The notes beneath the pieces were generated by a model. That model saw only the letters and a list, made by a program, of their open reading frames with translations. It was not told where the DNA came from and ran no database searches. The translations under genes were made by a program, and so were the position numbers. Of a DNA stretch of 64,000 nt, positions 1 through 64,000 are shown piece after piece (positions within the stretch are counted from its first letter, which is position 1; every line of letters begins with the position of its first letter). Source of the stretch: Minisyncoccota bacterium (lineage in GTDB: Bacteria; Patescibacteriota; Minisyncoccia; Phycocordibacterales; UBA9973); the NCBI GenBank assembly GCA_018061145.1, contig JAGOUR010000004.1, positions 10,625-74,624 of the forward strand, written 5' to 3'.

Positions 1-498
1 ATTCCACCCGAAGTACGCATTGCAAATCCTGACAATGTCAGACTCGGTGCATACCTATCACCCGGAACTACAATAATGCATTATGGTTTTGTGAACTTTA
101 ATGCTGGAACGCTCGGGAAATCAATGGTTGAAGGCAGAATCTCTGCTGGAACTACTATTGATGATGGTACAGATATTGGAGCCGGTGCTGGATTCCTCGG
201 TACTCTCTCTGGAGGAAACTCAATAAAACTTTCCGCCGGCAAAGATTGCCTTATTGGAGCTATGGCTGAATGCGGTGTGATCCTTGGAAACAATTGTGTA
301 GTAGCAACAGGAACCTGTTTTTCACAAAATACACCAATTTGGGAAATATATCCTGACGGAAATGCTGCTTGGAAAAAAGTGAAAGATTTAAACGGAAAAG
401 ATAATTTAACTTTCCGCCGAAATGCCGTGAATGGTAGGCTTGAAGTAATTCATAAAGGAAACAAAGCAATCCTGAACGAAGAACTCCACAAGAATTGA
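1..498 (+). CDS. Hexapeptide-repeat acyltransferase, DapD-like (tetrahydrodipicolinate N-succinyl/acetyltransferase family); 5' end truncated by the window edge
   Basis: Frame 1 is open from base 1 (IPPEVRIANPDNVRLGAYLSPGTTIM...) and continues into the listed ORF 76..498. Left-handed beta-helix repeats (GAY..G..I, GT..GK, GAGAGFLGTLSGGN) match the DapD C-terminal domain. Confidence 0.5.
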   Translation: MPPEVRIANPDNVRLGAYLSPGTTIMHYGFVNFNAGTLGKSMVEGRISAGTTIDDGTDIGAGAGFLGTLSGGNSIKLSAGKDCLIGAMAECGVILGNNCVVATGTCFSQNTPIWEIYPDGNAAWKKVKDLNGKDNLTFRRNAVNGRLEVIHKGNKAILNEELHKN

Positions 499-518
499 CC
501 TATTTTTATTTAAAATAA

Positions 519-555
519 ACACCCTATGTATAACAATATATAGGGTTGTTTTTTT
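519..555 (+). terminator. Rho-independent terminator after the DapD-like gene
   Basis: Stem accctat(521-527)/atagggt(540-546) followed by a T-run 547-555. Confidence 0.45.
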
Positions 556-622
556 GCCCAAATGTGGTACTGTAAAAGAAAAATTCTTAAATTCAAAATC
601 ACTCTTTAAACAATTAATTTTT

Positions 623-1396
623 ATGAAAAGAACAGAAACCGAGAAACTCATTGAGCAGTTTGAAAATGATCCCCTGGCCCTCCTTGCCGCCATTGGTGGC
701 TACTATGAATGCCAAAAAAGCCCGGATGGTAAAAGACTTACTCCCCTTGTTGGCTATGCAGCAAAGTACCCTACCGACGATGGAAAGGGCCTCAACTATG
801 TAGGAGAAATTTACGCAAACTTTTCTAAGGCTGAAGAACGCCCACTGATTATGAATCATTTTACTAGTAGATTATGGGAAGAAATACATCTTCACTTGGA
901 TCCCAGAAAAATTAATTCAAACCTTGTGTTTGTTGGTCCACAATTAGGAGGTATCTCCGTTGCTCAATTTTTATCCTTGCATGCCTCTAGTGTAGATGCC
1001 AGATATGCATGTGCTGAAAAAAAGACAATTGCCGTTGCTACAGAAACAGCACGAGAGCAAACAGAATTGTTTTTTGGACGTCATGAGATAAAAAAAGGAG
1101 ACAGAGTAGTTATTTCCGAAGATGTGCTAAATAATTTTTCAACAACCAAGCAAACAGTTGAGCTGATTGAGAAATACGAAGCCGAGGTTATCTGCATTGC
1201 TGGCCTGCTAAACCGGTCCATGACAATAGATACTCACTTTGACTATGGGGATAAATTAATACCTGTCATATCACTTGCGCGCAAGCCATTTAAAGAATAT
1301 CACCAAAATGATTCTTATGTGGCCGAAGACATACTGAAAGGTAATGTGATTTTAAAACCAAAAAATGAATGGAGCAAACTCACAAAAACTATTTAA
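623..1396 (+). CDS. Type I phosphoribosyltransferase-domain protein (PyrE-like paralog); an alternative start at 554 is possible
   Basis: PRPP-binding loop GDRVVISEDVLNNFSTTKQTVELIE resembles the PRTase motif (VLIVDDVITTGGT). MKRTETEK at 623 is the most plausible start. Confidence 0.45.
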   Translation: MKRTETEKLIEQFENDPLALLAAIGGYYECQKSPDGKRLTPLVGYAAKYPTDDGKGLNYVGEIYANFSKAEERPLIMNHFTSRLWEEIHLHLDPRKINSNLVFVGPQLGGISVAQFLSLHASSVDARYACAEKKTIAVATETAREQTELFFGRHEIKKGDRVVISEDVLNNFSTTKQTVELIEKYEAEVICIAGLLNRSMTIDTHFDYGDKLIPVISLARKPFKEYHQNDSYVAEDILKGNVILKPKNEWSKLTKTI

Positions 1397-1421
1397 AAAA
1401 TAGGTATGTGGAACAAAATAA

Positions 1422-1457
1422 AAAGAGGGCGACACTGTTGTGTCCCCCTCTTTTTTC
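1422..1457. terminator. Bidirectional rho-independent terminator between the convergent PRTase and pyrF genes
   Basis: agagggcgacac-tgtt-gtgtccccctct hairpin with an A-run before and a T-run after. Confidence 0.55.
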
Positions 1458-1473
1458 GTTTAGCAAACTTTTT

Positions 1474-2247
1474 TTAATGCCTTGATTGATCATCTCTTTC
1501 TTTTAACTCTTTTAAGGCTTTTTCCACTTCTTCAAGGATCAATTTTACTGCTTTTACACAATCACCAATTTCAGCAGGTGGTTGAAGTATCGGCCTCCCG
1601 ATAACCAAAATATCACACCCACCCATTATTGCTTTGTATGGGGTCATGATACGATCAGGATTCTGATCATTGGGCGCAGCCCAAATCGGACGGATAGCCG
1701 GAGTGATAGTTATCAAATTAGATGTAACAGATGTACCCTTGATGATTGAAGCCTCTGAAGCTGCACTAATCACGGCCTGCAAACCACAATTCGCAATATC
1801 AGCAGCAAATACAGCTACTTTTTCTTTTGTCTCTTCACCATAACTATGGAAGCAGTCTTCCTCAGTCATCGAGGTCAGAACGGTAACTCCGGCAACTATT
1901 GTATCACCAGTAACCTTTCTTACGGCTAACATTGTGGCAACGCTTGCTGAAGCATGAAGATTAAAGATTTTTACACCTTGCTTGCAAATGTCGATAGCAG
2001 CTTTTATCATTGTGTCCTGAGTGTCTTTAATCTTGCAATCATAAAAAACTTCTCCGCCAGCATCCTTAACAACCTTTGTTGCTTGAGGACCTCCCACAGA
2101 GTGGATCAATTGAAAGCCAATTTTAAACATTCCTACATAAGGAGCAAGTATTTTTACATAATGCTCAACTTCTTCAAGTGTGTTAACATCCAATGCTACA
2201 CAGATACGATTCCTTGGAATCGTAAGATCTAAATTTAATTCACTCAT
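1474..2247 (-). CDS. pyrF: Orotidine 5'-phosphate decarboxylase
   Basis: Motifs RICVALD, FKIGFQL, DCKIKD and C-terminal ILVIGRPI are typical of OMP decarboxylase. Confidence 0.7.
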   Translation of the reverse strand: MSELNLDLTIPRNRICVALDVNTLEEVEHYVKILAPYVGMFKIGFQLIHSVGGPQATKVVKDAGGEVFYDCKIKDTQDTMIKAAIDICKQGVKIFNLHASASVATMLAVRKVTGDTIVAGVTVLTSMTEEDCFHSYGEETKEKVAVFAADIANCGLQAVISAASEASIIKGTSVTSNLITITPAIRPIWAAPNDQNPDRIMTPYKAIMGGCDILVIGRPILQPPAEIGDCVKAVKLILEEVEKALKELKERDDQSRH

Positions 2248-2367
2248 ATTCCTATTTATTTAAGGGTTTTTGTATACATTACCAGATATATAGTCTATGT
2301 CAATACAAAAAATTTTGAGTTTAAGAGATGAGCTGATACTATAGAGCAAAACCTTCAAAAAAAATAA

Positions 2368-3057
2368 ATGAAAAAACAAGAAAAACTAGTAAAACTGCTT
2401 TTAGAAAAAGGAATTATTAAATTCAGATCCGAGGGACCGGTAGAAGAGAATCCCAAGATCAAGAGCCCTATGTACACAAATTTTTCACGGATTCCAAAAG
2501 AGCACCAGATATGCTCTTTAATTACTGAAATACTAACAGAAAAAATTGATCAAAAAGTAAATGAGCGCGGTCTCATGTTTGATTTTGTTGTTGGCACTAG
2601 TGTAGCTGGAATACAAGTAGGTAAATTGGTCTCGGGGGAATATGGAAAGTCATTCACAAGAATAAAAAGTGGCCAAACATATTTAGGAAATTCTGGTGAC
2701 AATAATTTCATGCATATACCTCATGACGTGACCGATAAAAAAGCCCTAATCATAGAAGATCTGGTCTATGCGAATGGAAGCATGCTAAAAGAGGCCGACC
2801 TGATCAGGAGACTCGGAGCAGACGTAGTGATGGGTGCATCCATCCTCACATACAATACCCTTGATAACCAAGAAAAAAATGCAACAGAAAAAAAGATTCC
2901 ACTAGTTCACGCTCTATCAATCGATGAAGTTTTGATTATTTGTATTGAAAAAGAAATAATAAAACCAAACGATTTTGAGATTCTAAAAAAATTTTTCATT
3001 GACCCCCGAAGCTGGTACAACAAGAACTTTCCAAAAACAGTAACTGGGTCTAATTAG
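2368..3057 (+). CDS. pyrE: Orotate phosphoribosyltransferase-like protein
   Basis: N-terminal LLEKGIIKFRSEG...SPMYTNFSRI resembles the PyrE hood region. PRPP loop KALIIEDLVYANGSM. Adjacent to pyrF. Confidence 0.5.
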   Translation: MKKQEKLVKLLLEKGIIKFRSEGPVEENPKIKSPMYTNFSRIPKEHQICSLITEILTEKIDQKVNERGLMFDFVVGTSVAGIQVGKLVSGEYGKSFTRIKSGQTYLGNSGDNNFMHIPHDVTDKKALIIEDLVYANGSMLKEADLIRRLGADVVMGASILTYNTLDNQEKNATEKKIPLVHALSIDEVLIICIEKEIIKPNDFEILKKFFIDPRSWYNKNFPKTVTGSN

Positions 3058-3075
3058 CACATTTACCAAAACATA

Positions 3076-3113
3076 AAAAATCCCTTACGATTCATTCGTA
3101 AGGGATTTTTTTA
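3076..3113. terminator. Bidirectional terminator between pyrE (+) and rplB (-)
   Basis: aaaatcccttacga-ttcatt-cgtaagggatttt hairpin with flanking A-run and T-run. Confidence 0.6.
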
Positions 3114-3189
3114 TTTAAGATTACAACTGTATAGAACAAAAAGCACCCCAATGGGTGCTTTTTGTGATAGAGATTTAAAATAGGATAGA

Positions 3190-4035
3190 CTATTTCTTTG
3201 CTTTACCGACACGTCGTCGTGAGACAATGTGCATATTTGAGTATTTCTTTGGTGTACGAGTCTTCTGGCCCTTTCCAGATGGCTTTCCCCACATAGTCTT
3301 GGCACGGCGTAGACCTCGTCCTTGAGCTCCTTCACCTCCTCCGTATGGGTGGTCTACAGGGTTCATGGCACTTCCACGTACTGTTGGGCGGATACCCTTC
3401 CAGCGTGAACGTCCAGCTTTACCAAAATTCTGAAGATGGAATTCTCCATTTGAAACTTCACCGATACATGCCCAACAGTTTTCAGAAACTTTTCGAACTT
3501 CTGTAGATGGCATCTTGATGTTTGTAAAACCATCATCGTTTGCAACTACTTGTCCGAATACTCCTGCTGCACGTACTAGTTTTCCACCGTTACCTGGCTT
3601 TATCTCGATGTTGTATACAAATGTACCAACTGGGATAAACTTTAGAGGAACGCGGTTTGCAACTGTAAGTGGTGCTTTTTCGCCAACGATAAACTTGTCC
3701 CCTACTTTTACAGACTTTGGAACCACAACATAGCGCTTTTCTCCGTCAGCATATACTGCAAGACCGATAAATGCATTTCTGTTTGGATCGTATTCTATAG
3801 AAGTTATCTTTGCTGGGATATCATGCTTGTTGTACATAAAGTCAACTTCACGATATAGACGCTTGTGACCACCCCCCTTGTGGCGAGTAGTGATGCGACC
3901 CTGGTGATTGCGTCCAACTGAACGCTTGAAACCATGAGTCAAAGATTTTTCAGGTGTACTTGTTGTAAGAACATTGCGGTATGAGACAGTAGTCTGATGA
4001 CGCTTTGATGGTGTTGTAGGTTTATATGTTTTCAT
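3190..4035 (-). CDS. rplB: 50S ribosomal protein L2
   Basis: Matches L2 throughout, including the GGGHKR motif. Confidence 0.95.
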   Translation of the reverse strand: MKTYKPTTPSKRHQTTVSYRNVLTTSTPEKSLTHGFKRSVGRNHQGRITTRHKGGGHKRLYREVDFMYNKHDIPAKITSIEYDPNRNAFIGLAVYADGEKRYVVVPKSVKVGDKFIVGEKAPLTVANRVPLKFIPVGTFVYNIEIKPGNGGKLVRAAGVFGQVVANDDGFTNIKMPSTEVRKVSENCWACIGEVSNGEFHLQNFGKAGRSRWKGIRPTVRGSAMNPVDHPYGGGEGAQGRGLRRAKTMWGKPSGKGQKTRTPKKYSNMHIVSRRRVGKAKK

Positions 4036-4040
4036 AAAAA

Positions 4041-4367
4041 TTATACAAATTCAATCTTATCGCCCTTCTTTAAATATACGACCGCCTTTTTACCACCCTG
4101 TTTCTTTCCAGCTTTACCACGGATGAAAACAGCTTTTTCTGTGATTTGTGTTGTTGTCACTCTTACTGGAGTAACTCCGTAAAGCATTTTGATTGCTTTT
4201 TTGATTTCTGTCTTGTTTGCATTTGTAGCAACATTGAATGTATAAGCATTGTTTTGTGCAGCACGTGCAGCCTTTTCAGTAATACGAAGCCCTTTTATAA
4301 GAGGGTGTGTCTTTGTCGCCTTTTCATCTACCTTAGTATCTACTTTTTTTGTTTTTGTTGTAGCCAT
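4041..4367 (-). CDS. rplW: 50S ribosomal protein L23
   Basis: L23 fold sequence. Sits between rplD and rplB in S10-operon order. Confidence 0.85.
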   Translation of the reverse strand: MATTKTKKVDTKVDEKATKTHPLIKGLRITEKAARAAQNNAYTFNVATNANKTEIKKAIKMLYGVTPVRVTTTQITEKAVFIRGKAGKKQGGKKAVVYLKKGDKIEFV

Positions 4368-4371
4368 AAAA

Positions 4372-5040
4372 TTATTTCTTTTCTATTTTACCTCCCAAAA
4401 ACGCAACAGATTCTGTTGGAGAAGCAATAATAAGATATTTATATGAAAGAAGATCGACTGGATTCATGTTGCGAACTTCGTCAATCTCAGCGATTGGGAT
4501 GTTTGCAAAACTCTTCTTTAAGACATCATTTTTTGCAGGAACTGTGATGTAAGCTTTTGGCTTTGTACCTACACAGATTTTTTCAAATCCAGATACAGTA
4601 CTCAAATCTTTCAACACAGCAATTGCGTCCTTTGTTTTGATATTTTTCATTGAAAGATCTTCAACAAACAATATTTCACCATTCTTAAATTTCTTTGAAA
4701 GAACTGTGAATAGAGCTTGAATCTTCATCTTCTTGTTGATTTTTTGCGCGTAGATCTTATCGTTGCGTGGACCATGAGTCACACCTCCGCCTACCCAGAT
4801 AGGTGAGCGAGATGAACCGTGACGTGCACGTCCTGTTCCCTTTTGTTTCCAAGGCTTGCGTCCTCCACCGCGAACTTCTCCGCGTGTTTTGACATGAGCT
4901 ACAGGTGTACGAGCATTTGCTTGCATAGCTGTAACTACTTGGTGAACTAGGTCAGCGTTCCATTTTAGACCAAAAACTTGCTCTGGAAGTTTTAGACTTC
5001 CAACAGACTTACCCTTTTGATTGTATACTTGTGTTTCCAT
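4372..5040 (-). CDS. rplD: 50S ribosomal protein L4
   Basis: L4 family sequence (RGGGRKPWKQKGTGRAR). Confidence 0.9.
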   Translation of the reverse strand: METQVYNQKGKSVGSLKLPEQVFGLKWNADLVHQVVTAMQANARTPVAHVKTRGEVRGGGRKPWKQKGTGRARHGSSRSPIWVGGGVTHGPRNDKIYAQKINKKMKIQALFTVLSKKFKNGEILFVEDLSMKNIKTKDAIAVLKDLSTVSGFEKICVGTKPKAYITVPAKNDVLKKSFANIPIAEIDEVRNMNPVDLLSYKYLIIASPTESVAFLGGKIEKK

Positions 5041-5044
5041 AATA

Positions 5045-5644
5045 TTATCCTATGACTTCCACTAGAGTACCACGTCGTCCAGGGATTGCGCCTTTAATGA
5101 GTAATTGGTTGTTTTCAACATCTACGCCGACCACTTTCAAGTTGCGAACTGTGATACGATCACCACCCATGCGTCCCGCCATGCGCATACCTTTTGGTAC
5201 ACGATTACGTAGACCTCCACCGATAGAACCTGGCTCACGCTCAGAGTGCTTCTGACCGTGTGTACGAGGACCTCCGGCAAAGCCGTGACGCTTCACTACA
5301 CCTTGAAAACCTTTTCCTTTTGATACACCTGATACGATAACTGTATCCCCTTTAGCAAAACTGCTAACAGTGATACGATCACCGACTGCGATTTCTTCGA
5401 TATCGCGAAACTCTCGAAGATGCTTGTAAGCACCCTCCTTAACATGGCCCAGGTGTGCTTTTGTCGCACGCTCCTTTTTCTGATCGAGGAATGCTACTTG
5501 AACAGCAGTATAGCCATCAGATTCTGGAGTCTTCACTTGAGTAACGACAATAGGACCCGCATCGATAACCGTTGCTGGAACCACTGTACCGTCCTCTTCG
5601 AAGAACTGCACCATATTCTGTTTTTTACCTAGAATAAATTTCAT
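5045..5644 (-). CDS. rplC: 50S ribosomal protein L3
   Basis: L3 family (KGKGFQGVVKRHGF). Confidence 0.9.
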   Translation of the reverse strand: MKFILGKKQNMVQFFEEDGTVVPATVIDAGPIVVTQVKTPESDGYTAVQVAFLDQKKERATKAHLGHVKEGAYKHLREFRDIEEIAVGDRITVSSFAKGDTVIVSGVSKGKGFQGVVKRHGFAGGPRTHGQKHSEREPGSIGGGLRNRVPKGMRMAGRMGGDRITVRNLKVVGVDVENNQLLIKGAIPGRRGTLVEVIG

Positions 5645-5661
5645 AAATATATAGTCTCTAA

Positions 5662-6015
5662 TTACATCATTTTCACATCAATATCTACTCCGGACGGAAG
5701 AGACAAGTTTGTCAACGCCTCGATAGTCTTTGGATTTGGGTTCAAGATATCGATAACACGCTTGTGAATTCTTATTTCAAACTGTTCACGAGCATTCTTG
5801 AATACGAATGATGCACGGTTCACAGTGTACTTCTTTATTTCAGTTGGAAGAGGGATTGGACCGACGATCTTTGCATCGTAGCGAAGTGCTGTATCGATAA
5901 TCTGCTTGACACTAGTGTCAAGAATCTTATTTTCATAAGCTCTTACGCGGATACGAAGTCGAACGACACCGTCCTCTTTCACCTTTTTTTCTTTTTTAAC
6001 GGTAGTTGTTGTCAT
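5662..6015 (-). CDS. rpsJ: 30S ribosomal protein S10
   Basis: S10 family (IRIRVRAYENKILD...GPIPLPT). Confidence 0.9.
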   Translation of the reverse strand: MTTTTVKKEKKVKEDGVVRLRIRVRAYENKILDTSVKQIIDTALRYDAKIVGPIPLPTEIKKYTVNRASFVFKNAREQFEIRIHKRVIDILNPNPKTIEALTNLSLPSGVDIDVKMM

Positions 6016-6092
6016 TTGTTTGAAAGCACCGGGTTTTGATTTCTAATAACCAGTATTTCTACTAGTTATTAGAAACTAGACCCAGGAACTTA

Positions 6093-7292
6093 TTAAGCGA
6101 TAACCTTTGTTACGACACCAGCACCGACTGTCTTACCTCCTTCACGGATAGCAAAGTGTGTTTGATCTTCGAGAGCTACAGGAGTAACTAGTTTTACCTT
6201 TAGTTTTACAGTATCACCTGGCATAACCATTTCTACGCCTTCTGGTAGAGTTGATTCACCTGTAACGTCTGTTGTACGGATGTAAAATTGTGGCTTGTAA
6301 CCAGTAAAGAATGGAGTGTGGCGACCACCTTCTTCCTTCTTTAGAACATAAACTTCACATTCAAATTCTGAGTGTGGAGTAACTGAACCGATTTTAGCAA
6401 GAACTTGTCCACGAGTGATATCTTCTTTTTTGATACCACGGATAAGGATACCTGCGTTGTCGCCAGCCATACCTTCTTTTAGGTTTTTGTTGAACATTTC
6501 GATACCAGTAACTGTAGTCTTTACAGTGTCCTTGATTCCGACGATTTCTACGTCTTCACCAACTTTCACGATACCACGCTCGATTTTACCTGTAACCACT
6601 GTTCCACGTCCTTCGATAGAAAAGATATCTTCGATTGGCATTAGGAATGGCTTTGTAACATCGCGTTCTGGTTGTGGGATGTATGTATCTAGAGCATTTG
6701 CAAGATCTAGGATCTTCTTTGCCCATTCATCATTGTTATCTGCTGATTCTAGAGCTTTTAGAGCTGAACCACGGATAACTGGAGTGTTTGCACCATCGTA
6801 ACCGTTCTTTGTAAGCAATTCACGTAGTTCTTCTTCAACAAGTTCCAACATGTCTGCGTCATCCACCATGTCACACTTGTTAAGAAATACGACGAATTGT
6901 GGCACACCAACTTGCTTTGCTAGGAGCACGTGTTCACGTGTCTGTGGCATTGCACCGTCAGTAGCTGCAACAACAAGAATAGCACCGTCCATTTGAGCGG
7001 CACCAGTAATCATGTTTTTGATGTAGTCAGCGTGACCTGGAGCATCAATGTGAGCGTAGTGACGATTTGGAGTCTCGTACTCGTTGTGAGAAAGCGCGAT
7101 AGTGATTCCACGAGCTTTTTCTTCAGGAGCTGAGTCAATATCACCCACTCCCTTTAGTTTTGCACTATATCCACCACCTTGGCGAGCCAATGTGTTAAGG
7201 ATTGCTGCTGTTAAAGTCGTCTTGCCGTGGTCAACGTGGCCAATAGTACCAACGTTTACGTGCGGCTTTGAACGATTAAATTCTTCTGCCAT
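6093..7292 (-). CDS. tuf: Elongation factor Tu
   Basis: G-domain motifs [18 protein letters not shown], plus EF-Tu domains 2 and 3. Confidence 0.97.
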
Positions 7293-7472
7293 ATATGTTT
7301 TATTGGTTTATAATAATAACGGAACCATTCAAGGTCTATTACTACTACAAACATAAATTATTAATAATTATCTTCTCCCTCACCTAGCTAAGGCTCGGGT
7401 CCCTTTTTTAGGAGGGCACGCAGAAAATGCGATGAACCAATAGTAGCAAATTTCAGGAAAATGTCAAATAAA

Positions 7473-7503
7473 AACCCCGCCGATTATCGGCGGGGTTTTT
7501 ATT
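7473..7503. terminator. Bidirectional rho-independent terminator ending the minus-strand secreted-protein operon
   Basis: ccccgccgat/atcggcgggg hairpin flanked by aaaaa and ttttt. Confidence 0.7.
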
Positions 7504-7506
7504 GAT

Positions 7507-8802
7507 CTACCAAGATATTCTAACTGCACCATTAGCACCTCTTCCTGTTCCATAATCTCTGTTAGTGATACCACCCTCTCCTACTTCTATGGCATAAGTT
7601 ATGCTAGAAGTATCATCTACCCAATCAAATTCAGCTACAACATAACCCCCAGCCCCTCCACCAGCACTTCTTGGGCGTTTCCAATCTGTTGCACTATAAG
7701 GGATTGGAGCTTCACACAATGCAAGTGTTCCTGCTAAGTGACCTCTTCCACCCCCTCCAGAACCAAAATTTACACCTTGTTTACCAGTAGAACCATTTAG
7801 AGTACTACCTCCCTCTCCCCCATAACCACCGTAATTACCATCAGGAGATTTTGCAGACACACCCCCGCGACCACCAATACACTGAGTAACATATACAGGA
7901 GGTATCGTGGGTAGTGGGTCAGGATTAAATGCTGATTTAATCAATAAAGGCATAGGAGGCCAAATTGCGGCAGAAATATAAAATCCTGAATTTTGTCCAT
8001 TACCCCCCTTAACAGCTACCGCATCTGTAATATTATTTGTATAAGCATTTCCACCCTCTCCTCCAACGAGCCATGTCCCCATTTTACCTGACTCTGCGAC
8101 CATACTCTTGCCTGTCGCGACTCCATTTTTATACTCTGTAACATAACTATTATCGGCTGGATTAGTATGATTGCCATCATTACCTGGGTTTGGATCATTA
8201 CTTGGTACACTATTTCCACCACCGCCCCACAATTCTATCTTATATCTTTCAACCCCAACAGGAAGATCCGCCTGAGGGTTAAACACATGTCCACCTGGAG
8301 TGCTTCTTATCCACTCTCCATGAGGGGCAGGACAAGGGAACAACATCCCCACATCATTTACGCACAATTTTCTTCTTCCCTGCTTTCCTTTTATGTCTAT
8401 ATTATTCAAATACAATAACTTAGTAGTCAAATCTCCACCACTCATATTGTACTCAGCACCGATAGAATCTGAAGCCCCTCCAGATCCACCGCAAGCAGTA
8501 GCACAAGCAACACCCACAGTAGTATTTCCAAAAGCTGTAAGGTATTTGGAGAACATCACACCTCTAACATCAAGAGTAGCGACAGGACTAGATGATGAAC
8601 CCAAACCGATATTACCCAATATTGATTGATAGACATCAGACCCCTCAAACAACACAGATATAGGTGTGTTCGTAGAAGAAACGTTGCTAGAGTTAGGAGT
8701 AACAGCAGGCTTCGCTGTATATGTTGCAGATACTTGATTAATTGCCAACGTCAAAACAAGTGCGGGTATAATTATCTTAAAGAATTTTAAATATTGTTTC
8801 AT
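7507..8802 (-). CDS. Secreted glycine-rich protein with a cleavable signal peptide; no recognisable homolog
   Basis: N-terminal hydrophobic segment with an ...VSA|TYTAKP cleavage site. Many GGxGG / GNxG stretches. Same operon strand as the next four genes. Confidence 0.5.
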   Translation of the reverse strand: MKQYLKFFKIIIPALVLTLAINQVSATYTAKPAVTPNSSNVSSTNTPISVLFEGSDVYQSILGNIGLGSSSSPVATLDVRGVMFSKYLTAFGNTTVGVACATACGGSGGASDSIGAEYNMSGGDLTTKLLYLNNIDIKGKQGRRKLCVNDVGMLFPCPAPHGEWIRSTPGGHVFNPQADLPVGVERYKIELWGGGGNSVPSNDPNPGNDGNHTNPADNSYVTEYKNGVATGKSMVAESGKMGTWLVGGEGGNAYTNNITDAVAVKGGNGQNSGFYISAAIWPPMPLLIKSAFNPDPLPTIPPVYVTQCIGGRGGVSAKSPDGNYGGYGGEGGSTLNGSTGKQGVNFGSGGGGRGHLAGTLALCEAPIPYSATDWKRPRSAGGGAGGYVVAEFDWVDDTSSITYAIEVGEGGITNRDYGTGRGANGAVRISW

Positions 8803-8819
8803 TTGTTTAATATTAATTA

Positions 8820-9203
8820 TTAATTACACTTTATAACTTGTTTTGTTGCAGTCATAATACAAAGCTCATTTGATGTATAAGAAGGACTAAAAGCATCCGG
8901 AGTAAAGTACAGATGGTTAGACATCATATCCCCTGTCACCACTGCAATGTTTGAAACAACCATACTATCAGCAGACAAACTTCCATTTACATACAGCTTA
9001 CCAGAACCTGTACCAGATGTACCCACGGCCACAGACCCCATTCTAGCTTGAGCGCTAGCACCAGTATTTATCATCGCTGGAGTGTTGCATGATGGTGCGA
9101 CACAAGATGGCTTTGCTATATATGCAGCAGATACCCAATTTATCGCTACAGTAAAAATTAATGCAATAATTATTATTTTTGTTGTCTGTAAAATTTTTTT
9201 CAT
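8820..9203 (-). CDS. Small secreted protein whose N-terminal module is paralogous to that of the 7507..8802 gene
   Basis: KIIIIALIFTVAINWVSAAYIAKP aligns with KIIIPALVLTLAINQVSATYTAKP. An identical ttaattaataattaa sits upstream of both ATGs. Confidence 0.45.
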   Translation of the reverse strand: MKKILQTTKIIIIALIFTVAINWVSAAYIAKPSCVAPSCNTPAMINTGASAQARMGSVAVGTSGTGSGKLYVNGSLSADSMVVSNIAVVTGDMMSNHLYFTPDAFSPSYTSNELCIMTATKQVIKCN

Positions 9204-9213
9204 ATTTTAATTA

Positions 9214-9966
9214 TTAATTAACTTTTAAATAAGCAGTGACAGATGATGAACCATTACCACAAGTCAATTCATATACAGTACCACTACCGATGAGCGTGAC
9301 ATTACGAGTTCCATTTGGTGCCAATATCAGATTAACCAGAGTAGGATCACTCTGCGGATCGATTCTCTCTAGAGAACAAGAAGTGGTATTCACAGAAGTC
9401 CAAGATAGTAATTTTGCAGTTGAACTATTCCCCGATTTTGTAAAAGAAGTGATGGCAGGGGCGAGTGCTGGAGTTGTGGTAGGGGTATTTGAACAGATTA
9501 CAACTTTGTTAGATGAATTTACGCAGAGACTTTTTATTGTATTTGAATTTTTAACTGTAGCAATATCTATGACAGAAAAATTTGATTGCTTTGTGGCATC
9601 AAGTGGATCAGTATCATTTACAGTTAGACTATTCCCAACCTGAAGACTAGCATTTACCCTTGTTATATCATTTGAAGTAGACAGAGATCCTACAGTAGTA
9701 GAACCTTCTACGTGAAGAGTACTATCACTCGCGGGGAAACTGGCACTACCTATAGACAGTGCATGTGGCACCTTGTACCCGACAGCCCCAGTGGCAGGTA
9801 AACCTAATTTTGATTGATTTACAGCAGGGCTCAATACGATTGGAGCACCTACATTTTTATTTGGTGGCAATGCAGATGGTCCAGCAAATGCGATACCAGC
9901 AAATGCGATACCTACCAAAACCATGATTGAGAAAATTTGTTTTGTGTTCATATGATTAGCGTTCAA
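9214..9966 (-). CDS. Secreted Ser/Thr-rich protein (start may be the internal Met at 9951)
   Basis: Signal-peptide-like N-terminus with a GIAFAGIAFAG duplication. Low-complexity S/T/N-rich body. Overlaps the upstream gene stop by 11 nt. Confidence 0.45.
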   Translation of the reverse strand: MNANHMNTKQIFSIMVLVGIAFAGIAFAGPSALPPNKNVGAPIVLSPAVNQSKLGLPATGAVGYKVPHALSIGSASFPASDSTLHVEGSTTVGSLSTSNDITRVNASLQVGNSLTVNDTDPLDATKQSNFSVIDIATVKNSNTIKSLCVNSSNKVVICSNTPTTTPALAPAITSFTKSGNSSTAKLLSWTSVNTTSCSLERIDPQSDPTLVNLILAPNGTRNVTLIGSGTVYELTCGNGSSSVTAYLKVN

Positions 9967-12769
9967 TTACTTTTATCTTTTTTGTTAATGGGTCGAAATT
10001 CACAGGCACATCATCATGATTTGAGAATGATGAATTTGAACATGCTACTCTAAATGTTGTAGAACCAGGGTCCGCAACAGTGACTGCATATCCAGCATCT
10101 GGCGGAATAGCACTGTTATCCATCTGTGCAGGTTGATTAGAAGCCACAGAAACACCCTTTGTATGATTAGAGATAGCACATGAAGTTGCATCTGTAGATG
10201 TCCAATATATTCTTACATTTTCTCCAATTTTTGCACTTACAGGTAGAGCCCATGCAGTTACTGTGGGTGTTGGTAACACTACATTAATACGCACAGTTAC
10301 AGGGACAGTAATCCCATCCAGACCAACACAAGACAGTGTATATGGTTGGTTATTCCCTAGTGTGTTTAAAGTCAAATTAGCAACACCACTAGTAGCACCC
10401 CCAATGATAGTAAATGGTGCAGTATTCCAAGCTGGCCCAGGAGAAGCAGGAGAGCAAGAACTCGCTCCTGTTACATTCCAAACAAGGCGACTAGGTGAAC
10501 CAACTGCTACAGTAGCAGAAATTGTACCGACAGATCCAACTCCGAATCCTACAACTGCTGGGGTAGGAGGCACAACACTTATAGTCAAAGGACTCGTAAC
10601 GCTTGATCCCGTAGAATTAAAACATTCAAGTAGATATGATTCACCAGTTCCAGCTACTGAGATAGGAAGAGCACTACTTGATACTCGATTTGCAGTTGCA
10701 GCTGATCTTGTAACCAATTTTGTATTTGTTGTCGTATTCCAGACATCACAACCAGCACTTGCATTTGTAGATGCCCAATATAATCCTGTATTTCTGTTTG
10801 TTGAGGGTACAGAATTATTTAAAGCAGTAGTTTTCAATCCCGCACCAGGACCAAATGAAGGAGGAGCGGTGACACCAACTGTGACGTCTACAGTCTTAGT
10901 AACTGTATTGATACCATTAGTACAAGACAGCTGATATTTGGAATTTGCCGTTACAGTATCTAAATCATTACCAATAGCAGGAAGACCACTACTTACAGAA
11001 GAGTAAGTCGGACTAATCCTGTCTAATTTACAAGATGAAACATACACCGCAGTCCAATAAAACCCAGAAACACCAGACGAAGCTGTAAATGAAGGAGGTG
11101 TAGCTGTGAATGATGTGATAGATGGCATAGGAATTGCATTCAGACCAGTAACAGGCACAAACACTGATGCAGTAGCAGTCTCTCTTGTGGCATTGTTTGT
11201 ACAAGTGATTATATATTCTGCATCCGCTGGACCAGCAGTCACATATTGGCTCTTTGCTGTATAAGTAGGAGATACATATGGGTTGCTACTGCCGTATTTA
11301 CCATAAACGATAGATGGCGGAGTCTTTATATATCCAAAACCCCATATATTCAAGAAATCATAAGCACCTGTAGTGTACACACCTGAAACCCTCTTCATAC
11401 CATTACAAGACACTCCTCCAGAATATTGGAAGTTCGTCATATTCCAAGTTAATAAAACTTGGTTTGCTGAAGTTTGAGTAGTAGATCCAGAAGGTAGGGC
11501 GACGGCACTCACAGGAGTAGTGTTATTAGATGGGACAGTAGCAGTAGCTGTTATAGTCATAGCTGGCTTTGCTATTGTAATAGTGACACTCTTTGAAGAG
11601 ACTAGATCTGGTCTAGCTCCTACGCAAGTGATGACATAAGTCACATCAGAATTGCCATCATAAGTTACTGCCTTTGTGCCTGACACAGGAGTGACAGAGG
11701 AATTACCAGTCCAGATAGTACCGGTCCACACAGGATCAGAAACGTCAGAACCATTTATCACCTTCTTTGCTGTACAAGAATTTGAGTGCTTTGCAGTCCA
11801 AGATAATGTAATTGGATTCTTTACCGGAAGATTGGATTGGAAATAATAAGGAACCTGAGGTGTACTAGAAGCAAGAGTAATTTCTGGAGCAAATCCTACT
11901 ATAATAGAGGCAGAGGCAGTTTGATTTGTCAGACTATTGCGACAGTTAATACTATATGTAGTTGTGTAAGGCTGATCTTTAAGATCGTAATATCTAGAAT
12001 CAGAAACTGCAGCAGTGTTGGTAACATTCCAAGTATTCCAAGTTGTATTTGGAGAAACTACTCCATCTACGGTCTTTGATCTGTTACAAGTAAGGGCTGT
12101 GCCCCCAGGAGCAGGAGTAGCAGAATATGATATCAAAACGCGTGAAGCCTCAGCATTAGCCAAACTCAATGTTTGTTTATTTGCAGTTAGATTAATAGTG
12201 AGCGCAGGAGACCAACTCGGTGGTCCAACAGACACATCACTCATATCTATCCAACCGATAAGATCACTACCCCATGCATAAGAATTTGCTAGCATCTTTC
12301 TTGATCCACTAACAGCAGAACCAGTATTTAATCCATTCAAGTCTATAAAACCAGAAAATCCAGCAGCAGAAGTAGATCCATTGCCAGACAAAACTTTTGC
12401 AAAACCATAGAATGTATACTTATCACCTAAACCTGCTCCACTATATATCACACGAGGAGCACACACAGAAGCTGAAGTTCCACCCGGGCAGGAAGAGAGG
12501 TTTGGATCAAATCGAACCCAGCCAACATTGTCACTCCATGCATAACCATCTAATTTATTTTGATCATTCAAAATAACTTTATAGGCAGTAGAATTACTAG
12601 GACCACAGGTAGATGTAGACAAACAGTTAAATGTGATCCATCCGATATTACCAGACCAGGCGCTACCATACATATCAGACAGAGCAGAAGCAGTATGAGC
12701 AAAAGAGAATATACCAAATACTGCCACCAGAGTGATACTTATATTTAAAATGTATTTTTTAATATTCAT
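9956..12769 (-). CDS. Large (937 aa) secreted surface protein with N-terminal aromatic-Gly-Trp repeats and Thr/Ser-rich, probably Ig-like, C-terminal domains
   Basis: Signal peptide (MNIKKYILNISITLVAVFGIFSFAHTASA). Repeats AWSGNIGWITFN, AWSDNVGWVRFD, AWGSDLIGWIDMS at roughly 42-aa spacing. Long beta-rich T/S/N regions follow. Confidence 0.55.
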   Translation of the reverse strand: MNIKKYILNISITLVAVFGIFSFAHTASALSDMYGSAWSGNIGWITFNCLSTSTCGPSNSTAYKVILNDQNKLDGYAWSDNVGWVRFDPNLSSCPGGTSASVCAPRVIYSGAGLGDKYTFYGFAKVLSGNGSTSAAGFSGFIDLNGLNTGSAVSGSRKMLANSYAWGSDLIGWIDMSDVSVGPPSWSPALTINLTANKQTLSLANAEASRVLISYSATPAPGGTALTCNRSKTVDGVVSPNTTWNTWNVTNTAAVSDSRYYDLKDQPYTTTYSINCRNSLTNQTASASIIVGFAPEITLASSTPQVPYYFQSNLPVKNPITLSWTAKHSNSCTAKKVINGSDVSDPVWTGTIWTGNSSVTPVSGTKAVTYDGNSDVTYVITCVGARPDLVSSKSVTITIAKPAMTITATATVPSNNTTPVSAVALPSGSTTQTSANQVLLTWNMTNFQYSGGVSCNGMKRVSGVYTTGAYDFLNIWGFGYIKTPPSIVYGKYGSSNPYVSPTYTAKSQYVTAGPADAEYIITCTNNATRETATASVFVPVTGLNAIPMPSITSFTATPPSFTASSGVSGFYWTAVYVSSCKLDRISPTYSSVSSGLPAIGNDLDTVTANSKYQLSCTNGINTVTKTVDVTVGVTAPPSFGPGAGLKTTALNNSVPSTNRNTGLYWASTNASAGCDVWNTTTNTKLVTRSAATANRVSSSALPISVAGTGESYLLECFNSTGSSVTSPLTISVVPPTPAVVGFGVGSVGTISATVAVGSPSRLVWNVTGASSCSPASPGPAWNTAPFTIIGGATSGVANLTLNTLGNNQPYTLSCVGLDGITVPVTVRINVVLPTPTVTAWALPVSAKIGENVRIYWTSTDATSCAISNHTKGVSVASNQPAQMDNSAIPPDAGYAVTVADPGSTTFRVACSNSSFSNHDDVPVNFDPLTKKIKVIER

Positions 12770-12771
12770 AA

Positions 12772-13089
12772 TTATTGATATAGACTTTTGATAATTTCGG
12801 CTTCACGAGCTTTTGCTTCTTTTGGTGGGAGTGTATGACCTGGAGCTTTTAGCGCTTCATCCATCGCATTTATACGATCTTCTTCGGTGAGATTTATTTT
12901 TACCGCATCTTCGGCTGCAGTATTTATCATCTCTTGTATTTTTTCTTCTTCTGTCGGAGGTATTAGAGAAGCTTTGTATTTTTTATAAAAAAAGACACCG
13001 AGTAGCACTAGAACAATTAATAATATTAATATAATAATATTTTTTTTCTGAGAGAAAAAATTTTGTGAAACTTTTTTTATGTCAATCAT
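12772..13089 (-). CDS. Small membrane-anchored protein, first gene of the secreted-protein operon
   Basis: One TM helix (IIILILLIVLVLLGVFFY). Its stop is 2 nt from the start of the 937-aa gene, suggesting translational coupling. Confidence 0.4.
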   Translation of the reverse strand: MIDIKKVSQNFFSQKKNIIILILLIVLVLLGVFFYKKYKASLIPPTEEEKIQEMINTAAEDAVKINLTEEDRINAMDEALKAPGHTLPPKEAKAREAEIIKSLYQ

Positions 13090-13135
13090 TGTATTTTTAT
13101 TATATCACGCATGCAAAGTATCACAACACAAAATC

Positions 13136-13164
13136 TTGCTTTTCTGTGGAAAAGTTGGTATTAT
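13136..13164 (+). promoter_or_regulatory. Sigma-70-type promoter for the nusA transcript
   Basis: TTGCTT (13136-13141), a 17-nt spacer, then TATTAT (13159-13164). Confidence 0.45.
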
Positions 13165-13176
13165 ATTTATACAAAT

Positions 13177-13200
13177 GTCCGTCTCGAACCGGACTTTTTT
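13177..13200 (+). promoter_or_regulatory. Leader hairpin plus T6 immediately downstream of the predicted TSS (attenuator-like)
   Basis: gtccg-tctcgaac-cggac followed by tttttt. Confidence 0.3.
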
Positions 13201-13389
13201 AGTAAAATAATGAGCCGTAGGCGAATATATTTTATTTATGCAAAACAAGGAGCATCGCGACTATGTTTTGCGCTAGTAAAATAAGGAGCTACGTGTGAAC
13301 ATATTTTATTTATTCAAAATAGGGAGCGAAGCGACCATATTTTGTATTTTAGCAAAATTAAATAGAAGGCATAAATATTTTTTCATGCC
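13201..13389 (+). repeat. Tandem repeat of a ~75-bp unit, about 2.5 copies, in the nusA 5' leader
   Basis: Unit 1 is 13201-13275 and unit 2 is 13276-13350 (agtaaaataaKgagc...atattttatttatKcaaaa.a.ggagc..gcgac.at.ttttg), with a partial third unit. Each half-unit carries a GGAG element. Confidence 0.6.
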
Positions 13390-13402
13390 GGACAATAAAT
13401 AA

Positions 13403-14590
13403 ATGATTGATATAAAAACAATGAAATCAGCCCTCGAACAACTCGAGACTGAGAGAAAAATACCAAAGGACAAGATACTCGATGCTATCGAGCAGGCTCT
13501 TGCTGCTGCCTACAAGAAAGAATATGGCAAAAAAGGCCAGATAATCCGTAACAAATTTGACCTAGAAAATGGGGAAATGAGTTTTTACCAAGTAAAAATC
13601 GCAGTAGACGAGACTATAGTATATATTCCAAAGAATATTGAGGGTGAAGAGGAGGAAGAATTAGCTGACGATGACGAACGCACACGATTCAACGAGGAGC
13701 ATCACATCATGATAGACGATGCCCGCAAGATAAAAAGTGATGTTCAGCTAGAAGAAGAATTGATTTTTCCACTAGAAACACATGAAGATTATGGACGTAT
13801 TGCTGCTCAGACAGCAAAACAAGTGATAATCCAGAAGATCCGTGAAGCAGAGAGAGCATCTATTATAGATGAATACGGAGCAAAAGAGGGTGAAATCATC
13901 AATGGTTTCATACAAAAGGTAGAGAGAGGTGTAGTTTACATCGAATTCAACCGTGCAACAGGCATAATGCTACCTGAAGAACAGATCCCAGGGGAGTTTT
14001 ACAAGCGTGGAGACAGAATCCGTGCGTACCTATATGCAGTCGAGGAGACTCCAAGAGGTATAAATCTAAAGCTTTCTCGTACACATCCTCAATTTATCGA
14101 AGGATTGTTCGCAGTTGAAGCCCCAGAAATAGCAGGTGGCACAGTAGAGATAAAGTCTATAGCCCGTGAAGCTGGTAGTCGCTCAAAGATCGCAGTTTAC
14201 TCAAATGACGACCATATCGACCCAGTAGGATCATGCGTAGGCCAAAAAGGTATCCGTGTAACTACAGTTATGAGTGAATTGGCAGGTGAAAAGATAGATA
14301 TCATCCCATGGTCAGCTGATCCAAAGGAATATGTGGTCAGTGCTCTTTCTCCAGCAAAAGTCCTAAATATTACAGTAAATGAAGGCGATCACAAGGCTAC
14401 AGTAGACGTAGCAGCAGATCAGTTATCTCTAGCTATCGGTAAAGGTGGTCAAAATGTACGCCTTGCAGCAAAGCTCACAGGATGGAGAATCGATATCAAT
14501 GGTACAGAGGCTACACCAGAGGCAAGTACAGATGATATAATAGACGAAGAATCTATCGATGACGGTATCGTCGACGATGGAACAAATTAA
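13403..14590 (+). CDS. nusA: Transcription termination/antitermination factor NusA
   Basis: NusA N-terminal domain, S1 and two KH domains (GxxG: IGKGGQNVRLAAKLTGWRIDI). Acidic C-terminal tail. Confidence 0.9.
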   Translation: MIDIKTMKSALEQLETERKIPKDKILDAIEQALAAAYKKEYGKKGQIIRNKFDLENGEMSFYQVKIAVDETIVYIPKNIEGEEEEELADDDERTRFNEEHHIMIDDARKIKSDVQLEEELIFPLETHEDYGRIAAQTAKQVIIQKIREAERASIIDEYGAKEGEIINGFIQKVERGVVYIEFNRATGIMLPEEQIPGEFYKRGDRIRAYLYAVEETPRGINLKLSRTHPQFIEGLFAVEAPEIAGGTVEIKSIAREAGSRSKIAVYSNDDHIDPVGSCVGQKGIRVTTVMSELAGEKIDIIPWSADPKEYVVSALSPAKVLNITVNEGDHKATVDVAADQLSLAIGKGGQNVRLAAKLTGWRIDINGTEATPEASTDDIIDEESIDDGIVDDGTN

Positions 14591-14680
14591 TTAGCACGCT
14601 AGTAACTAGGTTCTAGGGACTAGCAAAGTTATAAATCATTAATACTAGCAACTAGAACCTAGTTACTAGAAACTAATCCT

Positions 14681-15265
14681 ATGGCAAATATCAACCAAAA
14701 ACCTAGTAAATTCATGTATAACCTATTGCACGTGCTACCAGCATTTGCAAACGAAGAAAAGGGTGTAATCAATGCAATTATCGAAGTATCAGCAGGATCT
14801 ATCAATAAATACGAGATGATCACAGAAAGTGGCCAATTAAAGCTTGATCGCGTAGGATACTCGTCTCTAGCATACCCATTTACATACGGAGCTATCCCTA
14901 TGACTTGGGATTATGATGGTGATCCACTAGACGTAGAGATTGTGAACATCACAGAGCCTCTAGTGCCAGGATCACTAGTAGAAGCAAGAGTAATCGGTGT
15001 CATGAAATTCGTAGATGGTGGTGAGGTAGACGACAAGATCATTGCAGTACTAGCTGACGATCGTCGCTCAGACCACATCAAGACAGTAGAAGATCTAGGT
15101 GAATACTTTAAAACAGAGACTAAATATTTCTGGGAAAACATAAAATACCTAAAGAAACCAGGCACAGGAGTAGTAGAGACATTTTATGGACCAGAGGAAG
15201 CAATCAAGGTCCTAAAAGAATGTGAAGAGAAATACGCAAAAGAATACGCTCCAAAACTGGACTAA
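14681..15265 (+). CDS. ppa: Inorganic pyrophosphatase (family I)
   Basis: DGDPLDV and ADDRRSDHIK-type motifs of family I PPase. Confidence 0.85.
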   Translation: MANINQKPSKFMYNLLHVLPAFANEEKGVINAIIEVSAGSINKYEMITESGQLKLDRVGYSSLAYPFTYGAIPMTWDYDGDPLDVEIVNITEPLVPGSLVEARVIGVMKFVDGGEVDDKIIAVLADDRRSDHIKTVEDLGEYFKTETKYFWENIKYLKKPGTGVVETFYGPEEAIKVLKECEEKYAKEYAPKLD

Positions 15266-15273
15266 TACATATA

Positions 15274-15306
15274 AAACACCCCTATTTACAGGGGTGTTTT
15301 ATTGTT
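15274..15306 (+). terminator. Rho-independent terminator after ppa
   Basis: aacacccc-tatttac-aggggtgtt then ttattgttttt. Confidence 0.65.
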
Positions 15307-15354
15307 TTTGACAAAATACAAATTAATGCTATTCTAAAGAAAAAACCCAAAACC

Positions 15355-16212
15355 ATGAGACAATTAAAAATTTCAAAGCAATTCACAAATAGGGATGCCA
15401 GATCTCTTGATGTATTTTTCAACGAAATGAGCAAGACACCACGCCTTAGCTGTGAGGAGGAGATATCTCTAACACAAAGGATAAGAGATGGAGATCACGT
15501 AGCCCTAGAAAAACTAGTGACCTCAAATCTGAGGTTTGTAGTATCGGTAGCAAAACAATACCAAAACCAAGGATTATCATTGGGAGACTTGATAAATGAA
15601 GGTAGTATCGGACTAACCAAGGCGGCCCAAAAATTTGACGAGACCCGTGGATTTAAATTTATATCTTATGCAGTATGGTGGATCAGGCAATCAATAATCG
15701 CGGCTATAGTGAATAGCGCCAAAATGATTCGTCAACCATTAAACAAAGTTGTTCTGGGTAATAAAATAAATGCAAAAACGGGACAGCTTGGGCAAGAATT
15801 AGGGAGAGAACCTAGCGACGAAGAGATTATGGAATATTTAGACATAGATAAAGAAAGTTTTAACCATTATTTAGAAAGCGCAAAACATCTATCTCTAGAT
15901 TCCCCTATCAGCGAAGAAGGCGATATCACTATTTTAGACACCATCGATAATCAAGAAGAGAGCCCTGACTCAATCTTAATGAAAGAATCTCTTAGTATTG
16001 AATTAAAAAGAGTTATAAATAAATCATTAAACGAAAAAGAGAAAGAGGTTTTAATCTATTATTATGGATTGGACGGCAATGCCCCACTAAGATTAGAAGA
16101 CATAGCCAAAAGAATGAAAATCACCAGGGAGGGTGTACGCCAGATAAAAGAAAGGTCTCTTAGAAAATTGGGTAAACATACTTACCGAAAAAAATTAATC
16201 TCATATTTATGA
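15355..16212 (+). CDS. rpoD: RNA polymerase sigma-70 family factor (compact primary-like sigma with regions 2-4)
   Basis: Region 2 (LRFVVSVAKQY, YAVWWIRQSI), region 3, and region 4 HTH (LRLEDIAKRMKITREGVRQIKERSLRKL). Confidence 0.8.
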   Translation: MRQLKISKQFTNRDARSLDVFFNEMSKTPRLSCEEEISLTQRIRDGDHVALEKLVTSNLRFVVSVAKQYQNQGLSLGDLINEGSIGLTKAAQKFDETRGFKFISYAVWWIRQSIIAAIVNSAKMIRQPLNKVVLGNKINAKTGQLGQELGREPSDEEIMEYLDIDKESFNHYLESAKHLSLDSPISEEGDITILDTIDNQEESPDSILMKESLSIELKRVINKSLNEKEKEVLIYYYGLDGNAPLRLEDIAKRMKITREGVRQIKERSLRKLGKHTYRKKLISYL

Positions 16213-16217
16213 GAATA

Positions 16218-16255
16218 AAGCCTCTGCAATTAATAACTGCAGAGGCTTTTTTGAC
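16218..16255 (+). terminator. Rho-independent terminator after the sigma factor gene
   Basis: agcctctgca-attaataac-tgcagaggct followed by tttttt. Confidence 0.7.
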
Positions 16256-16289
16256 AAAAAGGTGTTATTTATATAGACTGTGAACACAT

Positions 16290-17351
16290 ATGATCAAAAC
16301 AACAGTAACAAAATTAGAAAAAAGTGAAGTAGAAATCACTGGAATTATAGAGAGTGCAGTATTTATGTCCTATGAGGACAAGGCCCTAGCACACCTAGGA
16401 GAGAGAATAGAATTACCAGGTTTTCGCCCAGGTAAAGCTCCTGCTGAGATAATAAAGCAAAATATCAACGATATGATGCTATTAGAGGAGATGGCAGAGC
16501 GTGCAATCACTGCATCATATGCAGAGATAATCGAACAGGAAAAGATCGATGCTATCGGTCGCCCAGAGATCAGTATTACAAAGATTGCTCGTGGTTCTGA
16601 CCTTGAATTCAAGATCAAAACAGCAGTTCTACCAGAGATAAAGCTCCCAGACTACAAGAAAATAGCAAAAGAAGAGAATGCAAAGGAAGATTATAAGAAG
16701 GAGGTCGTGATAGAAGAGGCAGATATCGAAAAGACGCTACTCGATCTACGTAAAATGCGTGCTCACCAAGATCTTCATAAGAATGATGAACCAGGTACAC
16801 CCCACACAGAACACCCAGAGCCAGAAGAAAAAGATCTACCTGTGATCGATGACGAATTTGCAAAATCAATCGGTAAATTTGAAAATGTAGCAGAATTAAA
16901 GGCAAAAATTGCAGAAAACCTAAAGACAGAAAAGGAAACTGACCAAAAAGACAAGCGCCGTCTAGCTATAATCGAGAAACTATTGGAACAGACAGAGGGT
17001 GAACTACCTGAAATTCTAGTAAATGCAGAATCAGACAAGCTGATGTACCGCCTAGAAGCAGATGTGACTCAGATGGGATTCAAATTCGATGAATATTTGA
17101 CTCAAGTAGGAAAAACAGAGGCTGATTTGAGAAATGAATGGAAGCCCGAGGCTGAAAAGCGTGCAAAACTAGCTATGGTCATACACCGCTTGATGGAATT
17201 GGAAAATCTAAGACCAAGCGATGAAGAAGTTCAAAAAGAAGTAGACGTATTGGTAAATATGTATAAAGATGCGGATCCAATCCGTGCTCGTGCATATGTA
17301 GAACAGATGATCGGTAATGAAAAAGTATTTTCTTTCCTAGAAAATCAATAA
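16290..17351 (+). CDS. tig: Trigger factor, short form apparently lacking the PPIase domain
   Basis: Ribosome-binding signature GFRPGKAP. The N-domain links directly to a C-terminal arm domain. At 353 aa it is about 80 aa shorter than canonical TF. clpP is downstream, as in the tig-clpP arrangement. Confidence 0.7.
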   Translation: MIKTTVTKLEKSEVEITGIIESAVFMSYEDKALAHLGERIELPGFRPGKAPAEIIKQNINDMMLLEEMAERAITASYAEIIEQEKIDAIGRPEISITKIARGSDLEFKIKTAVLPEIKLPDYKKIAKEENAKEDYKKEVVIEEADIEKTLLDLRKMRAHQDLHKNDEPGTPHTEHPEPEEKDLPVIDDEFAKSIGKFENVAELKAKIAENLKTEKETDQKDKRRLAIIEKLLEQTEGELPEILVNAESDKLMYRLEADVTQMGFKFDEYLTQVGKTEADLRNEWKPEAEKRAKLAMVIHRLMELENLRPSDEEVQKEVDVLVNMYKDADPIRARAYVEQMIGNEKVFSFLENQ

Positions 17352-17379
17352 AGATTTGTTTCTAGTGACTAGAAAGAAA

Positions 17380-17412
17380 AAAGACCGGAGCGTAAACGCT
17401 TCGGTCTTTTTC
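17380..17412. terminator. Bidirectional terminator between tig (+) and the lipoprotein gene (-)
   Basis: gaccggagcg-taaa-cgcttcggtc with flanking A-run and T-run. Confidence 0.65.
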
Positions 17413-17430
17413 ATTTGTTTGCCTAATTTT

Positions 17431-18102
17431 TTACTTAGTTAGGTCTAATTTGTGAATGACAGCATTTGCTGTATCCACTTTAAATTCGATAGTATCCTTG
17501 TACTTTAAATTTCCAAGATCCAAATCAAATTTAAATTTTTCTGGTAAAGAATTGTAATCGAATTGGTCAAAATAAGAGTAAGGTAGCTCGGAGTATCTAT
17601 CAAAACCACTCTTACCCAGAGTCTTACCATAAAAATGGGTCACCAAGAATGTAGATTCAATGTATTTTGGATATCCGTCAACTTTTGCCAACTTGCCATC
17701 CTCGTACATAACCACTATGGCATTACCATTACCACCAATACCTGCTGGACCTTGATTGTAATCCCAACCACAGTTTACGTCCAACTTTTTAAGAATAGCT
17801 TCATCATTGCAACGGATCTCGTGCTTATCGTTGCCATCTTTGTCACGGACGTCCACATAAGGACCATAACTAAGATAGTAGCAAAATACCCATCCGGTGA
17901 ATCTAGCGCCTCCAACAATGATTGTTTCGAACATCTGCAGTTTCACTGGAGGCTGAGGAGATACTACAACTACCGCCTGTTTTGGGGGAGGTGTTGTCTT
18001 GTAACCACAAGTTAGACACTCCTTTTGACAAGAACTCGATGCAAAGATAAATGCAAAGATCATCGCTATCGAAATAGCGGAAAAGAAAAAGTTATTTTTC
18101 AT
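17431..18102 (-). CDS. Secreted protein or lipoprotein, hypothetical
   Basis: Signal peptide ending FASSSCQKEC (lipobox-like SSC). No recognisable domain. Confidence 0.4.
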   Translation of the reverse strand: MKNNFFFSAISIAMIFAFIFASSSCQKECLTCGYKTTPPPKQAVVVVSPQPPVKLQMFETIIVGGARFTGWVFCYYLSYGPYVDVRDKDGNDKHEIRCNDEAILKKLDVNCGWDYNQGPAGIGGNGNAIVVMYEDGKLAKVDGYPKYIESTFLVTHFYGKTLGKSGFDRYSELPYSYFDQFDYNSLPEKFKFDLDLGNLKYKDTIEFKVDTANAVIHKLDLTK

Positions 18103-18157
18103 TTTGTTTTTATTTAATTTTGCTCATATTATATCATATTTGAACCCTATTTGTCAA

Positions 18158-18228
18158 CCCCGTTAGAAGCAGGTCGCCCCAAGGTGACCGTAGCACTCGC
18201 ATGCTAGCGAGGGCGGCTTCTAACGGGG
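18158..18228. repeat. 71-bp element with perfect 13-bp terminal inverted repeats ccccgttagaagc / gcttctaacgggg (a member of the CCCGTTAGA family)
   Basis: Both arms read directly from the sequence. GC-rich interior. Confidence 0.6.
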
Positions 18229-18239
18229 TCAATGGGGTA

Positions 18240-18335
18240 AATCCCCCCTCCCATTAGCCAAGGGGAGGATTGAGGAGGGGTGAATAATTTTAGCACCCCC
18301 TCTCAGTCTCCCCCTTAGCAAAGGGGGAGAGGAAA
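18240..18335. repeat. GC-rich double-hairpin element (copy 1), REP/MITE-like
   Basis: Hairpins cctccc-attagccaag-gggagg and ctccccc-ttagcaaa-gggggag. About 85% identical to the copy at 61670..61762. Confidence 0.6.
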
Positions 18336-18439
18336 TCAAACCTACGGGTACTCCTCAAGAGGATAATTATCTGTTATACTAACCCTACAATTACCAATAA
18401 TTCCCTAGTCACTAGCAACTAGTCACTAGAACCTAATCC

Positions 18440-19024
18440 ATGTTAATCCCAACAGTTATAGAGAAGACAATGAATGGTGAACGAGCATATGATATATACT
18501 CTCGCCTTTTGAATGAACGCATTATTTTCCTAGCGGGTCCAATCGATGACCACATGGCCAATCTGGTCATAGCCCAGCTACTATATCTAGAGCATACTGA
18601 TAATAAGAAGGATATCTCACTATATATCAATTCCCCTGGTGGTTCTGTGACTGCGGGACTGGCTATCATCGATACTATGAATTTTATAAAGAGTGACGTA
18701 TCTACTATCTGCGTAGGTATCGCCGCATCTATGGGAGCACTAATCCTATCTGCAGGTGAAAAAGGTAAAAGATTTACTCTACCGAACTCTGAGGTTATGA
18801 TCCACCAAGTGATGGGAGGAGCCGAGGGTCAAGCCAGTGATATCGCGATAAATGCAAAGCATATACTACGAAGCAAGGATACATTGAACAAAATCCTAGC
18901 AAAAAATACAGGCAAGAAGTTTGAAGAAGTAGAAAAAGATGCAGATCGCGACTACTGGATGAATGCAGATGAAGCCAAGAAATACGGCATCATCGACCAG
19001 ATAATCACAAAAGTAAAAAAGTAA
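18440..19024 (+). CDS. clpP: ATP-dependent Clp protease proteolytic subunit
   Basis: Catalytic triad context [12 protein letters not shown] and DRD. Typical ClpP length. Confidence 0.95.
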
Positions 19025-19032
19025 AACAAAAA

Positions 19033-19068
19033 AAATCTGCCCAAGGCTCGAGCCTTGGGCAGATTTTT
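19033..19068. terminator. Bidirectional terminator between clpP and the P-type ATPase gene
   Basis: aaatctgcccaaggctc / gagccttgggcagattt perfect 17-bp stem with flanking A-run and T-run. Confidence 0.75.
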
Positions 19069-21634
19069 ATTTTATATGTTTATTTATAAAGAAATATTTT
19101 GTAAATTCTATCACCCATACATTTACAGCGAGCCATCCAAATAAAATCCATAAATAATTAAAAGGTGTCGGAACCAAACCAAATACATTTTGACCGATTT
19201 TCGTGTACACTGTCGCAAAGATTAGTACAAGACCAATCAAAACACTCAAATTCAAACGCCAGTTGCTAAATATATTATAATTCCAGATATATCTATCTAA
19301 ATCTATAAATGAATATGAGATTATCAGTATATATGATGCAAAACACAAGAAAAATACAGACTGAGCTACGCTTATATCAATAATATTCTTTGTTAACAAA
19401 TAGTACAAAACAAAAAGTAGCAAGGAGGATACAGTGCCTATACCTAGTGCCATGAATTTAATTTTAAAATCAAATATTTTTTTATTTTTAGTCCTTAATA
19501 TATTGTTCCGATCATATGCAAAAGCGATAGCTGGTAATGTACCTGTGAGGACATTTACCCATATGATCTGTAGTGCGGTCAGAGGTAGAGCTAGTCCTGC
19601 GATAAGTGAACCAGTTATCACAAAGACTTCATCCAGAGAATTAGACATCAAATACACAAAGACCTTTTGTATATTTTTCCTTATACCGTGTCCCAGTGCA
19701 ATAGTATCTACTATAGTTCTGAAATCATCCCTCAATAAAATCATGTCTGCTGCACTTTTTGCAACCTCACTACCAGAAGATAGAGATATCCCTATATCCA
19801 TTGCTTTTAATGATGGAGAGTCATTCACCCCATCCCCAGTCATAGCCACGATCTCACCGAGCTTTTGATATAACTTTCCTATTCTCAATTTATCCTCGGG
19901 GGTAACTCGGGCAAATATTTTAATCTTTGGTAGGATCTCTAGTAAATCTTCGTCACTTATATTTTCCAATTGAGAACCGGTCAAGACCTCGTCATCACTC
20001 GCATTTATCCCGACCTTTTCCCCTATGAATTTAGCTGTCCCAGGAAGGTCACCAGTGATCATCTTGACTGCCACACCTCTCTTTACTATCTCATCGATAT
20101 CATTTTTTATACCCTCTCTGAGCAAATCTGAAAAGACAAAGAGTCCGAGTAAGTTCAAATCACTCAGACTGGAACTATCACCTCCACTCTTTTGAGCTAT
20201 AGCTATCAATCTTTTTCCTTCATTACTCAAAGAGTCTATATTTTTTAATAATTCTGTTTTATGAACACTATCAAGATTGGAATTATTTATTAAAATATCT
20301 GGTGCACCCAGAAATACAAACAGACTATCCGATGAGGATATTGAATATTTATTTGTAGAATTAAAGGGTGATATTATCTTGGCACTATTTATTTTAAAAT
20401 CAGGATCGATATTCTGCCCATCGATAATCCTAGACAAGATCACTTCAAAAGCATTGCCGGAATATTCTATTTGTTTTTCATCATTCTTCCGGAGAACAAC
20501 AGAGAAATTTTTCCTAGCTTTTATTAAAATATTTTTATGATTATCAGATAAATTGCCTACATCAAATACCGGCATGTCAGCAAAATTAAAACCCTTATCT
20601 AAAAGTAAAATATTTTCAAGATTCAACTTCCCTTCAGTTAAAGTCCCTGTTTTATCGGTCAAAATCAAAGTCGTAGATCCTAGAGTCTCTGCGGCAGATA
20701 ATTTTCGAATCAATCCTCCCTTTTTTGAAATATTCAAAATTCCAACTGAGAGTATCACCGTGAGGGCGATAGGCAAAGCCTCCGGCACTGCACCTACAGC
20801 TACGGCAGAAGCCAGGACTAGCATTTCAAATATATTCTCTCCTCGATGTATACCCAAGATAAATACAAAAGATACTATCAAAATCGCAACGATCAATATA
20901 TACCAAGAAACATTTTTAACCGCAGATTGAACAGGGGTCAATACTTTTTTTGTATTTGCCAATGTGTGTGCTATTTTACCGATTTCAGTATTTTCACCTA
21001 TGTGAGTAACAACTCCCATGCCATTCCCATTTGTCACCAAGGTCCCACAAAAACAATAATTGCGTCTTTCTGTGATTAGTGAATCTGTGACTACCCCCTC
21101 AATTTTTTCCACGGGGAGAGATTCCCCCGTGAGGATCATCTCGTCAGTTTTTAAGTTTGTAACTTCGATCAATCTTATATCTGCAGGGACTCGAGCACCA
21201 TACTGCAAAACAACGATATCCCCCACGACCAAATCTTCTGCTTCTATCTCTATAATCTCTCCGTCTCTTTTAACTAGGGCTTTATTTTTAATGAATTTTT
21301 TTAAATTCTCGATAGTGTTCTCTGCTCGATACTCTTGATAAGTACTAAGGAGAACATTTATTAAAATAGCGGCCCAGATCACTATAGTCTCCATATTTTC
21401 CCCTAAATAGACAGTGACGAAGGAAGCAAATATAAGTATAAATATCAATGGATTCAGGAATTGAGTAAAAAATGTACGGATCAAGCCATTTTTACTATTT
21501 TCTTCAAATATATTCTTACCATATTCTTTTTGTCTGAGTTCTACATCTTTTTCAGAAAGACCAGAAATATCTGTTTTTAAATTTTCTAGGACAAGTTTTG
21601 AGTCCAAGTTATAAGAGGAATGTAAATTTTGCAT
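19067..21634 (-). CDS. P-type cation-transporting ATPase (P2-type, Ca2+/Mg2+ family)
   Basis: DKTGTLT phosphorylation motif. TGDGVNDSPSLK hinge. Ten predicted TM helices. The likely start is MQNLHSSY at 21634 rather than the ORF-track start at 21682. Confidence 0.85.
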   Translation of the reverse strand: MQNLHSSYNLDSKLVLENLKTDISGLSEKDVELRQKEYGKNIFEENSKNGLIRTFFTQFLNPLIFILIFASFVTVYLGENMETIVIWAAILINVLLSTYQEYRAENTIENLKKFIKNKALVKRDGEIIEIEAEDLVVGDIVVLQYGARVPADIRLIEVTNLKTDEMILTGESLPVEKIEGVVTDSLITERRNYCFCGTLVTNGNGMGVVTHIGENTEIGKIAHTLANTKKVLTPVQSAVKNVSWYILIVAILIVSFVFILGIHRGENIFEMLVLASAVAVGAVPEALPIALTVILSVGILNISKKGGLIRKLSAAETLGSTTLILTDKTGTLTEGKLNLENILLLDKGFNFADMPVFDVGNLSDNHKNILIKARKNFSVVLRKNDEKQIEYSGNAFEVILSRIIDGQNIDPDFKINSAKIISPFNSTNKYSISSSDSLFVFLGAPDILINNSNLDSVHKTELLKNIDSLSNEGKRLIAIAQKSGGDSSSLSDLNLLGLFVFSDLLREGIKNDIDEIVKRGVAVKMITGDLPGTAKFIGEKVGINASDDEVLTGSQLENISDEDLLEILPKIKIFARVTPEDKLRIGKLYQKLGEIVAMTGDGVNDSPSLKAMDIGISLSSGSEVAKSAADMILLRDDFRTIVDTIALGHGIRKNIQKVFVYLMSNSLDEVFVITGSLIAGLALPLTALQIIWVNVLTGTLPAIAFAYDRNNILRTKNKKIFDFKIKFMALGIGTVSSLLLFVLYYLLTKNIIDISVAQSVFFLCFASYILIISYSFIDLDRYIWNYNIFSNWRLNLSVLIGLVLIFATVYTKIGQNVFGLVPTPFNYLWILFGWLAVNVWVIEFTKYFFINKHIK

Positions 21635-21671
21635 TAGTTTATTATAGCAAAAAACATAGTATAATAGACCT

Positions 21672-22424
21672 ATGGAAATCATAATATTAACTATTTTAGT
21701 AATCGTACTATTTATCTATTGCCTAAAGATCAAGACTGACAGTGTCGCTATCGAAAAATCTTTCACTTCTATCGTGAATCACACATTTCGTACACCACTC
21801 ACTCGTATAAAGTGGATGAGTGACAATCTAAAACCCGAGACTACTCTAGCAGAACAGATGGAAATTGCGAAAAACATATCCTATTCTACAAATCATCTCC
21901 TAGAGATAGTAGACACCCTAGCTGGGATAAAAGATTTGAACAATGGATCCGTATATGCAATGAAGACTATATCTCTACGCGAGATTATCGAAGATGGCAT
22001 AGCAAAATTCAACAATCCGATAAATGAAAAGAAATTAAAGCTCCAAATCCCAGCATTTAACTCTATTCCCCTATTTACAGCAGATACAAAAAAGATTTCA
22101 TTTGCTATTCACGCAGTGCTGGAGAACGCTATCTGGTATTCAAAACCTGAAGGCACTATCTCTATCGAGGCTGGAGTATCGGGTAGCAGTATCGATCTAT
22201 CTATCCGAGACGAGGGTATGGGGATGAACTGGAAAGATCGTCGCAATGTCGGGGATAGATTCTACCGTAGCACCGAAGCAGTCAAGATGAACACAGACGG
22301 AATGGGACTATCCCTATATATGGCCAAAAAGATTATGGAGATGCACGGAGGTAGTATATCTTTCAAATCACACGGTCGTGACCGGGGGTCTGTATTCTAT
22401 TTATCGATACCAATATCAAAATAA
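21672..22424 (+). CDS. Membrane-anchored sensor histidine kinase (compact), no cognate response regulator nearby
   Basis: H-box HTFRTPLT. G1 box DEGMGM and G2 box GMGLSL. One N-terminal TM helix. Confidence 0.7.
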   Translation: MEIIILTILVIVLFIYCLKIKTDSVAIEKSFTSIVNHTFRTPLTRIKWMSDNLKPETTLAEQMEIAKNISYSTNHLLEIVDTLAGIKDLNNGSVYAMKTISLREIIEDGIAKFNNPINEKKLKLQIPAFNSIPLFTADTKKISFAIHAVLENAIWYSKPEGTISIEAGVSGSSIDLSIRDEGMGMNWKDRRNVGDRFYRSTEAVKMNTDGMGLSLYMAKKIMEMHGGSISFKSHGRDRGSVFYLSIPISK

Positions 22425-22454
22425 ACACACCTCTCTGTCCGTCGAGTACTAGGA

Positions 22455-22482
22455 CATCTCTCCTTTGCAAGGAGAGATTTTG
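22455..22482 (+). terminator. Terminator hairpin after the histidine kinase gene, of the polypyrimidine/polypurine type
   Basis: atctctcc-tttgcaa-ggagagat followed by tttt. Confidence 0.5.
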
Positions 22483-22731
22483 GTAGATAACCCAAAAAAT
22501 ATTTTGGGTTAAACTTTGTTGGACAAATCGACTTTTTTGGCGTATTATATAGTTATCGAATTTTAATAGTTAGAAGAGTGTCTAATTTAAAGTACGGTTT
22601 ATCTGGTAATTCCCAAAATGATATTTATTTCTATGAACAAAATTTTCCTTTCAATCCCCCGTTTGTACAAAAATACCTATATTCTAAAGCGCCTATAAAG
22701 CGTAGTATTTTAAAGTGACACAGTCACATTT

Positions 22732-24258
22732 ATGAGTTTAACAGCAATAATGATATCGATTGCCGCCGCACTAGCTGGGGTAGGTATTGGATATTATTTG
22801 CGTCTGATCATCTCTCTTGGACAAAAAGGTTCTATGGACCTTGAGATCAAGCAGATGATGATGGCCGCAAAAGAAGAAGCACAGAAAGTCGTCGACGAGG
22901 CCAAGAAAAAGACCGAGGAGAGAGTAGCTGAGCTTCACGCAGAAGAAAAGAAAAAAGAGGCTGAATGGAAAGAGACAGAGCGTCGCCTAGTAAAAAAGGA
23001 TGAGATGCTAGATAGTCGCCAAGCCGAGATTGATAAAGAGGTAGAGAAGATCAAAGTGAAAGTAGAAGAGGTAAAGAAGATAAAGGAGCGTGTCGATGGC
23101 ATGCAAGAGGAAAAGCAAAAAGAATTGGAAAAGGTGGCTCACCTATCATCCGATGATGCTCGTGAACTCCTCATGAAGAACATTGAAGTAAAGTACGAAG
23201 AAGATTTGCTAGTCCGCATGCAAAAGATGGAGACTACAAATGCCGAAAAGCTTGATCGCCGTGCAAAAGATATCCTATCTACATCTATCAACCGCCTTGC
23301 AGCTTCAACTGCTAGTGAGATGATGATGACATCCGTAAATATCCCAAATGATGAGATCAAGGGAAAGATTATCGGAAAAGAAGGTAGAAATATCCGCGCA
23401 TTCGAGCGAGCAGCCGGTGTAGAGCTAGTGATAGACGAGACTCCAGGTGCAATAGTCATCTCTTCATTTGATCCAGTTCGCAGACAAGTAGCCCGTCTAG
23501 CATTGGAAAACCTTATCCTTGATGGCCGAATCCAACCAGCAAAGATCGAGGAAGTAGTAGCCAAAGCTCAAGAGGATATAAACAAGATCATCAAAGACAA
23601 GGGAGATCAGGCAGTATACGAATGTGGAATATTCAATCTTGACCCACGTATCGTAGCGATAGCAGGAAGACTTTACTTCCGTACTAGTTATGGACAAAAT
23701 GTTCTCCAGCACTCTATCGAGATGGCACACATCGCAGGTATGCTAGCCGAAGAGCTAGGTGCAGATATACAGATAGCAAAGGCAGGTGCACTAGTACACG
23801 ATATCGGTAAGGCCCTAGACCACGAAGTCCAAGGTACACATATCGACATCGGTATCAGAATCCTCCAGAAGTTCGGAGCTGACCCACGTATCATCACAGC
23901 GATGAAGTCCCACCACGATGATTGCCCTCATGAATCTATCGAGGCGGTAATCGTGCAGACAGCTGACCATATCTCCGGAGGACGCCCAGGTGCGAGACGT
24001 GATAGTGTAGAGAACTACATAAAGCGCCTACAGGATCTCGAGGCACTGACCAAGACATTCGACGGTGTAGAGAAATCATATGCTCTAGCAGCAGGCCGTG
24101 AAATCCGAATATTTGTCACTCCAGAAAAAGTCACAGATGTACAGGCAAAAGATATGGCTCGTGAGATAGCAAAGAAAATCGAACAAGAGCTCACCTACCC
24201 AGGAGAGATCAAGGTAACGATGATCCGAGAAAACCGAGTCGTAGAATTCGCAAGATAA
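22732..24258 (+). CDS. rny: Ribonuclease Y
   Basis: N-terminal TM anchor, coiled coil, KH domain (IIGKEGRNIRAFE), and HD domain (HDIGK...H..D). Confidence 0.85.
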   Translation: MSLTAIMISIAAALAGVGIGYYLRLIISLGQKGSMDLEIKQMMMAAKEEAQKVVDEAKKKTEERVAELHAEEKKKEAEWKETERRLVKKDEMLDSRQAEIDKEVEKIKVKVEEVKKIKERVDGMQEEKQKELEKVAHLSSDDARELLMKNIEVKYEEDLLVRMQKMETTNAEKLDRRAKDILSTSINRLAASTASEMMMTSVNIPNDEIKGKIIGKEGRNIRAFERAAGVELVIDETPGAIVISSFDPVRRQVARLALENLILDGRIQPAKIEEVVAKAQEDINKIIKDKGDQAVYECGIFNLDPRIVAIAGRLYFRTSYGQNVLQHSIEMAHIAGMLAEELGADIQIAKAGALVHDIGKALDHEVQGTHIDIGIRILQKFGADPRIITAMKSHHDDCPHESIEAVIVQTADHISGGRPGARRDSVENYIKRLQDLEALTKTFDGVEKSYALAAGREIRIFVTPEKVTDVQAKDMAREIAKKIEQELTYPGEIKVTMIRENRVVEFAR

Positions 24259-24272
24259 TAGAATAGTAAATA

Positions 24273-24306
24273 TAAAATCCCACAGGTCAGACCTGTGGGA
24301 TTTTAT
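24273..24306. terminator. Bidirectional terminator between rny and the HIT gene
   Basis: atcccacaggt-cag-acctgtgggat with flanking A-run and T-run. Confidence 0.7.
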
Positions 24307-24312
24307 ATTTAG

Positions 24313-24714
24313 TTAATTCTCCTCTCTTCTCAAGATTAGTAAATGCAAATGAAAGTGATTGGATATAGTGGCACCACTCGGCAAATTTTCATAGAGGACA
24401 TCATAATTAGATCGAATATAGTCTCTTTTGATTTGATCGAATTCTGCAAGCTCTTCTGGTGATAGTAGCGCCCAGTCAAATGCAACTTCCCTCTTTGTCG
24501 ATATCATGTGACTAGTGGACGCGATAGCGTCATAGGGGAATTCATTAGTAACGATTACCCAATGAGTGAATTCTTTGATCAATCCCTCGTGCCAATCTGT
24601 AAAATGAGTTGGCTTTTGCCCTAATCTCTTTCTCTCTTCAGATATCTGCATATATCTATTCATACTCTCCTCTGTTCGAAGGAATGTTCTAGTGACTTTT
24701 TTTGTTGGATCCAT
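24313..24714 (-). CDS. HIT-family (histidine triad) hydrolase-like protein; the true start is MDPTKK at 24714, not 25011
   Basis: C-terminal NHFHLHLLIL matches the HxHxHxx triad. The ORF-track extension to 25011 runs into the RNase P RNA gene and looks non-coding. Confidence 0.5.
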   Translation of the reverse strand: MDPTKKVTRTFLRTEESMNRYMQISEERKRLGQKPTHFTDWHEGLIKEFTHWVIVTNEFPYDAIASTSHMISTKREVAFDWALLSPEELAEFDQIKRDYIRSNYDVLYENLPSGATISNHFHLHLLILRREEN

Positions 24715-24799
24715 ATGAAAAAAATTATAGCATAAAATATTTTTTCTCCCCAAGGACGGACCTTGGATCCAACAAAGGACCGTCCTTTTTCCGAAAAAC

Positions 24800-25285
24800 A
24801 CCCAGACGTGAAAATACACCAGCTTTGGTCTGGTGTATCTCCATGTATTTCGCATTCGTAAGCCGAATTCTGTTTCTAAGTGAATATTTATCTGGGCCAT
24901 ATGTCGCCATATAGCTCGAGCGATTCTTTCCAACCTAGGTCGGAACACGATCTTGCACTCGCGTAAGGATTTAGCCGTTTCACTAAAACTTTCAGTTTTA
25001 GTGTACCGCATAGCTCAAAGAGCGACGTGGTACATATTTACCTTATAGTTTTATTCGCCCCACTTCGCTTTCGCTACGCGGGGCGCTTTTCGGCTTTCGC
25101 CTAAAAGCGTCTCTGCTCGCACCTCTATCGTTACCGACGGCAGGCGTTACCTGCTACGTTTAATGAATTTGCATTCACTGAGTGTTCGGACTTTCCTCCC
25201 CTTCTATTCTTGCGAATAGTCGGAGCATTCACTCGCTGCGGAACAAGACTAACAATACCATAATCTGGGAATTAAGCAAGAAAAA
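24800..25285 (-). ncRNA. rnpB: RNase P RNA (bacterial type A-like)
   Basis: Minus-strand reading shows P4 5' strand GGAGGAAAGUCCGAAC (rc of 25181-25200), AGCAGGUAACGCCUGC (P10/11 GGUAACGCC), the ACAGAAUUCGGCUUAC 3' conserved region (rc of 24858-24873), and P2 agugaau/auucacu pairing. Ends are approximate. Confidence 0.7.
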
Positions 25286-25323
25286 AGGCTTCAACACATT
25301 TCTGTGCGAAGCCCTCTTTTTTT
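25286..25323. terminator. Bidirectional hairpin plus T-run between the basic-protein gene and rnpB
   Basis: ggcttc-aa-caca-tttc-tgtg-c-gaagcc interrupted stem, A-run before and T-run after. Confidence 0.4.
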
Positions 25324-25377
25324 GTAATCAATCATACCAAGAATTATTCGGTACAATATTTTAAACCAAAAAACCTG

Positions 25378-25635
25378 TTACTTCAATCCCTCTGGTAAAT
25401 CTGGCTTCCTCCTGTATTTTTTTGCGCGCTTGCGAGAGGCATCAGCTTTCTTTTTCTGAATTTTTTTCACCTCGTCTGGAACAACTACTACAGACTTTAG
25501 TAGATCATCAATAGATTTTGCTTTTGATTTTTTTGTAAAACCTTTAATTGGCAATATTCTATCCTGAGGTTTTTTTGTTGTGTTGCCGATCTTTTTTTTA
25601 GCAACTCTCTTAATTCTTCTAACAGTCTTCCCCAT
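25378..25635 (-). CDS. Small, highly basic Lys/Arg-rich protein, function unknown (nucleic-acid binding is plausible)
   Basis: 85 aa with more than 30% K/R (KRVAKKKIGNTTKKP...RKRAKKYRRKPD). Ends 55 nt upstream of the bidirectional terminator. Confidence 0.35.
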   Translation of the reverse strand: MGKTVRRIKRVAKKKIGNTTKKPQDRILPIKGFTKKSKAKSIDDLLKSVVVVPDEVKKIQKKKADASRKRAKKYRRKPDLPEGLK

Positions 25636-26050
25636 TTTAATTAAATTAATTTACATGTGAATAAAAACTTTTTAATCTTTATTTTTTTGAGAAAAATAAA
25701 TTTTAGCCTTATCACATCGGTCAATTAAAAATGAAAGGGGTATAAAAAGGCCGTAATAGAATAATCTTGGAGCCAGGTACCCCGAGATGCTGTGCACTGG
25801 GCGAATAGTCTTTCTTTTCATGGTTTTATTTGTTTTTAAAGATTTACAGATTTTTAAGTGTTTCAGGCATTTTAGAATATATACGACCAGAATAGTTATA
25901 TATTTTCCTAAACAAGGACCTGATTTTTACTAAAAAAATTCTCGTTCGATAATTTAATTCTACTCTCATAGTCGTTAAAATTATTTGTTTAAATAAAATA
26001 TACCACTTATAAATCAAAAGTCAATATTTCCCTTTTAAAATCCATTGGTG

Positions 26051-26056
26051 TATAAT
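26051..26056 (+). promoter_or_regulatory. Candidate -10 box (TATAAT, preceded by TG) for hupB
   Basis: ggtgTATAATg lies about 95 nt upstream of the hupB ATG. No convincing -35. Confidence 0.3.
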
Positions 26057-26149
26057 GTTTTTACTCCTGTTTACCAGGGATCGTTTGCAAACGGTCGAAA
26101 TATTATTCAACTAGTCCCCCTATTTGCAAAAATAGGCGCTACAAAAAAT

Positions 26150-26422
26150 ATGAATAAACAAGCATTAGTAGAAATGGTTCACGAAAAGCTAGGTGGTACA
26201 AAGGTACAAGCAGAAGAAGTAGTGAACGGTATATTTGATGCAATCGTTGCAACTTTGAAAAAAGGCGGCGAAGTATCAATAGCAGGTCTTGGAATCTTCT
26301 CAGTTAAGGCTCGTGCAGCTCGTATGGCTCGCAATCCAAAGACTGGAGAACAGGTTAAGGTTGCTGCAACTACAGTTCCAAAATTCAGAGCAGCAAAGGC
26401 TCTTAAGGACGCAGTTAAGTAA
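26150..26422 (+). CDS. hupB: DNA-binding protein HU
   Basis: HU/IHF fold signature (GFGTF-like GLGIFSVKARAARMARNPKTGE, RAAKALKDAV). The start at MNKQALVEMV is preferred over the upstream ORF-track start at 26045. Confidence 0.85.
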   Translation: MNKQALVEMVHEKLGGTKVQAEEVVNGIFDAIVATLKKGGEVSIAGLGIFSVKARAARMARNPKTGEQVKVAATTVPKFRAAKALKDAVK

Positions 26423-26449
26423 TTTAAGCTTTTAAATACAAAAAATGAA

Positions 26450-26484
26450 AAAACACCTTATTCTATCTAAGGTGTTTTTTCTTT
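26450..26484 (+). terminator. Rho-independent terminator after hupB
   Basis: aaacacctta-ttctatc-taaggtgttt followed by tttttcttt. Confidence 0.7.
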
Positions 26485-26643
26485 GGTAGAATCGGCTATT
26501 TTATGGTCACAAATAATTTTTCGCCGCCGCTCCAAATTTTCGCGACCCCACCTCGTGGTTTTGCATGCTTGCAAAACATCACTCCGGCTCACGAAAACGA
26601 GAAAGAGCACTTAAATAGTGCTCTTTCTAAACTCACGTTTTTG

Positions 26644-26714
26644 TGCGGGATAGGAGAATCGAACTCCTGTCTCATCCTTGGCAAGGACGTGTTCTACCAC
26701 TAAACCAATCCCGC
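26644..26714 (-). tRNA. tRNA-Gly (anticodon GCC), CCA not encoded
   Basis: Hand-folded cloverleaf: acceptor gcgggat/atcccgc, anticodon arm cgtcc-ttGCCaa-ggatg, T-arm aggag-ttcgatt-ctcct. Confidence 0.85.
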
Positions 26715-26796
26715 ATTTGCCTATTATATTTTAAAATATATGGCTTTGTTGACACGATAAACCACTAAACCAATCCCGCATACGAAACCGAAACTG

Positions 26797-26867
26797 TCGG
26801 GGTGCAGGGAATTGAACCCTGTTCTCACGGTCCCAAACCGCGTATACTACCGGTGTACTACACCCCG
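26797..26867 (-). tRNA. tRNA-Pro (anticodon UGG), CCA not encoded
   Basis: Acceptor cggggtg/caccccg, anticodon arm cgcgg-ttTGGga-ccgtg (G37), T-arm caggg-ttcaatt-ccctg. Confidence 0.8.
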
Positions 26868-26914
26868 AAACGTCTTTCTATAGTAGCATATTTTAAACAA
26901 AAAACAATGCCCTC

Positions 26915-27322
26915 CTAAAGTATTATATTCTCCATCCTTTTTACTCTCGCTTTTCTACTCTCCAGATCCAGATAAACCACCAATATATCAAATTGCCATT
27001 CCCTATTCCCTATCCTGTTATGTATTAGATATGTCTGTATAACTCGAGCCAGTCTCTGGCGCTTCCACATGTGGACATTCTCTTCTGGTCTGAACCACCC
27101 ACTTTTAGTTTCATGTGTAACATAATCCAGATCTGATACAGATTTTGCCTTTACTTCTATAAAATATAGAGAATTCCCCTTTTCAGCTATTATATCTACC
27201 TCCCCCCATTTCTTTGTATAGTTGCGCTCCAATATAATAAAGCCATGTTTCCCGAGAAACATACAGGCTACATCTTCGCCCAATTCCCCTATTTTTTGAG
27301 TATTTGAAGTAAATTTCTTCAT
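26915..27322 (-). CDS. yraN: YraN/UPF0102 family endonuclease (PD-(D/E)xK fold)
   Basis: GELGEDVACMFLGKHGFIILERNYTKKWGEVDIIAEKGNSLYFIEVKAK matches the UPF0102 signature (GE.GE..A...L...G..IL.RN.R...GEIDII..FVEVK). Confidence 0.7.
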   Translation of the reverse strand: MKKFTSNTQKIGELGEDVACMFLGKHGFIILERNYTKKWGEVDIIAEKGNSLYFIEVKAKSVSDLDYVTHETKSGWFRPEENVHMWKRQRLARVIQTYLIHNRIGNREWQFDILVVYLDLESRKARVKRMENIIL

Positions 27323-27440
27323 CCCGTTAGAGATAGGAAGTCCTTAGACTTCCGTATCTTACTTATTAATAGTAAACAATACAAATTTATCTATATACTA
27401 TATATTATAATTAAAATAAAAACGAAACATCTCTAACGGG
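27323..27440. repeat. 118-bp MITE-like leader cassette with CCCGTTAGAGAT / ATCTCTAACGGG terminal inverted repeats, abutting the yraN start codon
   Basis: Termini at 27323-27334 and 27429-27440. Internal hairpin ggaagtc-cttag-gacttcc. Near-identical 40-nt block shared with the element at 35790..35905. Confidence 0.65.
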
Positions 27441-27815
27441 ATTCATATTGTTACATGTGTAACTAATAAAGTGTGCCACGTGAAACGTTTTTCTATTTAT
27501 TAGACATCCAAACCATTATATAATATGTCTTTCACTTAAATAGCTTGATAAATAATGGTATTATAGATATTGTCTTATCTCTTTCGTGTATGACTTTATC
27601 CAATAAAAGCCTGTCTTATAAACAATACACACATAGTTATCCACATAAATGCTTATTTTGTAGGGGATTAACCTGGGGATAAAGGGACAAATCAAGGACG
27701 TCCATTAAAATAGATCTAGTAAATTTTGTGGTCAGGCATAATTTTCTGCTGAAAATTTGCACGACCCTGGCTCACGTCGTCACGTTCCACCTCGCACAAA
27801 ATGTCCGACATTTTG

Positions 27816-27887
27816 TGCGCCTGGCAGGAATCGAACCCACATCATCGATTCCGAAGATCGATGTCCTATCCATTGAACGACAGGCGC
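27816..27887 (-). tRNA. tRNA-Arg (anticodon UCG), CCA not encoded
   Basis: Acceptor gcgcctg/caggcgc, anticodon arm tcgat-ctTCGga-atcga, T-arm gtggg-ttcgatt-cctgc (two G-U pairs). Confidence 0.75.
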
Positions 27888-28024
27888 ATAGCAATACATA
27901 TATTATACATAAATGTTGCACAATTACAAATAATCCTTTATTTTAAAGGATTATTCCCAGATAATTGCATTTTAAATAAAAAAATACTATAATCTATCTA
28001 TTGTTTAATTGACAATATACATAT

Positions 28025-28095
28025 GCGGGATTAGTTTAGTGGTAGAACTACAGTTTTCCAAACTGTTGGCAGGCGTTCGATTCGCCTATCCCGCA
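28025..28095 (+). tRNA. tRNA-Gly (anticodon UCC), CCA not encoded
   Basis: Acceptor gcgggat/atcccgc, anticodon arm acagt-ttTCCaa-actgt, T-arm aggcg-ttcgatt-cgcct. Confidence 0.85.
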
Positions 28096-28116
28096 CAGTA
28101 TTTATTAACCGTATTT

Positions 28117-28232
28117 GCGGGATAAAGAGCAAACTTCTTTGCTCTTGTAGGCAATCGAAAGACTTTTTGTTGTTTTTCCTCTGGAAAACCAAAAAGTACC
28201 TGACTACGTGGTAGTGATTCGCCTATCCCGCA
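28117..28232 (+). pseudogene. tRNA-Gly-like remnant: a gcgggat 5' acceptor and a ggtag-tgattcgcctatcccgca 3' end separated by a ~90-nt insert with a 9-bp hairpin and no anticodon arm
   Basis: Includes the 28-bp direct repeat (28216-28243) of the tRNA-Gly(UCC) 3' end plus 12 downstream nt. Interior hairpin aagagcaaa-cttc-tttgctctt. Confidence 0.4.
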
Positions 28233-28269
28233 CAGTATTTATTCGTAACAAACGAATATCGAGTTTCAT

Positions 28270-29808
28270 ATGAAACTACAACCTATAAACAACTCAAATA
28301 TACCTGAATATGTTACACATGTAACATCTACCCTCGAAAACGCTGGTTTCGAGGCATTTCTCGTGGGAGGCTGTGTCCGAGACCTGATGATCGGTAGGGA
28401 AGTAAAGGATTGGGATATCACAACCAACGCCACTCCAGAGGAAATCATCCCACTGTTTGAAAAGACAATATACGAGAACAAGTTTGGTACAGTGGGTGTA
28501 TGTATTCCAAAGGTTACACATGAAACTGTTTCAGGTGAAACTAACTCTACCTCACCCAAACCCTCTCCCGCGCCAGAAGAGGGGGCAATTCAGTACCACA
28601 TAATGGAGGTCACACCGTACAGAACTGAAGCAAAATATAGCGATAACAGGCACCCAGATGAAGTGAAATTCAGCCGGGATATATCCGAGGATCTTCAGAG
28701 ACGAGACTTCACAATCAATGCCATGGCATACAATATAGATAAAGGACAGGTGATTGACCTTTATAAAGGACAACAAGACCTAACGGACAGTGTTATACGG
28801 GCCGTGGGTGCCCCGTCCTTGAGATTCCAGGAGGATGGTCTAAGAATGCTCCGTGCAGTACGATTCGCCTCACAGCTCTCCTTTATGATTGATTCCGATA
28901 CTATGACCGGGGCTGTGGATAACTCACATCTTTTAAAAAATATTTCTGGAGAGAGGATTCGTGATGAATTCATGAAAATCATCGAGAGTCCTCGTAGTGT
29001 CGAGGGTGTAGGCATGCTACAAAAACTCGGACTACTAAAATACATCGTTCCTGAACTCGAAGAGGGTATAGGGTGCGATCAGGGTGGGGCACATATCTAT
29101 GATGTATTCACTCACTGCCTAGGTGCACTAGGTCATGCTACTGACAAGGGATACTCTACCGATATCCGCCTGGCTGCACTGTTCCACGATATAGGAAAAC
29201 CTAGGACTAAGAGAAAGGGGATAAAGAAACCTACATTCTATGGCCACGAGGTAGTGGGTGCGAGGATGACAAAGGTGATCATGGAAAGACTCAAATTCCC
29301 AAAGGATACAATAGAATTTGTATCAAATATGGTTCGTCGTCACATGTTCTTCTCCGATACAGAGCAGATCACTCTCTCTGCAGTGCGCAGAGTGATACAG
29401 AATGTCGGGCCAGAACATATCTGGGAACTGATGGAGATACGTGAATGCGACAGGGTAGGGATGAAAAAAGCTGAGGCTCCATATAGACTGAGGAAATATC
29501 ATGCGATGATCGAAGAATGTCTACGCGATCCGATATCTGTCGGTCAGCTCGTAGTAGACGGCAACATTATGAAGAACGAATTAGGCGTAGCACCTGGACG
29601 TCGGATGGGATGGATTCTCCACTCATTACTAGAGGAAGTCCTCGAAGACCCCACAAAAAACACTCGAGAATATCTAGACATCCGCGTGCGAGAGTTGAAT
29701 GATATGACTGATGAGATATTAAAAGAGCTTGCCGATAAAGCAAAAGAACAAAAAAATTTACTTGAGGAAGAAGAGATCGCTGAATTACACAAAAAACACA
29801 AGGTGTAG
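28270..29808 (+). CDS. cca: CCA-adding tRNA nucleotidyltransferase with C-terminal HD domain
   Basis: Pol-beta NTase motif GGCVRDLMIG...DWDITT, RNA-binding region, and HD motif (LFHDIGK). Carries a ~35-aa S/T/P-rich insertion near aa 90-125. Confidence 0.8.
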   Translation: MKLQPINNSNIPEYVTHVTSTLENAGFEAFLVGGCVRDLMIGREVKDWDITTNATPEEIIPLFEKTIYENKFGTVGVCIPKVTHETVSGETNSTSPKPSPAPEEGAIQYHIMEVTPYRTEAKYSDNRHPDEVKFSRDISEDLQRRDFTINAMAYNIDKGQVIDLYKGQQDLTDSVIRAVGAPSLRFQEDGLRMLRAVRFASQLSFMIDSDTMTGAVDNSHLLKNISGERIRDEFMKIIESPRSVEGVGMLQKLGLLKYIVPELEEGIGCDQGGAHIYDVFTHCLGALGHATDKGYSTDIRLAALFHDIGKPRTKRKGIKKPTFYGHEVVGARMTKVIMERLKFPKDTIEFVSNMVRRHMFFSDTEQITLSAVRRVIQNVGPEHIWELMEIRECDRVGMKKAEAPYRLRKYHAMIEECLRDPISVGQLVVDGNIMKNELGVAPGRRMGWILHSLLEEVLEDPTKNTREYLDIRVRELNDMTDEILKELADKAKEQKNLLEEEEIAELHKKHKV

Positions 29809-29939
29809 TAAATTTTTTTGAATCAAAGATGACTAAAACATTTTAGTAAAAATGTTCGTCCGACCATACTAATGTATGGTTTAGGAACTCGAGAATGAAG
29901 AAATAGGGGAATTAAGAAAAAAACATAATGTATAAATAA

Positions 29940-29972
29940 AAACACTAGGTCCTACCTAGTGCTTTTATTTTA
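29940..29972. terminator. Bidirectional terminator between cca and the yceI-like gene
   Basis: cactagg-tccta-cctagtg followed by cttttatttt and preceded by aaaaa. Confidence 0.6.
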
Positions 29973-29976
29973 TAGA

Positions 29977-30564
29977 TTATTTAACTGGGACTACGATATT
30001 TAATTCTACAGTCTCGTTTGCGAATTTTTGATCAATACCGAAATCTTTCATATTTAGATTGAACATTATATTGTAAGCTCCATTTACTGGCTCGCCTGCA
30101 TTTACTGTGACATTCTTTGTCGTACCATGCACAGAGAGTGTTCCAGATAGCTTGCCGTCTACTAGACTCATAGCCGTGAATTTTGCAGTAGGATACTTTT
30201 CTGTATCAAAGAAATCCTTTGATTTTAAATGTGTTGTAAGTTTTTCTGTATCGGTAGTCATAGAATTCAAGTCTACAGAGATATCACCCTTGATACCTGA
30301 TCCATCAGTAGAAAGATTTGAAGTTATCCCACTAAATGAACCGTTGTGAACTTTTCCTGGACCAAAACCTTTGAATGTTATCTTGATATTTGCATTATCT
30401 ATTTGTTTTAAAGATGCTACGTTTTCCTTATTATTTTCAACTTCACCAACTACAGCATCAGATACTACTGCATTTTGGACTTCGGCATTTGGCTTTGTCT
30501 GTATTGCATACCAAATACCCGCACCTACTAAAATCAAAACTATTATTGAACCAGCTATTTTCAT
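29977..30564 (-). CDS. YceI-family (polyisoprenoid-binding-like) periplasmic/secreted protein
   Basis: N-terminal TM/signal segment. YceI-like beta-barrel motifs (ITFKGFG.GKV.G.F.G, KSKDFFDTEKYPTAKF). Confidence 0.6.
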   Translation of the reverse strand: MKIAGSIIVLILVGAGIWYAIQTKPNAEVQNAVVSDAVVGEVENNKENVASLKQIDNANIKITFKGFGPGKVHNGSFSGITSNLSTDGSGIKGDISVDLNSMTTDTEKLTTHLKSKDFFDTEKYPTAKFTAMSLVDGKLSGTLSVHGTTKNVTVNAGEPVNGAYNIMFNLNMKDFGIDQKFANETVELNIVVPVK

Positions 30565-30618
30565 ATTTTTAAAAAATTTATTAATAATGTTTTAGTATTA
30601 TACACGATGAAGTAAGAA

Positions 30619-30650
30619 TAAAAAAAGGAGGCCAGCATAACTGGACCTCC
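30619..30650 (-). terminator. Minus-strand rho-independent terminator downstream of xth and a small ORF
   Basis: On the minus strand, ggaggtccag-ttatg-ctggcctcc is followed by ttttttt. Confidence 0.55.
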
Positions 30651-30691
30651 CATCGTAAAACTCCCAAACTAAGCGAACTATGCTCGCAATT

Positions 30692-30850
30692 TCTTATTTA
30701 CTCCCGCTGAATGATTGATTATGGGGTGAATTAAGTTTTGGGTAAAATACTTTACCTGTAAATTTAACATATCCGATAAGCAAAGCTAATATAATTAGCG
30801 AATAAGCTACAGGATTTACTGCTTTGATTTCTTTTGTTGTCTTTTTCATA
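30692..30850 (-). CDS. Possible 52-aa small membrane protein (absent from the ORF track)
   Basis: Hand-translated as MKKTTKEIKAVNPVAYSLIILALLIGYVKFTGKVFYPKLNSPHNQSFSGSK, with one TM helix, between xth and the terminator. Confidence 0.25.
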
Positions 30851-30905
30851 AAACAATGATTTTTAGGTTCTTTTATATTATATCACGAAACAAATAAAAA
30901 TCAAG

Positions 30906-31700
30906 CTATTTGAGTTCCAATACAAGAGGGCAGTGGTCAGAGCCCATATAGTCTGTGAGCATATATGAATCCTTTACCTTTTTAATCAGAGGAGATGATA
31001 CAAAGAAGTAGTCGATGCGCCAGCCGACATTGCGGGCTCGGGCACCGGTCTTTTGATCCCAGTATGTATACATATCGAGAGTTTCAGGGTGAAGATGACG
31101 GAATGTATCAATATAGTCATCCTTTATGACTTTATCTATCCATGCACGCTCGATAGGAAGGAATCCCGTATTCTCCTCATTTGCCTTTGGCCTGGCTAGG
31201 TCTATCGCTGTGTGTGCAGTATTCACATCACCAGTAAATATGATCTCGTAGCTGAGCTTTCTCTTTTTATTTATAAATTTTAGAAATGCATCGTAGAATT
31301 TGAGCTTGTATTCCAGACGATCTGGACCCGAGCCACCATTTGGATAGTAGCCATTTATTAAGATCACCTTATTTTTCAATCCTGTAAATCCTTTTTCGAA
31401 ATAAAGTACGAGCAGGCGACCCTCTTGGTCGAGTTCTGGCACACCCATACCTTCTTCTACTTTGTCGGGCAATACCCTCGTATATATAGCTACACCACTA
31501 TATCCCTTTCGAGTTTTGGAGTGTGAGAAATATGAATTATAGCCAAAATAATTCTGGACTTCATTTGGAAGTTGTTCTTTTTCAGCCTTTGTCTCCTGGA
31601 GGCAGACAATATCTGGCTTGTATTTGTTGAAAAGGGGATCAAAATTGCCTTGCTTTATAGTCGCCCGCAATCCATTTGTATTCCAACTGATGATTCGCAT
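30906..31700 (-). CDS. xth: Exodeoxyribonuclease III / AP endonuclease
   Basis: ExoIII family throughout (MRIISWNTNGLRA, DIVCLQETK, C-terminal SDHCP). Confidence 0.9.
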   Translation of the reverse strand: MRIISWNTNGLRATIKQGNFDPLFNKYKPDIVCLQETKAEKEQLPNEVQNYFGYNSYFSHSKTRKGYSGVAIYTRVLPDKVEEGMGVPELDQEGRLLVLYFEKGFTGLKNKVILINGYYPNGGSGPDRLEYKLKFYDAFLKFINKKRKLSYEIIFTGDVNTAHTAIDLARPKANEENTGFLPIERAWIDKVIKDDYIDTFRHLHPETLDMYTYWDQKTGARARNVGWRIDYFFVSSPLIKKVKDSYMLTDYMGSDHCPLVLELK

Positions 31701-31818
31701 AAAATAATTTTTATAATTTTAAATGTTTAATTTTTAAATAATTTCTTAATTCCTAAATTTCTAAACATTAATGCATTGTAACATTATTTAAAAATTTGAA
31801 ATTACAAAATTAAAAATT

Positions 31819-32760
31819 CTATTTCCCCTTACTGTGAAACTTCTTGTGCACATCACGTAACTGTGAGTCTGTCACATGGGTATAGATCTGTGTAGTGGCA
31901 ATATTCGCATGACCGAGCATCATCTGCACAGAGCGGATATCTGCGCCATTGGATAGTAAATCAGTAGCAAAGCTGTGGCGGATCACGTGAGGGGTGACCT
32001 TTTTAGATATACCTGCTTTGATGGCATAGTATTTCACGATACGCTCAATAGATCGGGGAGTGAGGCGTCCAGAATCAGAGCGGTTGCGAGAATTCTGCAC
32101 AAATAGCGGCTCGTCTAGATCCTTTCTATTTTTTAAATATACTTTGATTGCCTCCTTGGCTGTAGGGGATAGGAATACCACTCGTACCTTTTCACCCTTT
32201 CCGCGGATAGAGAATTCATCTTTAGATAGATCAAGATCTCGATTCAATGAACATAGTTCAGAGAGACGAAGTCCGGTAGAAAAGAATAGTTCCAGTATCG
32301 CCTTGTCGCGAAGACCCTTTGGTGTAGTCATTTCAGGTGCATTCATCAGGCGAGAGAGCTCCTCGACTGATATCAGATCCAAATGTCGCTCTTTTATCTT
32401 GGCTAGTTCGATCTTGTCGGGGGATAGGGATGTGACACTGCGTTTCATCATGTATTTTAGGAATGCACGCAATGCGATGAGGTGATAATTCTGTGTATTT
32501 TTCTTTAGTGTCGCCGAGGACTGTCCGCGGACTTTCATGCCAGGGAGTCTATTTATATGCAACCTGAATTCACGAATCATATCGTCGGTGATATCAATGG
32601 GATCTTTTGCTTTTGAAATTTCTAAAAAGCGAGAGATATAGTGATCATAATTGCGCACAGTCAGCAGACTATTGCCCTTTTCTATCTCTACGTGCTCGAG
32701 GAATTCTCTTTTTAATTTTTCTAGTTGTGTCATATTAATGTCGTACAATAATTTTACCAT
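31819..32760 (-). CDS. xerD: Tyrosine site-specific recombinase XerC/XerD family
   Basis: Catalytic R..HRGY pattern (RHSFATDLL, LGHANIATTQIYTHV). N-terminal SAM-like core-binding domain. Confidence 0.85.
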   Translation of the reverse strand: MVKLLYDINMTQLEKLKREFLEHVEIEKGNSLLTVRNYDHYISRFLEISKAKDPIDITDDMIREFRLHINRLPGMKVRGQSSATLKKNTQNYHLIALRAFLKYMMKRSVTSLSPDKIELAKIKERHLDLISVEELSRLMNAPEMTTPKGLRDKAILELFFSTGLRLSELCSLNRDLDLSKDEFSIRGKGEKVRVVFLSPTAKEAIKVYLKNRKDLDEPLFVQNSRNRSDSGRLTPRSIERIVKYYAIKAGISKKVTPHVIRHSFATDLLSNGADIRSVQMMLGHANIATTQIYTHVTDSQLRDVHKKFHSKGK

Positions 32761-32775
32761 ATATTTATAAATATT

Positions 32776-33348
32776 ATGTATAATGATGATATGAGAGAAA
32801 TAGAAGTTAAGGCAAAAATAAAAGATAAGGATAAATTATTAAAAAAGTTAGCAGACCTTGGTTTTGTTTTTGATTCAGAAAAACATCAACACGACAGAGT
32901 ATACTTTCCAAATGGAGTAGAATTTACCGGTTCAAATATTATAGGGCAAAATATCCTCCGTATTCGTACAGAAGAAAAAGACGGCAAGAAAAAATCAATG
33001 TTTGCATTAAAATATTCTGCGAGTGCTGCACTCGACAAGATAGAGAAGGAATTCGAGATAGGGGACACAGATCAGATGCATGAAGTAATCAAAATGCTAG
33101 GCCACTATCTATTTATCGAGATAAAGAAGCACAGAAGGACAGGCAAGTATGGAGATTACGAGATATGTATAGACGAGGTAGAGGACCTAGGATCATTCAT
33201 AGAAGTAGAAAAGATCGTAGAGGAGGATGTAGCTGCAGATCAGATACTGCTAGAATTAGATGAATTCTTAAACACTCTCGACATAGACCAGTCCGACAAG
33301 ACAATCCACGGCTACGATATCCTAATGGGAAATCTAAAGAAAAAATAA
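32776..33348 (+). CDS. CYTH-domain protein (class IV adenylate cyclase / triphosphate tunnel metalloenzyme family)
   Basis: N-terminal EIEVKAKI acidic motif and beta-barrel periodicity typical of CyaB/CYTH proteins. Confidence 0.5.
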   Translation: MYNDDMREIEVKAKIKDKDKLLKKLADLGFVFDSEKHQHDRVYFPNGVEFTGSNIIGQNILRIRTEEKDGKKKSMFALKYSASAALDKIEKEFEIGDTDQMHEVIKMLGHYLFIEIKKHRRTGKYGDYEICIDEVEDLGSFIEVEKIVEEDVAADQILLELDEFLNTLDIDQSDKTIHGYDILMGNLKKK

Positions 33349-33350
33349 GA

Positions 33351-33381
33351 AAAGCGCGACATAACTGTCGCGCTTTTTTTG
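33351..33381. terminator. Bidirectional terminator between the CYTH gene and the 417-aa gene
   Basis: gcgcgaca-taact-gtcgcgc followed by ttttttt and preceded by an A-run. Confidence 0.7.
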
Positions 33382-33394
33382 TTTTAGATTAACC

Positions 33395-34648
33395 TTACAC
33401 AATGATAGACCCTAATTGAATACAATCCTTTGCTCCATGCACAGCCTTGTCTCTACGCGCAGTTACTATTATGTCCGCTAGTTGTCTTTGGACATATTGA
33501 ACAGTAACGCGCATATTCCAATTGTGAGCTGTCTGTAAATCTTCAGACCCGTGCTCATAAAAAGAAAAAGATTGATCACTATTAGATACTTCCTCTTGGA
33601 GAATCCAATTCATCTTGGATCCGCAAGCCTCCCCTAGAGTAGACTCAAATTCAGGAGTACCTGAAAAGAGTGTTCCCTTCATACCACTTGAAATCGCTTC
33701 TTTTAGTACATATCTTTTAAAGTTTGTTTTCTCGTTAATACTTTTTGCATCTAATCCTTGCTTACCTACGATATAAGTCTCGGGGATATAAGAACGCAAT
33801 AGATTTAAAGATTCACTACTCATAAAAGATTTCAAGATGGATTCAATATGATCATCATGAGTATCATTACGAAGAATAGCGAGCAGCCCCTTAGAACCAA
33901 GAAATGGCTTAGGTGGGATAACAAACGAAACATTGCCATCCTTGTAAGACTGAATCAATTTTGAATACAGAGAAGGTTTTCTGTATAAGAAAGGTAGGTC
34001 GAGAAACAAGCCACTCTGCATATCAGCATCAGTCGCCTCCGTCTCAGAGAACAACTTGCATTCAATGCCGTGCTTAGAAAATTCCTTTTGTGCAATTTCA
34101 AATTCAGGAATATAAAAACGTTCCTGATCTGCATAAAAGAAATTCAGAGAAGAATGTTTTTGGCGAATTATCTCTTTAGAAAGAGACTTTACTACACCAG
34201 GCAAACTCGTCGAGAGGGGGTGAGTAGCTTCTTTGAGCATTTTACCTAGGGTAGAGTACCCAATGCCATGCTTGTTGTGCCCATCTATCTCGGCAATTTT
34301 AAATTGACCCTCTTGATCAAGCATCAAATCCAATTTTACCAGCTGAGGGATACGACTAGGGTGCATACCCTGGAGTTCGTGATACATCTTTGGTACACCC
34401 GTACCAAAGATGTTGCGGAGAGTAGCCCATGAATTTTGATAACCAAAATTAGGCATTGCAGAAACTACTGCAATTTGAGAAATGCCTCGCAGACAGTCAA
34501 ATATTGCAAACCCTAAATCTTCAAGCTCTTTTTTCTGAGCAGAAGTTATAGAGTAGACACTAGGTGACAGGAGAAAAGCGTGGCTTTGTTCGCGTGAACC
34601 ATTCCAAATCCCAGATTCAGAGATGGCATTCATTAGTGATTTTTTCAT
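33395..34648 (-). CDS. Hypothetical 417-aa cytoplasmic protein (possibly ATP-grasp-like, weak)
   Basis: Long unbroken ORF with compositional coding signal. No confident motif. Confidence 0.35.
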   Translation of the reverse strand: MKKSLMNAISESGIWNGSREQSHAFLLSPSVYSITSAQKKELEDLGFAIFDCLRGISQIAVVSAMPNFGYQNSWATLRNIFGTGVPKMYHELQGMHPSRIPQLVKLDLMLDQEGQFKIAEIDGHNKHGIGYSTLGKMLKEATHPLSTSLPGVVKSLSKEIIRQKHSSLNFFYADQERFYIPEFEIAQKEFSKHGIECKLFSETEATDADMQSGLFLDLPFLYRKPSLYSKLIQSYKDGNVSFVIPPKPFLGSKGLLAILRNDTHDDHIESILKSFMSSESLNLLRSYIPETYIVGKQGLDAKSINEKTNFKRYVLKEAISSGMKGTLFSGTPEFESTLGEACGSKMNWILQEEVSNSDQSFSFYEHGSEDLQTAHNWNMRVTVQYVQRQLADIIVTARRDKAVHGAKDCIQLGSIIV

Positions 34649-34812
34649 ATATGTGTATTTTATTTAGTTTTAATGTGCAAATTTATTTAAAGAGCCCCGA
34701 ATTAATTCGGGGCTCTTTCATATATTCCTTGCGCAAATAGAACTACATAAAACAACTCCGAATTTTTATTTCGTAGTGCCAAAAGAAGTTTGTAGTATTT
34801 GTTCTTATTGTT

Positions 34813-35241
34813 TTACTCATATATTTTTATAATTTCTTTTAAATCCAAGATATTATCTATCTTATGCTTTGGTAATTCTATGTCAGATACAGGACCCTCT
34901 TTGCCAAACAATCCTTGTGCGGTCCACACAGTACGGAAACCCAACATATTACCAATCATTATCTCTGCTCTCACACGGTCACCAACCACCAGTACATCAC
35001 TATCTCCATCTGCCAATTTCAAAAATAATTCGGGTGTTTTTTGCTCAACAAAATGAACTTCTCTAAAAAAATCTTTAATACCTAGTTCTTGAATCATACC
35101 CAGTCTGACTGGTTCCAATTTGCTGACTAAAAATAGGACATGTCTAGATGACAGATCTGCGAGTAAATCTAAAACTCCGTCATACAGTGCGCCAGTTTCA
35201 GGATTATATATTGTTCTATTGTAATCAAAAATAATTTTCAT
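34813..35241 (-). CDS. HAD-superfamily hydrolase-like protein (small)
   Basis: N-terminal IIFDYNRTIY (a motif-I variant) and C-terminal VLVVGDRVRAEIMIGNMLG (HAD motifs III/IV). Confidence 0.45.
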   Translation of the reverse strand: MKIIFDYNRTIYNPETGALYDGVLDLLADLSSRHVLFLVSKLEPVRLGMIQELGIKDFFREVHFVEQKTPELFLKLADGDSDVLVVGDRVRAEIMIGNMLGFRTVWTAQGLFGKEGPVSDIELPKHKIDNILDLKEIIKIYE

Positions 35242-35482
35242 AAAAAAATCCAGCCTTTGATAGCTGGGTTGAAATAATTGTTCGTTTTAAATCTTAAAAA
35301 AGTATTATGCGACAAAATCAACCAGCTTTTCGTGGTTCCAGAAGTGATTATATGATTTTACTGCAAAACTTATCATATATTTAATATACCACAAGCAGTA
35401 AAATACACAAATATTTGATACCTGCCAATATTAAACGAGGTTACACATAGGGCTTGCAAAATATTTCAATCTGTGATACTAT

Positions 35483-35749
35483 ATGCATATGTTAACAACG
35501 AAGAAAAAGGCAAATGTAATCAAGAAAAATCAGCTTCACGACAAGGACACTGGCTCTCCAGAAGTTCAGATCGCTGTTATTACTGAGAAAATTGATGAAC
35601 TTGCATCACATTTAAAGAAGCACAAGAAGGACAATCACTCTCGTCGTGGACTTATACAGATGGTTGCTGACCGTCGCAAGCACCTCAAGTACCTTGAGAA
35701 GACAGACAAGACTCGTCACGAGACAGTAGCTAAAAAATTAAAAGCATAA
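35483..35749 (+). CDS. rpsO: 30S ribosomal protein S15
   Basis: S15 signature (TGSPEVQIAVITEKI..L..HLK.HKKD.HSRRGL..MV..RR.LL.YL). Confidence 0.85.
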   Translation: MHMLTTKKKANVIKKNQLHDKDTGSPEVQIAVITEKIDELASHLKKHKKDNHSRRGLIQMVADRRKHLKYLEKTDKTRHETVAKKLKA

Positions 35750-35752
35750 TTA

Positions 35753-35785
35753 AAACATCTCGACTAACCTCGAGATGTTTTAATT
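35753..35785 (+). terminator. Rho-independent terminator after rpsO
   Basis: catctcga-ctaacc-tcgagatg followed by ttttaattt. Confidence 0.65.
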
Positions 35786-35789
35786 TGGT

Positions 35790-35905
35790 CCCGTTAGAGA
35801 TGCGTTGTTGTAAATTTACGGGATAGTGTAAAATAAGAAGAGGAACATATTATTAACAATAATTAACAAGATACGGAAGTCTTTGGACTTCCTATCTCTA
35901 ACGGG
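35790..35905. repeat. 116-bp MITE-like leader cassette with CCCGTTAGAGAT / ATCTCTAACGGG termini, directly abutting the NYN-gene ATG
   Basis: Termini at 35790-35801 and 35893-35905. Hairpin ggaagtc-tttg-gacttcc. The last 40 nt are almost identical to the yraN leader. Confidence 0.65.
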
Positions 35906-36409
35906 ATGATTATAAAACATAAAGAACAAAGAGTTGGAGTGTTTATCGACACAGCCAATCTATATCACAGCGCAAAAAACCTCTATAAGAGAAAGGTAAA
36001 CTTTGGTGCTGTACTAAAAGACGCAGTAGCAGGACGTAAACTAGTCCGTGCAACAGCATATGTGATAACTAGTGAGGGAGGCGACGAAAAGAGTTTCTTT
36101 GAAGCTCTCACGAAGCTAGGCATAGAGACAAAGACAAAAGACCTCCAAGTATTTTCAGGTGGAGCAAAGAAGGGCGACTGGGATGTAGGTATAGCAGTAG
36201 ATGCTATGAAGATGGCACCCCGCCTCGATGCAGTAGTACTAGTAGCAGGAGATGGGGACTTTATCCCTCTCGTAGAGTACCTCCGAAATACATATGGCAC
36301 ACAAGTAGAAGTGGTTTCATTTGGGAAATCTGCTTCTATGAAACTAAAAGAAGCTGCCGATGACTTCCTAGACTTATCAGTGAGCCCACAAAAATACCTA
36401 ATGAGATAA
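35906..36409 (+). CDS. NYN-domain (LabA-like, PIN-fold) protein
   Basis: VFIDTANLYH...GDWDVGIAVDAM...VLVAGDGDFIPLVEYLR..G..VEVVSF matches the NYN/LabA pattern. Confidence 0.65.
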   Translation: MIIKHKEQRVGVFIDTANLYHSAKNLYKRKVNFGAVLKDAVAGRKLVRATAYVITSEGGDEKSFFEALTKLGIETKTKDLQVFSGGAKKGDWDVGIAVDAMKMAPRLDAVVLVAGDGDFIPLVEYLRNTYGTQVEVVSFGKSASMKLKEAADDFLDLSVSPQKYLMR

Positions 36410-36414
36410 ATTGT

Positions 36415-37281
36415 ATGGAAAAACTTTGGCCAATCACATTAACGAGGAAAATATCTGATATACACTGCGGTGGTTTCACCATGGCAGAGGAGGAGAGTCT
36501 CAGCTTCAAAGCAGGTGAATTATTTGAGGCACCGAATGAGCTTTTTGAACTAGTGACATTTCACAAGAAAAATCTTTCAACAAATTTAAATAAATACAAA
36601 GAGGTAATAATAAAAAATAACGATTACACCGAGGTCAGACCTGGGGTTTTTGCTCATGCAGGTGCAGTTATAGATGAGCAAGTAGTTTTTAATACTAAAA
36701 ATGGATTGGTCATAATAGAAAAAGGTGCACACATAAATCCATTTAATTATATATCTGGGCCAGTACGTATAGACGAGAGTGCGACAATTAATCCACATTC
36801 AAATATCTCAAATTCTTATATAGGTAAATACTGCAAAGTTGGAGGTGAAGTATCAAATTCTATAATAGAGTCATATAGCAACAAAGGTCATCATGGATAC
36901 CTAGGTGATAGCTACGTAGGATCATGGGTAAATATAGGAGGAGGTGCATCTACTTCAAACTTGAAAAATACATACGGCAAGATAAAGCTAGGTGGAGTAG
37001 AGACAGGCGAACAATTCCTCGGATCAATTATCGCCGACCATGCAAAAATAGCCATCAATGTATCTATATATACAGGGAAGATAATAGGTACTGGTGCACA
37101 TATATACGGCACTGTAGAGACTGATGTACCAAAATTTGTAAACTATTTCAACAAAGACAAGATGACCGAGATACCCATTGAAATCACTGAAAAGATCGCA
37201 GAGAGGATGATGTCTCGTAGGAAGGTACAATTTACAGAGGAAGACAAAAAAATGCTAAAATACGCATATACAATAATTTAG
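36415..37281 (+). CDS. Left-handed beta-helix (hexapeptide-repeat) protein, probably an acyl/nucleotidyl-transferase; an internal start MAEEES is possible
   Basis: Many [LIV]-G-x-x-x-x-I hexapeptide turns (GKYCKVGGEVSNSII, GSWVNIGGGAS, GSIIADHAKIAINVSI). Confidence 0.5.
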   Translation: MEKLWPITLTRKISDIHCGGFTMAEEESLSFKAGELFEAPNELFELVTFHKKNLSTNLNKYKEVIIKNNDYTEVRPGVFAHAGAVIDEQVVFNTKNGLVIIEKGAHINPFNYISGPVRIDESATINPHSNISNSYIGKYCKVGGEVSNSIIESYSNKGHHGYLGDSYVGSWVNIGGGASTSNLKNTYGKIKLGGVETGEQFLGSIIADHAKIAINVSIYTGKIIGTGAHIYGTVETDVPKFVNYFNKDKMTEIPIEITEKIAERMMSRRKVQFTEEDKKMLKYAYTII

Positions 37282-37292
37282 TTAAATCAATT

Positions 37293-38237
37293 ATGTCAAA
37301 AATTTTAATCATTGGTGCGTGCGGTCAGATAGGGGTGGAGCTTACTTTGGCTCTACGGAAAATTCATGGTAACGAAAATGTAATAGCGAGCGATATCCGT
37401 GGTGAGCATGCGATGCTCGCAGGTACTGGACCATACTACACACTAGATGCTACTGATGCAGAGGGGACTCGAGCGATAGTAGAAAAAGAAGGGGTCACAG
37501 ATATATACTTACTCGCTGCGCTACTATCTGCAACAGGGGAAAAAAATCCAAAGCTATGCTGGGATTTAAATATGAACAGTCTCCGACAGATTCTAGATCT
37601 AGGAGTAGAAAAGAAATTAAAAATCTTTTGGCCTAGTTCTATAGCAGTATTCGGACCGACTACACCTCGAGACAATACAAAACTTCACACTATTATCGAG
37701 CCTACTACTATGTACGGAGTGACAAAGTATGCAGGTGAGATGCTCTGCCAATACTATGCAAATAGATTTGGACTAGATGTCCGCTCTGTGCGATACCCAG
37801 GTCTCATCAGCTGGAAGAGTGAACCAGGTGGTGGAACTACAGACTATGCAGTAGAGATATTTTATGAAGCTATCAAGAATAAAAAGTATTCTTGTTTCCT
37901 CTCTGAAAATACTTATCTACCTATGATGTATATGGATGATGCAATACGTGCGACGATCGAGCTGATGCAGGCGCCACTTGAAAATATAAAGACTCGTATG
38001 TCATACAACCTATCTGCAATCAGCTTTTCTCCTACAGAGATAGCAGGTGAATTAAAAAAGCATATGCCAGAATTTGAGATATCTTATGCTCCGGATCACC
38101 GCCAAGCTATCGCCGACTCATGGCCTGCATCTATAGATGATTCTGATGCACGTGCAGACTGGGGATGGAAGCATGAATTTGATCTAGAAAAAATGACAGA
38201 AGTAATGCTTGAGAATTTAAAAATAAAACTTGGATAA
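37293..38237 (+). CDS. tdh: NAD-dependent L-threonine 3-dehydrogenase (extended-SDR / epimerase-like type)
   Basis: Rossmann motif ILIIGACGQIG. YxxxK catalytic pair (YGVTKYAGE). Gene context with kbl. Confidence 0.7.
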   Translation: MSKILIIGACGQIGVELTLALRKIHGNENVIASDIRGEHAMLAGTGPYYTLDATDAEGTRAIVEKEGVTDIYLLAALLSATGEKNPKLCWDLNMNSLRQILDLGVEKKLKIFWPSSIAVFGPTTPRDNTKLHTIIEPTTMYGVTKYAGEMLCQYYANRFGLDVRSVRYPGLISWKSEPGGGTTDYAVEIFYEAIKNKKYSCFLSENTYLPMMYMDDAIRATIELMQAPLENIKTRMSYNLSAISFSPTEIAGELKKHMPEFEISYAPDHRQAIADSWPASIDDSDARADWGWKHEFDLEKMTEVMLENLKIKLG

Positions 38238-38784
38238 TTTTAAAATGGAAATATCAACAAATATTGAGGTTGAAATAAAATCACTATCACCAGAAATTGC
38301 AGAAAGATTATTTGAACTTACAGAAAAGAATAGAAATCATATAGGGAAAACATTGCCGTGGATTGATGGCGTAAAAACTGTAAATGATACTCTTGATTTT
38401 ATTAATAATTTCAAGAAACAAGAATCTGAAAATGAAGGTATTGTATTTGGAATTTGGTATCAAAATAATCTTGTCGGAGTGATTGATTTCCACAAGATAA
38501 ACAATAAAGAAAAAAATGCACAAATTGGATATTGGATAGATGAAGACTATCAAGGCAAAGGTATCGTGACAAAGGCATGCGAGATGTTAGTCAAACACGG
38601 CTTTAATGTTTTGAACTTGAATAGATTAGAAATACATTGCTTAACGGATAACTCAAAAAGTGCAAACATTGCAAAGAGACTGGGATTTGTAAAAGAGGGG
38701 ATATTACGAGAATCAACTATTCGACATGGTAGATTTCAAGATATGGAACTGTATAGTTTATTAAAAAATGAAGTAAAATTTTAA
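38230..38784 (+). CDS. GNAT N-acetyltransferase (RimJ/RimL-like)
   Basis: GNAT motif A QGKGIVTKACEMLVKHGF. Overlaps the tdh stop by 8 nt. Confidence 0.7.
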   Translation: MDNFKMEISTNIEVEIKSLSPEIAERLFELTEKNRNHIGKTLPWIDGVKTVNDTLDFINNFKKQESENEGIVFGIWYQNNLVGVIDFHKINNKEKNAQIGYWIDEDYQGKGIVTKACEMLVKHGFNVLNLNRLEIHCLTDNSKSANIAKRLGFVKEGILRESTIRHGRFQDMELYSLLKNEVKF

Positions 38785-38795
38785 ACACAATTAAG

Positions 38796-40004
38796 ATGAA
38801 TAAACTTTTAGAAAAAATAAATACTGAGCTTGAAAACTTGAAGCAATTAGGCAAATTCAAGAGCGAGAGAGAGATCGAGGGTAGGCAAGGCGCCCATGTA
38901 GAAATTGCTGGCAAGGACTATATAATGTTTGCTTCAAATAACTATATCGGATTGGCAAATCATCCAGAAATTTTAAAAGCATCAAGTGTTTACCAGGAAA
39001 AATATGGCTATGGTCTTTCTTCTGTGCGATTCTTATCTGGCACACAGACAATACACAGAGATTTAGAAAAGAAATTGGCAGAATTCCTAGGTACAGAAGA
39101 TGCGATACTGTATTCTACAAATTTTATGTCAAACCTTGGATTTTTTGCCACAATAACAAATGAACCACTAGGTGAAACTACATGGAGGGACGCCATATAC
39201 AGTGACTCACTAAATCATGCATCAATCATAGATGCATTCAAGCTCTGTAAAAAAGAAAATGTAGACAAGAGAATTTATCCGCACAAAGACCTAAAAGTAT
39301 TAGAAAATATGCTAGTAGAAGATATGGATAAGGGGTATCGATTCAAAATCATTGTGACAGATGGGATATTTTCCATGGAGGGAGACTGTGCAGATCTAGT
39401 AGGGATAAAAAAATTGGCTGACAAATATGATGCATTGATATACGTAGATGATGCACATGCAGTAGGAGTGATGGGAGAAGATGGTAGTGGTACCCCATCA
39501 TACACAGACACCAAAGGTTGTATCGATATTATCTCGGGAACATTTGGAAAGGCTCTCGGTGGAGCAGTTGGTGGATACATAGCTAGTAAAAAAGAAATAG
39601 TAGAATTGCTACGCCAAAAATCTCGAACATATCTATTTTCAAATTCTGTTCCTCCTGCAGTAGTAGGTGCATCGATCAGAGCACTTGAGATATTAAAAGA
39701 AAATAAAAATTTAATATCTCAAGCAAAAGAGAATGCAGATTATTTTAGAACAAAATTAAAAGAAGCTGGTATGCCAATATTAGAAGGCAATCACCCTATA
39801 GTCCCGCTAATGACACATGATGCGAATAAAAATACGAACCTAAGTAAAGCATTATTTGAAAGAGGTGTATACGCTACCGGATTATCATTCCCAGTAGTAC
39901 CAGAGGGAGAAGCACGCATACGCTTCCAGATATCTGCATTGCATACAAAAGAAGACTTGGATAAAACAATAGGCATAATAAAAGAAGAATATAAAAAGTT
40001 ATAA
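38796..40004 (+). CDS. kbl: 2-amino-3-ketobutyrate CoA ligase (glycine C-acetyltransferase)
   Basis: Class-II aminotransferase / alpha-oxoamine synthase family. PLP lysine context SGTFGKALGGAVGGY and DDAHAVG. Confidence 0.8.
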   Translation: MNKLLEKINTELENLKQLGKFKSEREIEGRQGAHVEIAGKDYIMFASNNYIGLANHPEILKASSVYQEKYGYGLSSVRFLSGTQTIHRDLEKKLAEFLGTEDAILYSTNFMSNLGFFATITNEPLGETTWRDAIYSDSLNHASIIDAFKLCKKENVDKRIYPHKDLKVLENMLVEDMDKGYRFKIIVTDGIFSMEGDCADLVGIKKLADKYDALIYVDDAHAVGVMGEDGSGTPSYTDTKGCIDIISGTFGKALGGAVGGYIASKKEIVELLRQKSRTYLFSNSVPPAVVGASIRALEILKENKNLISQAKENADYFRTKLKEAGMPILEGNHPIVPLMTHDANKNTNLSKALFERGVYATGLSFPVVPEGEARIRFQISALHTKEDLDKTIGIIKEEYKKL

Positions 40005-40007
40005 TAA

Positions 40008-40040
40008 AATAAAAGCCACAATTGTGGCTTTTATTTTTTA
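40008..40040. terminator. Bidirectional terminator between kbl and glmS
   Basis: aaagccacaa/ttgtggcttt flanked by an A-run and a T-run. Confidence 0.7.
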
Positions 40041-41873
40041 TTCTACTGTTACAGACTTGGCTAAATTTCTCGGCTTGTCTACATCCGCTCCACGCAGTAC
40101 TGCAGTATGATATGCCAATAGCTGTAGTGGTATCACAGATAGTATCGGCATCCACTCATCGGGCACATTTGGAATCTCGATAATGTGATCAAAGATATTT
40201 TTCAATTCTTCGTTGCCACTGCGGACTATACCGATAGTCAGTGCTCCACGAGCTTTGACCTCTTGGACATTTGATATTACTTTTTCAATCAATGCATTAT
40301 TTGTAGCGACTACAATAACAGGGAAATCTTTTTCTACTAGTGCTATCGGACCGTGCTTCATCTCGGCTGCTGGATAACCCTCGGCATGGATATAAGAAAT
40401 CTCTTTTAATTTCAATGCTCCCTCGAGTGCGACGGGGAATAGTACTCCGCGCCCCAGGAACAATGCATTGTCTTTTTCTTTTAGTATCTCAGCTATCTTT
40501 TTAACCTTTCCTTCTTCTTTCAACACTTGTTCTACCTTGTCTCCGATAGTAGACAATTCTTTTACCAATCTTACATATTCATCTGCATCTAGAGTCTGGC
40601 GATCTTTTGCTAGTAATAGAGAGAGCAGTGATAGTATCACAGCCTGACCAGTAAAAGCTTTTGTCGATGCTACTCCGATCTCGGGGCCGACGTGGATATA
40701 TGAACCTGCGTCAGTGATACGTGCGATAGATGATCCGACTACATTTGATATTCCGTATGTCATAGCACCAGATTCACGAGCGATCTGCAGCGCAGCTAGT
40801 GTATCTGCAGTCTCTCCGGATTGTGATATAGCTACTACGATGTCGTCTTTGTAAATTATCGGATTGCGATAACGGAATTCTGATGCATACTCTACTTCTA
40901 CTGGGATCCGAGCTAAAGTCTCGATCAGATATTCACCGACGAGTCCCGCTATCCAAGATGTACCACAAGCTGTGATGATTATCCTCTTTGCATTTTTGAA
41001 TTTATCAGCCATCTCTTCTATTCCGCGTAGGTGCACAGTGTTATCGGGCAGTATGTGACCACGGAGTGCATCGTGTATAGTACGAGCCTGTTCAAAAATC
41101 TCTTTTTGCATATAGTGATCGTATCCACCTTTTTCTAGCATCTCAGCTTCGATAGTCAATTCCTCTATGAATGGAGTATGTACCACACCATCGATAGACT
41201 TTACATAGAATTCACCACTGCGCATTACTTTTGCCATATGGCCATCCTCTAGATAGATCACACTCTTTGTATATTCTACGATAGGGGATGCATCCGAAGC
41301 GATAAAGAATTCTTTTTCTCCTATACCGATGACGAGTGGGCTACCTTTGCGTGCGACAATCAATGTATCGGGATCCTCTTCGTCTAGTACGACGATAGCA
41401 TAAGCCCCCACTACCTGAGATAGTGCTTCGCGAACGGCCTCTTCGGTGCTGAGATTGTCCTTTATTTTTACTTTTTCTATCAGATGAGCTAAGACTTCTG
41501 TATCAGTATCGCTCTTGAAAGTATCTCCATCCTTGAGCAGAGCCGTCTTTAAAGTCAGGTAATTCTCTATAATACCGTTATGTATCAAGGCTATAGATCC
41601 AGATTCTGATAGGTGGGGGTGGGCATTGCGATCTTCTGGTGCACCATGGGTGGCCCAGCGAGTATGACCAATACCTATATTCCCAGCGGGATTATGGTCT
41701 TTTGCATACTTAAAAAGCTCGGCAACCTTGCCTTTTTTCTTGAAAACATTCATCTTTCCATCTAGAAGTGCGACTCCAGCTGAGTCATACCCTCTATATT
41801 CGAGCCTCTCTAAACCCTTTATAATAATGGGAAAGGCTTCTCTTTTTCCTATGTATCCGATTATTCCACACAT
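40038..41873 (-). CDS. glmS: Glutamine--fructose-6-phosphate aminotransferase
   Basis: N-terminal MCGIIGYIG with catalytic Cys2 (start at 41873, not 41900). Two SIS domains. C-terminal ...SVTVE. Confidence 0.9.
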   Translation of the reverse strand: MCGIIGYIGKREAFPIIIKGLERLEYRGYDSAGVALLDGKMNVFKKKGKVAELFKYAKDHNPAGNIGIGHTRWATHGAPEDRNAHPHLSESGSIALIHNGIIENYLTLKTALLKDGDTFKSDTDTEVLAHLIEKVKIKDNLSTEEAVREALSQVVGAYAIVVLDEEDPDTLIVARKGSPLVIGIGEKEFFIASDASPIVEYTKSVIYLEDGHMAKVMRSGEFYVKSIDGVVHTPFIEELTIEAEMLEKGGYDHYMQKEIFEQARTIHDALRGHILPDNTVHLRGIEEMADKFKNAKRIIITACGTSWIAGLVGEYLIETLARIPVEVEYASEFRYRNPIIYKDDIVVAISQSGETADTLAALQIARESGAMTYGISNVVGSSIARITDAGSYIHVGPEIGVASTKAFTGQAVILSLLSLLLAKDRQTLDADEYVRLVKELSTIGDKVEQVLKEEGKVKKIAEILKEKDNALFLGRGVLFPVALEGALKLKEISYIHAEGYPAAEMKHGPIALVEKDFPVIVVATNNALIEKVISNVQEVKARGALTIGIVRSGNEELKNIFDHIIEIPNVPDEWMPILSVIPLQLLAYHTAVLRGADVDKPRNLAKSVTVE

Positions 41874-42171
41874 ATAATATAATAAGCGGGCCAAATCCAT
41901 CTGCTTTGTTGTCGATTCCGTTTATTCCCGCAATGTAGATAACTACATCTTGGTCATAATACTCATCGACGCCTCGCACCTGCATTCGTCCGGCTGATTA
42001 TATGATTATACATTTAAACTATTTATTTCAAAAATCCTTTCTTCGCATATCTTTTTCAGGGTACGCAAATTTTTTGCTAAAAATTTACTCAGGCTTCGCG
42101 CCAGTCGCGCTGTAGAAGCCCCTAAAAAAGATACGCGTGCGACAGATTTTACAAAATGATAAAATATAAAG

Positions 42172-43203
42172 ATGTTAAAAAACGATATTAAAAAATACGA
42201 TTCAAAGAATGTGCTAGCTTCAGTCGAGCTTTTTTATGCCCAATGCAAAAAATCATGGGATACGACTATTTATAAAAATGATAAAAATGAGATATCAAAT
42301 ATATTAGTCATAGGTATGGGTGGATCTGCACTGGGTGCACAGATAATACAGTCACTAAATATATTGAAGGTGCCGATGCATATATCAAATGAGTACACGA
42401 TACCAGAATGGGTAAATAAAAATACCTTGGTCTTGGCGATGAGCTACTCTGGTGGCACAGAGGAGACAGTCAAGGCACTCGACTCTGCATTAGCAAAAAA
42501 GGCAAACATAGTAGGAATAACTACTGGAGGTAAACTAGCAGAAATCTTGAAAAAGAAAAAGCTTCCACTGTGCCTGATCGACAAGACAGACAATCCCTGC
42601 GGTCAGCCACGATTTGCAGTGGGGTCTATGATGATGATCATGCTGCGAATTTTTATCCATCACAAATTGTGCAGATTAAATACAAAAGACATATCAAGCG
42701 CACTATCAGAATTAGAGAGTGAAAAAGTGCTAAATGATAAATCTCTAGAGAAAAAATACAATCAAATAAGTAAATTAAAAGATAAGATACTCGTACTAGT
42801 ATATGCAGAGCATCTATCCAATGTCGGACTATTCGCTAGGAATCAGATTCACGAGACATCAAAGACTTTTGCAGTCACACACAATATACCAGAGCTGAAT
42901 CACCATCTGATGGAGGGGCTATCGTACCCGGCATCAAATAAAAATATTCTGCATTTTATATTTACAGAATCCACACTATACAGTGACAAAATACAAAAGA
43001 GAATAGGTGTGACAAAAGAAGTACTAAAAAAACAAAAGATAAAATCAAGTGTAGTAGAGGCGAGAGGGGGCAGTCATCTATCTGAAGTATTGATCCAGAT
43101 ACTAGACTCTATGTATTTTGCTTATCTCCTAGGTATAGCAAATAAAAAAGACCCGAGTGACATCCGCTGGGTAGACTATTTTAAAGCACAATTAAGTAAA
43201 TAA
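42172..43203 (+). CDS. SIS-domain bifunctional phosphoglucose/phosphomannose isomerase-like protein
   Basis: SIS motif VIGMGGSALGAQI and second SIS half. Archaeal-type PGI/PMI family architecture. Confidence 0.6.
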   Translation: MLKNDIKKYDSKNVLASVELFYAQCKKSWDTTIYKNDKNEISNILVIGMGGSALGAQIIQSLNILKVPMHISNEYTIPEWVNKNTLVLAMSYSGGTEETVKALDSALAKKANIVGITTGGKLAEILKKKKLPLCLIDKTDNPCGQPRFAVGSMMMIMLRIFIHHKLCRLNTKDISSALSELESEKVLNDKSLEKKYNQISKLKDKILVLVYAEHLSNVGLFARNQIHETSKTFAVTHNIPELNHHLMEGLSYPASNKNILHFIFTESTLYSDKIQKRIGVTKEVLKKQKIKSSVVEARGGSHLSEVLIQILDSMYFAYLLGIANKKDPSDIRWVDYFKAQLSK

Positions 43204-43296
43204 TTTCGTAAAAAGCCCTTGATAATCAAGGGCTTTTTACATTGACAAATTCATATAAAAATGATATAATACCAAAAAAATTAAAACCACATAAAA

Positions 43297-44547
43297 ATGA
43301 AAAAGCCGAAAATTATTGCATTCATTAGCCTAGCAATCTTAATTGCTTCTATTATTTACCTTTCAAGCTGGAGCGGATACCGCTCGTTTGAATGTGACAC
43401 AATTGAAATCTACCCCCGCTTCTACAAAGGGGCTAATGGGGAGATAAACTATCATGGAGCCCACTCACCAACAGGTTTTGAAGCTCAAAGTATCGTGTAT
43501 GACACTGTGAGGTTTACCCACAGGGTGATATACCCAGTGGCACCACACTTTAAAATGGTGGAACCAGAGTACTCTCCAGAAGCCAAAGTGGCCGAGGAAA
43601 TTAAAAAGGTTATTCTAGACAGTCTGAGTAGGATCGAATATGATCTTTCGTTGGATTATGATGGGCAAGCTCTTGCTGTAAGGCAACATGCGAACCCTGA
43701 AACTATCAAACCAGGAAAAGCTAAAGTTTACGTGTATACACACAACACAGCGTCACCTGAAGGAATAAAGTATGGATTGAGAGAGAGCTTGATGCCGGGA
43801 CATTTTGAAGATGAAAATTACATGCTCTCGCAACACAGAGGTATCAGGACAAACGCAATTCTAGCAAGAGAGCTTGATTCTAAAAATGATAGTCCTTTTG
43901 ATTTGTATTTTACAGGATCAACCTCAGAAGAGTTGCAATTGAAAGACGAAGCTGAAGTTGAAAAGGCAATCTTAGACCCTTCTATCCTAGACACAATGCG
44001 ATACGTAGATGCGGACATATCTATTATTACCCAAAAGGTAAAGATAACTACTGCAACTGCACCCATCGCACTGCCAATATGGATTGGACTTATCTCTCTC
44101 TTGCTTTGGAGTATTTATCGCTGGATAGCAGATGCATCTCGCAGGAGATACTATGGTAACTATATCCACACAAGGCCAAAAAGAAAATTTGATTTATGGT
44201 GGTTGGTGTTGATACTAGCAGCATTGGTGATATATTTTGCATTTTTATTATTATTCCCAGTTTGGGTGATACTGATAATGATGTTGGCATATTTAATATA
44301 TGCAATATATACCATCTACCATTATGCAAACTTTAGTATGTTCTGGGTTGGATTTATCACTACGGTGCTTCAGATTATAGATGCAATCGTCAGATTTATC
44401 AGATGGATCAGAGACGGGATTGCATCAATCTGGAATTGGTGGAGAGAGATGTGTGGATGCTGTCGTTTTTTCATTATTTTGTCATTTATCCTTCTATTAC
44501 TCTGGGTAACCGGGGTGATGCACGTCACTTTTGTATGGCCATTTTAG
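43297..44547 (+). CDS. Polytopic membrane protein, hypothetical (N-terminal anchor, ~230-aa extracytoplasmic domain, 4-5 C-terminal TM helices, CGCC motif)
   Basis: Hydrophobic segments at aa 7-23 and several after aa 250. No recognisable domain. Confidence 0.4.
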   Translation: MKKPKIIAFISLAILIASIIYLSSWSGYRSFECDTIEIYPRFYKGANGEINYHGAHSPTGFEAQSIVYDTVRFTHRVIYPVAPHFKMVEPEYSPEAKVAEEIKKVILDSLSRIEYDLSLDYDGQALAVRQHANPETIKPGKAKVYVYTHNTASPEGIKYGLRESLMPGHFEDENYMLSQHRGIRTNAILARELDSKNDSPFDLYFTGSTSEELQLKDEAEVEKAILDPSILDTMRYVDADISIITQKVKITTATAPIALPIWIGLISLLLWSIYRWIADASRRRYYGNYIHTRPKRKFDLWWLVLILAALVIYFAFLLLFPVWVILIMMLAYLIYAIYTIYHYANFSMFWVGFITTVLQIIDAIVRFIRWIRDGIASIWNWWREMCGCCRFFIILSFILLLLWVTGVMHVTFVWPF

Positions 44548-44649
44548 CCTTATGATAAACGTTTCTGTTATTTTCATTATCTTTAACCCTGACTATCTAT
44601 TTAGTATGGGAAAAGAGATGAGTGTTGCATATAATATATGCAAAATATT

Positions 44650-44688
44650 TAAACTCCATTTGCTCAAAAGGCAAGTGGAGTTTTTCGT
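44650..44688 (+). terminator. Rho-independent terminator after the membrane protein gene, upstream of the pnp leader
   Basis: aaactccatttgc-tcaaaag-gcaagtggagttt followed by tttcg. Confidence 0.55.
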
Positions 44689-44828
44689 TGTATACCTTTA
44701 AAAAAAGGCTGTTTTCTGGTAAGATGACAGTATTAACAGGTTAATGAGTTTGCCTCCGGACAATTAGAGTTGAAGGGCAAAATGGCCATTTCAAAGCTAG
44801 AGTCTGCAGGCAAGCTCGATAAAAAAGT

Positions 44829-46970
44829 ATGCAAAGTAAAGAATACAGTGTGGAGATAGGCGGCAAGCAAGTTGTCGCGGTTTTCAGTGACCTAGCAAAC
44901 CAGGCCAATGGTTCTGTGATGCTAAAGTGCGAGGGGACAGTAGTCATGGCTACCGCCGTGATTAGTCGTGATGGAAAGTCGAATCCGGGATTCTTTAACC
45001 TAACAGTAGAATATTTAGAAAAGTTCTACGCCGCAGGCAAAATCCTCGGATCACAATTTACTCGTCGTGAAGGTCGTCCTAGTGAGCAGGCGATACTAGC
45101 TGCTCGTGTGATCGACCGTACAATCCGTCCATTGTTTGAACATCACATCAAAAATGCAGTCCAGGTAATAGTCACAGTCATAGCAGTAGGGAAAGCAGAC
45201 CCAAAGACTCTGGGTATCAATGCTGCATCTATCGCACTCTGCACATCTGACATACCATGGCACGGACCAATCGGTGCAGTGCATATGTCTATGACAAAGG
45301 ACGCACCGACAATAGCTATCAACAATTATATCCCCCAGGCAGACGAGCCAGTATATACACTAGACCTGATGGTTTGCGGAAAGGACCGCAATATCGCCAT
45401 GATCGAGGCGATGGCATTTGAACTATCTGAAGATGTGATCGGTGAAGGTTTTGATCGTGCAGTAACTGAGATAGAAAAGTGGGAGAATTTCCAAAAGATG
45501 CTCGTAGCAGAATTCGGAAAAACAAAACTACTATTTCCAAAACCAGAAACACCAGCAGAACTCTCAGACCTATTCGCAACTACAATCAAGCCAATATTGG
45601 CGGAAGGTGCCTTTGGACCAAATAGTAAAAAAGTTCTAGATGATGCATGGCACATCTGGAAGGGAATAGTCGACGAAAAATATGCAGATATGCCCGAGAC
45701 AAAGTTCGTAGCAGAAGACTATATCGAAGAATATATAAATAAAATAATTCACGATGCCGCACTCCTAGAATCAAAACGCCCAGACCTAAGAGCGCTCGAT
45801 GAAGTTCGCAGTCTATACGCAAAAGCTGGTGGAATATCAGAGGTACTTCACGGATCTGGAATATTCTACCGTGGAGAGACTCATGTCATGTCAGTGCTGA
45901 CACTCGCAGGACCAGAGAGTATGTTCACAATAGATGGCATAGAATTTTCTGCAAAGAAAAGATTTATGCATCACTACAATTTCCCTCCATACTCAGCCGG
46001 AGAGACTGGCCGTGTAGGTGGTATCAATCGCCGAGAGATGGGTCATGGATTCCTAGCAGAAAAAGCACTCATCCCGGTTCTACCCGTAAAAGAAATTTTC
46101 CCTTACACTATTCGCGTAGTTTCTGAATCTACAGCTTCAAACGGTTCTACTTCACAGGCCAGTATCTGCGCTTCGACAATAGCTATGATGGATGGGGGAG
46201 TGCCGATCAAGACACCTGTAGCAGGAATTTCTATCGGTGTGATGATCGATGAAAATGATAATACAAAGTACGCACTCATCTCTGATATCCAAGGACCAGA
46301 GGATCACTACGGAGACATGGACTTTAAAGTCGGAGGAACTGTGAATGGTATCACTGCTATCCAGCTCGATATCAAAGTAGGAGGTATCCCAGTATTCATC
46401 TTGAAGGATGCGCTAGTACGTGCAAAAACTGCTCGCCTACAAATACTAGAAGCAATCACAAAAGAGATACCTACACACCGCGCAGACATCTCTGAAAATG
46501 CTCCAAAGATTTTGACTGTGAAAATAAACAAGGATCAGATCGGTATGGTCATCGGCCCAGGAGGAAAGAATGTAAATATGATTCGTGAGAAAACTGGTGC
46601 AGAGATTACGATAGAAGAAGACGGTACAGTATTTGTCACAGGTAAAAATGGTGCAGCAGAAAAAGCACAAAAGATCATCGCGGACATGACACATGAATAC
46701 AAGGTAGGCGAAGAGGCGACAGGTACCGTGGTCAAGCTCATGGAATTCGGAGCATTCGTATCTATCGCAGCTGGCACAGAGGGACTAGTACACATCTCAG
46801 AGATCGCACCATTCCGTGTAGAGAAAGTTTCTGATATGCTTAAAGAAGGAGACACAGTTCCAGTGAAGATAATCAAAGTAGACGAAAAAGGAAGACTCAA
46901 TCTTTCTATAAAAGAAGCAAACAAAGATTTCTTCAAACCAAAAGTAGCAACTCCTACAGAAGTAAAATAG
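44829..46970 (+). CDS. pnp: Polyribonucleotide nucleotidyltransferase (PNPase)
   Basis: Two RNase PH domains, KH (IGPGGKNVNMIREKTGAEI), and S1 (GTVVKLMEFGAFVSI...GLVHISEI). Confidence 0.9.
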   Translation: MQSKEYSVEIGGKQVVAVFSDLANQANGSVMLKCEGTVVMATAVISRDGKSNPGFFNLTVEYLEKFYAAGKILGSQFTRREGRPSEQAILAARVIDRTIRPLFEHHIKNAVQVIVTVIAVGKADPKTLGINAASIALCTSDIPWHGPIGAVHMSMTKDAPTIAINNYIPQADEPVYTLDLMVCGKDRNIAMIEAMAFELSEDVIGEGFDRAVTEIEKWENFQKMLVAEFGKTKLLFPKPETPAELSDLFATTIKPILAEGAFGPNSKKVLDDAWHIWKGIVDEKYADMPETKFVAEDYIEEYINKIIHDAALLESKRPDLRALDEVRSLYAKAGGISEVLHGSGIFYRGETHVMSVLTLAGPESMFTIDGIEFSAKKRFMHHYNFPPYSAGETGRVGGINRREMGHGFLAEKALIPVLPVKEIFPYTIRVVSESTASNGSTSQASICASTIAMMDGGVPIKTPVAGISIGVMIDENDNTKYALISDIQGPEDHYGDMDFKVGGTVNGITAIQLDIKVGGIPVFILKDALVRAKTARLQILEAITKEIPTHRADISENAPKILTVKINKDQIGMVIGPGGKNVNMIREKTGAEITIEEDGTVFVTGKNGAAEKAQKIIADMTHEYKVGEEATGTVVKLMEFGAFVSIAAGTEGLVHISEIAPFRVEKVSDMLKEGDTVPVKIIKVDEKGRLNLSIKEANKDFFKPKVATPTEVK

Positions 46971-46994
46971 ATCTGAGGTAAAAATTTAAACTAT

Positions 46995-47876
46995 ATGGAC
47001 GAAAAAAATAACCCGACAAAAATACAAAACATCCACACATATTCATCCGATATGGCAGATGCAGTACGCGAACAAGAAGCGACGGTTATTAAAATCGCCC
47101 TAGCAGAAAAAGAAAGAAAGGACAGAGAAAAATATGTAGAAGAAAATAAAAGTAATTTTTCTTCAAATATTTTTTATGTTATAGGGGGAGTTGCACTAGT
47201 AGTATCGTCCATCTGGGCCACATCTTACTTTATACAAAAAGGCAAAGAGGCATCCTCGATCGCAGTTAAAAAAACTACAGTAGATACTCTGATAAAGACA
47301 GACGAGCAGGCGATGCTAGACGTGACAAACATCACAAACAAGCAAGACCTGATAAACGCAATAAAAACAGAAAAATTAAAAGAAATTAAAATTGGAAACA
47401 CAAAATCGATAGTTCTATACACAAGCACAGAAGCTGGGGTAAAAATGCTAACCACTACGGACCTACTGGAAAGACTATCTATAAACATTCCAGGAACTCT
47501 AGCTCGATCACTACATGAGAGTTTCATGCTGGGGGTTTATCAGATAGGAGGAGAGAGAAACTTATTTTTAGTTTTCTCGACAAATGACTACAACTCTTCC
47601 TTTGCAGGGATGTTATCCTGGGAACCTACCATCCTCTCTTCTATGTTTAATCTATTTAGTGTGAATGTTTCATCTAGCCTAGAAGGTGTATTTGAAACAC
47701 CGTGGGGAGATAAAATCATTTTAAACAAAGATTCGAGAGTATTATCTCTGACTGACGGGACAGAATTACTCTCCTACATGTTTATAGACAAAAATAAATT
47801 GATTTTAACTGACAAAGAGGAGACCATAAAAGAAATGATCCAGAGACTAGTTACACAGAACATAAAACCCATATAA
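46995..47876 (+). CDS. Membrane-anchored hypothetical protein
   Basis: Single TM (FYVIGGVALVVSSIWATSYFI) followed by a ~210-aa domain. No known motif. Confidence 0.35.
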   Translation: MDEKNNPTKIQNIHTYSSDMADAVREQEATVIKIALAEKERKDREKYVEENKSNFSSNIFYVIGGVALVVSSIWATSYFIQKGKEASSIAVKKTTVDTLIKTDEQAMLDVTNITNKQDLINAIKTEKLKEIKIGNTKSIVLYTSTEAGVKMLTTTDLLERLSINIPGTLARSLHESFMLGVYQIGGERNLFLVFSTNDYNSSFAGMLSWEPTILSSMFNLFSVNVSSSLEGVFETPWGDKIILNKDSRVLSLTDGTELLSYMFIDKNKLILTDKEETIKEMIQRLVTQNIKPI

Positions 47877-47910
47877 TTGCTGTTTTAATTATAAATGATA
47901 AAATTTAACT

Positions 47911-48252
47911 ATGGAAAACTACAAAATAAAACTCGAAGAAGAAAAGCAAATACTAGAGGAAGAGCTATCTGGACTAGGCAAGAAGAATACAGAGACAGGG
48001 GAGTGGCAAGCAGTCAGTGACGACGCCGGGGCAACAGAAGCAGACGAGAGTGACATGGACGACAGAGGTGAGGACTACGAAGAAAAATCTTCACTCATCA
48101 GAGTCCTATCAAAGAGACTCACTGGGATACTAGTAGCACTCGACAAGATAGAAGGTGGCTCATACGGCAAGTGTGAAAAATGTGGATTAGATATCGAAGT
48201 CGAGAGACTCGAGGCGAATCCATCAGCGCCGACTTGTAAAAATTGTATGTAA
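47911..48252 (+). CDS. DksA/TraR-family C4 zinc-finger protein
   Basis: Coiled-coil N-terminus. C-terminal CxxC-(17)-CxxC (GKCEKCGLDIEVERLEANPSAPTCKNC). Confidence 0.6.
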   Translation: MENYKIKLEEEKQILEEELSGLGKKNTETGEWQAVSDDAGATEADESDMDDRGEDYEEKSSLIRVLSKRLTGILVALDKIEGGSYGKCEKCGLDIEVERLEANPSAPTCKNCM

Positions 48253-48254
48253 TA

Positions 48255-48283
48255 AAAAAATCCGCAATTGCGGATTTTTTTTA
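48255..48283 (+). terminator. Rho-independent terminator after the dksA-like gene
   Basis: aaaaatccgcaa/ttgcggattttt followed by ttttatttat. Confidence 0.7.
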
Positions 48284-48461
48284 TTTATAAATCATTCAAA
48301 AGAAAAAATTAAATATTTCCTGAGTAGGGGGTCTTGCGAGCGGCCGGCGAGCAATTTCAGAAAATTCTTAGCAAAGAATTTTCGTACCCGGAGCAGGAAG
48401 ATATTTTATTTTTTCTTTGAAATATTTTGAGTTTTTATATTGATAGAGTTATAATTATTTT

Positions 48462-50033
48462 ATGTCATTCTCGCGAATATATTCGGCGCAGACACATCTA
48501 CTAAAAGGCAAAGTAGTAACTATCGAAGTGGACATCACAAAGGGGACACTCCATGCATTTACTCTTGTCGGACTACCAGACAAAGCGGTCGATGAATCCA
48601 AAGACCGAATGAGCTCAGCGCTCAAAAATTCTGGATTCAATTCTCCTAAAAATCAAAATCAAAAAATAGTAATCTCGCTGTCCCCGGCAGATTTAAAAAA
48701 GGAGGGACCGTATTTTGATCTGGGTATCGCACTGGCATATCTACTATCCGCAGGGGAGATTGATTTTGATCCAGAGGGAAAAATATTTCTAGGCGAGCTA
48801 TCACTCAATGGTGAACTACAAAATATAAAAGGTGCACTACCCCTGGCAGAGGAGGCCAAGAAGCGGGGCTTCAAAGAAATATTTTTACCAATCGGCAATG
48901 CGACAGAGGCAGCACTAGTGTCAGGGATAAAAATATTTGGAGCCCGAAATCTCCGCGAAGTCATCGATCATCTATCTACCCCGCGCCGTGACAAAAAGGG
49001 AAATTTACTAGAGAAAGAATTGAATAAAATCACACAGACCCCCGAGACAAAAATAATTTTTGAAAATAAAAAACATGCGATAGATTTTTCTGACATCCGG
49101 GGGCAAGAGGGTGCAAAGCGTGGATTAGAAATCGCAGCAGCCGGTGGACACAACATAGCGATGAGTGGATCACCCGGCACAGGCAAGACGATGCTCGCAC
49201 GAGTCTTCTCGCATATCCTACCAGAATTATCCAAAGAAGATATTTTAGAAATTACAGGTATTCATTCTGTCGTCGGATTACTCGATGGAGCACTCGTGAC
49301 TGAATCTCCATTCCGCGCACCACATCATACTGCGAGTTATGTATCGATGATCGGTGGTGGCACAAATCCAAAACCAGGCGAGGTCACCCTCGCACACAAG
49401 GGAGTACTCTTCCTCGATGAATTTCCAGAGTTCGAGAAAAAAGTTCTCGAGTCGCTACGCCAGCCACTCGAAGACAATATAGTATCCATCTCTCGCGCGC
49501 GAGGGTCTGCAATTTTTCCATCAAATTTTATTCTAGTAGCTGCGATGAATCCCTGCCCATGTGGCAATCGTGGTGACAAGAAAAAAATGTGCATCTGCAA
49601 ACCGATGGATCTGGATCGCTACAATAGGAAACTCTCCGGACCGATTCTAGATCGTATTGATATCTGGGTAAATGTATCATCAGTAGACTATGACAAGCTA
49701 GCCAGTGGAGGAGTCGAAGGAGACAGAACAGAGACTATCAAAGAGCGCGTAGCCCGAGCCAGAAATATCCAGGAGAAGAGATTTAAGAGTGCCACTAGGA
49801 ATATAAAAACAAATAGCGAGATGAATGTAAAAGAATTGAATGCATTTGCGCCACTATCGCCCGAGGTGCGCGAGATACTACACAGCAGTGCCGAGCGTCT
49901 CCAACTATCTGCCCGTGCATACCACAGAGTGATAAAGCTCGCCCGTACTATCGCAGACCTCGAGAGCTCTGAGCACATCACAACCCCACATATCCTAGAA
50001 GCCCTGCAGTATAGACCGCGGACACAGAATTAA
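48462..50033 (+). CDS. comM: ComM/YifB-family Mg-chelatase-like AAA+ ATPase
   Basis: Lon-like N-domain. Walker A GSPGTGKTM and Walker B VLFLDEFPEF. C-terminal Mg-chelatase subunit ChlI domain. Confidence 0.85.
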   Translation: MSFSRIYSAQTHLLKGKVVTIEVDITKGTLHAFTLVGLPDKAVDESKDRMSSALKNSGFNSPKNQNQKIVISLSPADLKKEGPYFDLGIALAYLLSAGEIDFDPEGKIFLGELSLNGELQNIKGALPLAEEAKKRGFKEIFLPIGNATEAALVSGIKIFGARNLREVIDHLSTPRRDKKGNLLEKELNKITQTPETKIIFENKKHAIDFSDIRGQEGAKRGLEIAAAGGHNIAMSGSPGTGKTMLARVFSHILPELSKEDILEITGIHSVVGLLDGALVTESPFRAPHHTASYVSMIGGGTNPKPGEVTLAHKGVLFLDEFPEFEKKVLESLRQPLEDNIVSISRARGSAIFPSNFILVAAMNPCPCGNRGDKKKMCICKPMDLDRYNRKLSGPILDRIDIWVNVSSVDYDKLASGGVEGDRTETIKERVARARNIQEKRFKSATRNIKTNSEMNVKELNAFAPLSPEVREILHSSAERLQLSARAYHRVIKLARTIADLESSEHITTPHILEALQYRPRTQN

Positions 50034-50049
50034 TACACCTCATCCGCCC

Positions 50050-50140
50050 TACGGGCACCTTCTCCTGGAGAGGAGAAGGGGGATTAATACGAATTAGAAT
50101 TTCCTCCTCTCCTTTCCAGGAGAGGGTCAGGGTGAGGTTG
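50050..50140. repeat. GC-rich double-hairpin element (copy 3, diverged) immediately upstream of the DUF559 gene
   Basis: ccttctcc-tggag-aggagaagg and cctctcc-tttcc-aggagagg. Confidence 0.55.
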
Positions 50141-50149
50141 ATTTATTTT

Positions 50150-50539
50150 ATGAAAAGAATCATCAACAATTTTAAGAGAAAAGAAATTAGAAAAAATCTC
50201 AGAAGAACCCAAACACCACAAGAGATAATCCTTTGGGCTCGACTCCGTAATAATCAAACAAATTTTAAATGGAAAAGGCAAGTAAGCATTGGATCATACA
50301 TTGCTGATTTTTATTGTCACAAAAAACTCCTAGTAATTGAGATTGATGGGTCACAACACCTAGAAAACAAAGAATATGACATAGAGAGGAGCAAATTTTT
50401 TCTTGATTTAGGGATTAGAACAATAAGATTTTGGAATAATGAAATTAATACAAATATAGATGGGGTGATACTAAAAATTGAGAGCGAATTAAAGAATACA
50501 CCTCACCCCAGCCCTCTCCTGAAAGGAGAGGGTGAATAA
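50150..50539 (+). CDS. DUF559 endonuclease-domain protein (Vsr-like / PD-(D/E)xK fold)
   Basis: RRTQTPQEIILWARLRN...IGSYIADFYCH...LVIEIDGSQH...DIERSKFLLDLGIRTIRFWNNE matches the DUF559 signature. The C-terminal 14 aa are encoded by a repeat hairpin. Confidence 0.65.
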   Translation: MKRIINNFKRKEIRKNLRRTQTPQEIILWARLRNNQTNFKWKRQVSIGSYIADFYCHKKLLVIEIDGSQHLENKEYDIERSKFFLDLGIRTIRFWNNEINTNIDGVILKIESELKNTPHPSPLLKGEGE

Positions 50540-50540
50540 T
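50505..50540. repeat. Half-copy of the GC-rich hairpin element, overlapping the 3' end of the DUF559 gene
   Basis: ccctctcc-tgaaa-ggagaggg followed by tgaataat, the same tail as in copies 1 and 2. Confidence 0.5.
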
Positions 50541-50543
50541 ACC

Positions 50544-51317
50544 TTAAATCTCTTTTTCTAATCTTTTAGCTTCGGACCAGGCAAGCTCGTAGATCTTTTT
50601 CATAGCATCGGCGATCTCGGCGGATTCTATTATAATACCTAGCTTTTCGCGCCAAGAGGCGATCATGACCTTGTTATCATAGATATTTATCTCTGGGTGG
50701 AAACCAAAACTATCAGGAACTATTACAGATTCACGCTTCTCTTCTTTATCAAGACTAGCTCGCTCGCGAGCTTCAGGTGAATCTGGGAAAATGGCACGGA
50801 TAGGAATTCCTTTTTTTGCACGCCTCTTGTAATACTCAGGGAAATAATGGGGAAGTGTCGGCTGGATATCCTCGACACTGGCATAGGCAAGAATTGTCTC
50901 ACTAGAGCTGAGAGTATCTTCATACACCTTCTGCAGTCCATCCTTTCCCTCATAAAATTTTATCTTTGGCCTATTCTCTTTATTGTGAATAGATACCAGC
51001 TCAGGAATGATCTCTTTGGCCTGCTTAAGTGCGCTCGTATATTCAGAGATCTTCTCCTCTAATATCTGCTCTATATTTTCAGGGGATTCCGCTGTGTATT
51101 CCTGCTTTGGTTCTTTGCCCGAGGTACGCACGAGCTTTTTTAATTCTAGAGATGCTAATACATGGTATGCAGTAGGGCGGTTGATACCAGCTTTGCGGGC
51201 AATCTGCGTAACGGTACCTTTTCCCAATTCCAGTAGAGCCAAATAGACTTCAATTTCTTTCTCCGAAAAGCCAATAGAAAGTAGGCTTTTTTTGATATCA
51301 AATGATGTGTTTTCCAT
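50544..51317 (-). CDS. TrmB-family transcriptional regulator
   Basis: N-terminal winged HTH EIEVYLALLELGKGTVTQIARKAGINRPTAYHVL. TrmB-like C-terminal domain. Confidence 0.7.
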   Translation of the reverse strand: MENTSFDIKKSLLSIGFSEKEIEVYLALLELGKGTVTQIARKAGINRPTAYHVLASLELKKLVRTSGKEPKQEYTAESPENIEQILEEKISEYTSALKQAKEIIPELVSIHNKENRPKIKFYEGKDGLQKVYEDTLSSSETILAYASVEDIQPTLPHYFPEYYKRRAKKGIPIRAIFPDSPEARERASLDKEEKRESVIVPDSFGFHPEINIYDNKVMIASWREKLGIIIESAEIADAMKKIYELAWSEAKRLEKEI

Positions 51318-51548
51318 CCCATTAAAAAATTAAAATAATAATGTTTATTTACAGTTTCCCGTAAGTCGATTTTCTAACGGGACAAGTATATTCATTGTAT
51401 TCCAAGCAATATATTTTGTCAATCTATATCAACAAAATTATTTAAATCTATAAAACACCCTGTTTTACAAGATTAAAATTAAAGAAATTAGTTCTGTATG
51501 CTTGACAAATATTGCATGCCTGATATTATATATATAAAATTTTAAAAC

Positions 51549-51971
51549 ATGGAACAAATAGAAAAAGGGCTCGATGACTTTCGAGTAGAAGCAGTTCGGG
51601 GTTTTTTAGGATATCAATCACTAAAGTACGATTTGTCTAAAATAACACCAATTCAAATAAAGTATTCTAGATTATGCTTTAAAAAAGAAGGATGTTTTAT
51701 CGGTGACCTCAGATTAGAAGAAGCTACTTATATTAGCGATGCGATACTTCCTAATACCGAGGTCAAAAATGTACTATTAGAGGTAGACAGAGCTGGTAAT
51801 CGGTGGCGAGTAGTCATGAAAATTAATTTTTTTGGCTTGAGCTTGTGTGTGTCCCACACGGAAGAAAAACAATTCTATCTAGTTGGAATTCCTGATAATT
51901 TTGCCCCCAGATTCAAGGTGATTTGCAGGGAAGATGACCCTAATTTTCACAGAAATGACAATCTAATTTAA
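51549..51971 (+). CDS. Hypothetical 140-aa protein
   Basis: ORF with an adequate start context. No motif recognised. Confidence 0.3.
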   Translation: MEQIEKGLDDFRVEAVRGFLGYQSLKYDLSKITPIQIKYSRLCFKKEGCFIGDLRLEEATYISDAILPNTEVKNVLLEVDRAGNRWRVVMKINFFGLSLCVSHTEEKQFYLVGIPDNFAPRFKVICREDDPNFHRNDNLI

Positions 51972-52049
51972 TTTTTCATATAGAGCAGTGGGCTAACTAC
52001 TGTTCTATATTATAAAGTTAATTTAAGTTATTATTAAATAAGTAAATAT

Positions 52050-53735
52050 ATGACAAAGCAAAATTGTAAAACATGTAGTAGCGAGTTTGAGATAAGGAAT
52101 GAGGATCTTGTTTTTTACGAGCAGATGAAAAGCCCTGCACCATTACATTGCCCTGACTGTCGGATGATGAGACGACTAGCATTTAGAAACGAGCGTACCT
52201 TGTACCGCAGAGATTGTGATCTGTGTAAAACTAGTGGAGTATCTCTATACCCAGAAGGAACAGCTTTCCCCGTGTATTGTCATAAATGCTGGTGGAGTGA
52301 TGCATGGGATCCACGCGACTTTGCAATGGACTACAACCCAAGCAGACCATTTCTTGAACAATTCAAAAAGTTACAAGCCAAAGTCCCTCGTATAGCGCTA
52401 CTAGTAATCGACTCTGTCCGATCAGACTACACAAACAATGCAGGGGAGAATAAAGATTGCTATTTAATATTTGCAGCAGAGAACAATGAGGACTGCATGT
52501 ATGGCCGTCTGGTTCAACGTTCTAAATTCTGCAATGACTGTGTCTCTACATATGACTCCGAGCTATGCTATGAATGTATCGACTGCAGGCAATGTTTCAA
52601 GTGTATGTACAGTGAACAATGTCAGTCTAGCAGTGACCTACTATTCTGCTACAACATGCGTGATTCACAAAATTGCATCCTCTGTACCAATGGTCGCCAT
52701 ATGTCGAACTCTATTTTAAATATAAAATACGATAAAGAAACTTTTGAACAAAAGAAAAGGGAAATTCTAGCGAGTCATGAGAGCATAGAGCAAGCCAAGA
52801 AACAATTTGAAGAATTAAAATCTCAATCTATTGTAAAATACGCAAGACAGACAAAATGCCACAACGTCACTGGGGACTATATGTTTAACTGCTATGACGG
52901 AATCAGGCTTTTCGACACTTCGGATTCAAAAAATTGTTCTTATATGGCTGATGCTATGGATGTAAAAGATTCTATGGATTGCAACAACTTTTATATTAAA
53001 TGTGAATTTGAATACGATATGATGGGAGTTTTAGGTGGGTCAAAAAATAAGCATGGTGTCTATGTGATGTGGTGTAACAATGCAGAATATTGTGACAGTT
53101 GCTACAATTCAAATGATCTTTTTGGGTGTATTAGACTAAACAAAGAAAGCTATTCTATCTTAAATAAAAAATATGAAAAAGAAGAATATCTAAAACTAAA
53201 AGAGCAGATAATCGAGAGTATGAAATCTGATGGAACATACGGGCAATTCTTTCCTCCAGAACTTTCTCCTTTTGGATACAATGAGACATTGGCAAAAGAA
53301 TACACTCCGATGAATAGGGAGGAGGCTCTGGCGAGAGGTTATCATTGGCAAGAAAAAAATACTGGCACATTTGGCAAGGAGACAATGAGCGAAGAGAATA
53401 TTCCGAGCTTCATAGAAAAGACTCCGGACACCATAACATCAGAGATCCTCGCCTGCAATGAATGTGGCAAGAATTATAAAATCACACAAGCAGAATTGGA
53501 TTTTTATAAACGACTAAACATCCCGATCCCGCATAAAGATTTTGAATGTCGCCACCAAGACAGGATGGGGAAAAGAAATCCGAGAAAATTATATGATGGT
53601 CAATGTATGTGTCAGACAGAAAATCATATCAATCACGAGGGCTCAAAGTGTAGCGAGATATTCAAGACGACATACAGCCCCGACAGAGGCGAGACAGTAT
53701 ATTGTGAATCATGTTACCAACAAGAAGTAGCATAA
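52050..53735 (+). CDS. Cysteine-rich 561-aa protein with duplicated terminal zinc-ribbon modules and an internal Cys-repeat array
   Basis: N-terminal CKTC...FY...P..CPDCR...RN.R.LY..DC parallels C-terminal CNEC...FY...P..ECRHQDR...RN.R.LY..QC. More than 60 Cys in total. Confidence 0.45.
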   Translation: MTKQNCKTCSSEFEIRNEDLVFYEQMKSPAPLHCPDCRMMRRLAFRNERTLYRRDCDLCKTSGVSLYPEGTAFPVYCHKCWWSDAWDPRDFAMDYNPSRPFLEQFKKLQAKVPRIALLVIDSVRSDYTNNAGENKDCYLIFAAENNEDCMYGRLVQRSKFCNDCVSTYDSELCYECIDCRQCFKCMYSEQCQSSSDLLFCYNMRDSQNCILCTNGRHMSNSILNIKYDKETFEQKKREILASHESIEQAKKQFEELKSQSIVKYARQTKCHNVTGDYMFNCYDGIRLFDTSDSKNCSYMADAMDVKDSMDCNNFYIKCEFEYDMMGVLGGSKNKHGVYVMWCNNAEYCDSCYNSNDLFGCIRLNKESYSILNKKYEKEEYLKLKEQIIESMKSDGTYGQFFPPELSPFGYNETLAKEYTPMNREEALARGYHWQEKNTGTFGKETMSEENIPSFIEKTPDTITSEILACNECGKNYKITQAELDFYKRLNIPIPHKDFECRHQDRMGKRNPRKLYDGQCMCQTENHINHEGSKCSEIFKTTYSPDRGETVYCESCYQQEVA

Positions 53736-53738
53736 ATT

Positions 53739-53768
53739 AAAATCACCCCAATATGGGGTGATTTTAAT
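53739..53768. terminator. Bidirectional terminator between the Cys-rich gene and the PG-binding protein gene
   Basis: aatcacccca-at-tggggtgatt with flanking A-run and T-run. Confidence 0.65.
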
Positions 53769-53771
53769 TTA

Positions 53772-54185
53772 TTATTTATTGTATTGTGCTCGGATCTGCG
53801 CACCAGCGATACCATCCACGGGCAAACCCTTTGAGGCTTGGAATTCACGGAGAGCTTTATCTGTCAGTGGGCCAAAGTTGTTTGTCGCTTTGTGACTAGC
53901 CAATTCTTTTGCAGCAGAACCGACGGATTTCTTTATTAAAAATTTCTGGAGAGTCGAGACATCCGCACCCTTCATACCTAGCTTCAAATTACGAACAGTG
54001 GCCTTTTTTGATTTAGCTTTTGCTTTTGGCTTTGCTGAATGGGGCGCAGTACCTACTGTGAATTTGGTTGGAGTAGGGATAAATCTTTCTGCTGAAACAA
54101 GAAGAGGTGAAACTCCTGCTAAAAATGAAGCGAATATAAAAATTGTAAATATTTTTTTAATCATTTGGTTGGAAGTCACGTGCAT
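53772..54185 (-). CDS. Peptidoglycan-binding-domain (PG_binding_1) secreted protein; start at 54164 is possible
   Basis: Signal peptide. C-terminal LKLGMKGADVSTLQKFL...LTDKALREFQASKGLPVDGIAG matches the PGBD fold. Confidence 0.6.
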   Translation of the reverse strand: MHVTSNQMIKKIFTIFIFASFLAGVSPLLVSAERFIPTPTKFTVGTAPHSAKPKAKAKSKKATVRNLKLGMKGADVSTLQKFLIKKSVGSAAKELASHKATNNFGPLTDKALREFQASKGLPVDGIAGAQIRAQYNK

Positions 54186-55257
54186 TTACTTTTAATCCTA
54201 GGTATGGATTGCTCTGTGGGCCATGGAAACCGATATGAGTATGTGGGCCTGTAGATTTACCAGTATTACCGACATATCCTATAATCTCACCCCTCTTTAC
54301 CTTATCCCCAGGTTGTACGAGAACTTTGCTCATATGACCAAATATAGCTTGTCTACCATCTGTAAAGTCGATAACCACATAAAGACCATACCCACCATTG
54401 TATCCAGTAGGGCGGGCAATCAAGACAGATCCATCATATATAGCATATATAGGTGTACCCTTTGGTGCGGCAAAGTCATAAGCATTGTCTCCGTGTAGAC
54501 CTTGAGATATGCGCCCCGTACCTCTAGGGAATGGCCAGATATAGCTACTTGAGATTGAGCCGTCTGGCTGCCCATCAGAAGCAGGCTCTTCTTTTGGCTC
54601 TTCGACTATATTTTTAACCTCTTTTACGGGGACAGCTTCTACTACGACGGGTGCTGGGGCAGGAGTTGGAGCTTGTGCTACTAGCTTTTTAGGCTGTTCG
54701 ATTAACTTTTCTGAAGAAGTAGTCTTTTTCTCTGGTGTTTTTGAAGTCACCTTGATTTCTGGAGCTTTTTCAGCCTTTTCAGTAACCTTTGGTACATTCA
54801 CAGGGATGATAGATAGGACTTGACCCACTTTTAGGACTTCGCCCTTCTTTAAGCTGGCAGCATAAACTACTGAATCCTTGGAAACCTTTAATTTTCGAGC
54901 GATGCCATCTATTGTATCTCCCTTTTTAACTACATAATTACTAATTTTCTCTGTTGTAGCGTATTTTTGAACATCATTGTTGCCGAGGAAGCCCTCTGTG
55001 GCCTCTATAGCCTGCTCACCGACAGTCCCTTGACTTAAATCTGTAACTGTATTCTTTAGTTCTGGGGTTAGATTTGATTCAAGAAGAGGGACTGTTTGCG
55101 AGTTGTGGGGCATATCACCGGTAGACTCGGGAACAACAGACGCATAGGTATCTGACCCTACAATAGCACTAAAGACATCCCCAAAAAAGCTAGCAGAGGC
55201 AGTACTAGGAGCCAGTGATACCGACAGAACAAGGGCCAAAGAAAAACAAGCTTTCAT
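54157..55257 (-). CDS. Secreted LysM-domain M23 (LytM-type) peptidoglycan endopeptidase
   Basis: Signal peptide from MKACFSLALVLSVSLAPSTASA (start 55257). LysM YVVKKGDTIDGIARKL. M23 motifs HGDNAYDF...GNTGKSTGPHTHIGF. Confidence 0.8.
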   Translation of the reverse strand: MKACFSLALVLSVSLAPSTASASFFGDVFSAIVGSDTYASVVPESTGDMPHNSQTVPLLESNLTPELKNTVTDLSQGTVGEQAIEATEGFLGNNDVQKYATTEKISNYVVKKGDTIDGIARKLKVSKDSVVYAASLKKGEVLKVGQVLSIIPVNVPKVTEKAEKAPEIKVTSKTPEKKTTSSEKLIEQPKKLVAQAPTPAPAPVVVEAVPVKEVKNIVEEPKEEPASDGQPDGSISSSYIWPFPRGTGRISQGLHGDNAYDFAAPKGTPIYAIYDGSVLIARPTGYNGGYGLYVVIDFTDGRQAIFGHMSKVLVQPGDKVKRGEIIGYVGNTGKSTGPHTHIGFHGPQSNPYLGLKVNARDFQPND

Positions 55258-55472
55258 AGTAAAAGCTTTATTTTGCAAGGCTATTTGGGGAAAATTGGCT
55301 TTCTGCTCTAGGAGCTCGTGGCGCAGATTTTCCTTTTTAGAGAAAAATGATTGCATAAGAAATGTGGGCGTACGGACAGGCGGTCATCTGAGGGAAATTA
55401 TCCACTATTCTGTATTGCAGGGGTATATTCCCCCTGTCTATATATGGTACCGCAGGGGGTATATGTAGTCAA

Positions 55473-55504
55473 CCATAGTTATGCACATATGTGCATAACT
55501 ATGG
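55473..55504. promoter_or_regulatory. 32-bp perfect palindrome CCATAGTTATGCACATATGTGCATAACTATGG (candidate operator)
   Basis: Exact reverse-complement symmetry. Lies in the divergent intergenic region between the M23 peptidase gene and the 989-aa gene. Confidence 0.5.
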
Positions 55505-55604
55505 GAAAACATAGGCACCGAGAATGGGGGTATTTTCTTTGACAACACACAACTTAATATTGTAAAATATAGGTACTTTTAATATTAAAACTTACAAACA
55601 TATT

Positions 55605-58574
55605 ATGTCAGCACCACACGGACACGGAGCACCTGGGCATTCAATACCAAAGGCGCCCCCAATGGAACCAACAACAGATAGCAAAACTATTGAGAGGAGA
55701 GCTCTCATACACAAACTTGACGACGCAGATGCAGGAGCTAGAGGACGAATACTATCAGGAACTTTAAGTCCCGAAGCAGATGCAACTGCAAGAAAAACAA
55801 TTCTAGAAAACAGAGAAAAGAGAGCAGACATACTAGATGAAGAAAAAAAGGCAAATGAATTTGTAAAAAATCTGATAGAGAAAAAAAAGTCACTAAAAAC
55901 AAAGATTGATAATTTACATAAAAATATCAATGAATATAAATATCGTGATGGTTTTAAGGATGCCCTCCAACATGAACTGGATCTAGCTCATAATGATTTA
56001 CGAGAAGTTCAAGAAAACATAGAAAATAATGCTAAAAATGTACAGGACCATAAATTAAAAGAGAATTTAGATAATACAAGAAAAGAATACCTTGCGGAAT
56101 ACGAAAAACATGCAAAAAATTTAAAAAATAAAGTAGCAATAAAAAATGTAAAGACTAGACTAAGTAACATATATCAATCTACCGCAAATATTTTTCGGAA
56201 AGAGGATAACAAAAAAAATCTAAAGGGATACAAGTCAGTAGAGACATATGGAGACAAAAATCTTAGAGAGAAGAGGGCTCTATACGATGATGCGAGAGTT
56301 TTACTTGCACAAAATATGTATGAGAGAAAAGAAGAAGAATTAAATGCCTCTGGAATAGAAGCTAGTGAACAGATAAAAAAACTAAAATACTACAAAGCTA
56401 CCGAGATAATACAAAAAGTATACGTAGAAGAAAAAGCAAAAACAAGAGAAGCCATCAGCTCACTGGAGAGAACCAAGCTAGACAGACTCGGTCTTTGGTA
56501 CAGCAAACAACCCAGATGGAAAAAGGTAGCACTAGGAACTGCTCTTTTTGTTGGTGGTGGTTCAGCTTTTGCTGCTAGTATGATTGCAAAATATGGAATA
56601 GGTTGGTGTATTGCTGGTAAATTTGCAACAAGTTATGGTGTTGGGTATATCACAAATACAGCAACAGGGAAGGTGATTGATAGAATTCACAAAAAAGGTG
56701 ATAAAGATTTCAGAAATTCAATAGATAATGACAAGCTTGATTTATCGAGCAATTTTACAAGAGGTGATACTGATATGACACTCCTGGAATACGAGAGACA
56801 ACTCTCAATCATAGAAAGAAGGGAAAATGAAAAATTGCAAAAAAGGATGAGCGCAAAAATGTGGGCTGGGCTTGGTCTAGGAATAGGAGCAGGAGCATTG
56901 ACATACAACTTAATGGCAGACTGCACCTCTCCAACAACGAGAGAGATACCAATGACAAAAGGAGATCACTTTAAAGCACCGGCACCAGTTCAATTAGAAA
57001 AAACTCTCGATGAATTTGTCGTAAAAGCAGACAGGATAGAGACAGTACCTAAACCCCCAGCACCTATTAGTACAGGAGGGGATCCAGTAATGTTAAAATA
57101 CCCAGATCTAAATATCGACCAGACAGAGTTTAAAAATATGGAAGGGGGGCTAGCTACTACATCAGATTTCACTCCACATACTACAGCAGATGAATTCAAC
57201 CCAGGTAATTCAAATGCAGACCAAACACCTGCAGTAGAAAAACCAAAATACAATTTTGGAGATTATAATCCAGACGAAAGAAACCTCGACCAAGAGAACC
57301 CTGAATCTGGAGAGAGATTAGACCTACCAGAGACTCCAGGGGATGCAACAGAACCAAAAATAGGAGGTGGCACATCTGCAGAAAATACAAATACTGAATC
57401 CGGGCTCAATAATACTGCAGGCAAAGGGTTAAAAATGGACTACCATGAGACTCAGAAAATTCAAGAAAATCAATTTCAAAAAATAAAAAGTCAGATAGGT
57501 AATGAAGAGTATGAAAAGCTGATAAAAACACTAGACAATAATATGGCATTGTATAAGACAGATATCAACGAATTAAGGACAATCGCCGTAGGAGAAAATA
57601 GAGATGAATCTTTCTCGAGAGAGCTAGCCCTGAATAATGCTAGGGAACAACTCAGAGAGCAGGCGGGATTAAAAGATGCAGTGTTTAACGACAGAGGCCC
57701 ATCACGAGTAATAACATCGCAACTACCAAATGGAGAATTCCGAACGATAGTAGTCCAAGCTGCACACCATGTAAACAATATAGAAGTTGACGACCTCTTT
57801 AATACAGAAAATATCCCAGTAACAGCAGAAGAGAACGTAAAAGCAATAATAAATCAATCAAATCAAAATGCAGAAAGATTTATGGCACTCTCTGGCACAG
57901 ATGAGGGTACGATGAAATCAATACTAACCCCAAAAGATAGTAATCATATAAGAATAGTTTCAGAAAGAACATCACCAGATTTAGCTAAAGCTAGAGAAAT
58001 GATCGTCAACGACAGGATGGCTCTGAACAAAGTTATGGGAGATGATTCAGTCTCTATGGTGGGAAACTCAATGGACAGAATCTTTAAAGATTCAAATGGA
58101 GATTATCATGTATACAGAATATACGAAATAAAAGACACAACAAATATCTCAGGGCAAGAAGGAGCAGTATCAGGGTCAGGTGGAGAGAGTTCGGAGATCA
58201 ACTACCAGAATGAAGAATATAAAGTTTCAAATATCGAATCAGGACCAACTGGCATAGAAAGTGAGACTAACCTTGCCATTGAAAATATAATAAAGGAAGG
58301 GAAATACAAGGATATAGTTAAAAACGTAGAAATGCTTGGTTATACATTTGAGGGGTCTCGCAGTGCAGATGTTACTGTTCTAAAATTCCTAGAATCTTAC
58401 AAGTCTGGTGAATACACATTAGCAATAGACTCAGCAGATGCTCCTACACATGATCTTGCGTCTCAAGCAATTAGCCAGAGACAAGGCTTCGTAAACACAG
58501 CAGAAAAAATGAATCTATGGAAAAAAACTGACAGTGGATATCATATGATTTCTATTCGTTTAATCAAAAAATAA
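55605..58574 (+). CDS. Large (989 aa) coiled-coil membrane protein, hypothetical
   Basis: ~300-aa K/E-rich coiled-coil N-region. Two Gly-rich TM hairpins (WKKVALGTALFVGGGSAFAASMIAKYGIGWCIAG; MWAGLGLGIGAGALTYNLMA). ~540-aa C-terminal region with no known domain. Confidence 0.45.
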   Translation: MSAPHGHGAPGHSIPKAPPMEPTTDSKTIERRALIHKLDDADAGARGRILSGTLSPEADATARKTILENREKRADILDEEKKANEFVKNLIEKKKSLKTKIDNLHKNINEYKYRDGFKDALQHELDLAHNDLREVQENIENNAKNVQDHKLKENLDNTRKEYLAEYEKHAKNLKNKVAIKNVKTRLSNIYQSTANIFRKEDNKKNLKGYKSVETYGDKNLREKRALYDDARVLLAQNMYERKEEELNASGIEASEQIKKLKYYKATEIIQKVYVEEKAKTREAISSLERTKLDRLGLWYSKQPRWKKVALGTALFVGGGSAFAASMIAKYGIGWCIAGKFATSYGVGYITNTATGKVIDRIHKKGDKDFRNSIDNDKLDLSSNFTRGDTDMTLLEYERQLSIIERRENEKLQKRMSAKMWAGLGLGIGAGALTYNLMADCTSPTTREIPMTKGDHFKAPAPVQLEKTLDEFVVKADRIETVPKPPAPISTGGDPVMLKYPDLNIDQTEFKNMEGGLATTSDFTPHTTADEFNPGNSNADQTPAVEKPKYNFGDYNPDERNLDQENPESGERLDLPETPGDATEPKIGGGTSAENTNTESGLNNTAGKGLKMDYHETQKIQENQFQKIKSQIGNEEYEKLIKTLDNNMALYKTDINELRTIAVGENRDESFSRELALNNAREQLREQAGLKDAVFNDRGPSRVITSQLPNGEFRTIVVQAAHHVNNIEVDDLFNTENIPVTAEENVKAIINQSNQNAERFMALSGTDEGTMKSILTPKDSNHIRIVSERTSPDLAKAREMIVNDRMALNKVMGDDSVSMVGNSMDRIFKDSNGDYHVYRIYEIKDTTNISGQEGAVSGSGGESSEINYQNEEYKVSNIESGPTGIESETNLAIENIIKEGKYKDIVKNVEMLGYTFEGSRSADVTVLKFLESYKSGEYTLAIDSADAPTHDLASQAISQRQGFVNTAEKMNLWKKTDSGYHMISIRLIKK

Positions 58575-58594
58575 TTATTAATTAATAAAAATAT

Positions 58595-58903
58595 ATGGAT
58601 ACAAAAATAAAAAACGATATTGTCCAGATTCTGGGCATAGATTCACTACCAAAAGAAGAACAGGAGGAGGTATATATGCAGTTCGGTGCGATTATATATA
58701 TGGAGGTCATGACTCGTGCCGCTGACATACTAGAAGAAGAAGACAGAATAACTCTAAATAAATTAATCCAAGAGAATCCTGATCCAGAAGTAATGTTCAC
58801 ATTTCTAGCAGAAAAAATCCCAAACCTAGATGAGATAGTGCGGGAAGAAGCAGAAAAGGTACACAAAGAAGCCGGAGATCTGATGAGTAAAGTAGGTCAA
58901 TAA
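58595..58903 (+). CDS. Small acidic hypothetical protein (102 aa)
   Basis: ORF immediately after the 989-aa gene. No motif. Confidence 0.35.
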   Translation: MDTKIKNDIVQILGIDSLPKEEQEEVYMQFGAIIYMEVMTRAADILEEEDRITLNKLIQENPDPEVMFTFLAEKIPNLDEIVREEAEKVHKEAGDLMSKVGQ

Positions 58904-58909
58904 TACAAA

Positions 58910-58938
58910 AGAAAAACGCCTTTGGCGTTTTTCTTTTG
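58910..58938 (+). terminator. Rho-independent terminator after the 102-aa gene
   Basis: aaaaacgcc-tttg-gcgttttt followed by cttttgtt. Confidence 0.6.
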
Positions 58939-58956
58939 TTCTGTATAATAGAACGC

Positions 58957-60891
58957 ATGGAGGATTATCTAAATACACTAAATGAAAAGCAGAAAGAAGC
59001 GGTCCTTCAGACAGAGGGGCCGCTTCTGATTGTAGCAGGGGCCGGAGCAGGAAAGACCAAGACTCTAACACATCGAATCGTACATATAGTACATGGTGGA
59101 GTGAAGCCAGAGAATATACTAGCAGTTACTTTTACCAATAAAGCCGCAAAAGAGATGAGAGAAAGAGTGATAGGACTACTTTCACAGAGGGAAAACGGTG
59201 CCCCCGCTGGTGGACATAGTGGTTATCCATTCGTTTCTACATTTCACGCGCTCGGAGTAAGAATTATAAAGGAGAATGCGCACTTACTAGGCCTGACAAA
59301 GCACTTTGTCATAGCAGATGACGATGATTGCATGAAGATTATCAAGGAATCTCTCAAGACCCGCGACATAGACCCAAAGCAGTATGAGCCGAGAAAGATC
59401 AAGAGTATCATTTCTCGAGCAAAGGGGGATTTTATAAACATAGATAAATTCTCAAATGAAGTAAAATCAGGATTTGAAAGTGTGGTCGCTACTATCTGGC
59501 GTGACTATGAAAGAACTCTTAAATCAGAAAAGGCTCTAGACTTTGATGACCTATTGATCGAGACTGTGATGATTTTGAAAAAGTATCCAGAAGTAAAACT
59601 ACACTATCAAAATCAATGGCAGTATATCCATGTGGATGAATATCAGGATACCAATGAAGTGCAGTATGAGATGGTAAAGCTACTCGTAGGACCCAGGGAG
59701 AATATCTGCGTAGTGGGTGATACAGATCAGAATATTTATAGCTGGCGCGGAGCAAATATAAAGAACATGCTTCATTTTGAAAAAGATTATCCGAAAACTG
59801 TGATTGTGATGCTCGAGCAGAATTACCGATCCACAAAGAATATAATCGAGGCAGCAAACAATGTGATAAACAAAAATGTATTCCGAGTGCCAAAGACACT
59901 CTTCACAGAAAAGGAGACAGGGGAGGATATCACTATATACGAAGCCTTCGACGAGATATATGAGGGGCAGTATGTAGCAAATCAGATCCATGAATTGCTC
60001 CGTGAAAATAAACCCGAAGATATAGCTATACTCTATCGTGCGAATTTCCAATCCCGCGTATTAGAGGAAGCGATGCTTTCAAAAAATATCCCGTACCAAG
60101 TACTCGGTACAAAATTCTTCGACAGAAAGGAGATCAAAGATGTCCTATCTTATCTACGTGCAGCATTGAATCGTGATAGCCTGTCAGATATCAAGAGGGT
60201 GATCAATACTCCAGCTCGTGGTATCGGCAAGGTCACACTAGTCAAATTATTTTCTGGCGGATTAAATGATTTACCCGCCGGCATGCAGATGAAGATCAGC
60301 AATTTCTACACTCTCCTAGATGAGATTCATGAATACGCGATGGTGAACAAGCCTAGTGAAATAATAAAATTCATCATTGAGCGTAGTGGACTAGAAGAAG
60401 AACTTAAAAAGGGCATTAGCGATGACCTAGAGAGACTAGAAAACATGAAGGAACTAGTGACACTCGCCATCCGATACGATGGTTTCGATATCGAGGAGGG
60501 TATAGATAAAATACTCGAAGATGCAGCACTATCTAGTGATCAAGACAGCCTGATAAACAAGCCAAAGCCCGGCGGTGTACGCCTGATGACTGTGCATGCA
60601 TCCAAAGGTCTTGAATTCAAATACGTATTTATCACAGGCCTTGAAAAAGATTTATTCCCGCACTCACGCCCCGGTGGAGGTAAGAAGGAGGATAGCGAAG
60701 AGGAGCGCAGGCTATTCTATGTAGCACTGACTCGTGCCGAGAAAAAGCTATATCTATGCTATGCATCACTACGAACAATATTCGGAATGAAGCAGGTGAA
60801 CACCCCTAGTGAATTCCTAGAAGACATACCATCACACCTAGTAGAGTATGATAGGGGTGGCGGAAATGGAGAAAGGATTGTGTATATTTAA
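58957..60891 (+). CDS. pcrA: ATP-dependent DNA helicase PcrA/UvrD (superfamily 1)
   Basis: Walker A AGAGAGKTKTLTHR. Motifs II (DEYQDTN), III, IV and VI (VALTRAEKKLYL). Start at MEDYLNTL. Confidence 0.9.
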   Translation: MEDYLNTLNEKQKEAVLQTEGPLLIVAGAGAGKTKTLTHRIVHIVHGGVKPENILAVTFTNKAAKEMRERVIGLLSQRENGAPAGGHSGYPFVSTFHALGVRIIKENAHLLGLTKHFVIADDDDCMKIIKESLKTRDIDPKQYEPRKIKSIISRAKGDFINIDKFSNEVKSGFESVVATIWRDYERTLKSEKALDFDDLLIETVMILKKYPEVKLHYQNQWQYIHVDEYQDTNEVQYEMVKLLVGPRENICVVGDTDQNIYSWRGANIKNMLHFEKDYPKTVIVMLEQNYRSTKNIIEAANNVINKNVFRVPKTLFTEKETGEDITIYEAFDEIYEGQYVANQIHELLRENKPEDIAILYRANFQSRVLEEAMLSKNIPYQVLGTKFFDRKEIKDVLSYLRAALNRDSLSDIKRVINTPARGIGKVTLVKLFSGGLNDLPAGMQMKISNFYTLLDEIHEYAMVNKPSEIIKFIIERSGLEEELKKGISDDLERLENMKELVTLAIRYDGFDIEEGIDKILEDAALSSDQDSLINKPKPGGVRLMTVHASKGLEFKYVFITGLEKDLFPHSRPGGGKKEDSEEERRLFYVALTRAEKKLYLCYASLRTIFGMKQVNTPSEFLEDIPSHLVEYDRGGGNGERIVYI

Positions 60892-61061
60892 CTGCTTCGT
60901 AGATTAATTCTCGGACTCAGCACGAATATTTTTCTGTTGAAAAATTTCTCTGCTCGTCGCTCAAGAAAATAATATTCGTCAACTCATTTATTTTCTAAGC
61001 TCCTGCGCAAGACTTCGCTCGAGAACAAATCTACTTCGCAAAAATATGGTAGTATAAAAAC

Positions 61062-61937
61062 ATGATTCATAAAGCTAAAAAATCACTAGGGCAAAACTTT
61101 CTCAAGAGCAAACCAGCATTGAATATGATGATTAGTGCCGGCGAGGTAGGGAATGCAGATACTATAGTAGAGATCGGTCCGGGTAAAGGCGCTCTCACAG
61201 AGAAACTCCTTGAAAATGCGGGACATGTCATTGCGATTGAAAAAGATCGTGATCTTATAGACTTTCTGAAAGAAAAGTTCGCGACAGAAATAGAAAACGG
61301 GAAATTTGAATTAGTGCAAGGGGATTGTCTGGAGTGGAATCCAAAAGTACTAAAAGGTTCAAACTACAAGCTAATAGCAAATATCCCATATAATATAACC
61401 GGTGCAATACTAAAAAAATTCCTCTCTGAAGAAAATCAGCCAGAGCGCATGGTGCTATTAGTCCAAAAGGAAGTAGCCGAGAGGATAGTGGCCCGAGACG
61501 GCAAGGAGAGCATACTGTCTATCAGTGTAAAAGCATACGGCACACCAAAATACATGATGAAAGTAGAAAAAAGATTCTTTTCTCCGGCACCAAAGGTAGA
61601 TTCTGCTATTATCGCTATAACAGCTATATCAAAAAAGAATTTTGAATCCGAGTCCCCCCTCCCATTACCAAGGGGAGGGCTGGGGAGAGGTGAATTAATT
61701 AAGAACCCCCTCACAGTCTCCCCCTTAGTAAGGGGGAGAGGGACTCAGAATGCAGAATCCCGATTTTTTGAAATACTAAAAGCTGGATTTGCCCACAAGA
61801 GAAAGGTGCTGAAGAAAAACCTTGAAGACTCACTATCAAAAGAAAAAATAGTCGAATTGTTTAAAACCCACAATATAGATGAAAAAGTTAGAGCTGAGGA
61901 TATAAAGCTCCAAAACTGGCTAGATTTCATAAAATAA
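61062..61937 (+). CDS. rsmA: 16S rRNA (adenine1518/1519-N6)-dimethyltransferase KsgA/RsmA, carrying an in-frame ~31-codon insertion derived from a GC-rich repeat element
   Basis: SAM-binding LGQNFL...EIGPGKGALT, NIPYNIT, C-terminal FAHKRKVLKKNL. Residues SPLPLPRGGLGRGELIKNPLTVSPLVRGRGTQ are encoded by repeat copy 2. Confidence 0.85.
   Translation: MIHKAKKSLGQNFLKSKPALNMMISAGEVGNADTIVEIGPGKGALTEKLLENAGHVIAIEKDRDLIDFLKEKFATEIENGKFELVQGDCLEWNPKVLKGSNYKLIANIPYNITGAILKKFLSEENQPERMVLLVQKEVAERIVARDGKESILSISVKAYGTPKYMMKVEKRFFSPAPKVDSAIIAITAISKKNFESESPLPLPRGGLGRGELIKNPLTVSPLVRGRGTQNAESRFFEILKAGFAHKRKVLKKNLEDSLSKEKIVELFKTHNIDEKVRAEDIKLQNWLDFIK
61670..61762. repeat. GC-rich double-hairpin element (copy 2), located inside the ksgA coding sequence
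   Basis: About 85% identical to 18240..18335. Hairpins cctccc-attaccaag-gggagg and ctccccc-ttagtaa-gggggag. Confidence 0.65.
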
Positions 61938-61972
61938 AAACCTTACAGGTCGGACCTGTAAGGTTTTTATTT
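61937..61972. terminator. Bidirectional terminator after ksgA
   Basis: aaaccttacaggtc-g-gacctgtaaggttt with flanking A-run and T-run. It shares an acaggtcNgacctgt core with the terminator at 24273. Confidence 0.7.
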
Positions 61973-61979
61973 TATTTAA

Positions 61980-62360
61980 TTAGAAAGATGTTCCTATATA
62001 GTTAATTGTTCCTTTTGAGATAGGTAGCTCGGTGCATTTCGGAGCTACCCCAATCAAACAAACACCAGCAGAAGAATACTTGCCCAACAAAAAACTACTT
62101 GGTTTTACTGAATTTCTAGCATAAGTCTTTACCGAGCTAGAATATAAGTACGTACCACTACTACTACCGGGACCCTTTATTGTAACCTGAGAACTACCAT
62201 CAGTATTGCAAGTACAAGAAACCATCGATAAAATACGCCCTCCAAAATAATTACCTCCAACAGAAGCCTCTGTCTCTGTATATGGGAATAGTGGTGAGAT
62301 AATCAAACAAATCAAGATCAATAAAATGAGTTTTTTTAAATCTACTAGAATATTTTGCAT
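61980..62360 (-). CDS. Small secreted hypothetical protein
   Basis: Signal peptide LILLILICLIISPLF. Ser/Gly/Thr-rich. Confidence 0.35.
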   Translation of the reverse strand: MQNILVDLKKLILLILICLIISPLFPYTETEASVGGNYFGGRILSMVSCTCNTDGSSQVTIKGPGSSSGTYLYSSSVKTYARNSVKPSSFLLGKYSSAGVCLIGVAPKCTELPISKGTINYIGTSF

Positions 62361-62382
62361 ACATATATGATATAATATTTTT

Positions 62383-63330
62383 GTGAATAAAGAAAATAAA
62401 AAATCTTATCTCCCTAGTCACGAATTCGTGGCTAGAGTCATCATCCTCGTCCTACTACTAGGGGCTGCAGTGGGGGGCAATGCTCTGTATAAATACTTTA
62501 AAAACAAAAAAGATAATAAATCCACATCTATCCCCACAGACACTATCAGACTCGAGAGTGGTCTGACTGTTTCTGATGTGATGTCAAAGGATTCAAATAA
62601 AAATGGTATAGCAGACTGGGAGGAATCTCTATGGGGGCTAGACCCAAAAGAGGACGGTTTTTCAAATAAAACAATAATAGACAATAAAAAGAAAGCCCTA
62701 AATGCACAAAACGGCACAATGGACACAAATACAGAAGAAAAAGAGGACGAAACAAAAAAATTAGCTATAGAATTCTTCTCTTCTTTTATGTCTCTCAAGG
62801 AATCTGGAGCTTTAAATACAAATGCTGTCGAAAATCTAACTTCAGTCATAGGGCAAGAAGTGGGGAAAACTGATGCACCCGATACATATATTGGTAACAG
62901 CATAAAAACAACCAAATCAAACAAGGAAAATCTTGCAAAATATCAAAAAGACCTTGAAAATATAATAACAAAACATGAAAATAGATTGCCGGGCACAGAG
63001 CTCGCGATAATGGCCGAAGCAATGGAAAATGAAGACAGTGCTCTCATCGGAGACCTAGCACAGATATCGAACGAATACAGAAGTCTAGCAAAAGACATGA
63101 CCACGGTAACAGCGCCGATGAATGTAGCACAAAATCATCTTTTGCTTATAAACACATACGACAAGATCGGAATGTCTATCCTCAAGATGTCCGATGCTCT
63201 GACTAATCCTATAGCAGCAGCTACAGGAACCGCGATGTATACAAGATACACAAATGAGATAAACCAAATAGTAGAAGAAATGAAGACAACATTTATAGAT
63301 AATGGTATACTTGAAAAAGATGCGAACTAG
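62383..63330 (+). CDS. Membrane-anchored hypothetical protein
   Basis: N-terminal TM (VIILVLLLGAAVGGNALY). No motif. Confidence 0.35.
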   Translation: MNKENKKSYLPSHEFVARVIILVLLLGAAVGGNALYKYFKNKKDNKSTSIPTDTIRLESGLTVSDVMSKDSNKNGIADWEESLWGLDPKEDGFSNKTIIDNKKKALNAQNGTMDTNTEEKEDETKKLAIEFFSSFMSLKESGALNTNAVENLTSVIGQEVGKTDAPDTYIGNSIKTTKSNKENLAKYQKDLENIITKHENRLPGTELAIMAEAMENEDSALIGDLAQISNEYRSLAKDMTTVTAPMNVAQNHLLLINTYDKIGMSILKMSDALTNPIAAATGTAMYTRYTNEINQIVEEMKTTFIDNGILEKDAN

Positions 63331-64000
63331 ATTTTACACACAATTTATATCGTTGTTTATTATCTTGCAATTAGTATTTGCTCCTATTGTTATAGTGGCA
63401 GCAGAGACTGCGGGAGCGGATGCATTTGGAGGATTCGGATCACTCATAGGATGCAAGGGTAGCACTGCTCGAGGTATGGGTGGAGCTCTCAGTTCTATCT
63501 CTGGATTATTTACAAAAAACTCAGACGAAACAAAATCAAAAAACATAACAGACGGATTCCTAAAATCTCAAACAACAAGTGGATCTATTGGTGCTTCTGC
63601 TGTGCCAATAGAAAACAAAGATATATCTCAGACGGCAGATAGTACAAAAAAATCACTGACCCTCGAAGAAAAAGAAAACACAAGAGAAGAATGCCTAAAT
63701 GGTCTAGCATACAGAGTAGCAAAATTCGCACTGGCAAAGCTCACCGAGCAGACAGTGAACTGGATAAACACTGGATTTAATGGTGATCCATTCTTTGTAC
63801 GTGATCCACAATCATATTTCAAAAGTATCGTAGATAGTGAAGTAAATTCAATACTAGGACCGATCAGTAAATACCAAGACAAAGAAACATACCCATATGG
63901 CAGAGATTTTGCAAGGGCTTTTCTACAGAATAGAACAAATAGCTACAGTAATTATTCTCAATCAAACCTGAATAGATATATGATGAAAAACACCACCCCG
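63320..64000 (+). CDS. Secreted hypothetical protein, 3' end truncated by the window edge (absent from the ORF track)
   Basis: Hand translation from the ATG at 63320 (MRTRFYTQFISLFIILQLVFAPIVIVAAETAGA...) is open to the window end. It overlaps the previous stop by 11 nt. Confidence 0.35.
   Translation, partial: MRTRFYTQFISLFIILQLVFAPIVIVAAETAGADAFGGFGSLIGCKGSTARGMGGALSSISGLFTKNSDETKSKNITDGFLKSQTTSGSIGASAVPIENKDISQTADSTKKSLTLEEKENTREECLNGLAYRVAKFALAKLTEQTVNWINTGFNGDPFFVRDPQSYFKSIVDSEVNSILGPISKYQDKETYPYGRDFARAFLQNRTNSYSNYSQSNLNRYMMKNTTP

Follow-up and report, generated by a model that had tools for sequence, protein, structure and literature searches.

A recombining operon of putative surface proteins between nusA and tuf, and the three-family gene cluster it represents in Patescibacteria

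Introduction

A large part of bacterial diversity lies in Patescibacteria (the candidate phyla radiation, CPR). So far as is known, they live attached to other cells, and beyond a few cultivated Saccharibacteria we know of no molecules with which they choose and hold their hosts. The locus analyzed here, a block of five minus-strand genes in a window of 64 kb (the whole stretch of DNA under study), raises the question of whether it could encode such molecules. A non-exhaustive search of the literature (by motif, for Patescibacteria surface and S-layer proteins, and in the Southlakia Tn-seq study) found no description of the three protein families to which these genes belong, hereafter the A-like, B-type, and c-type families.

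Results

An Operon between nusA and tuf

The ORF listing gives five ORFs, A to E, running from 13089 to 7507 on the minus strand (Table 1). They lie between nusA and tuf, a synteny kept in at least four related Paceibacterota genomes. The gaps A-B, B-C, C-D, and D-E are of 2, 4, 10, and 17 nt, when the start of C is taken as the ATG at 9951; the gene is listed as 9214-9966, and both the orthologues and the junction sequence indicate the internal start. The five genes are a genuine operon, co-oriented and tightly packed as originally predicted. A promoter-like site is predicted upstream of A, within DNA (13035-13434) that has 99-100% identity to the relative L002. At the other end, the hairpin that closes the operon has a folding energy of -27.1 kcal/mol (z = -7.0; 0 of 200 shuffles fold equally well). 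It is bordered by an A-run and, on the opposite side, by a T-run, and is thus bidirectional in form, in agreement with the strong bidirectional terminator that had been proposed. This hairpin was not picked up by the consensus scan, and the Rfam matches in the operon, all below threshold, fall on it. The codon adaptation of B to E is in the mid-to-upper range (B ranks 14 of 50) and hence gives no sign of very high expression; as a proxy of expression, it was discarded as uninformative.

Table 1. Coordinates of the features of the locus in the window. Arrows mark predicted cleavage sites.
Feature	Position	Strand	Evidence or remarks
Promoter-like site (TTGTGA, 16 nt, TATAAT, extended TG)	13099..13126	-	Upstream of gene A; predicted by consensus scan, 10/12 matches
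Gene A, 105 aa, predicted single-pass membrane protein	12772..13089	-	ORF; hydropathy
Gene B, 937 aa, predicted secreted modular surface protein	9956..12769	-	ORF
B signal peptide, residues 1-28, MNIKKYILNISITLVAVFGIFSFAHTASA↓L	12686..12769	-	Hydropathy; AXA-type site
B Trp-rich five-hairpin domain, residues 29-182, two Cys pairs	12224..12685	-	Alignments A1, A3; AlphaFold2 model
B stalk, seven Ig-like (PKD-like) domains	9995..12187	-	Cys map; repeat pattern L-x-W-x-S-x-N-A-x-S-C ... Y-x-L-x-C
B conserved C-terminal tail (..FDPLTKKIKVIER)	9959..9994	-	Clade conservation
Gene C, 245 aa, predicted secreted	9214..9951	-	c-type N-terminal module, Cys-Cys knot (LCVNSSNKVVIC), one Ig-like domain of B type
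Gene D, 127 aa, predicted secreted	8820..9203	-	c-type module alone, ends at Cys-Cys knot
Gene E, 431 aa	7507..8802	-	ORF; stop codon 7507-7509
E N-terminal part, residues 1-159	8326..8802	-	Signal peptide, c-type module, Cys-Cys knot; alignment A4
E C-terminal glycine-rich domain, residues 160-431	7510..8325	-	Starts LPVGVERYKIELWGGGGNS, ends GANGAVRISW; 17% Gly
Intrinsic terminator hairpin AAAAACCCCGCCG-ATAAT-CGGCGGGGTTTTT	7467..7503	-	Closes operon, 4 nt past E stop codon; sequence read directly

Export Signals and Searches for Known Families

Signal peptides and transmembrane segments were judged from Kyte-Doolittle hydropathy (19-residue mean) and from inspection of the cleavage sites. 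Each of the five proteins has exactly one N-terminal hydrophobic segment. That of A is a strong transmembrane segment (residues ~18-35), whose hydropathy of 3.07 and lack of an AXA site argue for a membrane anchor; the tail of A is acidic and contains E-x-x-I-I/L-x-S-L motifs. In B to E, segments with a hydropathy of 1.7-2.4 are followed by AXA-type sites (ASA↓L, AFA↓G, VSA↓A, and VSA↓T), and these four proteins look exported, with Sec-type signal peptides of cleavable appearance. Hydropathy and inspection thus give every protein a signal peptide or a transmembrane anchor, as had been predicted. The public annotation of B begins 14 codons downstream and truncates its signal peptide; the orthologues align from residue 1.

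The number of cysteines is even in B (18), C (4), D (4), and E (6). Gly, Ser, Thr, and Asn make up a fraction of 0.34-0.41 of B to E, against a median of 0.24 for the other long ORFs of the window. The description of the five proteins as low-complexity bodies rich in these residues fits the composition of B to E but not that of A, which is charged (29% K/R/D/E), nor is B merely of low complexity, given its seven PKD-like Ig domains.

Scans of the five proteins against Pfam, NCBIfam, and PHROGs returned nothing significant. No curated family matches A, whose weak library matches reflect the transmembrane segment only, and PDB sequences yield no match to profiles built from E, the B N-domain, or the B Ig repeat. 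The initial failure to recognize any family is therefore upheld by all these collections. SLH motifs are absent from all five proteins in Pfam and NCBIfam, as are matches to CWB2 or to any other S-layer anchor. Sortase anchoring was rejected, since no LPXTG motif occurs among the last 60 residues and the C-termini have no hydrophobic segment. Membership among type IV pilins or pseudopilins was also rejected. These have a class III signal peptide, in which a short leader that ends in Gly is followed by F/M-T-L-I-E and then by a hydrophobic helix. A pattern search detected no such peptide in the window, and C, D, and E, whose N-termini read MKKILQTTKIIIIALIFTVAINWVSA↓AY or similar, lack the G↓F-T-L-I-E motif.

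The Five-Hairpin Domain of B

The AlphaFold2 model of the N-terminal domain of B (pLDDT 78.9, pTM 0.79) is all-beta and has five hairpins. Three are clear in the sequence, at residues 37, 77, and 165 (AWSGNIGWITF, AWSDNVGWVRF, and AWGSDLIGWIDM), and two are degenerate (FYGFAKVL at ~residue 121, GFSGFIDL at ~residue 141). The aromatic-Gly-Trp repeats first noticed in B are thus real, but instead of four repeats there are five hairpins. They are not due to chance, since the domain profile recovers 6,258 protein clusters at E ≤ 1e-10; at E ≤ 1e-3 it recovers 8,786 clusters (50% identity). B itself, which is part of the profile, scores E = 4.6e-42. Almost all clusters belong to Patescibacteria; the domain is present in at least 480 species-representative genomes, and 72 of the 80 best loci carry the label of a Patescibacteria lineage.

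No Pfam, NCBIfam, or PDB-sequence match was found for this domain, and Foldseek searches with the model gave none in PDB or BFVD, the best hits (E = 0.2-0.4, TM <0.45) being loosely barrel-like. The five-hairpin domain is hence a large unnamed family, for which neither Pfam nor NCBIfam has a model and Foldseek finds no counterpart among solved structures. It resembles the CW_binding_1 and other aromatic Gly-Trp hairpin repeats in having beta-hairpins with conserved Gly, Trp, and aromatic residues beside a signal peptide. However, those repeats form a regular 20-aa solenoid, whereas in B the spacing is of ~20-45 aa, with long Cys-bridged loops, and the model is a fixed set of five hairpins. Choline- or cell-wall-binding repeats were rejected as an assignment, because neither B nor 98 other carriers have a Pfam match over the five-hairpin domain.

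In other proteins, the domain is fused to Ig_Rha78A_N, PKD, fn3, Laminin_G_3, TSP3, MAM, and dockerin domains. These partners are without exception extracellular binding modules; enzymes of central metabolism do not occur among them. The adhesin or S-layer-like architecture initially ascribed to B is therefore correct as regards a modular surface protein with extracellular partners, while adhesion or lattice formation would be a further step. The pattern of conservation suggests that the domain, which lacks homology to anything of known function, may serve for anchoring or docking. Its identity between the two closest genomes is only ~52%, a less sharp conservation than a classic wall anchor would have.

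The Ig Stalk and the Tail of B

The part of B first described as long beta-rich Thr/Ser regions resolves into seven PKD-like Ig domains of ~95 aa, each with one conserved Cys pair (228/276, 332/382, 455/523, 580/616, 674/716, 772/814, and 864/910). Their pattern is L-x-W ... Y-x-L-x-C, and the nearest known kind is that of the PKD/K319L-like Ig-fold repeats of bacterial surface proteins. BLASTP aligns the repeats of B with repeats of three more distant proteins (P0010, P0011, and P0023; E = 1e-12 to 1e-7) that score as Pfam K319L-like_PKD (PF22352). In contrast to these repeats, every B domain has a conserved disulfide pair and none directly matches the Pfam PKD profiles (PF22352, PF00801, PF18911); the best hit of the B repeat profile among PDB sequences is a KIAA0319L chain, at E = 0.72.

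Full-length homologues of B are limited to a small clade of Paceibacterota. Its last nine residues, TKKIKVIER, are identical in five of the seven clade homologues, and P0007 differs by one residue (TKKIRVIER). Among B-type proteins of Patescibacteria, 41 of 77 have P-x-[FIYW]-x-E-[IF] as their C-terminal end, whereas only 6 ORFs do so in a background set of 631. The end of B itself (..DPLTKKIKVIER) is a clade-specific variant (V-I-E-R) of this motif.

C, D, and E Share an N-Terminal Module

D and E have 41% identity over 82 aa (BLASTP, E = 2e-10), and E aligns with c-type proteins of other Patescibacteria in hhalign (probability 98%, E = 2.8e-13). C, D, and E are best described as paralogues in a tail-fibre-like family, with a common N-terminal module that ends in a Cys-Cys knot and with differing distal ends: C has an Ig domain there, E a glycine-rich domain, and D nothing. 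The Ig domain of C is present only in the window and in the genome L005; the orthologues of L002 and L003 stop at the knot. Diversity of distal ends is also found among 41 c-type proteins that neighbor B-type genes, with Peptidase_S74 in seven, Gly_rich_2 in four, collagen repeats in one, and an H-type lectin in one. Trimeric tail fibres have Peptidase_S74 as an endosialidase-type chaperone at the C-terminus; the Pfam scan gave no match to it in C, D, or E. A word-based search with the profile of the C/D/E module finds just 11 close relatives, and it is through the neighbors of B-type genes that the wider family becomes visible.

The closest known counterparts of the distal domain of E are the glycine-rich domains Gly_rich_2 (PF21722) and ALK/LTK (PF12810): in E and in its Gly_rich_2-scoring relatives, this domain starts with LPxGVxxIKVELWGGGG and ends with GANGxVxIxW. 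E itself falls below the Pfam cut-off for Gly_rich_2 (E = 0.32, 11.4 bits against 24.3), while relatives built like it score down to E = 4.4e-14. The 98% hhalign match, to c-type members that bear Gly_rich_2, covers just the first strand of the glycine-rich domain. The AlphaFold2 model of E is poor (pLDDT 41), and its weak, non-significant Foldseek matches are jelly-roll folds, including the ALK glycine-rich domain. One B-type protein, P0049, has the five-hairpin domain fused to an ALK_LTK_GRD domain; hhalign of E with this canonical ALK-type domain aligns only 20 columns.

A Three-Family Cluster

We collected 76 loci solely through the B N-domain. In 39 of them, an iterated search finds an A-like gene no more than 300 bp from the B-type gene and on its strand; a c-type gene is adjacent on the same strand in 38, and at least one of the two partners is present in 56. 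By BLAST clustering, c-type genes are the commonest neighbors of B-type genes (47 loci). All 59 c-type genes of these loci are on the strand of the B-type gene, 24 of them within 100 bp, and the arrangement of three adjacent c-type genes recurs. The operon of the window fits this arrangement, with A-like and c-type genes adjacent to B on the same strand; in the 64 kb, the three profiles match the operon genes only, and there is one B-type gene. The block is thus not special to this genome but is one instance of an A-like/B-type/c-type cluster found across Patescibacteria.

B-type proteins range from ~270 to >2,700 aa and have highly diverse middle domains, including lectin-like, dockerin, and TSP3 domains. 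Of 80 loci, ~15 have the B-type gene between fusA and tuf, and in 21-22 it adjoins nusA. In 9 of the 76 loci (e.g., L072 and L057), A-like, B-type, and in some cases c-type genes are followed on one strand by pilB, pilC, and pilins, in this order.

Replacement of the Cassette between Close Genomes

The window and L002 are nearly identical in the flanks of the operon, with protein identities of 100% for L3, L4, and S10, 99.5% for EF-Tu, 99% for Ppa, and 98% for NusA. The corresponding values within the operon are 77% (A), 45% (B), 51% (C), 45% (D), and 46% (E). At the DNA level, identity passes from 99-100% to near-random between the middle of A and the terminator, and in tuf it is again 86-100%. 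The more distant genome L005 has closer versions of C, D, and E (66-76% identity) than L002 has, and the gene trees of the operon proteins are incongruent with those of the flanks. In strain L087, B is a mosaic, with residues 1-600 having 77-95% identity and residues 600-937 only 25-52%. The least diverged parts of the island are the B N-domain, the last domain and tail of B, and the N-termini of C and D. A metagenome scan with the exact 29-mer from the start of gene A found no further alleles. Judging from these alignments and trees, the cassette is replaced and reshuffled by recombination between genomes with nearly identical flanks. Such hypervariability and mosaicism are as expected for surface proteins that are exposed and bind ligands or are targeted by phages.

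Discussion

We consider it probable that the operon of this Paceibacterota bacterium encodes a recombining cassette of cell-surface adhesins or fibres, exported by Sec, whose conserved ends would serve for anchoring or assembly and whose variable parts would bind ligands. A would be retained in the membrane as a small single-pass protein. Together with the B N-domain, the B tail, and the N-module of c-type proteins, it may hold the proteins to the envelope or to one another, leaving the variable middle and distal parts exposed to bind external ligands, most plausibly the surface of host cells. Selection by hosts or by phages would keep many alleles circulating.

The same features could be read as those of an S-layer, and we regard this as unlikely. 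B would then be a protein of the envelope lattice, with its N-domain tied to the wall, its Ig domains forming the lattice, and C, D, and E as accessory or decorating proteins; variability would reflect escape from phages or predators, as in the switching of S-layer cassettes. The single B-type gene in the window, the frequent location of B-type genes among strongly expressed genes, and the association in B of a conserved terminal domain with a variable body all agree with this reading. Arrays of Ig domains are moreover known to build S-layers (PMC10120038). The lack of a match to any S-layer anchor and a codon adaptation below the top class point the other way, and the range of sizes and the variety of middle domains of B-type proteins suit adhesins better than lattice subunits. 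A role of A, B, and the c-type proteins as accessory components of the type IV pilus of Patescibacteria (for instance, a pilus-associated set of adhesins or a support spanning the envelope), separated here from the pilus genes, is very unlikely. This reading draws on the nine loci where the cluster adjoins pilus genes, a frequency far above chance for a 12-kb sample of a ~1-Mb genome, although the co-location may partly arise because both gene sets adjoin nusA. Pilus genes are missing from the neighborhood of most loci, no pilB, pilC, or pilin-like gene is present in the window, and C, D, and E resemble ordinary Sec substrates. Nevertheless, with about one-eighth of the loci beside type IV pilus genes, the proteins could serve the pilus instead of acting alone.

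A phage origin of the cassette, as a prophage remnant or a tailocin-like receptor-binding module, is suggested by the Peptidase_S74 and glycine-rich domains of the relatives of C, D, and E, which are common in phage fibres. The B N-domain and the c-type N-module are absent from 2.9 million viral contigs, a search of 50,697 phage genomes gave no match to E, and B to E have none in PHROGs. Furthermore, no structural or integration genes of phages flank the operon, B to E have Sec-type signal peptides, and throughout the phylum the locus keeps a syntenic place between housekeeping genes. With no match in any of the viral collections, this origin was rejected as extremely improbable. The c-type proteins do resemble trimeric tail fibres and tailspikes in having a conserved, attachment-like N-module and interchangeable distal domains. 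They differ from them in that C, D, and E lack S74, are apparently cellular Sec substrates, and have no counterpart in viral collections; that they form trimers is a supposition.

The closest parallels to an exported, recombining surface cassette are the wall-anchored modular surface proteins and S-layer cassettes of monoderm bacteria, namely SLH-domain proteins and, in Clostridioides difficile, the CWB2 proteins and the slpA cassette. In these, a signal peptide and a conserved terminal repeat domain accompany a variable body, whose exposed part is replaced by recombination between close strains. The window likewise has a signal peptide, a conserved terminal domain, and a putatively exposed part replaced between close strains. 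In contrast to these systems, it lacks the SLH and CWB2 profiles, its conserved domain is the unnamed five-hairpin one, with a putative role at the wall, and it adds a conserved C-terminal tail and two partner gene families.

The conservation, across the phylum, of the ends of B-type proteins and of the N-termini of c-type proteins, with everything between them variable, also allows a more specific and quite unlikely proposal, namely that the cluster may form a new surface fibre specific to Patescibacteria that needs only Sec and no sortase. The B N-domain would capture the P-x-aromatic-x-E-[IF] tail of the next B subunit; its target could otherwise be the N-termini of c-type proteins or the repeats of A. 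The outcome would be a polymer built head to tail, or else a platform for docking, with A as the anchor. C, D, and E would make up a heterotrimeric fibre at the tip, and host specificity would be set by its swappable distal domains.

In conclusion, the locus offers as leads a large unnamed domain family, a recurrent gene cluster, and the exchange of a cassette between near-identical genomes. The three-family cluster can be found in new genomes by profile search, and the cassette is a useful marker for population studies at the strain level. Since it is swapped between otherwise near-identical genomes, the cassette may help to decide what the cells attach to. Recombination of this kind is typical of determinants of host range or of phage receptors, which makes the cluster a testable candidate for host specificity in these uncultivated ultra-small bacteria.

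Organization of the Operon and Predicted Export of Its Products

The surface-protein operon that had been predicted from this DNA is real in its structure, its export-type N-termini, and its domain anatomy. It consists of five minus-strand ORFs, A to E, lying head to tail with gaps of 2, 4, 10, and 17 nt when C is taken from its corrected start, which follows from the N-terminus of the C orthologues (MKTKQIF) and from the sequence of the B/C junction (..GAACGC TAA TCAT ATG AAC ACA..). The block closes with the strongest hairpin of the region (-27.1 kcal/mol; 0 of 200 shuffles fold equally well), in agreement with the tight co-oriented unit and strong terminator first described. The hairpin was spotted by eye and its folding confirmed; it is absent from a consensus terminator scan despite meeting the rules of that scan, and it was the sole Rfam match on the operon, below threshold. 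Downstream come the co-oriented genes tuf, rpsJ, and rplC; upstream is nusA, which is divergent. Public copies of D and E carry the label Candidatus Pacebacteria.

Coordinates of the operon and of associated features in the window
Feature	Position	Strand	Description
Gene A	12772-13089	minus	ORF, 105 aa
Gene B	9956-12769	minus	ORF, 937 aa
Gene C	ATG 9951 (listed: TTG at 9966)	minus	245 aa after start correction
Gene D	8820-9203	minus	ORF, 127 aa
Gene E	7507-8802	minus	ORF, 431 aa
Promoter-like site	13099-13126		extended TG, upstream of A
Terminator hairpin	7467-7503		4 bases past E stop; perfect 17 bp, A-run and T-run at its sides
Terminator-tuf spacer	7293-7466		170 nt
B start region	12728-12769	minus	differs in public record P0001
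B breakpoint in L087	near 10970		junction of mosaic B
Sigma-70-type gene	15355-16212		beside ppa
tRNA cluster	26643-28096	minus and plus	Gly-GCC, Pro-TGG, Arg-TCG (minus); Gly-TCC (plus)

Hydropathy and inspection identify one N-terminal hydrophobic segment in each of the five proteins. That of A, whose tail is acidic, is long, strong, and devoid of a cleavage site; hence, A is probably a single-pass membrane protein. The h-regions of B to E are weaker and are followed by ASA/L, AFA/G, VSA/A, and VSA/T, respectively, so that these N-termini are predicted to be typical Sec signal peptides. Cysteines are even in number in B to E, and Gly, Ser, Thr, and Asn make up 34%-41% of these proteins, versus a median of 24% in the other long ORFs of the window. 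Thus, a signal peptide or membrane anchor can be assigned to all five proteins as first proposed, but a G/S/T/N-rich body only to B-E, A being charged instead. The absence of a recognized family also stands, as A-E have no match in Pfam, NCBIfam, or PHROGs. Pfam and NCBIfam scans placed them neither among SLH proteins nor among proteins with choline-binding repeats, and tests for pilins, LPXTG proteins, and Peptidase_S74 fibers were also negative.

Public entry P0001 gives B as 923 aa, with a start 14 codons further downstream than the ATG adopted here. The signal peptide in that version lacks its n-region and half of its h-region; the longer start is the one from which all orthologues align. 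The GC3 of the five genes is 0.20-0.26, versus ~0.29-0.45 in most other genes of the window, and overall GC is not lowered, since G/S/T/N-rich codons increase GC at positions 1 and 2. Relaxed codon selection or acquisition of the cassette from a foreign source may explain the low GC3.

Protein B and the Five-Hairpin Domain

Directly after its signal peptide, B has a domain of 154 residues with five β-hairpins and two Cys pairs in the loops. The aromatic-Gly-Trp repeats reported there exist, but as three clear hairpins (AWSGNIGWITF, AWSDNVGWVRF, and AWGSDLIGWIDM) and two degenerate ones (FYGFAKVL and GFSGFIDL, which in most relatives are GWARAL and GWDGWI), not as four repeats. An AlphaFold2 model built from a 65-sequence alignment is all-β (pLDDT 78.9, pTM 0.79); Foldseek found nothing comparable to it in PDB and BFVD, and a profile search of PDB sequences gave no match. 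The middle of B comprises seven domains of ~95 aa that all show the pattern L-x-W-x-S-x-N-A-x-S-C ... Y-x-L-x-C and contain one Cys pair apiece. None has a direct Pfam match. In more distant proteins, the repeats with which they align (E = 1e-12 to 1e-7) score as K319L-like PKD; through these intermediates, the B domains are best called putative PKD-like Ig domains. The protein ends in ..DPLTKKIKVIER; of its seven clade homologues, five share the final nine residues (TKKIKVIER) exactly, and a sixth (P0007) has TKKIRVIER, with one change.

The N-domain has no model in Pfam or NCBIfam, and it is widespread. In a search of 1.84 billion representative proteins, its profile matched 8,786 clusters at E ≤ 1e-3, 6,258 at 1e-10, and 561 at 1e-30. 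At least 480 loci in species-representative genomes encode it; among the best 80 of these, 72 are labeled as Patescibacteria lineages, six as "bacterium," and two otherwise. One further match, from outside that genome scan, is a Desulfobacterales protein. In 88 representatives, the fusion partners are in every case extracellular binding modules: Ig_Rha78A_N (20), PKD (13), Laminin_G_3, TSP3, and fn3 (3 each), as well as CARDB, MAM, dockerin, sialidase N-domain, and, once, an ALK/LTK glycine-rich domain. Throughout the phylum, proteins with this domain (B-type) also have a motif in common at their extreme C-terminus, P-x-[FIYW]-x-E-[IF]; the strict form occurs in 41/77 of them versus 6/631 other ORFs, and near-variants are found in most of the other B-type proteins.

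C, D, and E as Members of One Family

C, D, and E are paralogues: D and E are 41% identical over their first 82 residues, and all 12 orthologues align across one module (c-type). This module runs from the signal peptide through a Pro-rich stretch to N..P, an invariant Gln with G-x-L-x-x-G, and L-x-V-x-G, to a closing L-C-x(8-10)-C knot. D is the module without an extra domain, C adds one B-type Ig domain (found only in the window and in L005, a syntenic locus), and E adds a glycine-rich domain of 270 residues. A word-based search with the module gave only 11 close relatives; its profile, run on loci retrieved through the B domain alone, matched 63 ORFs in 43 loci. It is in these ORFs that the canonical family form is seen, the mature protein beginning A-W-T-G-P-T-x-x-P-P-x-x-N-x-x-A-P-I-N-V-G-x-x-x-Q-x-K-x-G-x-L behind the signal peptide.

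Distal domains among 41 c-type neighbors include a C-terminal Peptidase_S74 (seven), Gly_rich_2 (four), and collagen repeats, an H-type lectin, and a Hint domain (one each). Peptidase_S74 is an intramolecular chaperone of trimeric tail fibers and endosialidases. Given this variety, the family looks like secreted fibers with a constant N-terminus and interchangeable distal ends. E aligns with Gly_rich_2-bearing members in hhalign (probability 98%, E = 2.8e-13, 168 columns), over a span that extends from the module through the knot and stops at the first strand, LPxGVxxIKVELWGGGG; like them, it terminates in GANGAVRISW. The direct Pfam score of E is not significant, and its AlphaFold2 model is poor (pLDDT 41), with only weak Foldseek matches to jelly rolls, among them the ALK glycine-rich domain. 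The glycine-rich assignment of E is thus supported only through intermediates. In another locus (L036), two c-type proteins have unusual distal parts (9376-10227 and 10439-11485): collagen-like G-x-y repeats in one, and in the other a Hint/pretoxin-HINT domain that recalls polymorphic toxin delivery.

A Conserved Three-Family Cluster

An iterated search from A found A-like proteins in 53/80 loci, all small, single-pass, and marked by one or two copies of E-E-K-x-x-I-L-x-x-L. In 39/76 loci, the A-like and B-type genes share a strand and are less than 300 bp apart, in either order. The c-type matches around the 76 B-type genes are all on the same strand (59/59), 24 of them within 100 bp, and by BLAST clustering c-type is the commonest neighbor (71 ORFs, 47 loci). 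At least one adjacent partner, A-like or c-type, is present in 56/76 loci. Over the 64-kb window, the three profiles match only the operon genes; hence, the clustering is not a by-product of abundant families. The locus is one member of an unnamed, phylum-wide, three-family surface cluster, beyond a lineage-specific oddity.

BLAST clustering places a divergent nusA near the B-type gene in 21 loci (direct BLAST, 22). In about 15 of the 80 loci, fusA and tuf are on the same strand as the B-type gene, which often lies between them together with its A-like partner. This last placement (L045, L011, L022-L025, L030, L031, L036, and others) is inside the otherwise highly conserved str operon.

Hypervariability of the Operon

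The five-gene block between nusA and tuf is syntenic in L002 (a close relative), L003, and L005. Relative to L002, identity is 100% for L3, L4, and S10, 99.7% for trigger factor, 99.5% for EF-Tu, 99% for Ppa, 98% for NusA, and 97.9% for the sigma factor; it is 77% for A, 51% for C, 46% for E, and 45% for B and D. At the DNA level, the promoter and the 5' half of A are 99%-100% identical; identity then drops by way of 81% and 68% to near-random values over B-E. At the terminator it is 58%, and in tuf it is back at 86%-100%. The resulting island of ~5.5 kb coincides with the operon. Within it, divergence is lowest in the B N-domain (56%-68% identity), the last B domain with the tail (65%-72%), and the N-terminal parts of C (67%) and D (62%).

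The gene trees of the operon disagree with those of its flanks. L005 housekeeping proteins are 91%-98% identical to those of the window, and its C, D, and E (66%, 68.5%, and 76%) are nearer than those of L002. In L087, a further strain, NusA is 97% identical and B is a mosaic, with 77%-95% identity over residues 1-600 and 25%-52% over residues 600-937. Random-level DNA divergence between such close genomes cannot arise by point substitution alone; it indicates recombination that has replaced alleles and shuffled domains and for which the conserved flanks could act as anchors.

The terminator-tuf spacer is 58%-86% identical to that of L002 (tuf, 94%-100%), so the variable edge extends into the tuf leader/promoter region. 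The sigma-70-type gene, 97.9% identical in L002, is 53% identical in L088 (36-893), where Ppa is 98.5% identical, and is missing from this position in L003; this seems to be a second variable gene, set in surroundings that are otherwise conserved. L001 and L002 are two public copies of the relative's contig. In L001, tuf (15639-16838) is split into ORFs of 208 and 182 aa, probably by a sequencing or assembly frameshift; in L002, it is intact (399 aa).

Possible Roles

We consider it reasonably probable that the operon is an exported surface cassette with conserved holding ends and variable ligand-binding parts, a function that we infer. A would stay in the membrane, and B-E would be secreted by Sec and cleaved. 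The phylum-conserved parts (the N-domain and tail of B, the c-type N-module, and A) would hold the proteins to the envelope or to each other, and the exposed variable Ig stalk and distal domains would bind external ligands. Frequency-dependent selection from hosts or phages could keep many alleles circulating.

In its logic of a constant attachment end with swappable distal ends, the cassette recalls the S-layer cassettes and wall-anchored surface proteins of monoderms, as well as the layout of phage tail fibers. Among rival readings, an S-layer role for B seems unlikely though conceivable. An accessory role of the cluster in a type IV pilus appears improbable. Near the B-type gene, pilB occurs in nine loci and pilC in seven, with pilins (in L072, the order is nusA / A-like, B-type, pilB, pilC, pilins); the window has no pilus genes. 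A phage origin, disfavored by absence from the viral collections searched and by synteny with housekeeping genes, is very hard to credit.

For the favored exported surface cassette, the kind of system, secreted adhesins or fibers by inferred function, is already known. For the modules (the five-hairpin domain and the c-type module), their association in a cluster, and the conserved-ends pattern, no description was found in the searchable literature, itself of incomplete coverage. The locus displays cassette exchange within a phylum-wide surface cluster.

Follow-up and report, generated by a model that had tools for sequence, protein, structure and literature searches.

What is the GC-rich island that lies upstream of clpP at positions 18158–18335 of the window, the 64,000-nt stretch of a Paceibacterota (Patescibacteria) genome analyzed here? 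The sequence-only reading had described it as a 71-bp element followed by a double-hairpin element in an intergenic region, and every element of that observation was confirmed at these coordinates. The GC content of the island is ~0.6, against a window average of ~0.39. It is flanked by two divergent genes, a 223-aa open reading frame (17431–18102, minus strand) and clpP (18440–19024, plus strand). The 223-aa product had no Pfam match; a Cys-containing, signal-like N-terminal sequence suggested a putative lipoprotein-like protein. The same island was found in a second assembly (L001, GCA_017992635.1), and an assembly artefact was rejected because the two assemblies are independent. We consider that the island arose by two independent insertions of non-autonomous mobile DNA between divergent promoters, with a probability of roughly 0.8 that also covers the trans-acting enzymes proposed below.

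The native parts of the spacer were delimited by comparison with relatives. A candidate sigma-70-type promoter of the lipoprotein-like gene is located at 18128–18157 (minus strand); it reads TTGACA-18-TATAAT with a TG and has 12/12 hexamer matches, as a match to the consensus only. Its −35 hexamer adjoins the first element, shares bases with a duplicated TCAA, and is kept with the rest of this promoter-like sequence in relatives whose site is empty. On the other side, the native clpP upstream region (18342–18439, plus strand) lies outside the island and is nearly identical in the closest relative, L274. It includes TGTTATACT, which by eye reads as the extended −10 of a putative promoter. A native small hairpin, TGGGGTAAATCCCC / GGGGTAAATCCCC (18234–18246), lies between the two elements and outside both insertions; it was also present in six relatives without either element (L002–L004, L275, L277, and L278). 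The slot between the lipoprotein-like gene and clpP is hypervariable, with different small elements in different lineages.

The first element (part 1) is 71 bp long (18158–18228). The 13-bp perfect terminal repeats reported for it were borne out, with CCCCGTTAGAAGC exact, at 18158–18170 and 18216–18228. With one more base on each side (18157–18170 and 18216–18229), the arms are 14 nt long, 100% complementary and separated by 45 nt, which hold inner hairpins A (18172–18189) and B (18193–18214). Relatives with ClpP identities of 100% (L002–L004) and 99% (L274 and L275) do not have the element. Compared with them, the window and L001 contain exactly 75 extra bases, that is, the 71 bp plus TCAA. 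The empty site reads TTGTCAA/TGGGG in L002–L004 and L275 and TTGTCAA/GG in L274, whereas the filled site reads TTGTCAA, then the 71 bp, then TCAATGGGG. A target-site duplication had been proposed as a check, and TCAA was indeed found on either side of part 1 (18154–18157 and 18229–18232) and as a single copy in the empty sites. A copy 89% identical to part 1 (63/71) was present in frame inside rsmH of a Nomurabacteria genome (L027), a locus unrelated to the clpP spacer, where the duplication is TTGA and the insert corresponds to 25 residues. Part 1 is a precise insertion with a 4-bp duplication.

The earlier suggestion of "nested insertion of small non-autonomous elements" held in its second half for both parts. 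Nesting was not found; the two elements lie side by side, with TCAA and the native hairpin between them. They are adjacent, separate insertions.

The other suggestion was a structured RNA locus, which in a wider form would be a non-coding RNA or a cis-regulatory RNA or DNA element controlling clpP or its neighbor. Folding gave some reason to consider it. Both strands of the island were far more stable than shuffled sequences (z = −7.0 and −8.3). The three part 1 helices were kept in four relatives, with 92.7% of cells paired, seven pairs changed on both sides, and one invariant G–T pair present on one strand only. The island is also located just upstream of two promoter-like sites. However, no Rfam match was obtained even at E ≤ 10; a permissive scan of 17000–19500 returned weak microRNA-type noise only, well below gathering scores, and the whole window at gathering thresholds gave four tRNAs only. 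Both elements are absent in relatives with 99–100% identical ClpP, and in other lineages the same slot is occupied by unrelated small elements. The part 1 copy in rsmH is antisense to the strand with the G–T pair, and a copy of the second element lies in ksgA. The extended −10-like site of clpP is downstream of the island, and transcription from the other promoter would head away from it; neither leader would therefore include the island. As there was no Rfam match, close relatives did not have the elements, copies were found inside coding sequences and in both orientations, and the island lies between two divergent promoter-like sites and not in either leader, a structured RNA was not supported; we regard an RNA or regulatory role as quite unlikely.

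Two likenesses to heat-shock operators were also treated as coincidence. TAGCACTC in part 1 resembles a half-site of CIRCE (heat-shock operator) with no second half-site in the right place. GGTCAAT resembles a heptad of CtsR (class III heat-shock repressor), again with no properly placed second half-site, and its GTCAA stems from the −35 hexamer. Rather than a conserved control element of clpP, the island is a recent, strain-specific acquisition in a hot-spot spacer.

Part 1 belongs to a family defined by CCCGTTAGA...TCTAACGGG ends, with C or T as the outer base before CCCGTTAGA; the outermost pair is C..G or T..A in 146 of 158 members. A core shared with the cassettes at 27323 and 35790 had been noticed before, and the 9-mer CCCGTTAGA was present at all three sites. 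It occurs seven times in the window (18159/18219, 27323/27432, 35790/35897, and 51373) against 0.22 expected, a number reached in 0 of 100 shuffles. The 120-bp element at 27322–27441 (minus strand; TCCCGTTAGAGAT...ATCTCTAACGGGA ends, TTCA duplication) directly adjoins the start codon of a UPF0102 gene (26915–27322), and the 118-bp element at 35789–35906 (plus strand) directly adjoins that of an NYN-domain gene (35906–36409). These two share a 38-nt end at 95% identity. A degenerate minimal member, TCCCGTAAG..TTCTAACGGGA, is intergenic at 51359–51384.

A lack of copies outside the window had been named as a point against the earlier reading; copies of both parts of the island were found outside it. 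For part 1, a genome scan gave at least 120 matches, and those listed were mostly from Patescibacteria. Other phyla among the matches listed were Omnitrophota, Planctomycetota, Nitrospirota, Desulfobacterota, and others, all represented by MAGs only. In one scan, 13 viral contigs contained family elements, and in most of these contigs the arms extended past the fixed 9-mer. By comparison, three viral scans at 341–521-bp spacing gave the chance background, two to four matches each with no arm extension. Cultured phages and plasmids gave no match.

Family members range from 23 to ~150 bp. A perfect 4-bp flanking repeat was present in 73 of 157 elements, while shuffled flanks gave a mean of 10.2 and a maximum of 19; about half of the members have no perfect duplication. 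The target is (R)TNNA(Y), and the duplications differ between copies (TTTA, TTCA, TTGA, TAAA, TCAA, TGAA, and others). Twenty-five of 158 elements are inside long open frames, and in 22 of these 25 the length plus 4 is divisible by 3. Housekeeping genes with in-frame copies include rsmH, a uvrA-like gene, and ksgA.

Could part 1 and its relatives instead be recurring palindromes bound by a protein, or signals of the DNA-uptake type, that selection retains at many sites? A 9–10-nt core is conserved while the interior varies widely, many copies adjoin start codons or −35-like sequences, and Patescibacteria are described as naturally competent (PMC10187176). The precise insertion with a 4-bp duplication relative to empty sites argues against this, as do the copy-specific duplications (73/157 elements) and the in-frame copies inside genes. 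In addition, an arm spacing of 5 to >100 nt is ill-suited to a single binding protein, and the density is only ~1 per 9 kb, with arms always in inverted pairs. We judge selection for binding or uptake highly improbable.

Three known kinds of element were compared with the family and rejected. An integron attC site has the inverse core RYYYAAC at its 5′ end and the core GTTRRRY at its 3′ end. Here the cores come in the opposite order whichever strand is read (GTTAGA...TCTAAC), which excluded attC identity, and the flanks are unique DNA with a duplication. Palindromic elements derived from IS200/IS605 insert 3′ of one fixed tetra- or pentanucleotide without duplication; this type was rejected because the flanking duplications vary between copies. 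An invertible promoter was likewise rejected, since the two 120-bp cassettes have the same orientation relative to their genes and there was no sign of a recombinase.

The search then turned to the source of part 1. No parent element with a transposase was found in ~2 Mb of loci examined, where unpaired arms and long-range arm pairs were chance matches or separate short elements. All-against-all clustering of neighboring open reading frames yielded housekeeping genes only and no recurrent partner protein. For a parent element in viral contigs, the three scans at 341–521-bp spacing gave only chance matches without arm extension. As no transposase or recurrent neighboring protein was found, the mechanism was inferred from the ends and duplications only. 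The elements would enter a loosely palindromic (R)TNNA(Y) site via a 4-nt staggered break, giving the 4-bp duplication (TCAA here), and would be mobilized by an enzyme acting in trans. IS1380/piggyBac elements may resemble the family in their CCC... ends and 4-bp duplications; a literature search on them gave nothing usable for it. The 9-mer CCCGTTAGA as a literature query returned only primers and the like, and no description of such a family was found in the literature on MITEs in Patescibacteria/CPR. The insertion, the duplication, and the family of part 1 are direct observations.

The second element (part 2, 18244–18332) is an inverted doublet of two triplex-motif-like units, a left unit at 18244–18282 and a right unit, read on the minus strand, at 18295–18332, around an AT-rich center (18283–18294). 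The left unit contains a pyrimidine arm (CCTCCC), a purine arm (GGGGAGG, 18262–18268), and a mirror purine block (GGAGGGG, 18274–18280), the last two forming an exact 7-nt mirror. The corresponding blocks of the right unit are CTCCCCCTT / AAGGGGGAG / GAGAGGGGG (minus strand). Its loops are 4 and 3 nt, and the first loop of the left unit is 9–10 nt (ATTAGCCAA(G)). The left boundary is ambiguous within a C run common to the native hairpin, and a duplication at the clpP site may be AAAT. Boundaries and duplication are uncertain because there is no clean empty site and the closest relative, L274, carries a different 59-nt GC-rich segment in this slot.

A second doublet in the window is located in the ksgA/rsmA open reading frame (61062–61937) at 61653–61741 (plus strand). 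It is in frame and accounts for 96 extra nt, that is, 32 codons (..ESPLPLPRGGLGRGELIKNPLTVSPLVRGRGT..). The sequence-only reading had put the identity of the two copies at ~85%; we obtained 86.8% over 91 nt with blastn and 77/90 in a global alignment. KsgA homologues with identities as high as 93% do not have the ksgA insertion (DNA comparison with L140). Distant lineages carry homologous elements at the same codon of ksgA, and in one homologue the position differs. A metagenome scan (at least 120 loci) gave at least 17 full doublets among the matches listed, five of them near-identical 78-bp doublets at different sites; no consistent duplication was seen among the doublets listed. On metagenome contig L169, a doublet is in frame inside the RecA gene. 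The simple hairpin pattern of part 2 recovered only unrelated GC-rich hairpins from viral contigs.

Units of this type also flank a gene. A DUF559 mini-element at 50103–50539 (plus strand) consists of a unit (50103–50150), an open reading frame (50150–50539), and an inverted unit (50489–50534). The product matched Pfam PF04480 (E = 2e-32); among solved structures, the one nearest to it is 3HRL, an endonuclease-like protein. The tail of this product, PHPSPLLKGEGE, is encoded within the right unit. Inverted units also bracket DUF559 open reading frames in three other Patescibacteria contigs (L144, L146, and L148) and two metagenome contigs (L169 and L271), and the gene neighborhoods of these elements are all different. 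The arrangement was seen in all five plasmid records inspected (Deinococcus, Azospirillum, Sphingomonas, Synechocystis, and Picosynechococcus). In E. coli, the end of ycjD is a unit-like hairpin, and a full motif follows ~170 bp farther on. The ycjD segment is absent from ~38% of E. coli genomes; simple presence/absence was rejected, as UPEC 536 has other genes in place of this region and only a remnant of the motif at the breakpoint. No mention of DUF559 genes flanked by inverted units, including ycjD, was found in the literature searched.

The units flanking the DUF559 gene of L169 matched the two halves of part 2 at 36/38 and 34/40 bases. A profile of DUF559-flanking units detected the ksgA copy of part 2 (E = 1.8e-4), while the intergenic copy scored below significance with it. 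The DUF559 gene of the window is flanked by a unit subtype different from that of part 2. The same profile found a solo unit (28545–28585, minus strand; nhmmer E = 7.7e-4) inside the open frame of a CCA-adding enzyme (28270–29808); another solo unit, also found with nhmmer, lies next to the DUF559 element (50027–50082, minus strand). Part 2 has the structure of a DUF559 mini-element (unit, Vsr-like PD-(D/E)xK endonuclease gene, inverted unit) minus the gene. The association of units with DUF559 genes is a co-location, read from sequence.

The orientation of the units relative to the gene is of two opposite types. In the type seen in Patescibacteria, Sphingomonas, and E. coli, the DUF559 open reading frame extends into the unit, where a conserved C-terminal tail is encoded; P.PSP was present within the last 45 residues of 62 of 120 DUF559 homologues. 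Since the tail is encoded by the unit, gene and unit would evolve as one module. The unit subtype also co-varies with the lineage of the DUF559 gene.

The direction of descent could be the opposite one. Doublets would then be targets and not derivatives, with DUF559 as a free-standing homing endonuclease gene that invades their AT-rich centers, and they would spread otherwise, by replication slippage, recombination, or another enzyme. The order of unit, gene, and inverted unit fits either direction. A group I intron homing endonuclease belongs to the Vsr/DUF559 clade (PMC3424549), and doublets and single units far outnumber DUF559 genes, with three DUF559 matches in the 120 unit-bearing metagenome loci listed. 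The open reading frame running into the unit with a conserved tail, and the co-variation of unit subtype with gene lineage, speak for the module instead, although both points are compatible with homing too. We consider the homing origin rather unlikely. In the preferred reading, the gene-less doublet would be copied or moved by a DUF559 endonuclease acting in trans, by analogy with REPIN doublets and the RAYT genes on which they rely.

A benefit to the host is not required for either element. Both families may persist partly through tolerance, as their sizes tend to keep reading frames and the elements fold back on themselves; in the clpP spacer, both lie upstream of both promoter-like sites, which may have helped. 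A broader proposal can be made tentatively, and we give it somewhat less than an even chance. DUF559 (YcjD-like, Vsr-fold) endonucleases would maintain and spread BoxC/PIT/triplex-motif repeats, a second partnership of the REP/RAYT kind with a PD-(D/E)xK nuclease instead of an HUH transposase, whose ORF-less doublets, of the part 2 type, settle even in frame in essential genes. The CCCGTTAGA-end elements, for their part, would form a family that is carried by phages and crosses phyla, the smallest known duplication-generating elements, with sizes apparently tuned to open frames and moved by some enzyme acting in trans.

The practical message for the clpP locus itself is modest. The second family of the island, as the ORF-less form of the DUF559 mini-element, suggests how BoxC/triplex-motif repeats spread; the bracketed DUF559 genes and the gene-less part 2 give a concrete hypothesis for BoxC/PIT origin that is directly testable in E. 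coli with ycjD. The first family is an ultra-small mobile palindrome common to Patescibacteria, several other phyla (here MAGs only), and viral contigs. It bears on gene calling and protein-length comparison in these genomes, and on the tolerance of selfish DNA by reduced genomes.

Among known systems, part 1 can be set beside MITEs such as the Correia elements of Neisseria. Like them, it is multicopy and non-coding, has perfect terminal repeats and a target duplication, often lies by promoters and gene starts, and is matched by empty sites in relatives. Differences are that the part 1 family has no known parent insertion sequence, keeps one 9–10-nt end across several phyla and viral contigs, has many copies in frame within genes, and includes members down to 23–29 bp; we know of no described MITE as short as that. 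In tiny size, mobility, and occurrence within genes, it resembles very small dispersed repeats of cyanobacteria. Elhai and co-workers are said to have described these in 2008 as mobile repeats of 21–27 nt, often hairpins, nested in other repeats and within genes. They are another sequence family, and to our knowledge a 4-bp TNNA duplication has not been described for them. Rickettsia palindromic elements, reportedly described by Ogata and co-workers in 2000, are said to insert in frame in protein genes of a reduced genome, adding a peptide while the gene survives. The in-frame palindromic inserts in a reduced genome are alike in both cases. The sequences and the host phylum are unrelated, and here there are two distinct families, one of which leaves clear 4-bp duplications, the other being linked to an endonuclease gene.

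Part 2 is closer to two other systems. With REP/REPIN-RAYT (Bertels and Rainey 2011, PMC3116915; Nunvar et al. 2013, PMC3733652), it shares short GC-rich hairpin units with a lineage-specific sequence, an inverted doublet that appears to be the dispersed form, a single-copy gene between two inverted units, and no clear target duplication. Unlike in that system, the bracketed gene encodes a DUF559 PD-(D/E)xK endonuclease and not an IS200/IS605-like HUH (Y1) tyrosine transposase, and the units have no GTAG or CGTC head and carry a third, mirror-repeat block.

The other system is the BoxC/PIT/intrastrand triplex motif (Hoyne et al. 2000; Holder et al. 2015, PMC4666352), a dispersed G/C-rich repeat of ~35–45 nt that often forms inverted pairs (5/18 loci in E. 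coli K-12) and is associated with hypervariable intergenic sites (PMC4666352). These repeats have been known since the 1990s, from hundreds of genomes and at unstable sites, with no established origin, function, or spreading mechanism; Holder et al. found neither a stable triplex in vivo nor any connection between the E. coli motif and mobile elements or the function of flanking genes (PMC4666352). Each half of part 2 has the same three blocks (pyrimidine arm, complementary purine arm, and mirror purine block), and its slot is equally hypervariable. The loop of the left unit is 9–10 nt, against 1–6 nt in the ITxF search. For E. coli, only intergenic motifs were reported (PMC4666352), whereas the doublets described here also lie in frame in genes, in ksgA and in RecA of L169.

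The island lies within the 337-bp spacer between a minus-strand ORF (17431-18102) and plus-strand clpP (18440-19024), in a window whose GC content is about 0.39, i.e. AT-rich. The window belongs to a Paceibacterota ("Pacebacteria", Patescibacteria) MAG, and one source lists its ClpP as a Candidatus Pacebacteria protein. It consists of a 71-bp element (part 1, 18158-18228) and an inverted doublet (part 2, 18244-18332). The minus-strand ORF had no Pfam match and is putatively called a lipoprotein-like gene from its signal-like N-terminus. An identical ClpP is encoded on contig JAGOOI010000012 of GCA_017992635.1 (locus L001), where the island sequence equals that of the window. The segment 18150-18345 folded far better than shuffled sequence on both strands (z = -7.0 and -8.3). 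The sequence-only reading had proposed either nested small non-autonomous elements or a structured RNA locus. Of these, the small non-autonomous elements held up; they lie side by side, not nested. The island truly combines two such elements, both palindromic, and is not an RNA gene. Compared with close relatives, each part is an insertion (part 2 at the ksgA site), and both come from multi-copy families that occur at unrelated loci and within genes. Copies were found outside the window, in viral and genome contigs for the part 1 family and in metagenome contigs for the part 2 type.

The arms of part 1 (18157-18170 and 18216-18229) are 14 nt long and perfectly complementary, bearing out the perfect terminal inverted repeats noticed earlier. 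Exactly the same ClpP protein was encoded in three contigs (L002, L003, and L004) and a 99% identical one in two (L274 and L275). The clpP spacer was much shorter in all five relatives. In the alignment, the empty site of the relatives reads TATTTGTCAA joined to TGGGGTAAATCCCCC, and the filled site of the window reads TATTTGTCAA (CCCCGTTAG...CTAACGGGG TCAA) TGGGGTAAATCCCC, with the inserted bases in parentheses. The window is longer by 75 bases, made up of the 71-bp element and another copy of TCAA. At the clpP site alone, a 73-bp element flanked by a CA duplication fits just as well; the 71-bp element with a 4-bp duplication is favoured because of the duplication statistics of the family. Part 1 is a precise, recent insertion relative to close relatives. 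A perfect consensus promoter, TTGACA-18-TATAAT, was matched on the minus strand at 18157..18128; the duplicated TCAA overlaps its -35 hexamer, which is still intact after the insertion. The 98 nt upstream of clpP (18342-18439) are shared with L274 and contain TGTTATACT, an extended -10-like site. At 18192-18200, part 1 contains TAGCACTC, identical to 8 of the 9 bases of one CIRCE half-site (HrcA operator). No second half-site was present at the correct distance, and the resemblance was judged coincidental.

The window contains 7 occurrences of the core CCCGTTAGA, where 0.22 would be expected; the core is common to the cassettes at 27323 and 35790, as had been noted. All the cores in the window belong to intergenic inverted pairs (18159/18219, 27323/27432, 35790/35897, and a degenerate pair at 51359-51384). 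A viral scan for CCCGTTAGA-N30-60-TCTAACGGG matched 13 contigs, and in most of them arm pairing ran well past the fixed 9 bases. Three control scans with 341-521-bp spacing, which set the chance level, gave 2-4 matches each, with arms never extended. Minimal forms such as CCCCGTTAGAAAC-CTT-GTTTCTAACGGGG were also present in the 13 viral contigs. Genome contigs, scanned with 1-61-nt spacing, gave at least 120 matches. Among the matches listed, Patescibacteria predominate (Saccharibacteria, Paceibacterota, Nomura-, Kerfeld-, Jorgensen-, Doudnabacteria, and others), and further MAGs belong to Omnitrophota, Planctomycetota, Nitrospirota, Desulfobacterota, Cloacimonadota, Bacteroidales, and Gammaproteobacteria. 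Collections of cultured phages and plasmids gave no match, and a search of about 2 Mb of loci for a parent element, and of neighbouring ORFs for a recurrent gene, gave no candidate.

The 158 elements collected measure 23 to about 150 bp, the upper end being bounded by the scan design, with modes at ~29 and 60-80 bp. Their interiors are highly variable, and the outermost pair is C..G in 101 and T..A in 45. A perfect 4-bp flanking direct repeat was present in 73 of 157 elements, against a shuffled-flank mean of 10.2 (maximum 19). These repeats differ among copies (TTTA 21, TTCA 11, TTGA 7, TAAA 6, TCAA 5, TGAA 5, and others) and are consistent with a target of loosely palindromic form, (R)TNNA(Y). 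Insertion of part 1 family members creates 4-bp duplications. Being variable in sequence and fixed in length, these duplications point to target cutting with a 4-nt stagger; their variability disfavours an IS200/IS605-like insertion beside a fixed tetranucleotide. An enzyme acting in trans would move part 1.

Part 1 relatives were also found inside genes. The nearest among the matches listed, in the Nomurabacteria MAG locus L027 (MFTV01000010), is identical to part 1 at 63 of 71 positions. It lies in frame within rsmH and adds 25 residues, ..ENID(PVRSRPLEHESATITLGRPASNGID)GIIFDLG.., with a TTGA duplication. Twenty-five of the 158 elements lie within open frames (at least 50 codons on each side). 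Their length plus 4 is divisible by 3 in 22 of the 25, compared with 74/158 of the whole set, and a signature, (N/D)PVR...SNG(V/I) or PLE...LTG, recurs in the peptides they encode. About 30 further elements directly adjoin a start codon. Among them are two elements of ~120 bp with CCCGTTAGAGAT ends, at 27322-27441 and 35789-35906, which precede a UPF0102 gene and an NYN-domain gene, respectively. They have the same orientation and a common 38-nt end with a GGAAGTC..GACTTCC hairpin, and each extends precisely to the ATG of the gene that follows. A three-helix fold was kept in four members of the part 1 sub-family (92.7% of cells paired; slid controls, at most 46%), with 7 pairs changed on both sides. 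This four-sequence comparison shows only the upkeep of a palindromic shape. An mRNA-level function of the fold in rsmH is unlikely, because the L027 strand with an invariant G-T pair is antisense to rsmH.

Each half of part 2 contains a C-rich arm, then the G-rich complement of that arm, then the G-rich arm again in mirror image (CCTCCC, GGGGAGG, and GGAGGGG in the left half). The halves are inverted toward each other, with an AT-rich stretch of 11-12 nt between them. Holder et al. 2015 (PMC4666352), found in the literature through related unit sequences, describe this unit type as the "intrastrand triplex motif", for which BoxC and PIT are the older names. The motif occurs in more than 260 genomes and is associated with hypervariable sites; E. 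coli K-12 has 23 copies, all intergenic, with inverted pairs at five loci (PMC4666352). The paper reports neither promoter nor terminator activity for the motif, and its authors detected no association with mobile elements or with the function of flanking genes (PMC4666352). In viral contig L016 (2700-2790), a mini element of the CCCGTTAG type, 23 bp long and with a TTTA duplication, has inserted immediately next to a hairpin resembling the triplex motif; the two families thus adjoin there, as upstream of clpP.

The match of part 2 within ksgA (61653-61741) has 86.8% identity over 91 nt, or 77/90 positions when aligned globally, in agreement with the ~85% first estimated. In the window KsgA, 32 additional residues lie between the methyltransferase and C-terminal domains. 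One 98% identical homologue shares them, and they are absent from homologues P0002-P0011 (256-281 aa; alignment identity at most 93%). The DNA of the window ksgA is 96 bases longer than that of L140, a relative without the insert. A homologous element was found at the same codon position in the more distant L142, L143, and P0080, and at another position of ksgA in P0070. A metagenome scan for the left-half signature gave at least 120 matches in contigs with a GC content of 0.34 to 0.70. The matches listed included single units and 17 full doublets, among them five near-identical 78-bp doublets with different flanks, from which a consistent target duplication was not definable. Part 2 behaves as mobile, or at least gain/loss, DNA. 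The evidence is less clean upstream of clpP. There the closest relative, L274 (the contig that also carries the insert-free L140), replaces part 2 by another GC-rich hairpin segment, 59 nt long, between the native hairpin and 18342. Other relatives, L277 and L278, carry, at about 2355-2475 of each, a ~115-bp element with 13-bp ends, GCGAATCTTAAAA...TTTTAAGATTCGC. Because these three loci carry other small elements in the same spacer, the clpP-upstream spacer is a hot spot collecting different small elements.

Other repeats were also observed. Many KsgA homologues (P0006, P0010, P0013, P0025, P0031, and others) have an N-terminal insert of ~20-25 residues, ..LGLKKFS..FSP.T.SF.., at alignment columns 17-45; it is flanked by duplicated KAKKSLG and represents another kind of insertion, whose duplication is longer. 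In the window, a perfect 28-bp direct repeat (28079-28106 and 28216-28243, 137 bp apart) has its first copy across the 3' end of the tRNA-Gly(tcc) gene (28025-28096). Integration into a tRNA gene leaves such a pattern, though the enclosed segment is tiny. At 13200-13344, two tandem 71-nt copies (74-nt period, 77% identity) occupy the spacer upstream of an ORF at 13403, with no Rfam match at the gathering threshold.

A profile of part 2 copies also found related single units at 50027-50082, 50103-50150, and 50489-50534. The last two are inverted and bracket a DUF559 ORF (50150-50539; PF04480, E = 2e-32), and the first is a solo unit beside this element. The nearest solved structure to the DUF559 protein was 3HRL. 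The ORF extends into the right unit, which encodes its conserved C-terminal tail PHPSPLLKGEGE. Homologues (n = 120, 58-100% identity) cover the query through its end, and 62 of them have P.PSP within the last 45 residues. The unit-gene-inverted-unit arrangement was found in three other Patescibacteria contigs with differing neighbourhoods (after ychF; an adenylate-kinase-like gene/DUF8128 gene; ruvB/an ART-PolyVal gene). A profile from the DUF559-flanking units alone matched the ksgA copy of part 2 (E = 1.8e-4) and a unit at 28545-28585 in a CCA-adding enzyme ORF (28270-29808), probably another in-frame insertion. Among the metagenome matches listed, three loci had DUF559 ORFs, each touching units. 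In one of these, L169, the units that bracket the ORF (5828-6202) agree with part 2 at 34/40 positions for its left half and 36/38 for its right half; part 2 therefore has the structure of the L169 element minus its gene. In the same locus, one unit is inserted in the loop of another beside the DUF559 gene (6240-6335), and the RecA ORF (4244-5323) has an in-frame, unit-insertion-like segment, RPLPGLPLAKGEEKGGG.

A tblastn search of plasmid records with the window DUF559 protein gave 34 records. Inverted flanking units were present in all five inspected (Deinococcus, Azospirillum, Sphingomonas, Synechocystis, and Picosynechococcus), with lineage-specific unit sequences. A sixth record, from Neisseria gonorrhoeae (L283), carried no annotated ORF. 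In the Sphingomonas parapaucimobilis plasmid NZ_CP155753.1 (locus L282, 327-772), the gene and two inverted units lie between sufB and sufC of the suf operon. Unit orientation relative to the gene is of two kinds. Part 2-type units bracket DUF559 genes, and DUF559 proteins would act on the units. Alternatively, DUF559 genes may home into doublets already present; the Vsr/DUF559 clade includes a homing endonuclease (PMC3424549). The association of DUF559 endonuclease genes with BoxC/PIT/triplex motifs is consistent and apparently unreported; our literature search found no paper connecting DUF559 or ycjD with BoxC or triplex motifs.

The sole DUF559 gene of E. coli K-12, ycjD, ends within a unit-like hairpin (..RRSPSP*). 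Beyond it, the fabI-ycjD spacer contains a partial duplicate of the gene's own 3' end (last ~15 codons), then a full BoxC/triplex motif (NC_000913.3, locus L272, 5040-5830). Upstream of ycjD, a hairpin CACCTCATTCTGACAA..TTGTCAGAATGAGGTG was seen. About 38% of complete E. coli genomes matched the fabI-ycjD-sapF segment over no more than its 214 fabI-proximal bases. In UPEC 536, other genes take the place of the region, and a remnant of the motif lies at the breakpoint. This variation agrees with the published instability, yet it is not a clean empty site.

At the clpP locus, the island is ordinary selfish DNA in a hot-spot spacer, presumably without host function. Its value lies in what it reveals about two families. 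The part 1 family is an undescribed, cross-phylum family of ultra-small elements with inverted-repeat ends, which often leave the reading frame intact. IS200/IS605 elements insert next to a fixed tetranucleotide, whereas the part 1 family varies its 4-bp repeats. For part 2, the BoxC/PIT/intrastrand triplex motif is exactly the kind of unit that forms each half.

Follow-up and report, generated by a model that had tools for sequence, protein, structure and literature searches.

The described systems closest to the repeats considered here are the Correia/nemis elements of Neisseria, the REPINs and the Rickettsia palindromic elements (RPEs). Correia/nemis elements have a TA duplication and repeats of ~26 bp and are not tied to start codons. 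REPINs are extragenic, lie mostly 3' of genes, leave the target unduplicated and rely on a RAYT gene present in single copy, while RPEs are selfish palindromic DNA residing inside genes, where they are translated in-frame as a part of the protein. The genomes of the CPR bacteria (Patescibacteria), for their part, are considered streamlined and poor in mobile DNA. The two cassettes analyzed here come from a Paceibacteria genome of this group and can be recognized as copies of a large, apparently undescribed family of mobile inverted-repeat elements of ~120 bp in Patescibacteria/CPR. Each is best read, with a probability of about 0.7, as a non-autonomous mobile element with terminal inverted repeats, i.e., a MITE-like sequence of ~70–124 bp; with similar assurance, the family can be described as a start-codon-resident MITE of CPR bacteria that differs from the Correia, REPIN and RPE sequences in its target, its position and its coexistence with the gene.

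The likeness to the Correia/nemis elements lies in a size of ~100–160 bp, terminal repeats, a flank duplication, many dispersed copies and the lack of a transposase gene, and might extend to co-transcription with neighboring genes, long hairpins in the mRNA and a capacity to alter expression. In contrast to them, the CPR family has a 13-bp terminal inverted repeat (TIR), a 4-bp TGRR duplication, a position on an ATG in 93% of the copies, a fixed orientation and, often, a pass-through reading frame; assignment to a MITE of the Correia/nemis type was rejected because the duplications are TGAA/TGGA/TGAG with a 13-bp TIR rather than TA with ~26 bp. With the RAYT-mobilized REP/REPIN sequences it shares hairpin-forming repeats of ~100 nt, vertical transmission in chromosomes and a high copy number, whereas it has duplications and the same bias to start codons (93%), and no RAYT gene was seen. 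As with the RPEs, small palindromic repeats are tolerated in essential genes of reduced genomes with the product left intact. The attC sites of integrons, which in the folded state carry RYYYAAC at the 5' end and GTTRRRY at the 3' end, were likewise rejected: here the order is reversed (GTTAGAG...CTCTAAC), and the elements lie 5' of genes on either strand.

The window, i.e., the entire 64,000-nucleotide stretch analyzed (contig JAGOUR010000004.1 of assembly GCA_018061145.1, positions 10,625 to 74,624), had been credited in a sequence-only reading with two cassettes whose identical inverted termini abut the ATGs of two genes. Both are real and lie where that reading had placed them, with lengths of ~118–120 nt; the repeat proves longer by one base per side (T...A), so that the elements span 27322–27441 (minus strand) and 35789–35906 (plus strand). 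The genes 3' of them are confirmed by Pfam as UPF0102/YraN (copy 1) and an NYN-domain gene (copy 2). Their parts are as follows:

26915..27322, minus strand: UPF0102/YraN gene, whose start codon is the insertion site
27322..27441, minus strand: copy 1, complete element of 120 nt, TCCCGTTAGAGAT...ATCTCTAACGGGA, its last A being the A of the yraN ATG
27322..27334, minus strand: copy 1, 3' terminal inverted repeat, 13 nt
27336..27353, minus strand: copy 1, subterminal hairpin GGAAGTC-TAAG-GACTTCC
27429..27441, minus strand: copy 1, 5' terminal inverted repeat, 13 nt
27442..27446, minus strand: copy 1, upstream target duplicate A + TGAA, with the old start codon ATG at 27444–27446
27411..27446, minus strand: copy 1, short uORF of 11 codons from the old ATG, MNPVRDVSFLF and a stop
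35752..35781, plus strand: rpsO terminator hairpin, directly 5' of copy 2
35789..35906, plus strand: copy 2, complete element of 118 nt, its last A being the A of the NYN ATG
35789..35801, plus strand: copy 2, 5' terminal inverted repeat
35816..35824, plus strand: copy 2, internal pseudo-3'-box TTACGGGAT
35875..35892, plus strand: copy 2, subterminal hairpin GGAAGTC-TTTG-GACTTCC
35894..35906, plus strand: copy 2, 3' terminal inverted repeat
35906..36409, plus strand: NYN-domain (LabA/DUF88-like) gene

The terminal 13-nt inverted sequences are the same in both cassettes, and a near-identical 3' part of 40 nt adjoins the ATG. The sequence CCCGTTAGAGAT is found exactly four times in the window, at both ends of each cassette, and the 36-nt 3' module GATACGGAAGTCnnnGGACTTCCTATCTCTAACGGG twice, as against no occurrence in 100 shuffles. 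Read along the coding strand, both copies start with TCCCGTTAGAGATG and finish with AAGATACGGAAGTC-nnn-GGACTTCCTATCTCTAACGGGA, the final A being that of the ATG. Their first 14 nt are identical, as are 37 of the last 41, the mismatches including the hairpin loop; the identical 40-nt leader that had been claimed holds as a near-identical 3' part. The AT-rich middles, of ~63 nt, can hardly be aligned (score 8; shuffles −1.5 ± 3.9, 8 of 500 being as good). The 3' terminus does meet the ATG directly, as had been noted, and the last A of the element is the A of the ATG. In the sense of a sequence immediately 5' of a start codon, "leader" is an apt description. The suggested pairing of the 3' with the 5' terminus is also upheld: the predicted RNA fold of each cassette has a 15-bp closing stem and, stacked on it, a 7-bp hairpin on the 3' strand, with energies of −41.1 and −39.7 kcal/mol (z about −5.7). 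In copy 1 the hairpin can be extended to AGATAC.../...TATCT at 27331–27359, an extension that competes with the terminal stem, and in copy 2 the pseudo-3'-box can pair locally with the 5' terminus in a predicted hairpin of −11.9 kcal/mol. Copy 1 has an intact duplication (A-TGAA on both sides, the downstream TGAA being 27318–27321); copy 2 has neither a flank duplication nor an old ATG, and is unchanged, in the same orientation and at 100% identity, in eight contigs of the same species. Both belong to an AT-rich subtype with an ACGG-hairpin-CCUA module and no open frame.

The wider family emerged from two sources. The NYN locus was fetched from 80 species and paired termini were then searched in those loci, giving, with the window, 13 paired copies; a metagenome scan for TCCCGTTAGA-N75-105-TCTAACGGGA, i.e., a sample gathered with fixed 10-nt termini, gave at least 120 matches. 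The refuting outcome named earlier, that the two window cassettes are unique to their pair of genes, clearly does not hold: at least 142 distinct copies with the TCCCGTTAGA...TCTAACGGGA architecture occur in the 80 related genomes and the metagenome contigs. The copies listed are 69–124 nt long, mostly 115–123 nt, and are without coding capacity for a transposase; box variants such as CCCGTACGA and CACGTACGA also occur. The named hosts include Azambacteria, Zambryskibacteria, Nomurabacteria, Doudnabacteria, other Patescibacteria and one MAG labelled Limnocylindria. The spread is patchy, in that most of the 80 species have zero copies and some have 3–4 within 10–17 kb (up to 4 in 17.5 kb). The NYN ATG itself is occupied in the same species (locus L010, ~92–95% identical to the window) and in seven others (L046, L049, L056, L057, L058, L059 and L065), by elements of three subtypes. 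The window holds two further, short members:

18158..18228, no strand assigned: third family member, GC-rich, CCCCGTTAGAAG...CTTCTAACGGGG, 71 nt, off a start codon
51317..51382, minus strand: fourth member, decayed, TCCCGTTAGAAAA...TTTTTTAATGGGA, its 3' box altered by two C-to-T changes, adjoining the ATG of the gene 50543–51317

The third is flanked by a 4-bp duplication, TCAA (18154–18157 and 18229–18232), which overlaps the TTGACA −35 box, on the minus strand, of an adjoining promoter TTGACA-N18-TATAAT. Rfam returned tRNAs only, with no family match, for the window at the gathering threshold, for both cassettes at E≤10 and for nine element-rich loci; the plasmid, phage and IMG/VR collections gave zero element matches, and in the searchable literature no description turned up, either by sequence or by topic.

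In its general form, the element can be written as T-CCCGTTAGA-NNN...NNN-TCTAACGGG-A with a 13-bp inverted repeat. That the repeat reaches 13 bp follows from the three positions beyond the fixed 10 nt: positions 11–13, which the search left free, are complementary in 127, 124 and 122 of 128 copies, with four pair types. The exceptions to Watson–Crick pairing in the terminal stem comprise 9 A-C against 3 G-U on the sense strand and thus do not favor G-U, so that the termini behave like inverted repeats of DNA; the same test on the hairpin gives 4 versus 1, numbers too small to interpret. Outside the 13-bp repeat the two sides differ, with a conserved CCU on the 3' side only. A hairpin of 6–9 bp abuts the 3' repeat in 37 of 132 copies and its stem varies by compensatory substitutions, which are the sole informative aspect of these 37 sequences, chosen as they were for having a hairpin. 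A pseudo-3'-box (ACGGGA or AUGGGA) lies 20–40 nt from the 5' end in 44 of 128 copies, against 6 with the mirror motif. The interior has a median pairwise identity of 56%, the level of AT-rich background, with ~0.1 bit per position.

In 133 of 143 copies (93% on a start codon), TG follows the terminal A on one side and one side only, and the target of almost all surviving copies is A|TGRR, where a real gene has its start codon. Downstream, the duplicated TGRR (TGAA, TGGA, TGAG and the like) and the terminal A of the element together constitute an intact, rebuilt ATG, with the old ATG ~120 nt upstream. ORFs that begin at the rebuilt ATG have a median length of 189 aa, and nine of ten tested products are present with exactly that start in public gene calls. 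The proteins downstream fall into 95 clusters among 114, mostly with housekeeping functions, and match 137 Pfam families, none of them in more than three members; they include valyl- and other tRNA synthetases, ribosomal proteins, FtsH, PolA, CTP synthase, PGK, Mur ligases, MurJ and a hibernation factor, and two genes within the S10 operon, rpsS and rplW, have copies as well. With ~95 unrelated gene families downstream, the pairing of two nuclease genes in the window is a coincidence, and the link to nucleases that had been drawn from it falls away.

The case for mobility comes, to begin with, from the flanks. An exact duplication of 4 bp (rarely 5 bp), oriented on the ATG side, is found in 83 of 131 copies as against 33.4 expected, and in 31 of 57 as against 7.8 expected when the copies with the commonest right flank, TGAA, are set aside. 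All 83 have an A at −5, i.e., before the left duplicate, and the target was hence ATGNN. Copies that are not on an ATG are also duplicated, e.g., with TAAA (twice), CTAA (nested in the 3' box of another copy), TTTTA, TATGA and the TCAA of 18158–18228. Further evidence comes from sites that are filled in one genome and empty in another, two of them being empty in the window and filled in L010:

46995..46999, plus strand: empty target site ATGGA; plain aaactatATGGAcgaa in the window, with a 119-nt element (L010:16793–16911, flanks TGGA) in the L010 ortholog
42172..42176, plus strand: empty target site ATGTT, start of the PGI gene; ataaagATGTTaaaa in the window, filled in L010 (13111–13230)

Conversely, the yraN site is empty in L014 (gttacacatgtaacatt|ATGAAGAAATTT), and most of the 80 species have no element at the NYN ATG, among them the closest other species, at 98% protein identity, in which TATAAT follows the terminator and stands 8 nt before the ATG. 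By comparison with this empty site, a deletion of ~19 nt must have taken out the native −10 box and the old ATG at copy 2; as both copy 2 and L010:13111 are without flank duplications, secondary deletions have to be assumed for them. The earlier suggestion of a mobile cassette thus finds support in the dispersed family, the flank duplications and the filled/empty polymorphism, and the family has the features by which MITEs are recognized: terminal inverted repeats, a target duplication of constant length, insertion polymorphism and small size in multiple copies without a transposase gene.

There are also signs of turnover. At the yraN ATG of L010, between identical flanks, lies another element with the termini TCCCGTACGAAAT...ATTTCGTACGGGA and the hairpin GGAAATG/CATTTCC, in which, relative to that of the window, compensatory changes affect three pairs each of the repeat and the hairpin; such changes within the same flanks point to replacement or turnover and not to drift in place. 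The yraN site of L043 has yet another terminus variant. We infer that the identical ends of the two window copies reflect the family consensus together with turnover or replacement of copies, and not a shared regulation of nucleases. A transposase or autonomous partner with the termini of the family was not found in ~2 Mb of loci, nor in plasmids, phages and IMG/VR; in the fetched loci, no termini 0.6–4 kb apart enclose a transposase. Long-range pairs of termini in L051, L016, L167 and L098 were rejected as autonomous partners, being separate neighboring elements or chance. A strain-variable ORF in the window (33395–34648, 417 aa) is without a Pfam match, and its sequence leads us to guess at an ATP-grasp-like enzyme rather than a transposase.

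TGAA is the preferred target, present at 56% of the copies against 22% of ordinary start codons; by a rough count, intergenic TGAA sites away from starts should be several-fold more numerous than ATGAA starts, yet they are almost never occupied, and the excess of start-codon over other intergenic TGAA sites can be roughly estimated at 30-fold or greater. The orientation relative to the gene is also fixed: among pairs with similar interiors, 39 are plus/plus and 3 plus/minus, one exception involving the short GC-rich form. Either integration is targeted, then, or only those copies that are at start codons persist, and DNA transposases have no known means of recognizing start codons. The bias and the fixed orientation may reflect the insertions that keep the gene expressed, and copies at start codons might in addition be protected from sloppy deletion. 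Targeting of transcription start sites was considered and rejected, since −10 boxes of the leaderless type are enriched only modestly (30% vs. 18%, p = 0.01) and copies at internal cistrons of the S10 operon show that it is not general. A parallel might be struck with Ty3, whose integration at Pol III start sites is similarly tied to a point at which expression starts; in contrast to Ty3, CPR copies are also found at internal cistrons of operons.

How a gene might remain expressed behind such an insertion can be considered in light of the initiation signals of these genomes. Shine–Dalgarno sites precede 1 of the 52 ORFs of the window, and a −10 box 5–9 nt before the ATG, i.e., a leaderless arrangement, precedes 9 of the 52 and 18% of the ORFs in element-bearing loci. 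Upstream of the elements, −10-like hexamers (at least 5/6 matches) peak 9–14 nt before the first T, and 5–9 nt before the old ATG, in 42 of 131 copies; in those 42, the transcript would reach the element at about +6 and have the old AUG at its 5' terminus. From the old AUG on through the 5' repeat, the frame specifies M-(N/D/S)-P-V-R, and in 44 of the 94 copies that keep the old ATG it is open across the entire element, ending in UAA-N4-AUG (UAA-CGGG-AUG) or AUGA; L167:1669–1824, before rplW, is one such copy. The antisense frame is open in 17 of 94, the corresponding frame in copies without the old ATG in 7 of 37, and composition-preserving shuffles lead one to expect 11.2 and reach 20 at most; the excess is significant (Fisher p = 4e-5, and p = 0.0013 after clustering at 70% identity). 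Open-through copies have an interior GC of 41%, against 32% in those that stop early. Element lengths that place both ATGs in one frame are depleted (17 versus 40 and 37, p = 0.007), which marks the difference from the RPEs: here a separate upstream frame ends at or just before the rebuilt ATG.

AUGA overlaps and UAA-N4-AUG are the classical geometry of termination–reinitiation in operons, and these frame statistics make selection for translational coupling a possibility with close to even odds. Ribosomes would start at the old AUG, in its untouched native initiation context; their passage through the stop-free frame would melt the terminal stem of 13–15 bp that would otherwise hide the rebuilt AUG; and they would stop at the UAA of the 3' box 4 nt before that AUG, or at the AUGA overlap, and then re-initiate. 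The pseudo-3'-box could also trap the 5' repeat in a local hairpin. The resemblance to known coupling thus lies in the placement of the uORF stop relative to the main AUG and in a stem that upstream translation would melt; the difference is that the upstream frame is made by a mobile insertion, has no conserved peptide and is deduced from frame statistics only. A comparable arrangement, a mobile insert flanked by matching codons (AUG...AUG), is seen in the gap of T4 gene 60 and the mitochondrial "byps", but there is no evidence of ribosome hopping in the CPR family. With slightly lower odds, the family might be a selfish element adapted to start codons, in that its own last base rebuilds the ATG, its 3' terminus supplies stops in two frames, it has no internal stops and it persists through translational coupling. 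The open-frame geometry is absent from about half of the copies, including both in the window; copy 1 falls outside the open-through class because the uORF from its old ATG stops early.

The expression of the gene behind copy 2 might be brought about in another way. In relatives of this locus, TATAAT or TACAAT lies 7–8 nt before the NYN ATG, whereas in the window the rpsO terminator directly abuts the element, leaving no room for an upstream promoter. The NYN protein is conserved at >80% identity across 80 sampled Paceibacteria species and is therefore likely to be expressed. Most likely, its transcription starts inside copy 2 or reads through the terminator; with the native promoter lost and the terminator abutting, transcription from within the element is the probable course. 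Candidate −10 boxes are TATAAT in copy 1 and, in copy 2, TAAAAT following the pseudo-box and then TATTAT, while a scan with the sigma-70 consensus returned no promoter inside either copy. An outward promoter conserved in the family was rejected, as −10-like hexamers inside elements show no strand bias (173 vs. 196). A transcript begun inside an AT-rich copy would carry a hairpin close to its 5' terminus, and its start region, CUCUAACGGGAUG, would be unpaired. If the whole element is transcribed, an effect at the RNA level through a stem that occludes the AUG is plausible on the predicted folds.

Other explanations take the cassette to be a functional part of the gene and not a mobile element. 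It might be a conserved cis-regulatory RNA leader, i.e., a riboswitch, thermosensor or protein-binding switch of a regulon, whose long stem occludes the AUG and is released by local pairings. The very stable predicted fold, in which the A and U of the AUG are buried, is in keeping with this, as are the predicted alternative pairings (the 5' box with the pseudo-box, and the AGAUAC...UAUCU extension of the hairpin) and the strand-specific features, namely the pseudo-3'-box (44 vs. 6), the covarying hairpin by the 3' strand and the CCU on the 3' side only. However, between the strands of the closing helix there is no conserved core (median 56%) and no Rfam match, the downstream genes are functionally unrelated, presence and absence differ among genomes 93–98% identical with a patchy distribution overall, the flank duplications go unexplained, and the terminal stem tolerates A-C rather than G-U. 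Such a leader is thus unlikely, and the dedicated long-range RNA switch of the sequence-only reading finds no support in the form suggested, given the missing interior core, the lack of an Rfam match and the 9 A-C versus 3 G-U exceptions. The element might, alternatively, be excised from the RNA as a new kind of intron or a processed leader, its terminal helix being cut, e.g., by RNase III, and the ends rejoined or trimmed such that AUGRR is restored. RNase III is retained in CPR bacteria (PMC12641178). The sequence-invariant 13-bp helix at the ends would suit such processing, as would the 42 of 131 copies with a −10-like box 9–14 nt upstream, which places them at the extreme 5' end of a leaderless transcript; in L127, moreover, a copy that carries tRNA-Val sits between what seem to be halves of another tRNA, a single case in which ARAGORN deletion scans are too permissive to define the tRNA boundaries. 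Against it, an intron needs no flank duplication, there is neither a ribozyme core nor an Rfam match, and a 13-bp stem is short for RNase III. Selection on the open frame, together with the depletion of in-frame lengths, indicates that the element is translated and not removed, which leaves excision distinctly improbable.

Two explanations confined to the locus have very little to commend them. An AT-rich segment of ~90 bp with −10-like hexamers, enclosed by inverted repeats and with a tyrosine recombinase gene ~3 kb away, could in principle be an invertible promoter, i.e., a phase-variation switch; yet all eight contigs of the same species (100% identity) have one orientation and the family stands at 39:3, flank duplications and empty sites are not expected of an inverton, and the −10-like hexamers lack strand bias, so that the chance of its being one is slight. 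The 3' 40 nt, near-identical before two proteins that both have a nuclease fold, might instead be a private, duplicated promoter or leader through which the two genes are co- or auto-regulated. The family distribution, with at least 142 copies before ~95 gene families, refutes this; against it, too, are an L010 yraN copy that differs from the L010 NYN copy in both termini and hairpin, and NYN and yraN orthologs that are mostly without an element.

The reading as a start-codon-resident MITE bears on how CPR genomes are seen. A family that, in many lineages, sits on the starts of aminoacyl-tRNA synthetases, ribosomal proteins and polymerases alters the streamlined picture of these genomes and explains many of the odd "long 5' regions" in their annotation. 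It also constitutes a natural experiment on how translation starts with almost no Shine–Dalgarno sequences, be it by leaderless initiation, coupling or the avoidance of structure. Its invariant termini provide a simple marker for finding the transposase, and filled and empty sites can serve as strain markers in metagenomes. Enzymatic rather than selective targeting, if true, would add to the ways in which bacterial transposons are known to choose their targets. If the transposon depends on coupling, start codons would be a "safe haven" in the streamlined, Shine–Dalgarno-less genomes of CPR bacteria, and many housekeeping genes could gain from the family an on/off layer that depends on translation.

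Across the window's complete set of ORFs with a length of at least 120 aa, A/T-rich sequence alone precedes most starts: a Shine-Dalgarno-like motif is found in just 1/52, and a -10-like hexamer lies 5–9 nt 5' of the ATG in 9/52, the latter being the layout expected for leaderless mRNAs.

Two of the genes associated with the start-codon element, i.e., the MITE-like family with terminal inverted repeats, have conserved upstream sequences of their own. Just 5' of UPF0102/yraN are two 14-bp palindromes, GTTACACATGTAAC and GTTTCACGTG(A/G)(A/C)AC, the first of which ends only a few nt 5' of the ATG. They are conserved across Paceibacteria species, occurring in the window and in the upstream regions of L014, L016, L020 and about 40 further loci, and look like operator sites of a candidate regulator. 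Many element-free orthologs of the NYN gene share the upstream motif AAGTAGTATTAT, followed after ~10 nt by GGTCGA and then by TTTTAATA, which may represent a promoter plus a conserved leader.

Conserved motifs upstream of yraN and the NYN gene
27450-27463 and 27473-27486, minus strand, window: yraN upstream palindromes
30-60 nt 5' of the NYN ATG, in L021, L024, L031, L032, L034, L040, L044 and many others: NYN upstream motif

The window also carries other repeats and a variable segment. In a second repeat family of ~125 nt, unrelated to the start-codon element, the inverted ends (TTTCTTCGCATATCTTTTTCAGGG / CCCTAAAAAAGATACGCGTGCGACAG) are imperfect and the core is GC-rich; the window has one copy as against three in the sister genome (L010). 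Inverted and direct repeats rich in CTAGTNACTAG, at 14599-14669 and 18390-18430, stand directly 5' of two ORFs of equal length (14680-15265 and 18439-19024; 194 aa each). Between the CYTH gene and rpsO lies a strain-variable 2.1-kb insertion that two further contigs from this species (L002/L003) lack; its 417-aa ORF has no Pfam match and its 142-aa ORF gives HAD-like Pfam hits that are weak and sub-threshold.

Second repeat family and strain-variable insertion
42025-42151, window; 8509-8625, 9598-9722 and about 12960-13090, L010: second ~125-nt repeat family
33395-35241, window, compared with 2527-2578 of L002/L003: strain-variable insertion

At other loci, the start-codon element occupies the starts of both rpsS and rplW in one S10 ribosomal-protein operon (L167). 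These two copies are related, and the second is a 156-nt variant in which the frame passing through from the old ATG is open, with 51 codons.

Element copies in the S10 operon
115-234, L167: copy at rpsS
1669-1824, L167: copy at rplW

Four copies (L204, L196, L098 and the decayed one flanked by 51383-51390, minus strand, in the window) have in common a left flank ACTTG instead of the ATGNN duplicate, positioned 8–11 nt 3' of a TATAAT/TACAAT box; these may constitute a subfamily whose left end reaches further out, or may reflect a different target. In L127 (560-960, minus strand), a complete tRNA-Val gene sits inside an element with the family termini. On either side of this element is sequence resembling one part of a second, split tRNA: a 5' half comprising acceptor and D arm, and a 3' half comprising T arm and acceptor. 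The element's immediate flanks, GTTTA and TAAAC, lengthen the terminal helix and are not direct repeats. This arrangement may represent either a copy that carries cargo and lies within a tRNA gene, or an intron-like organization.
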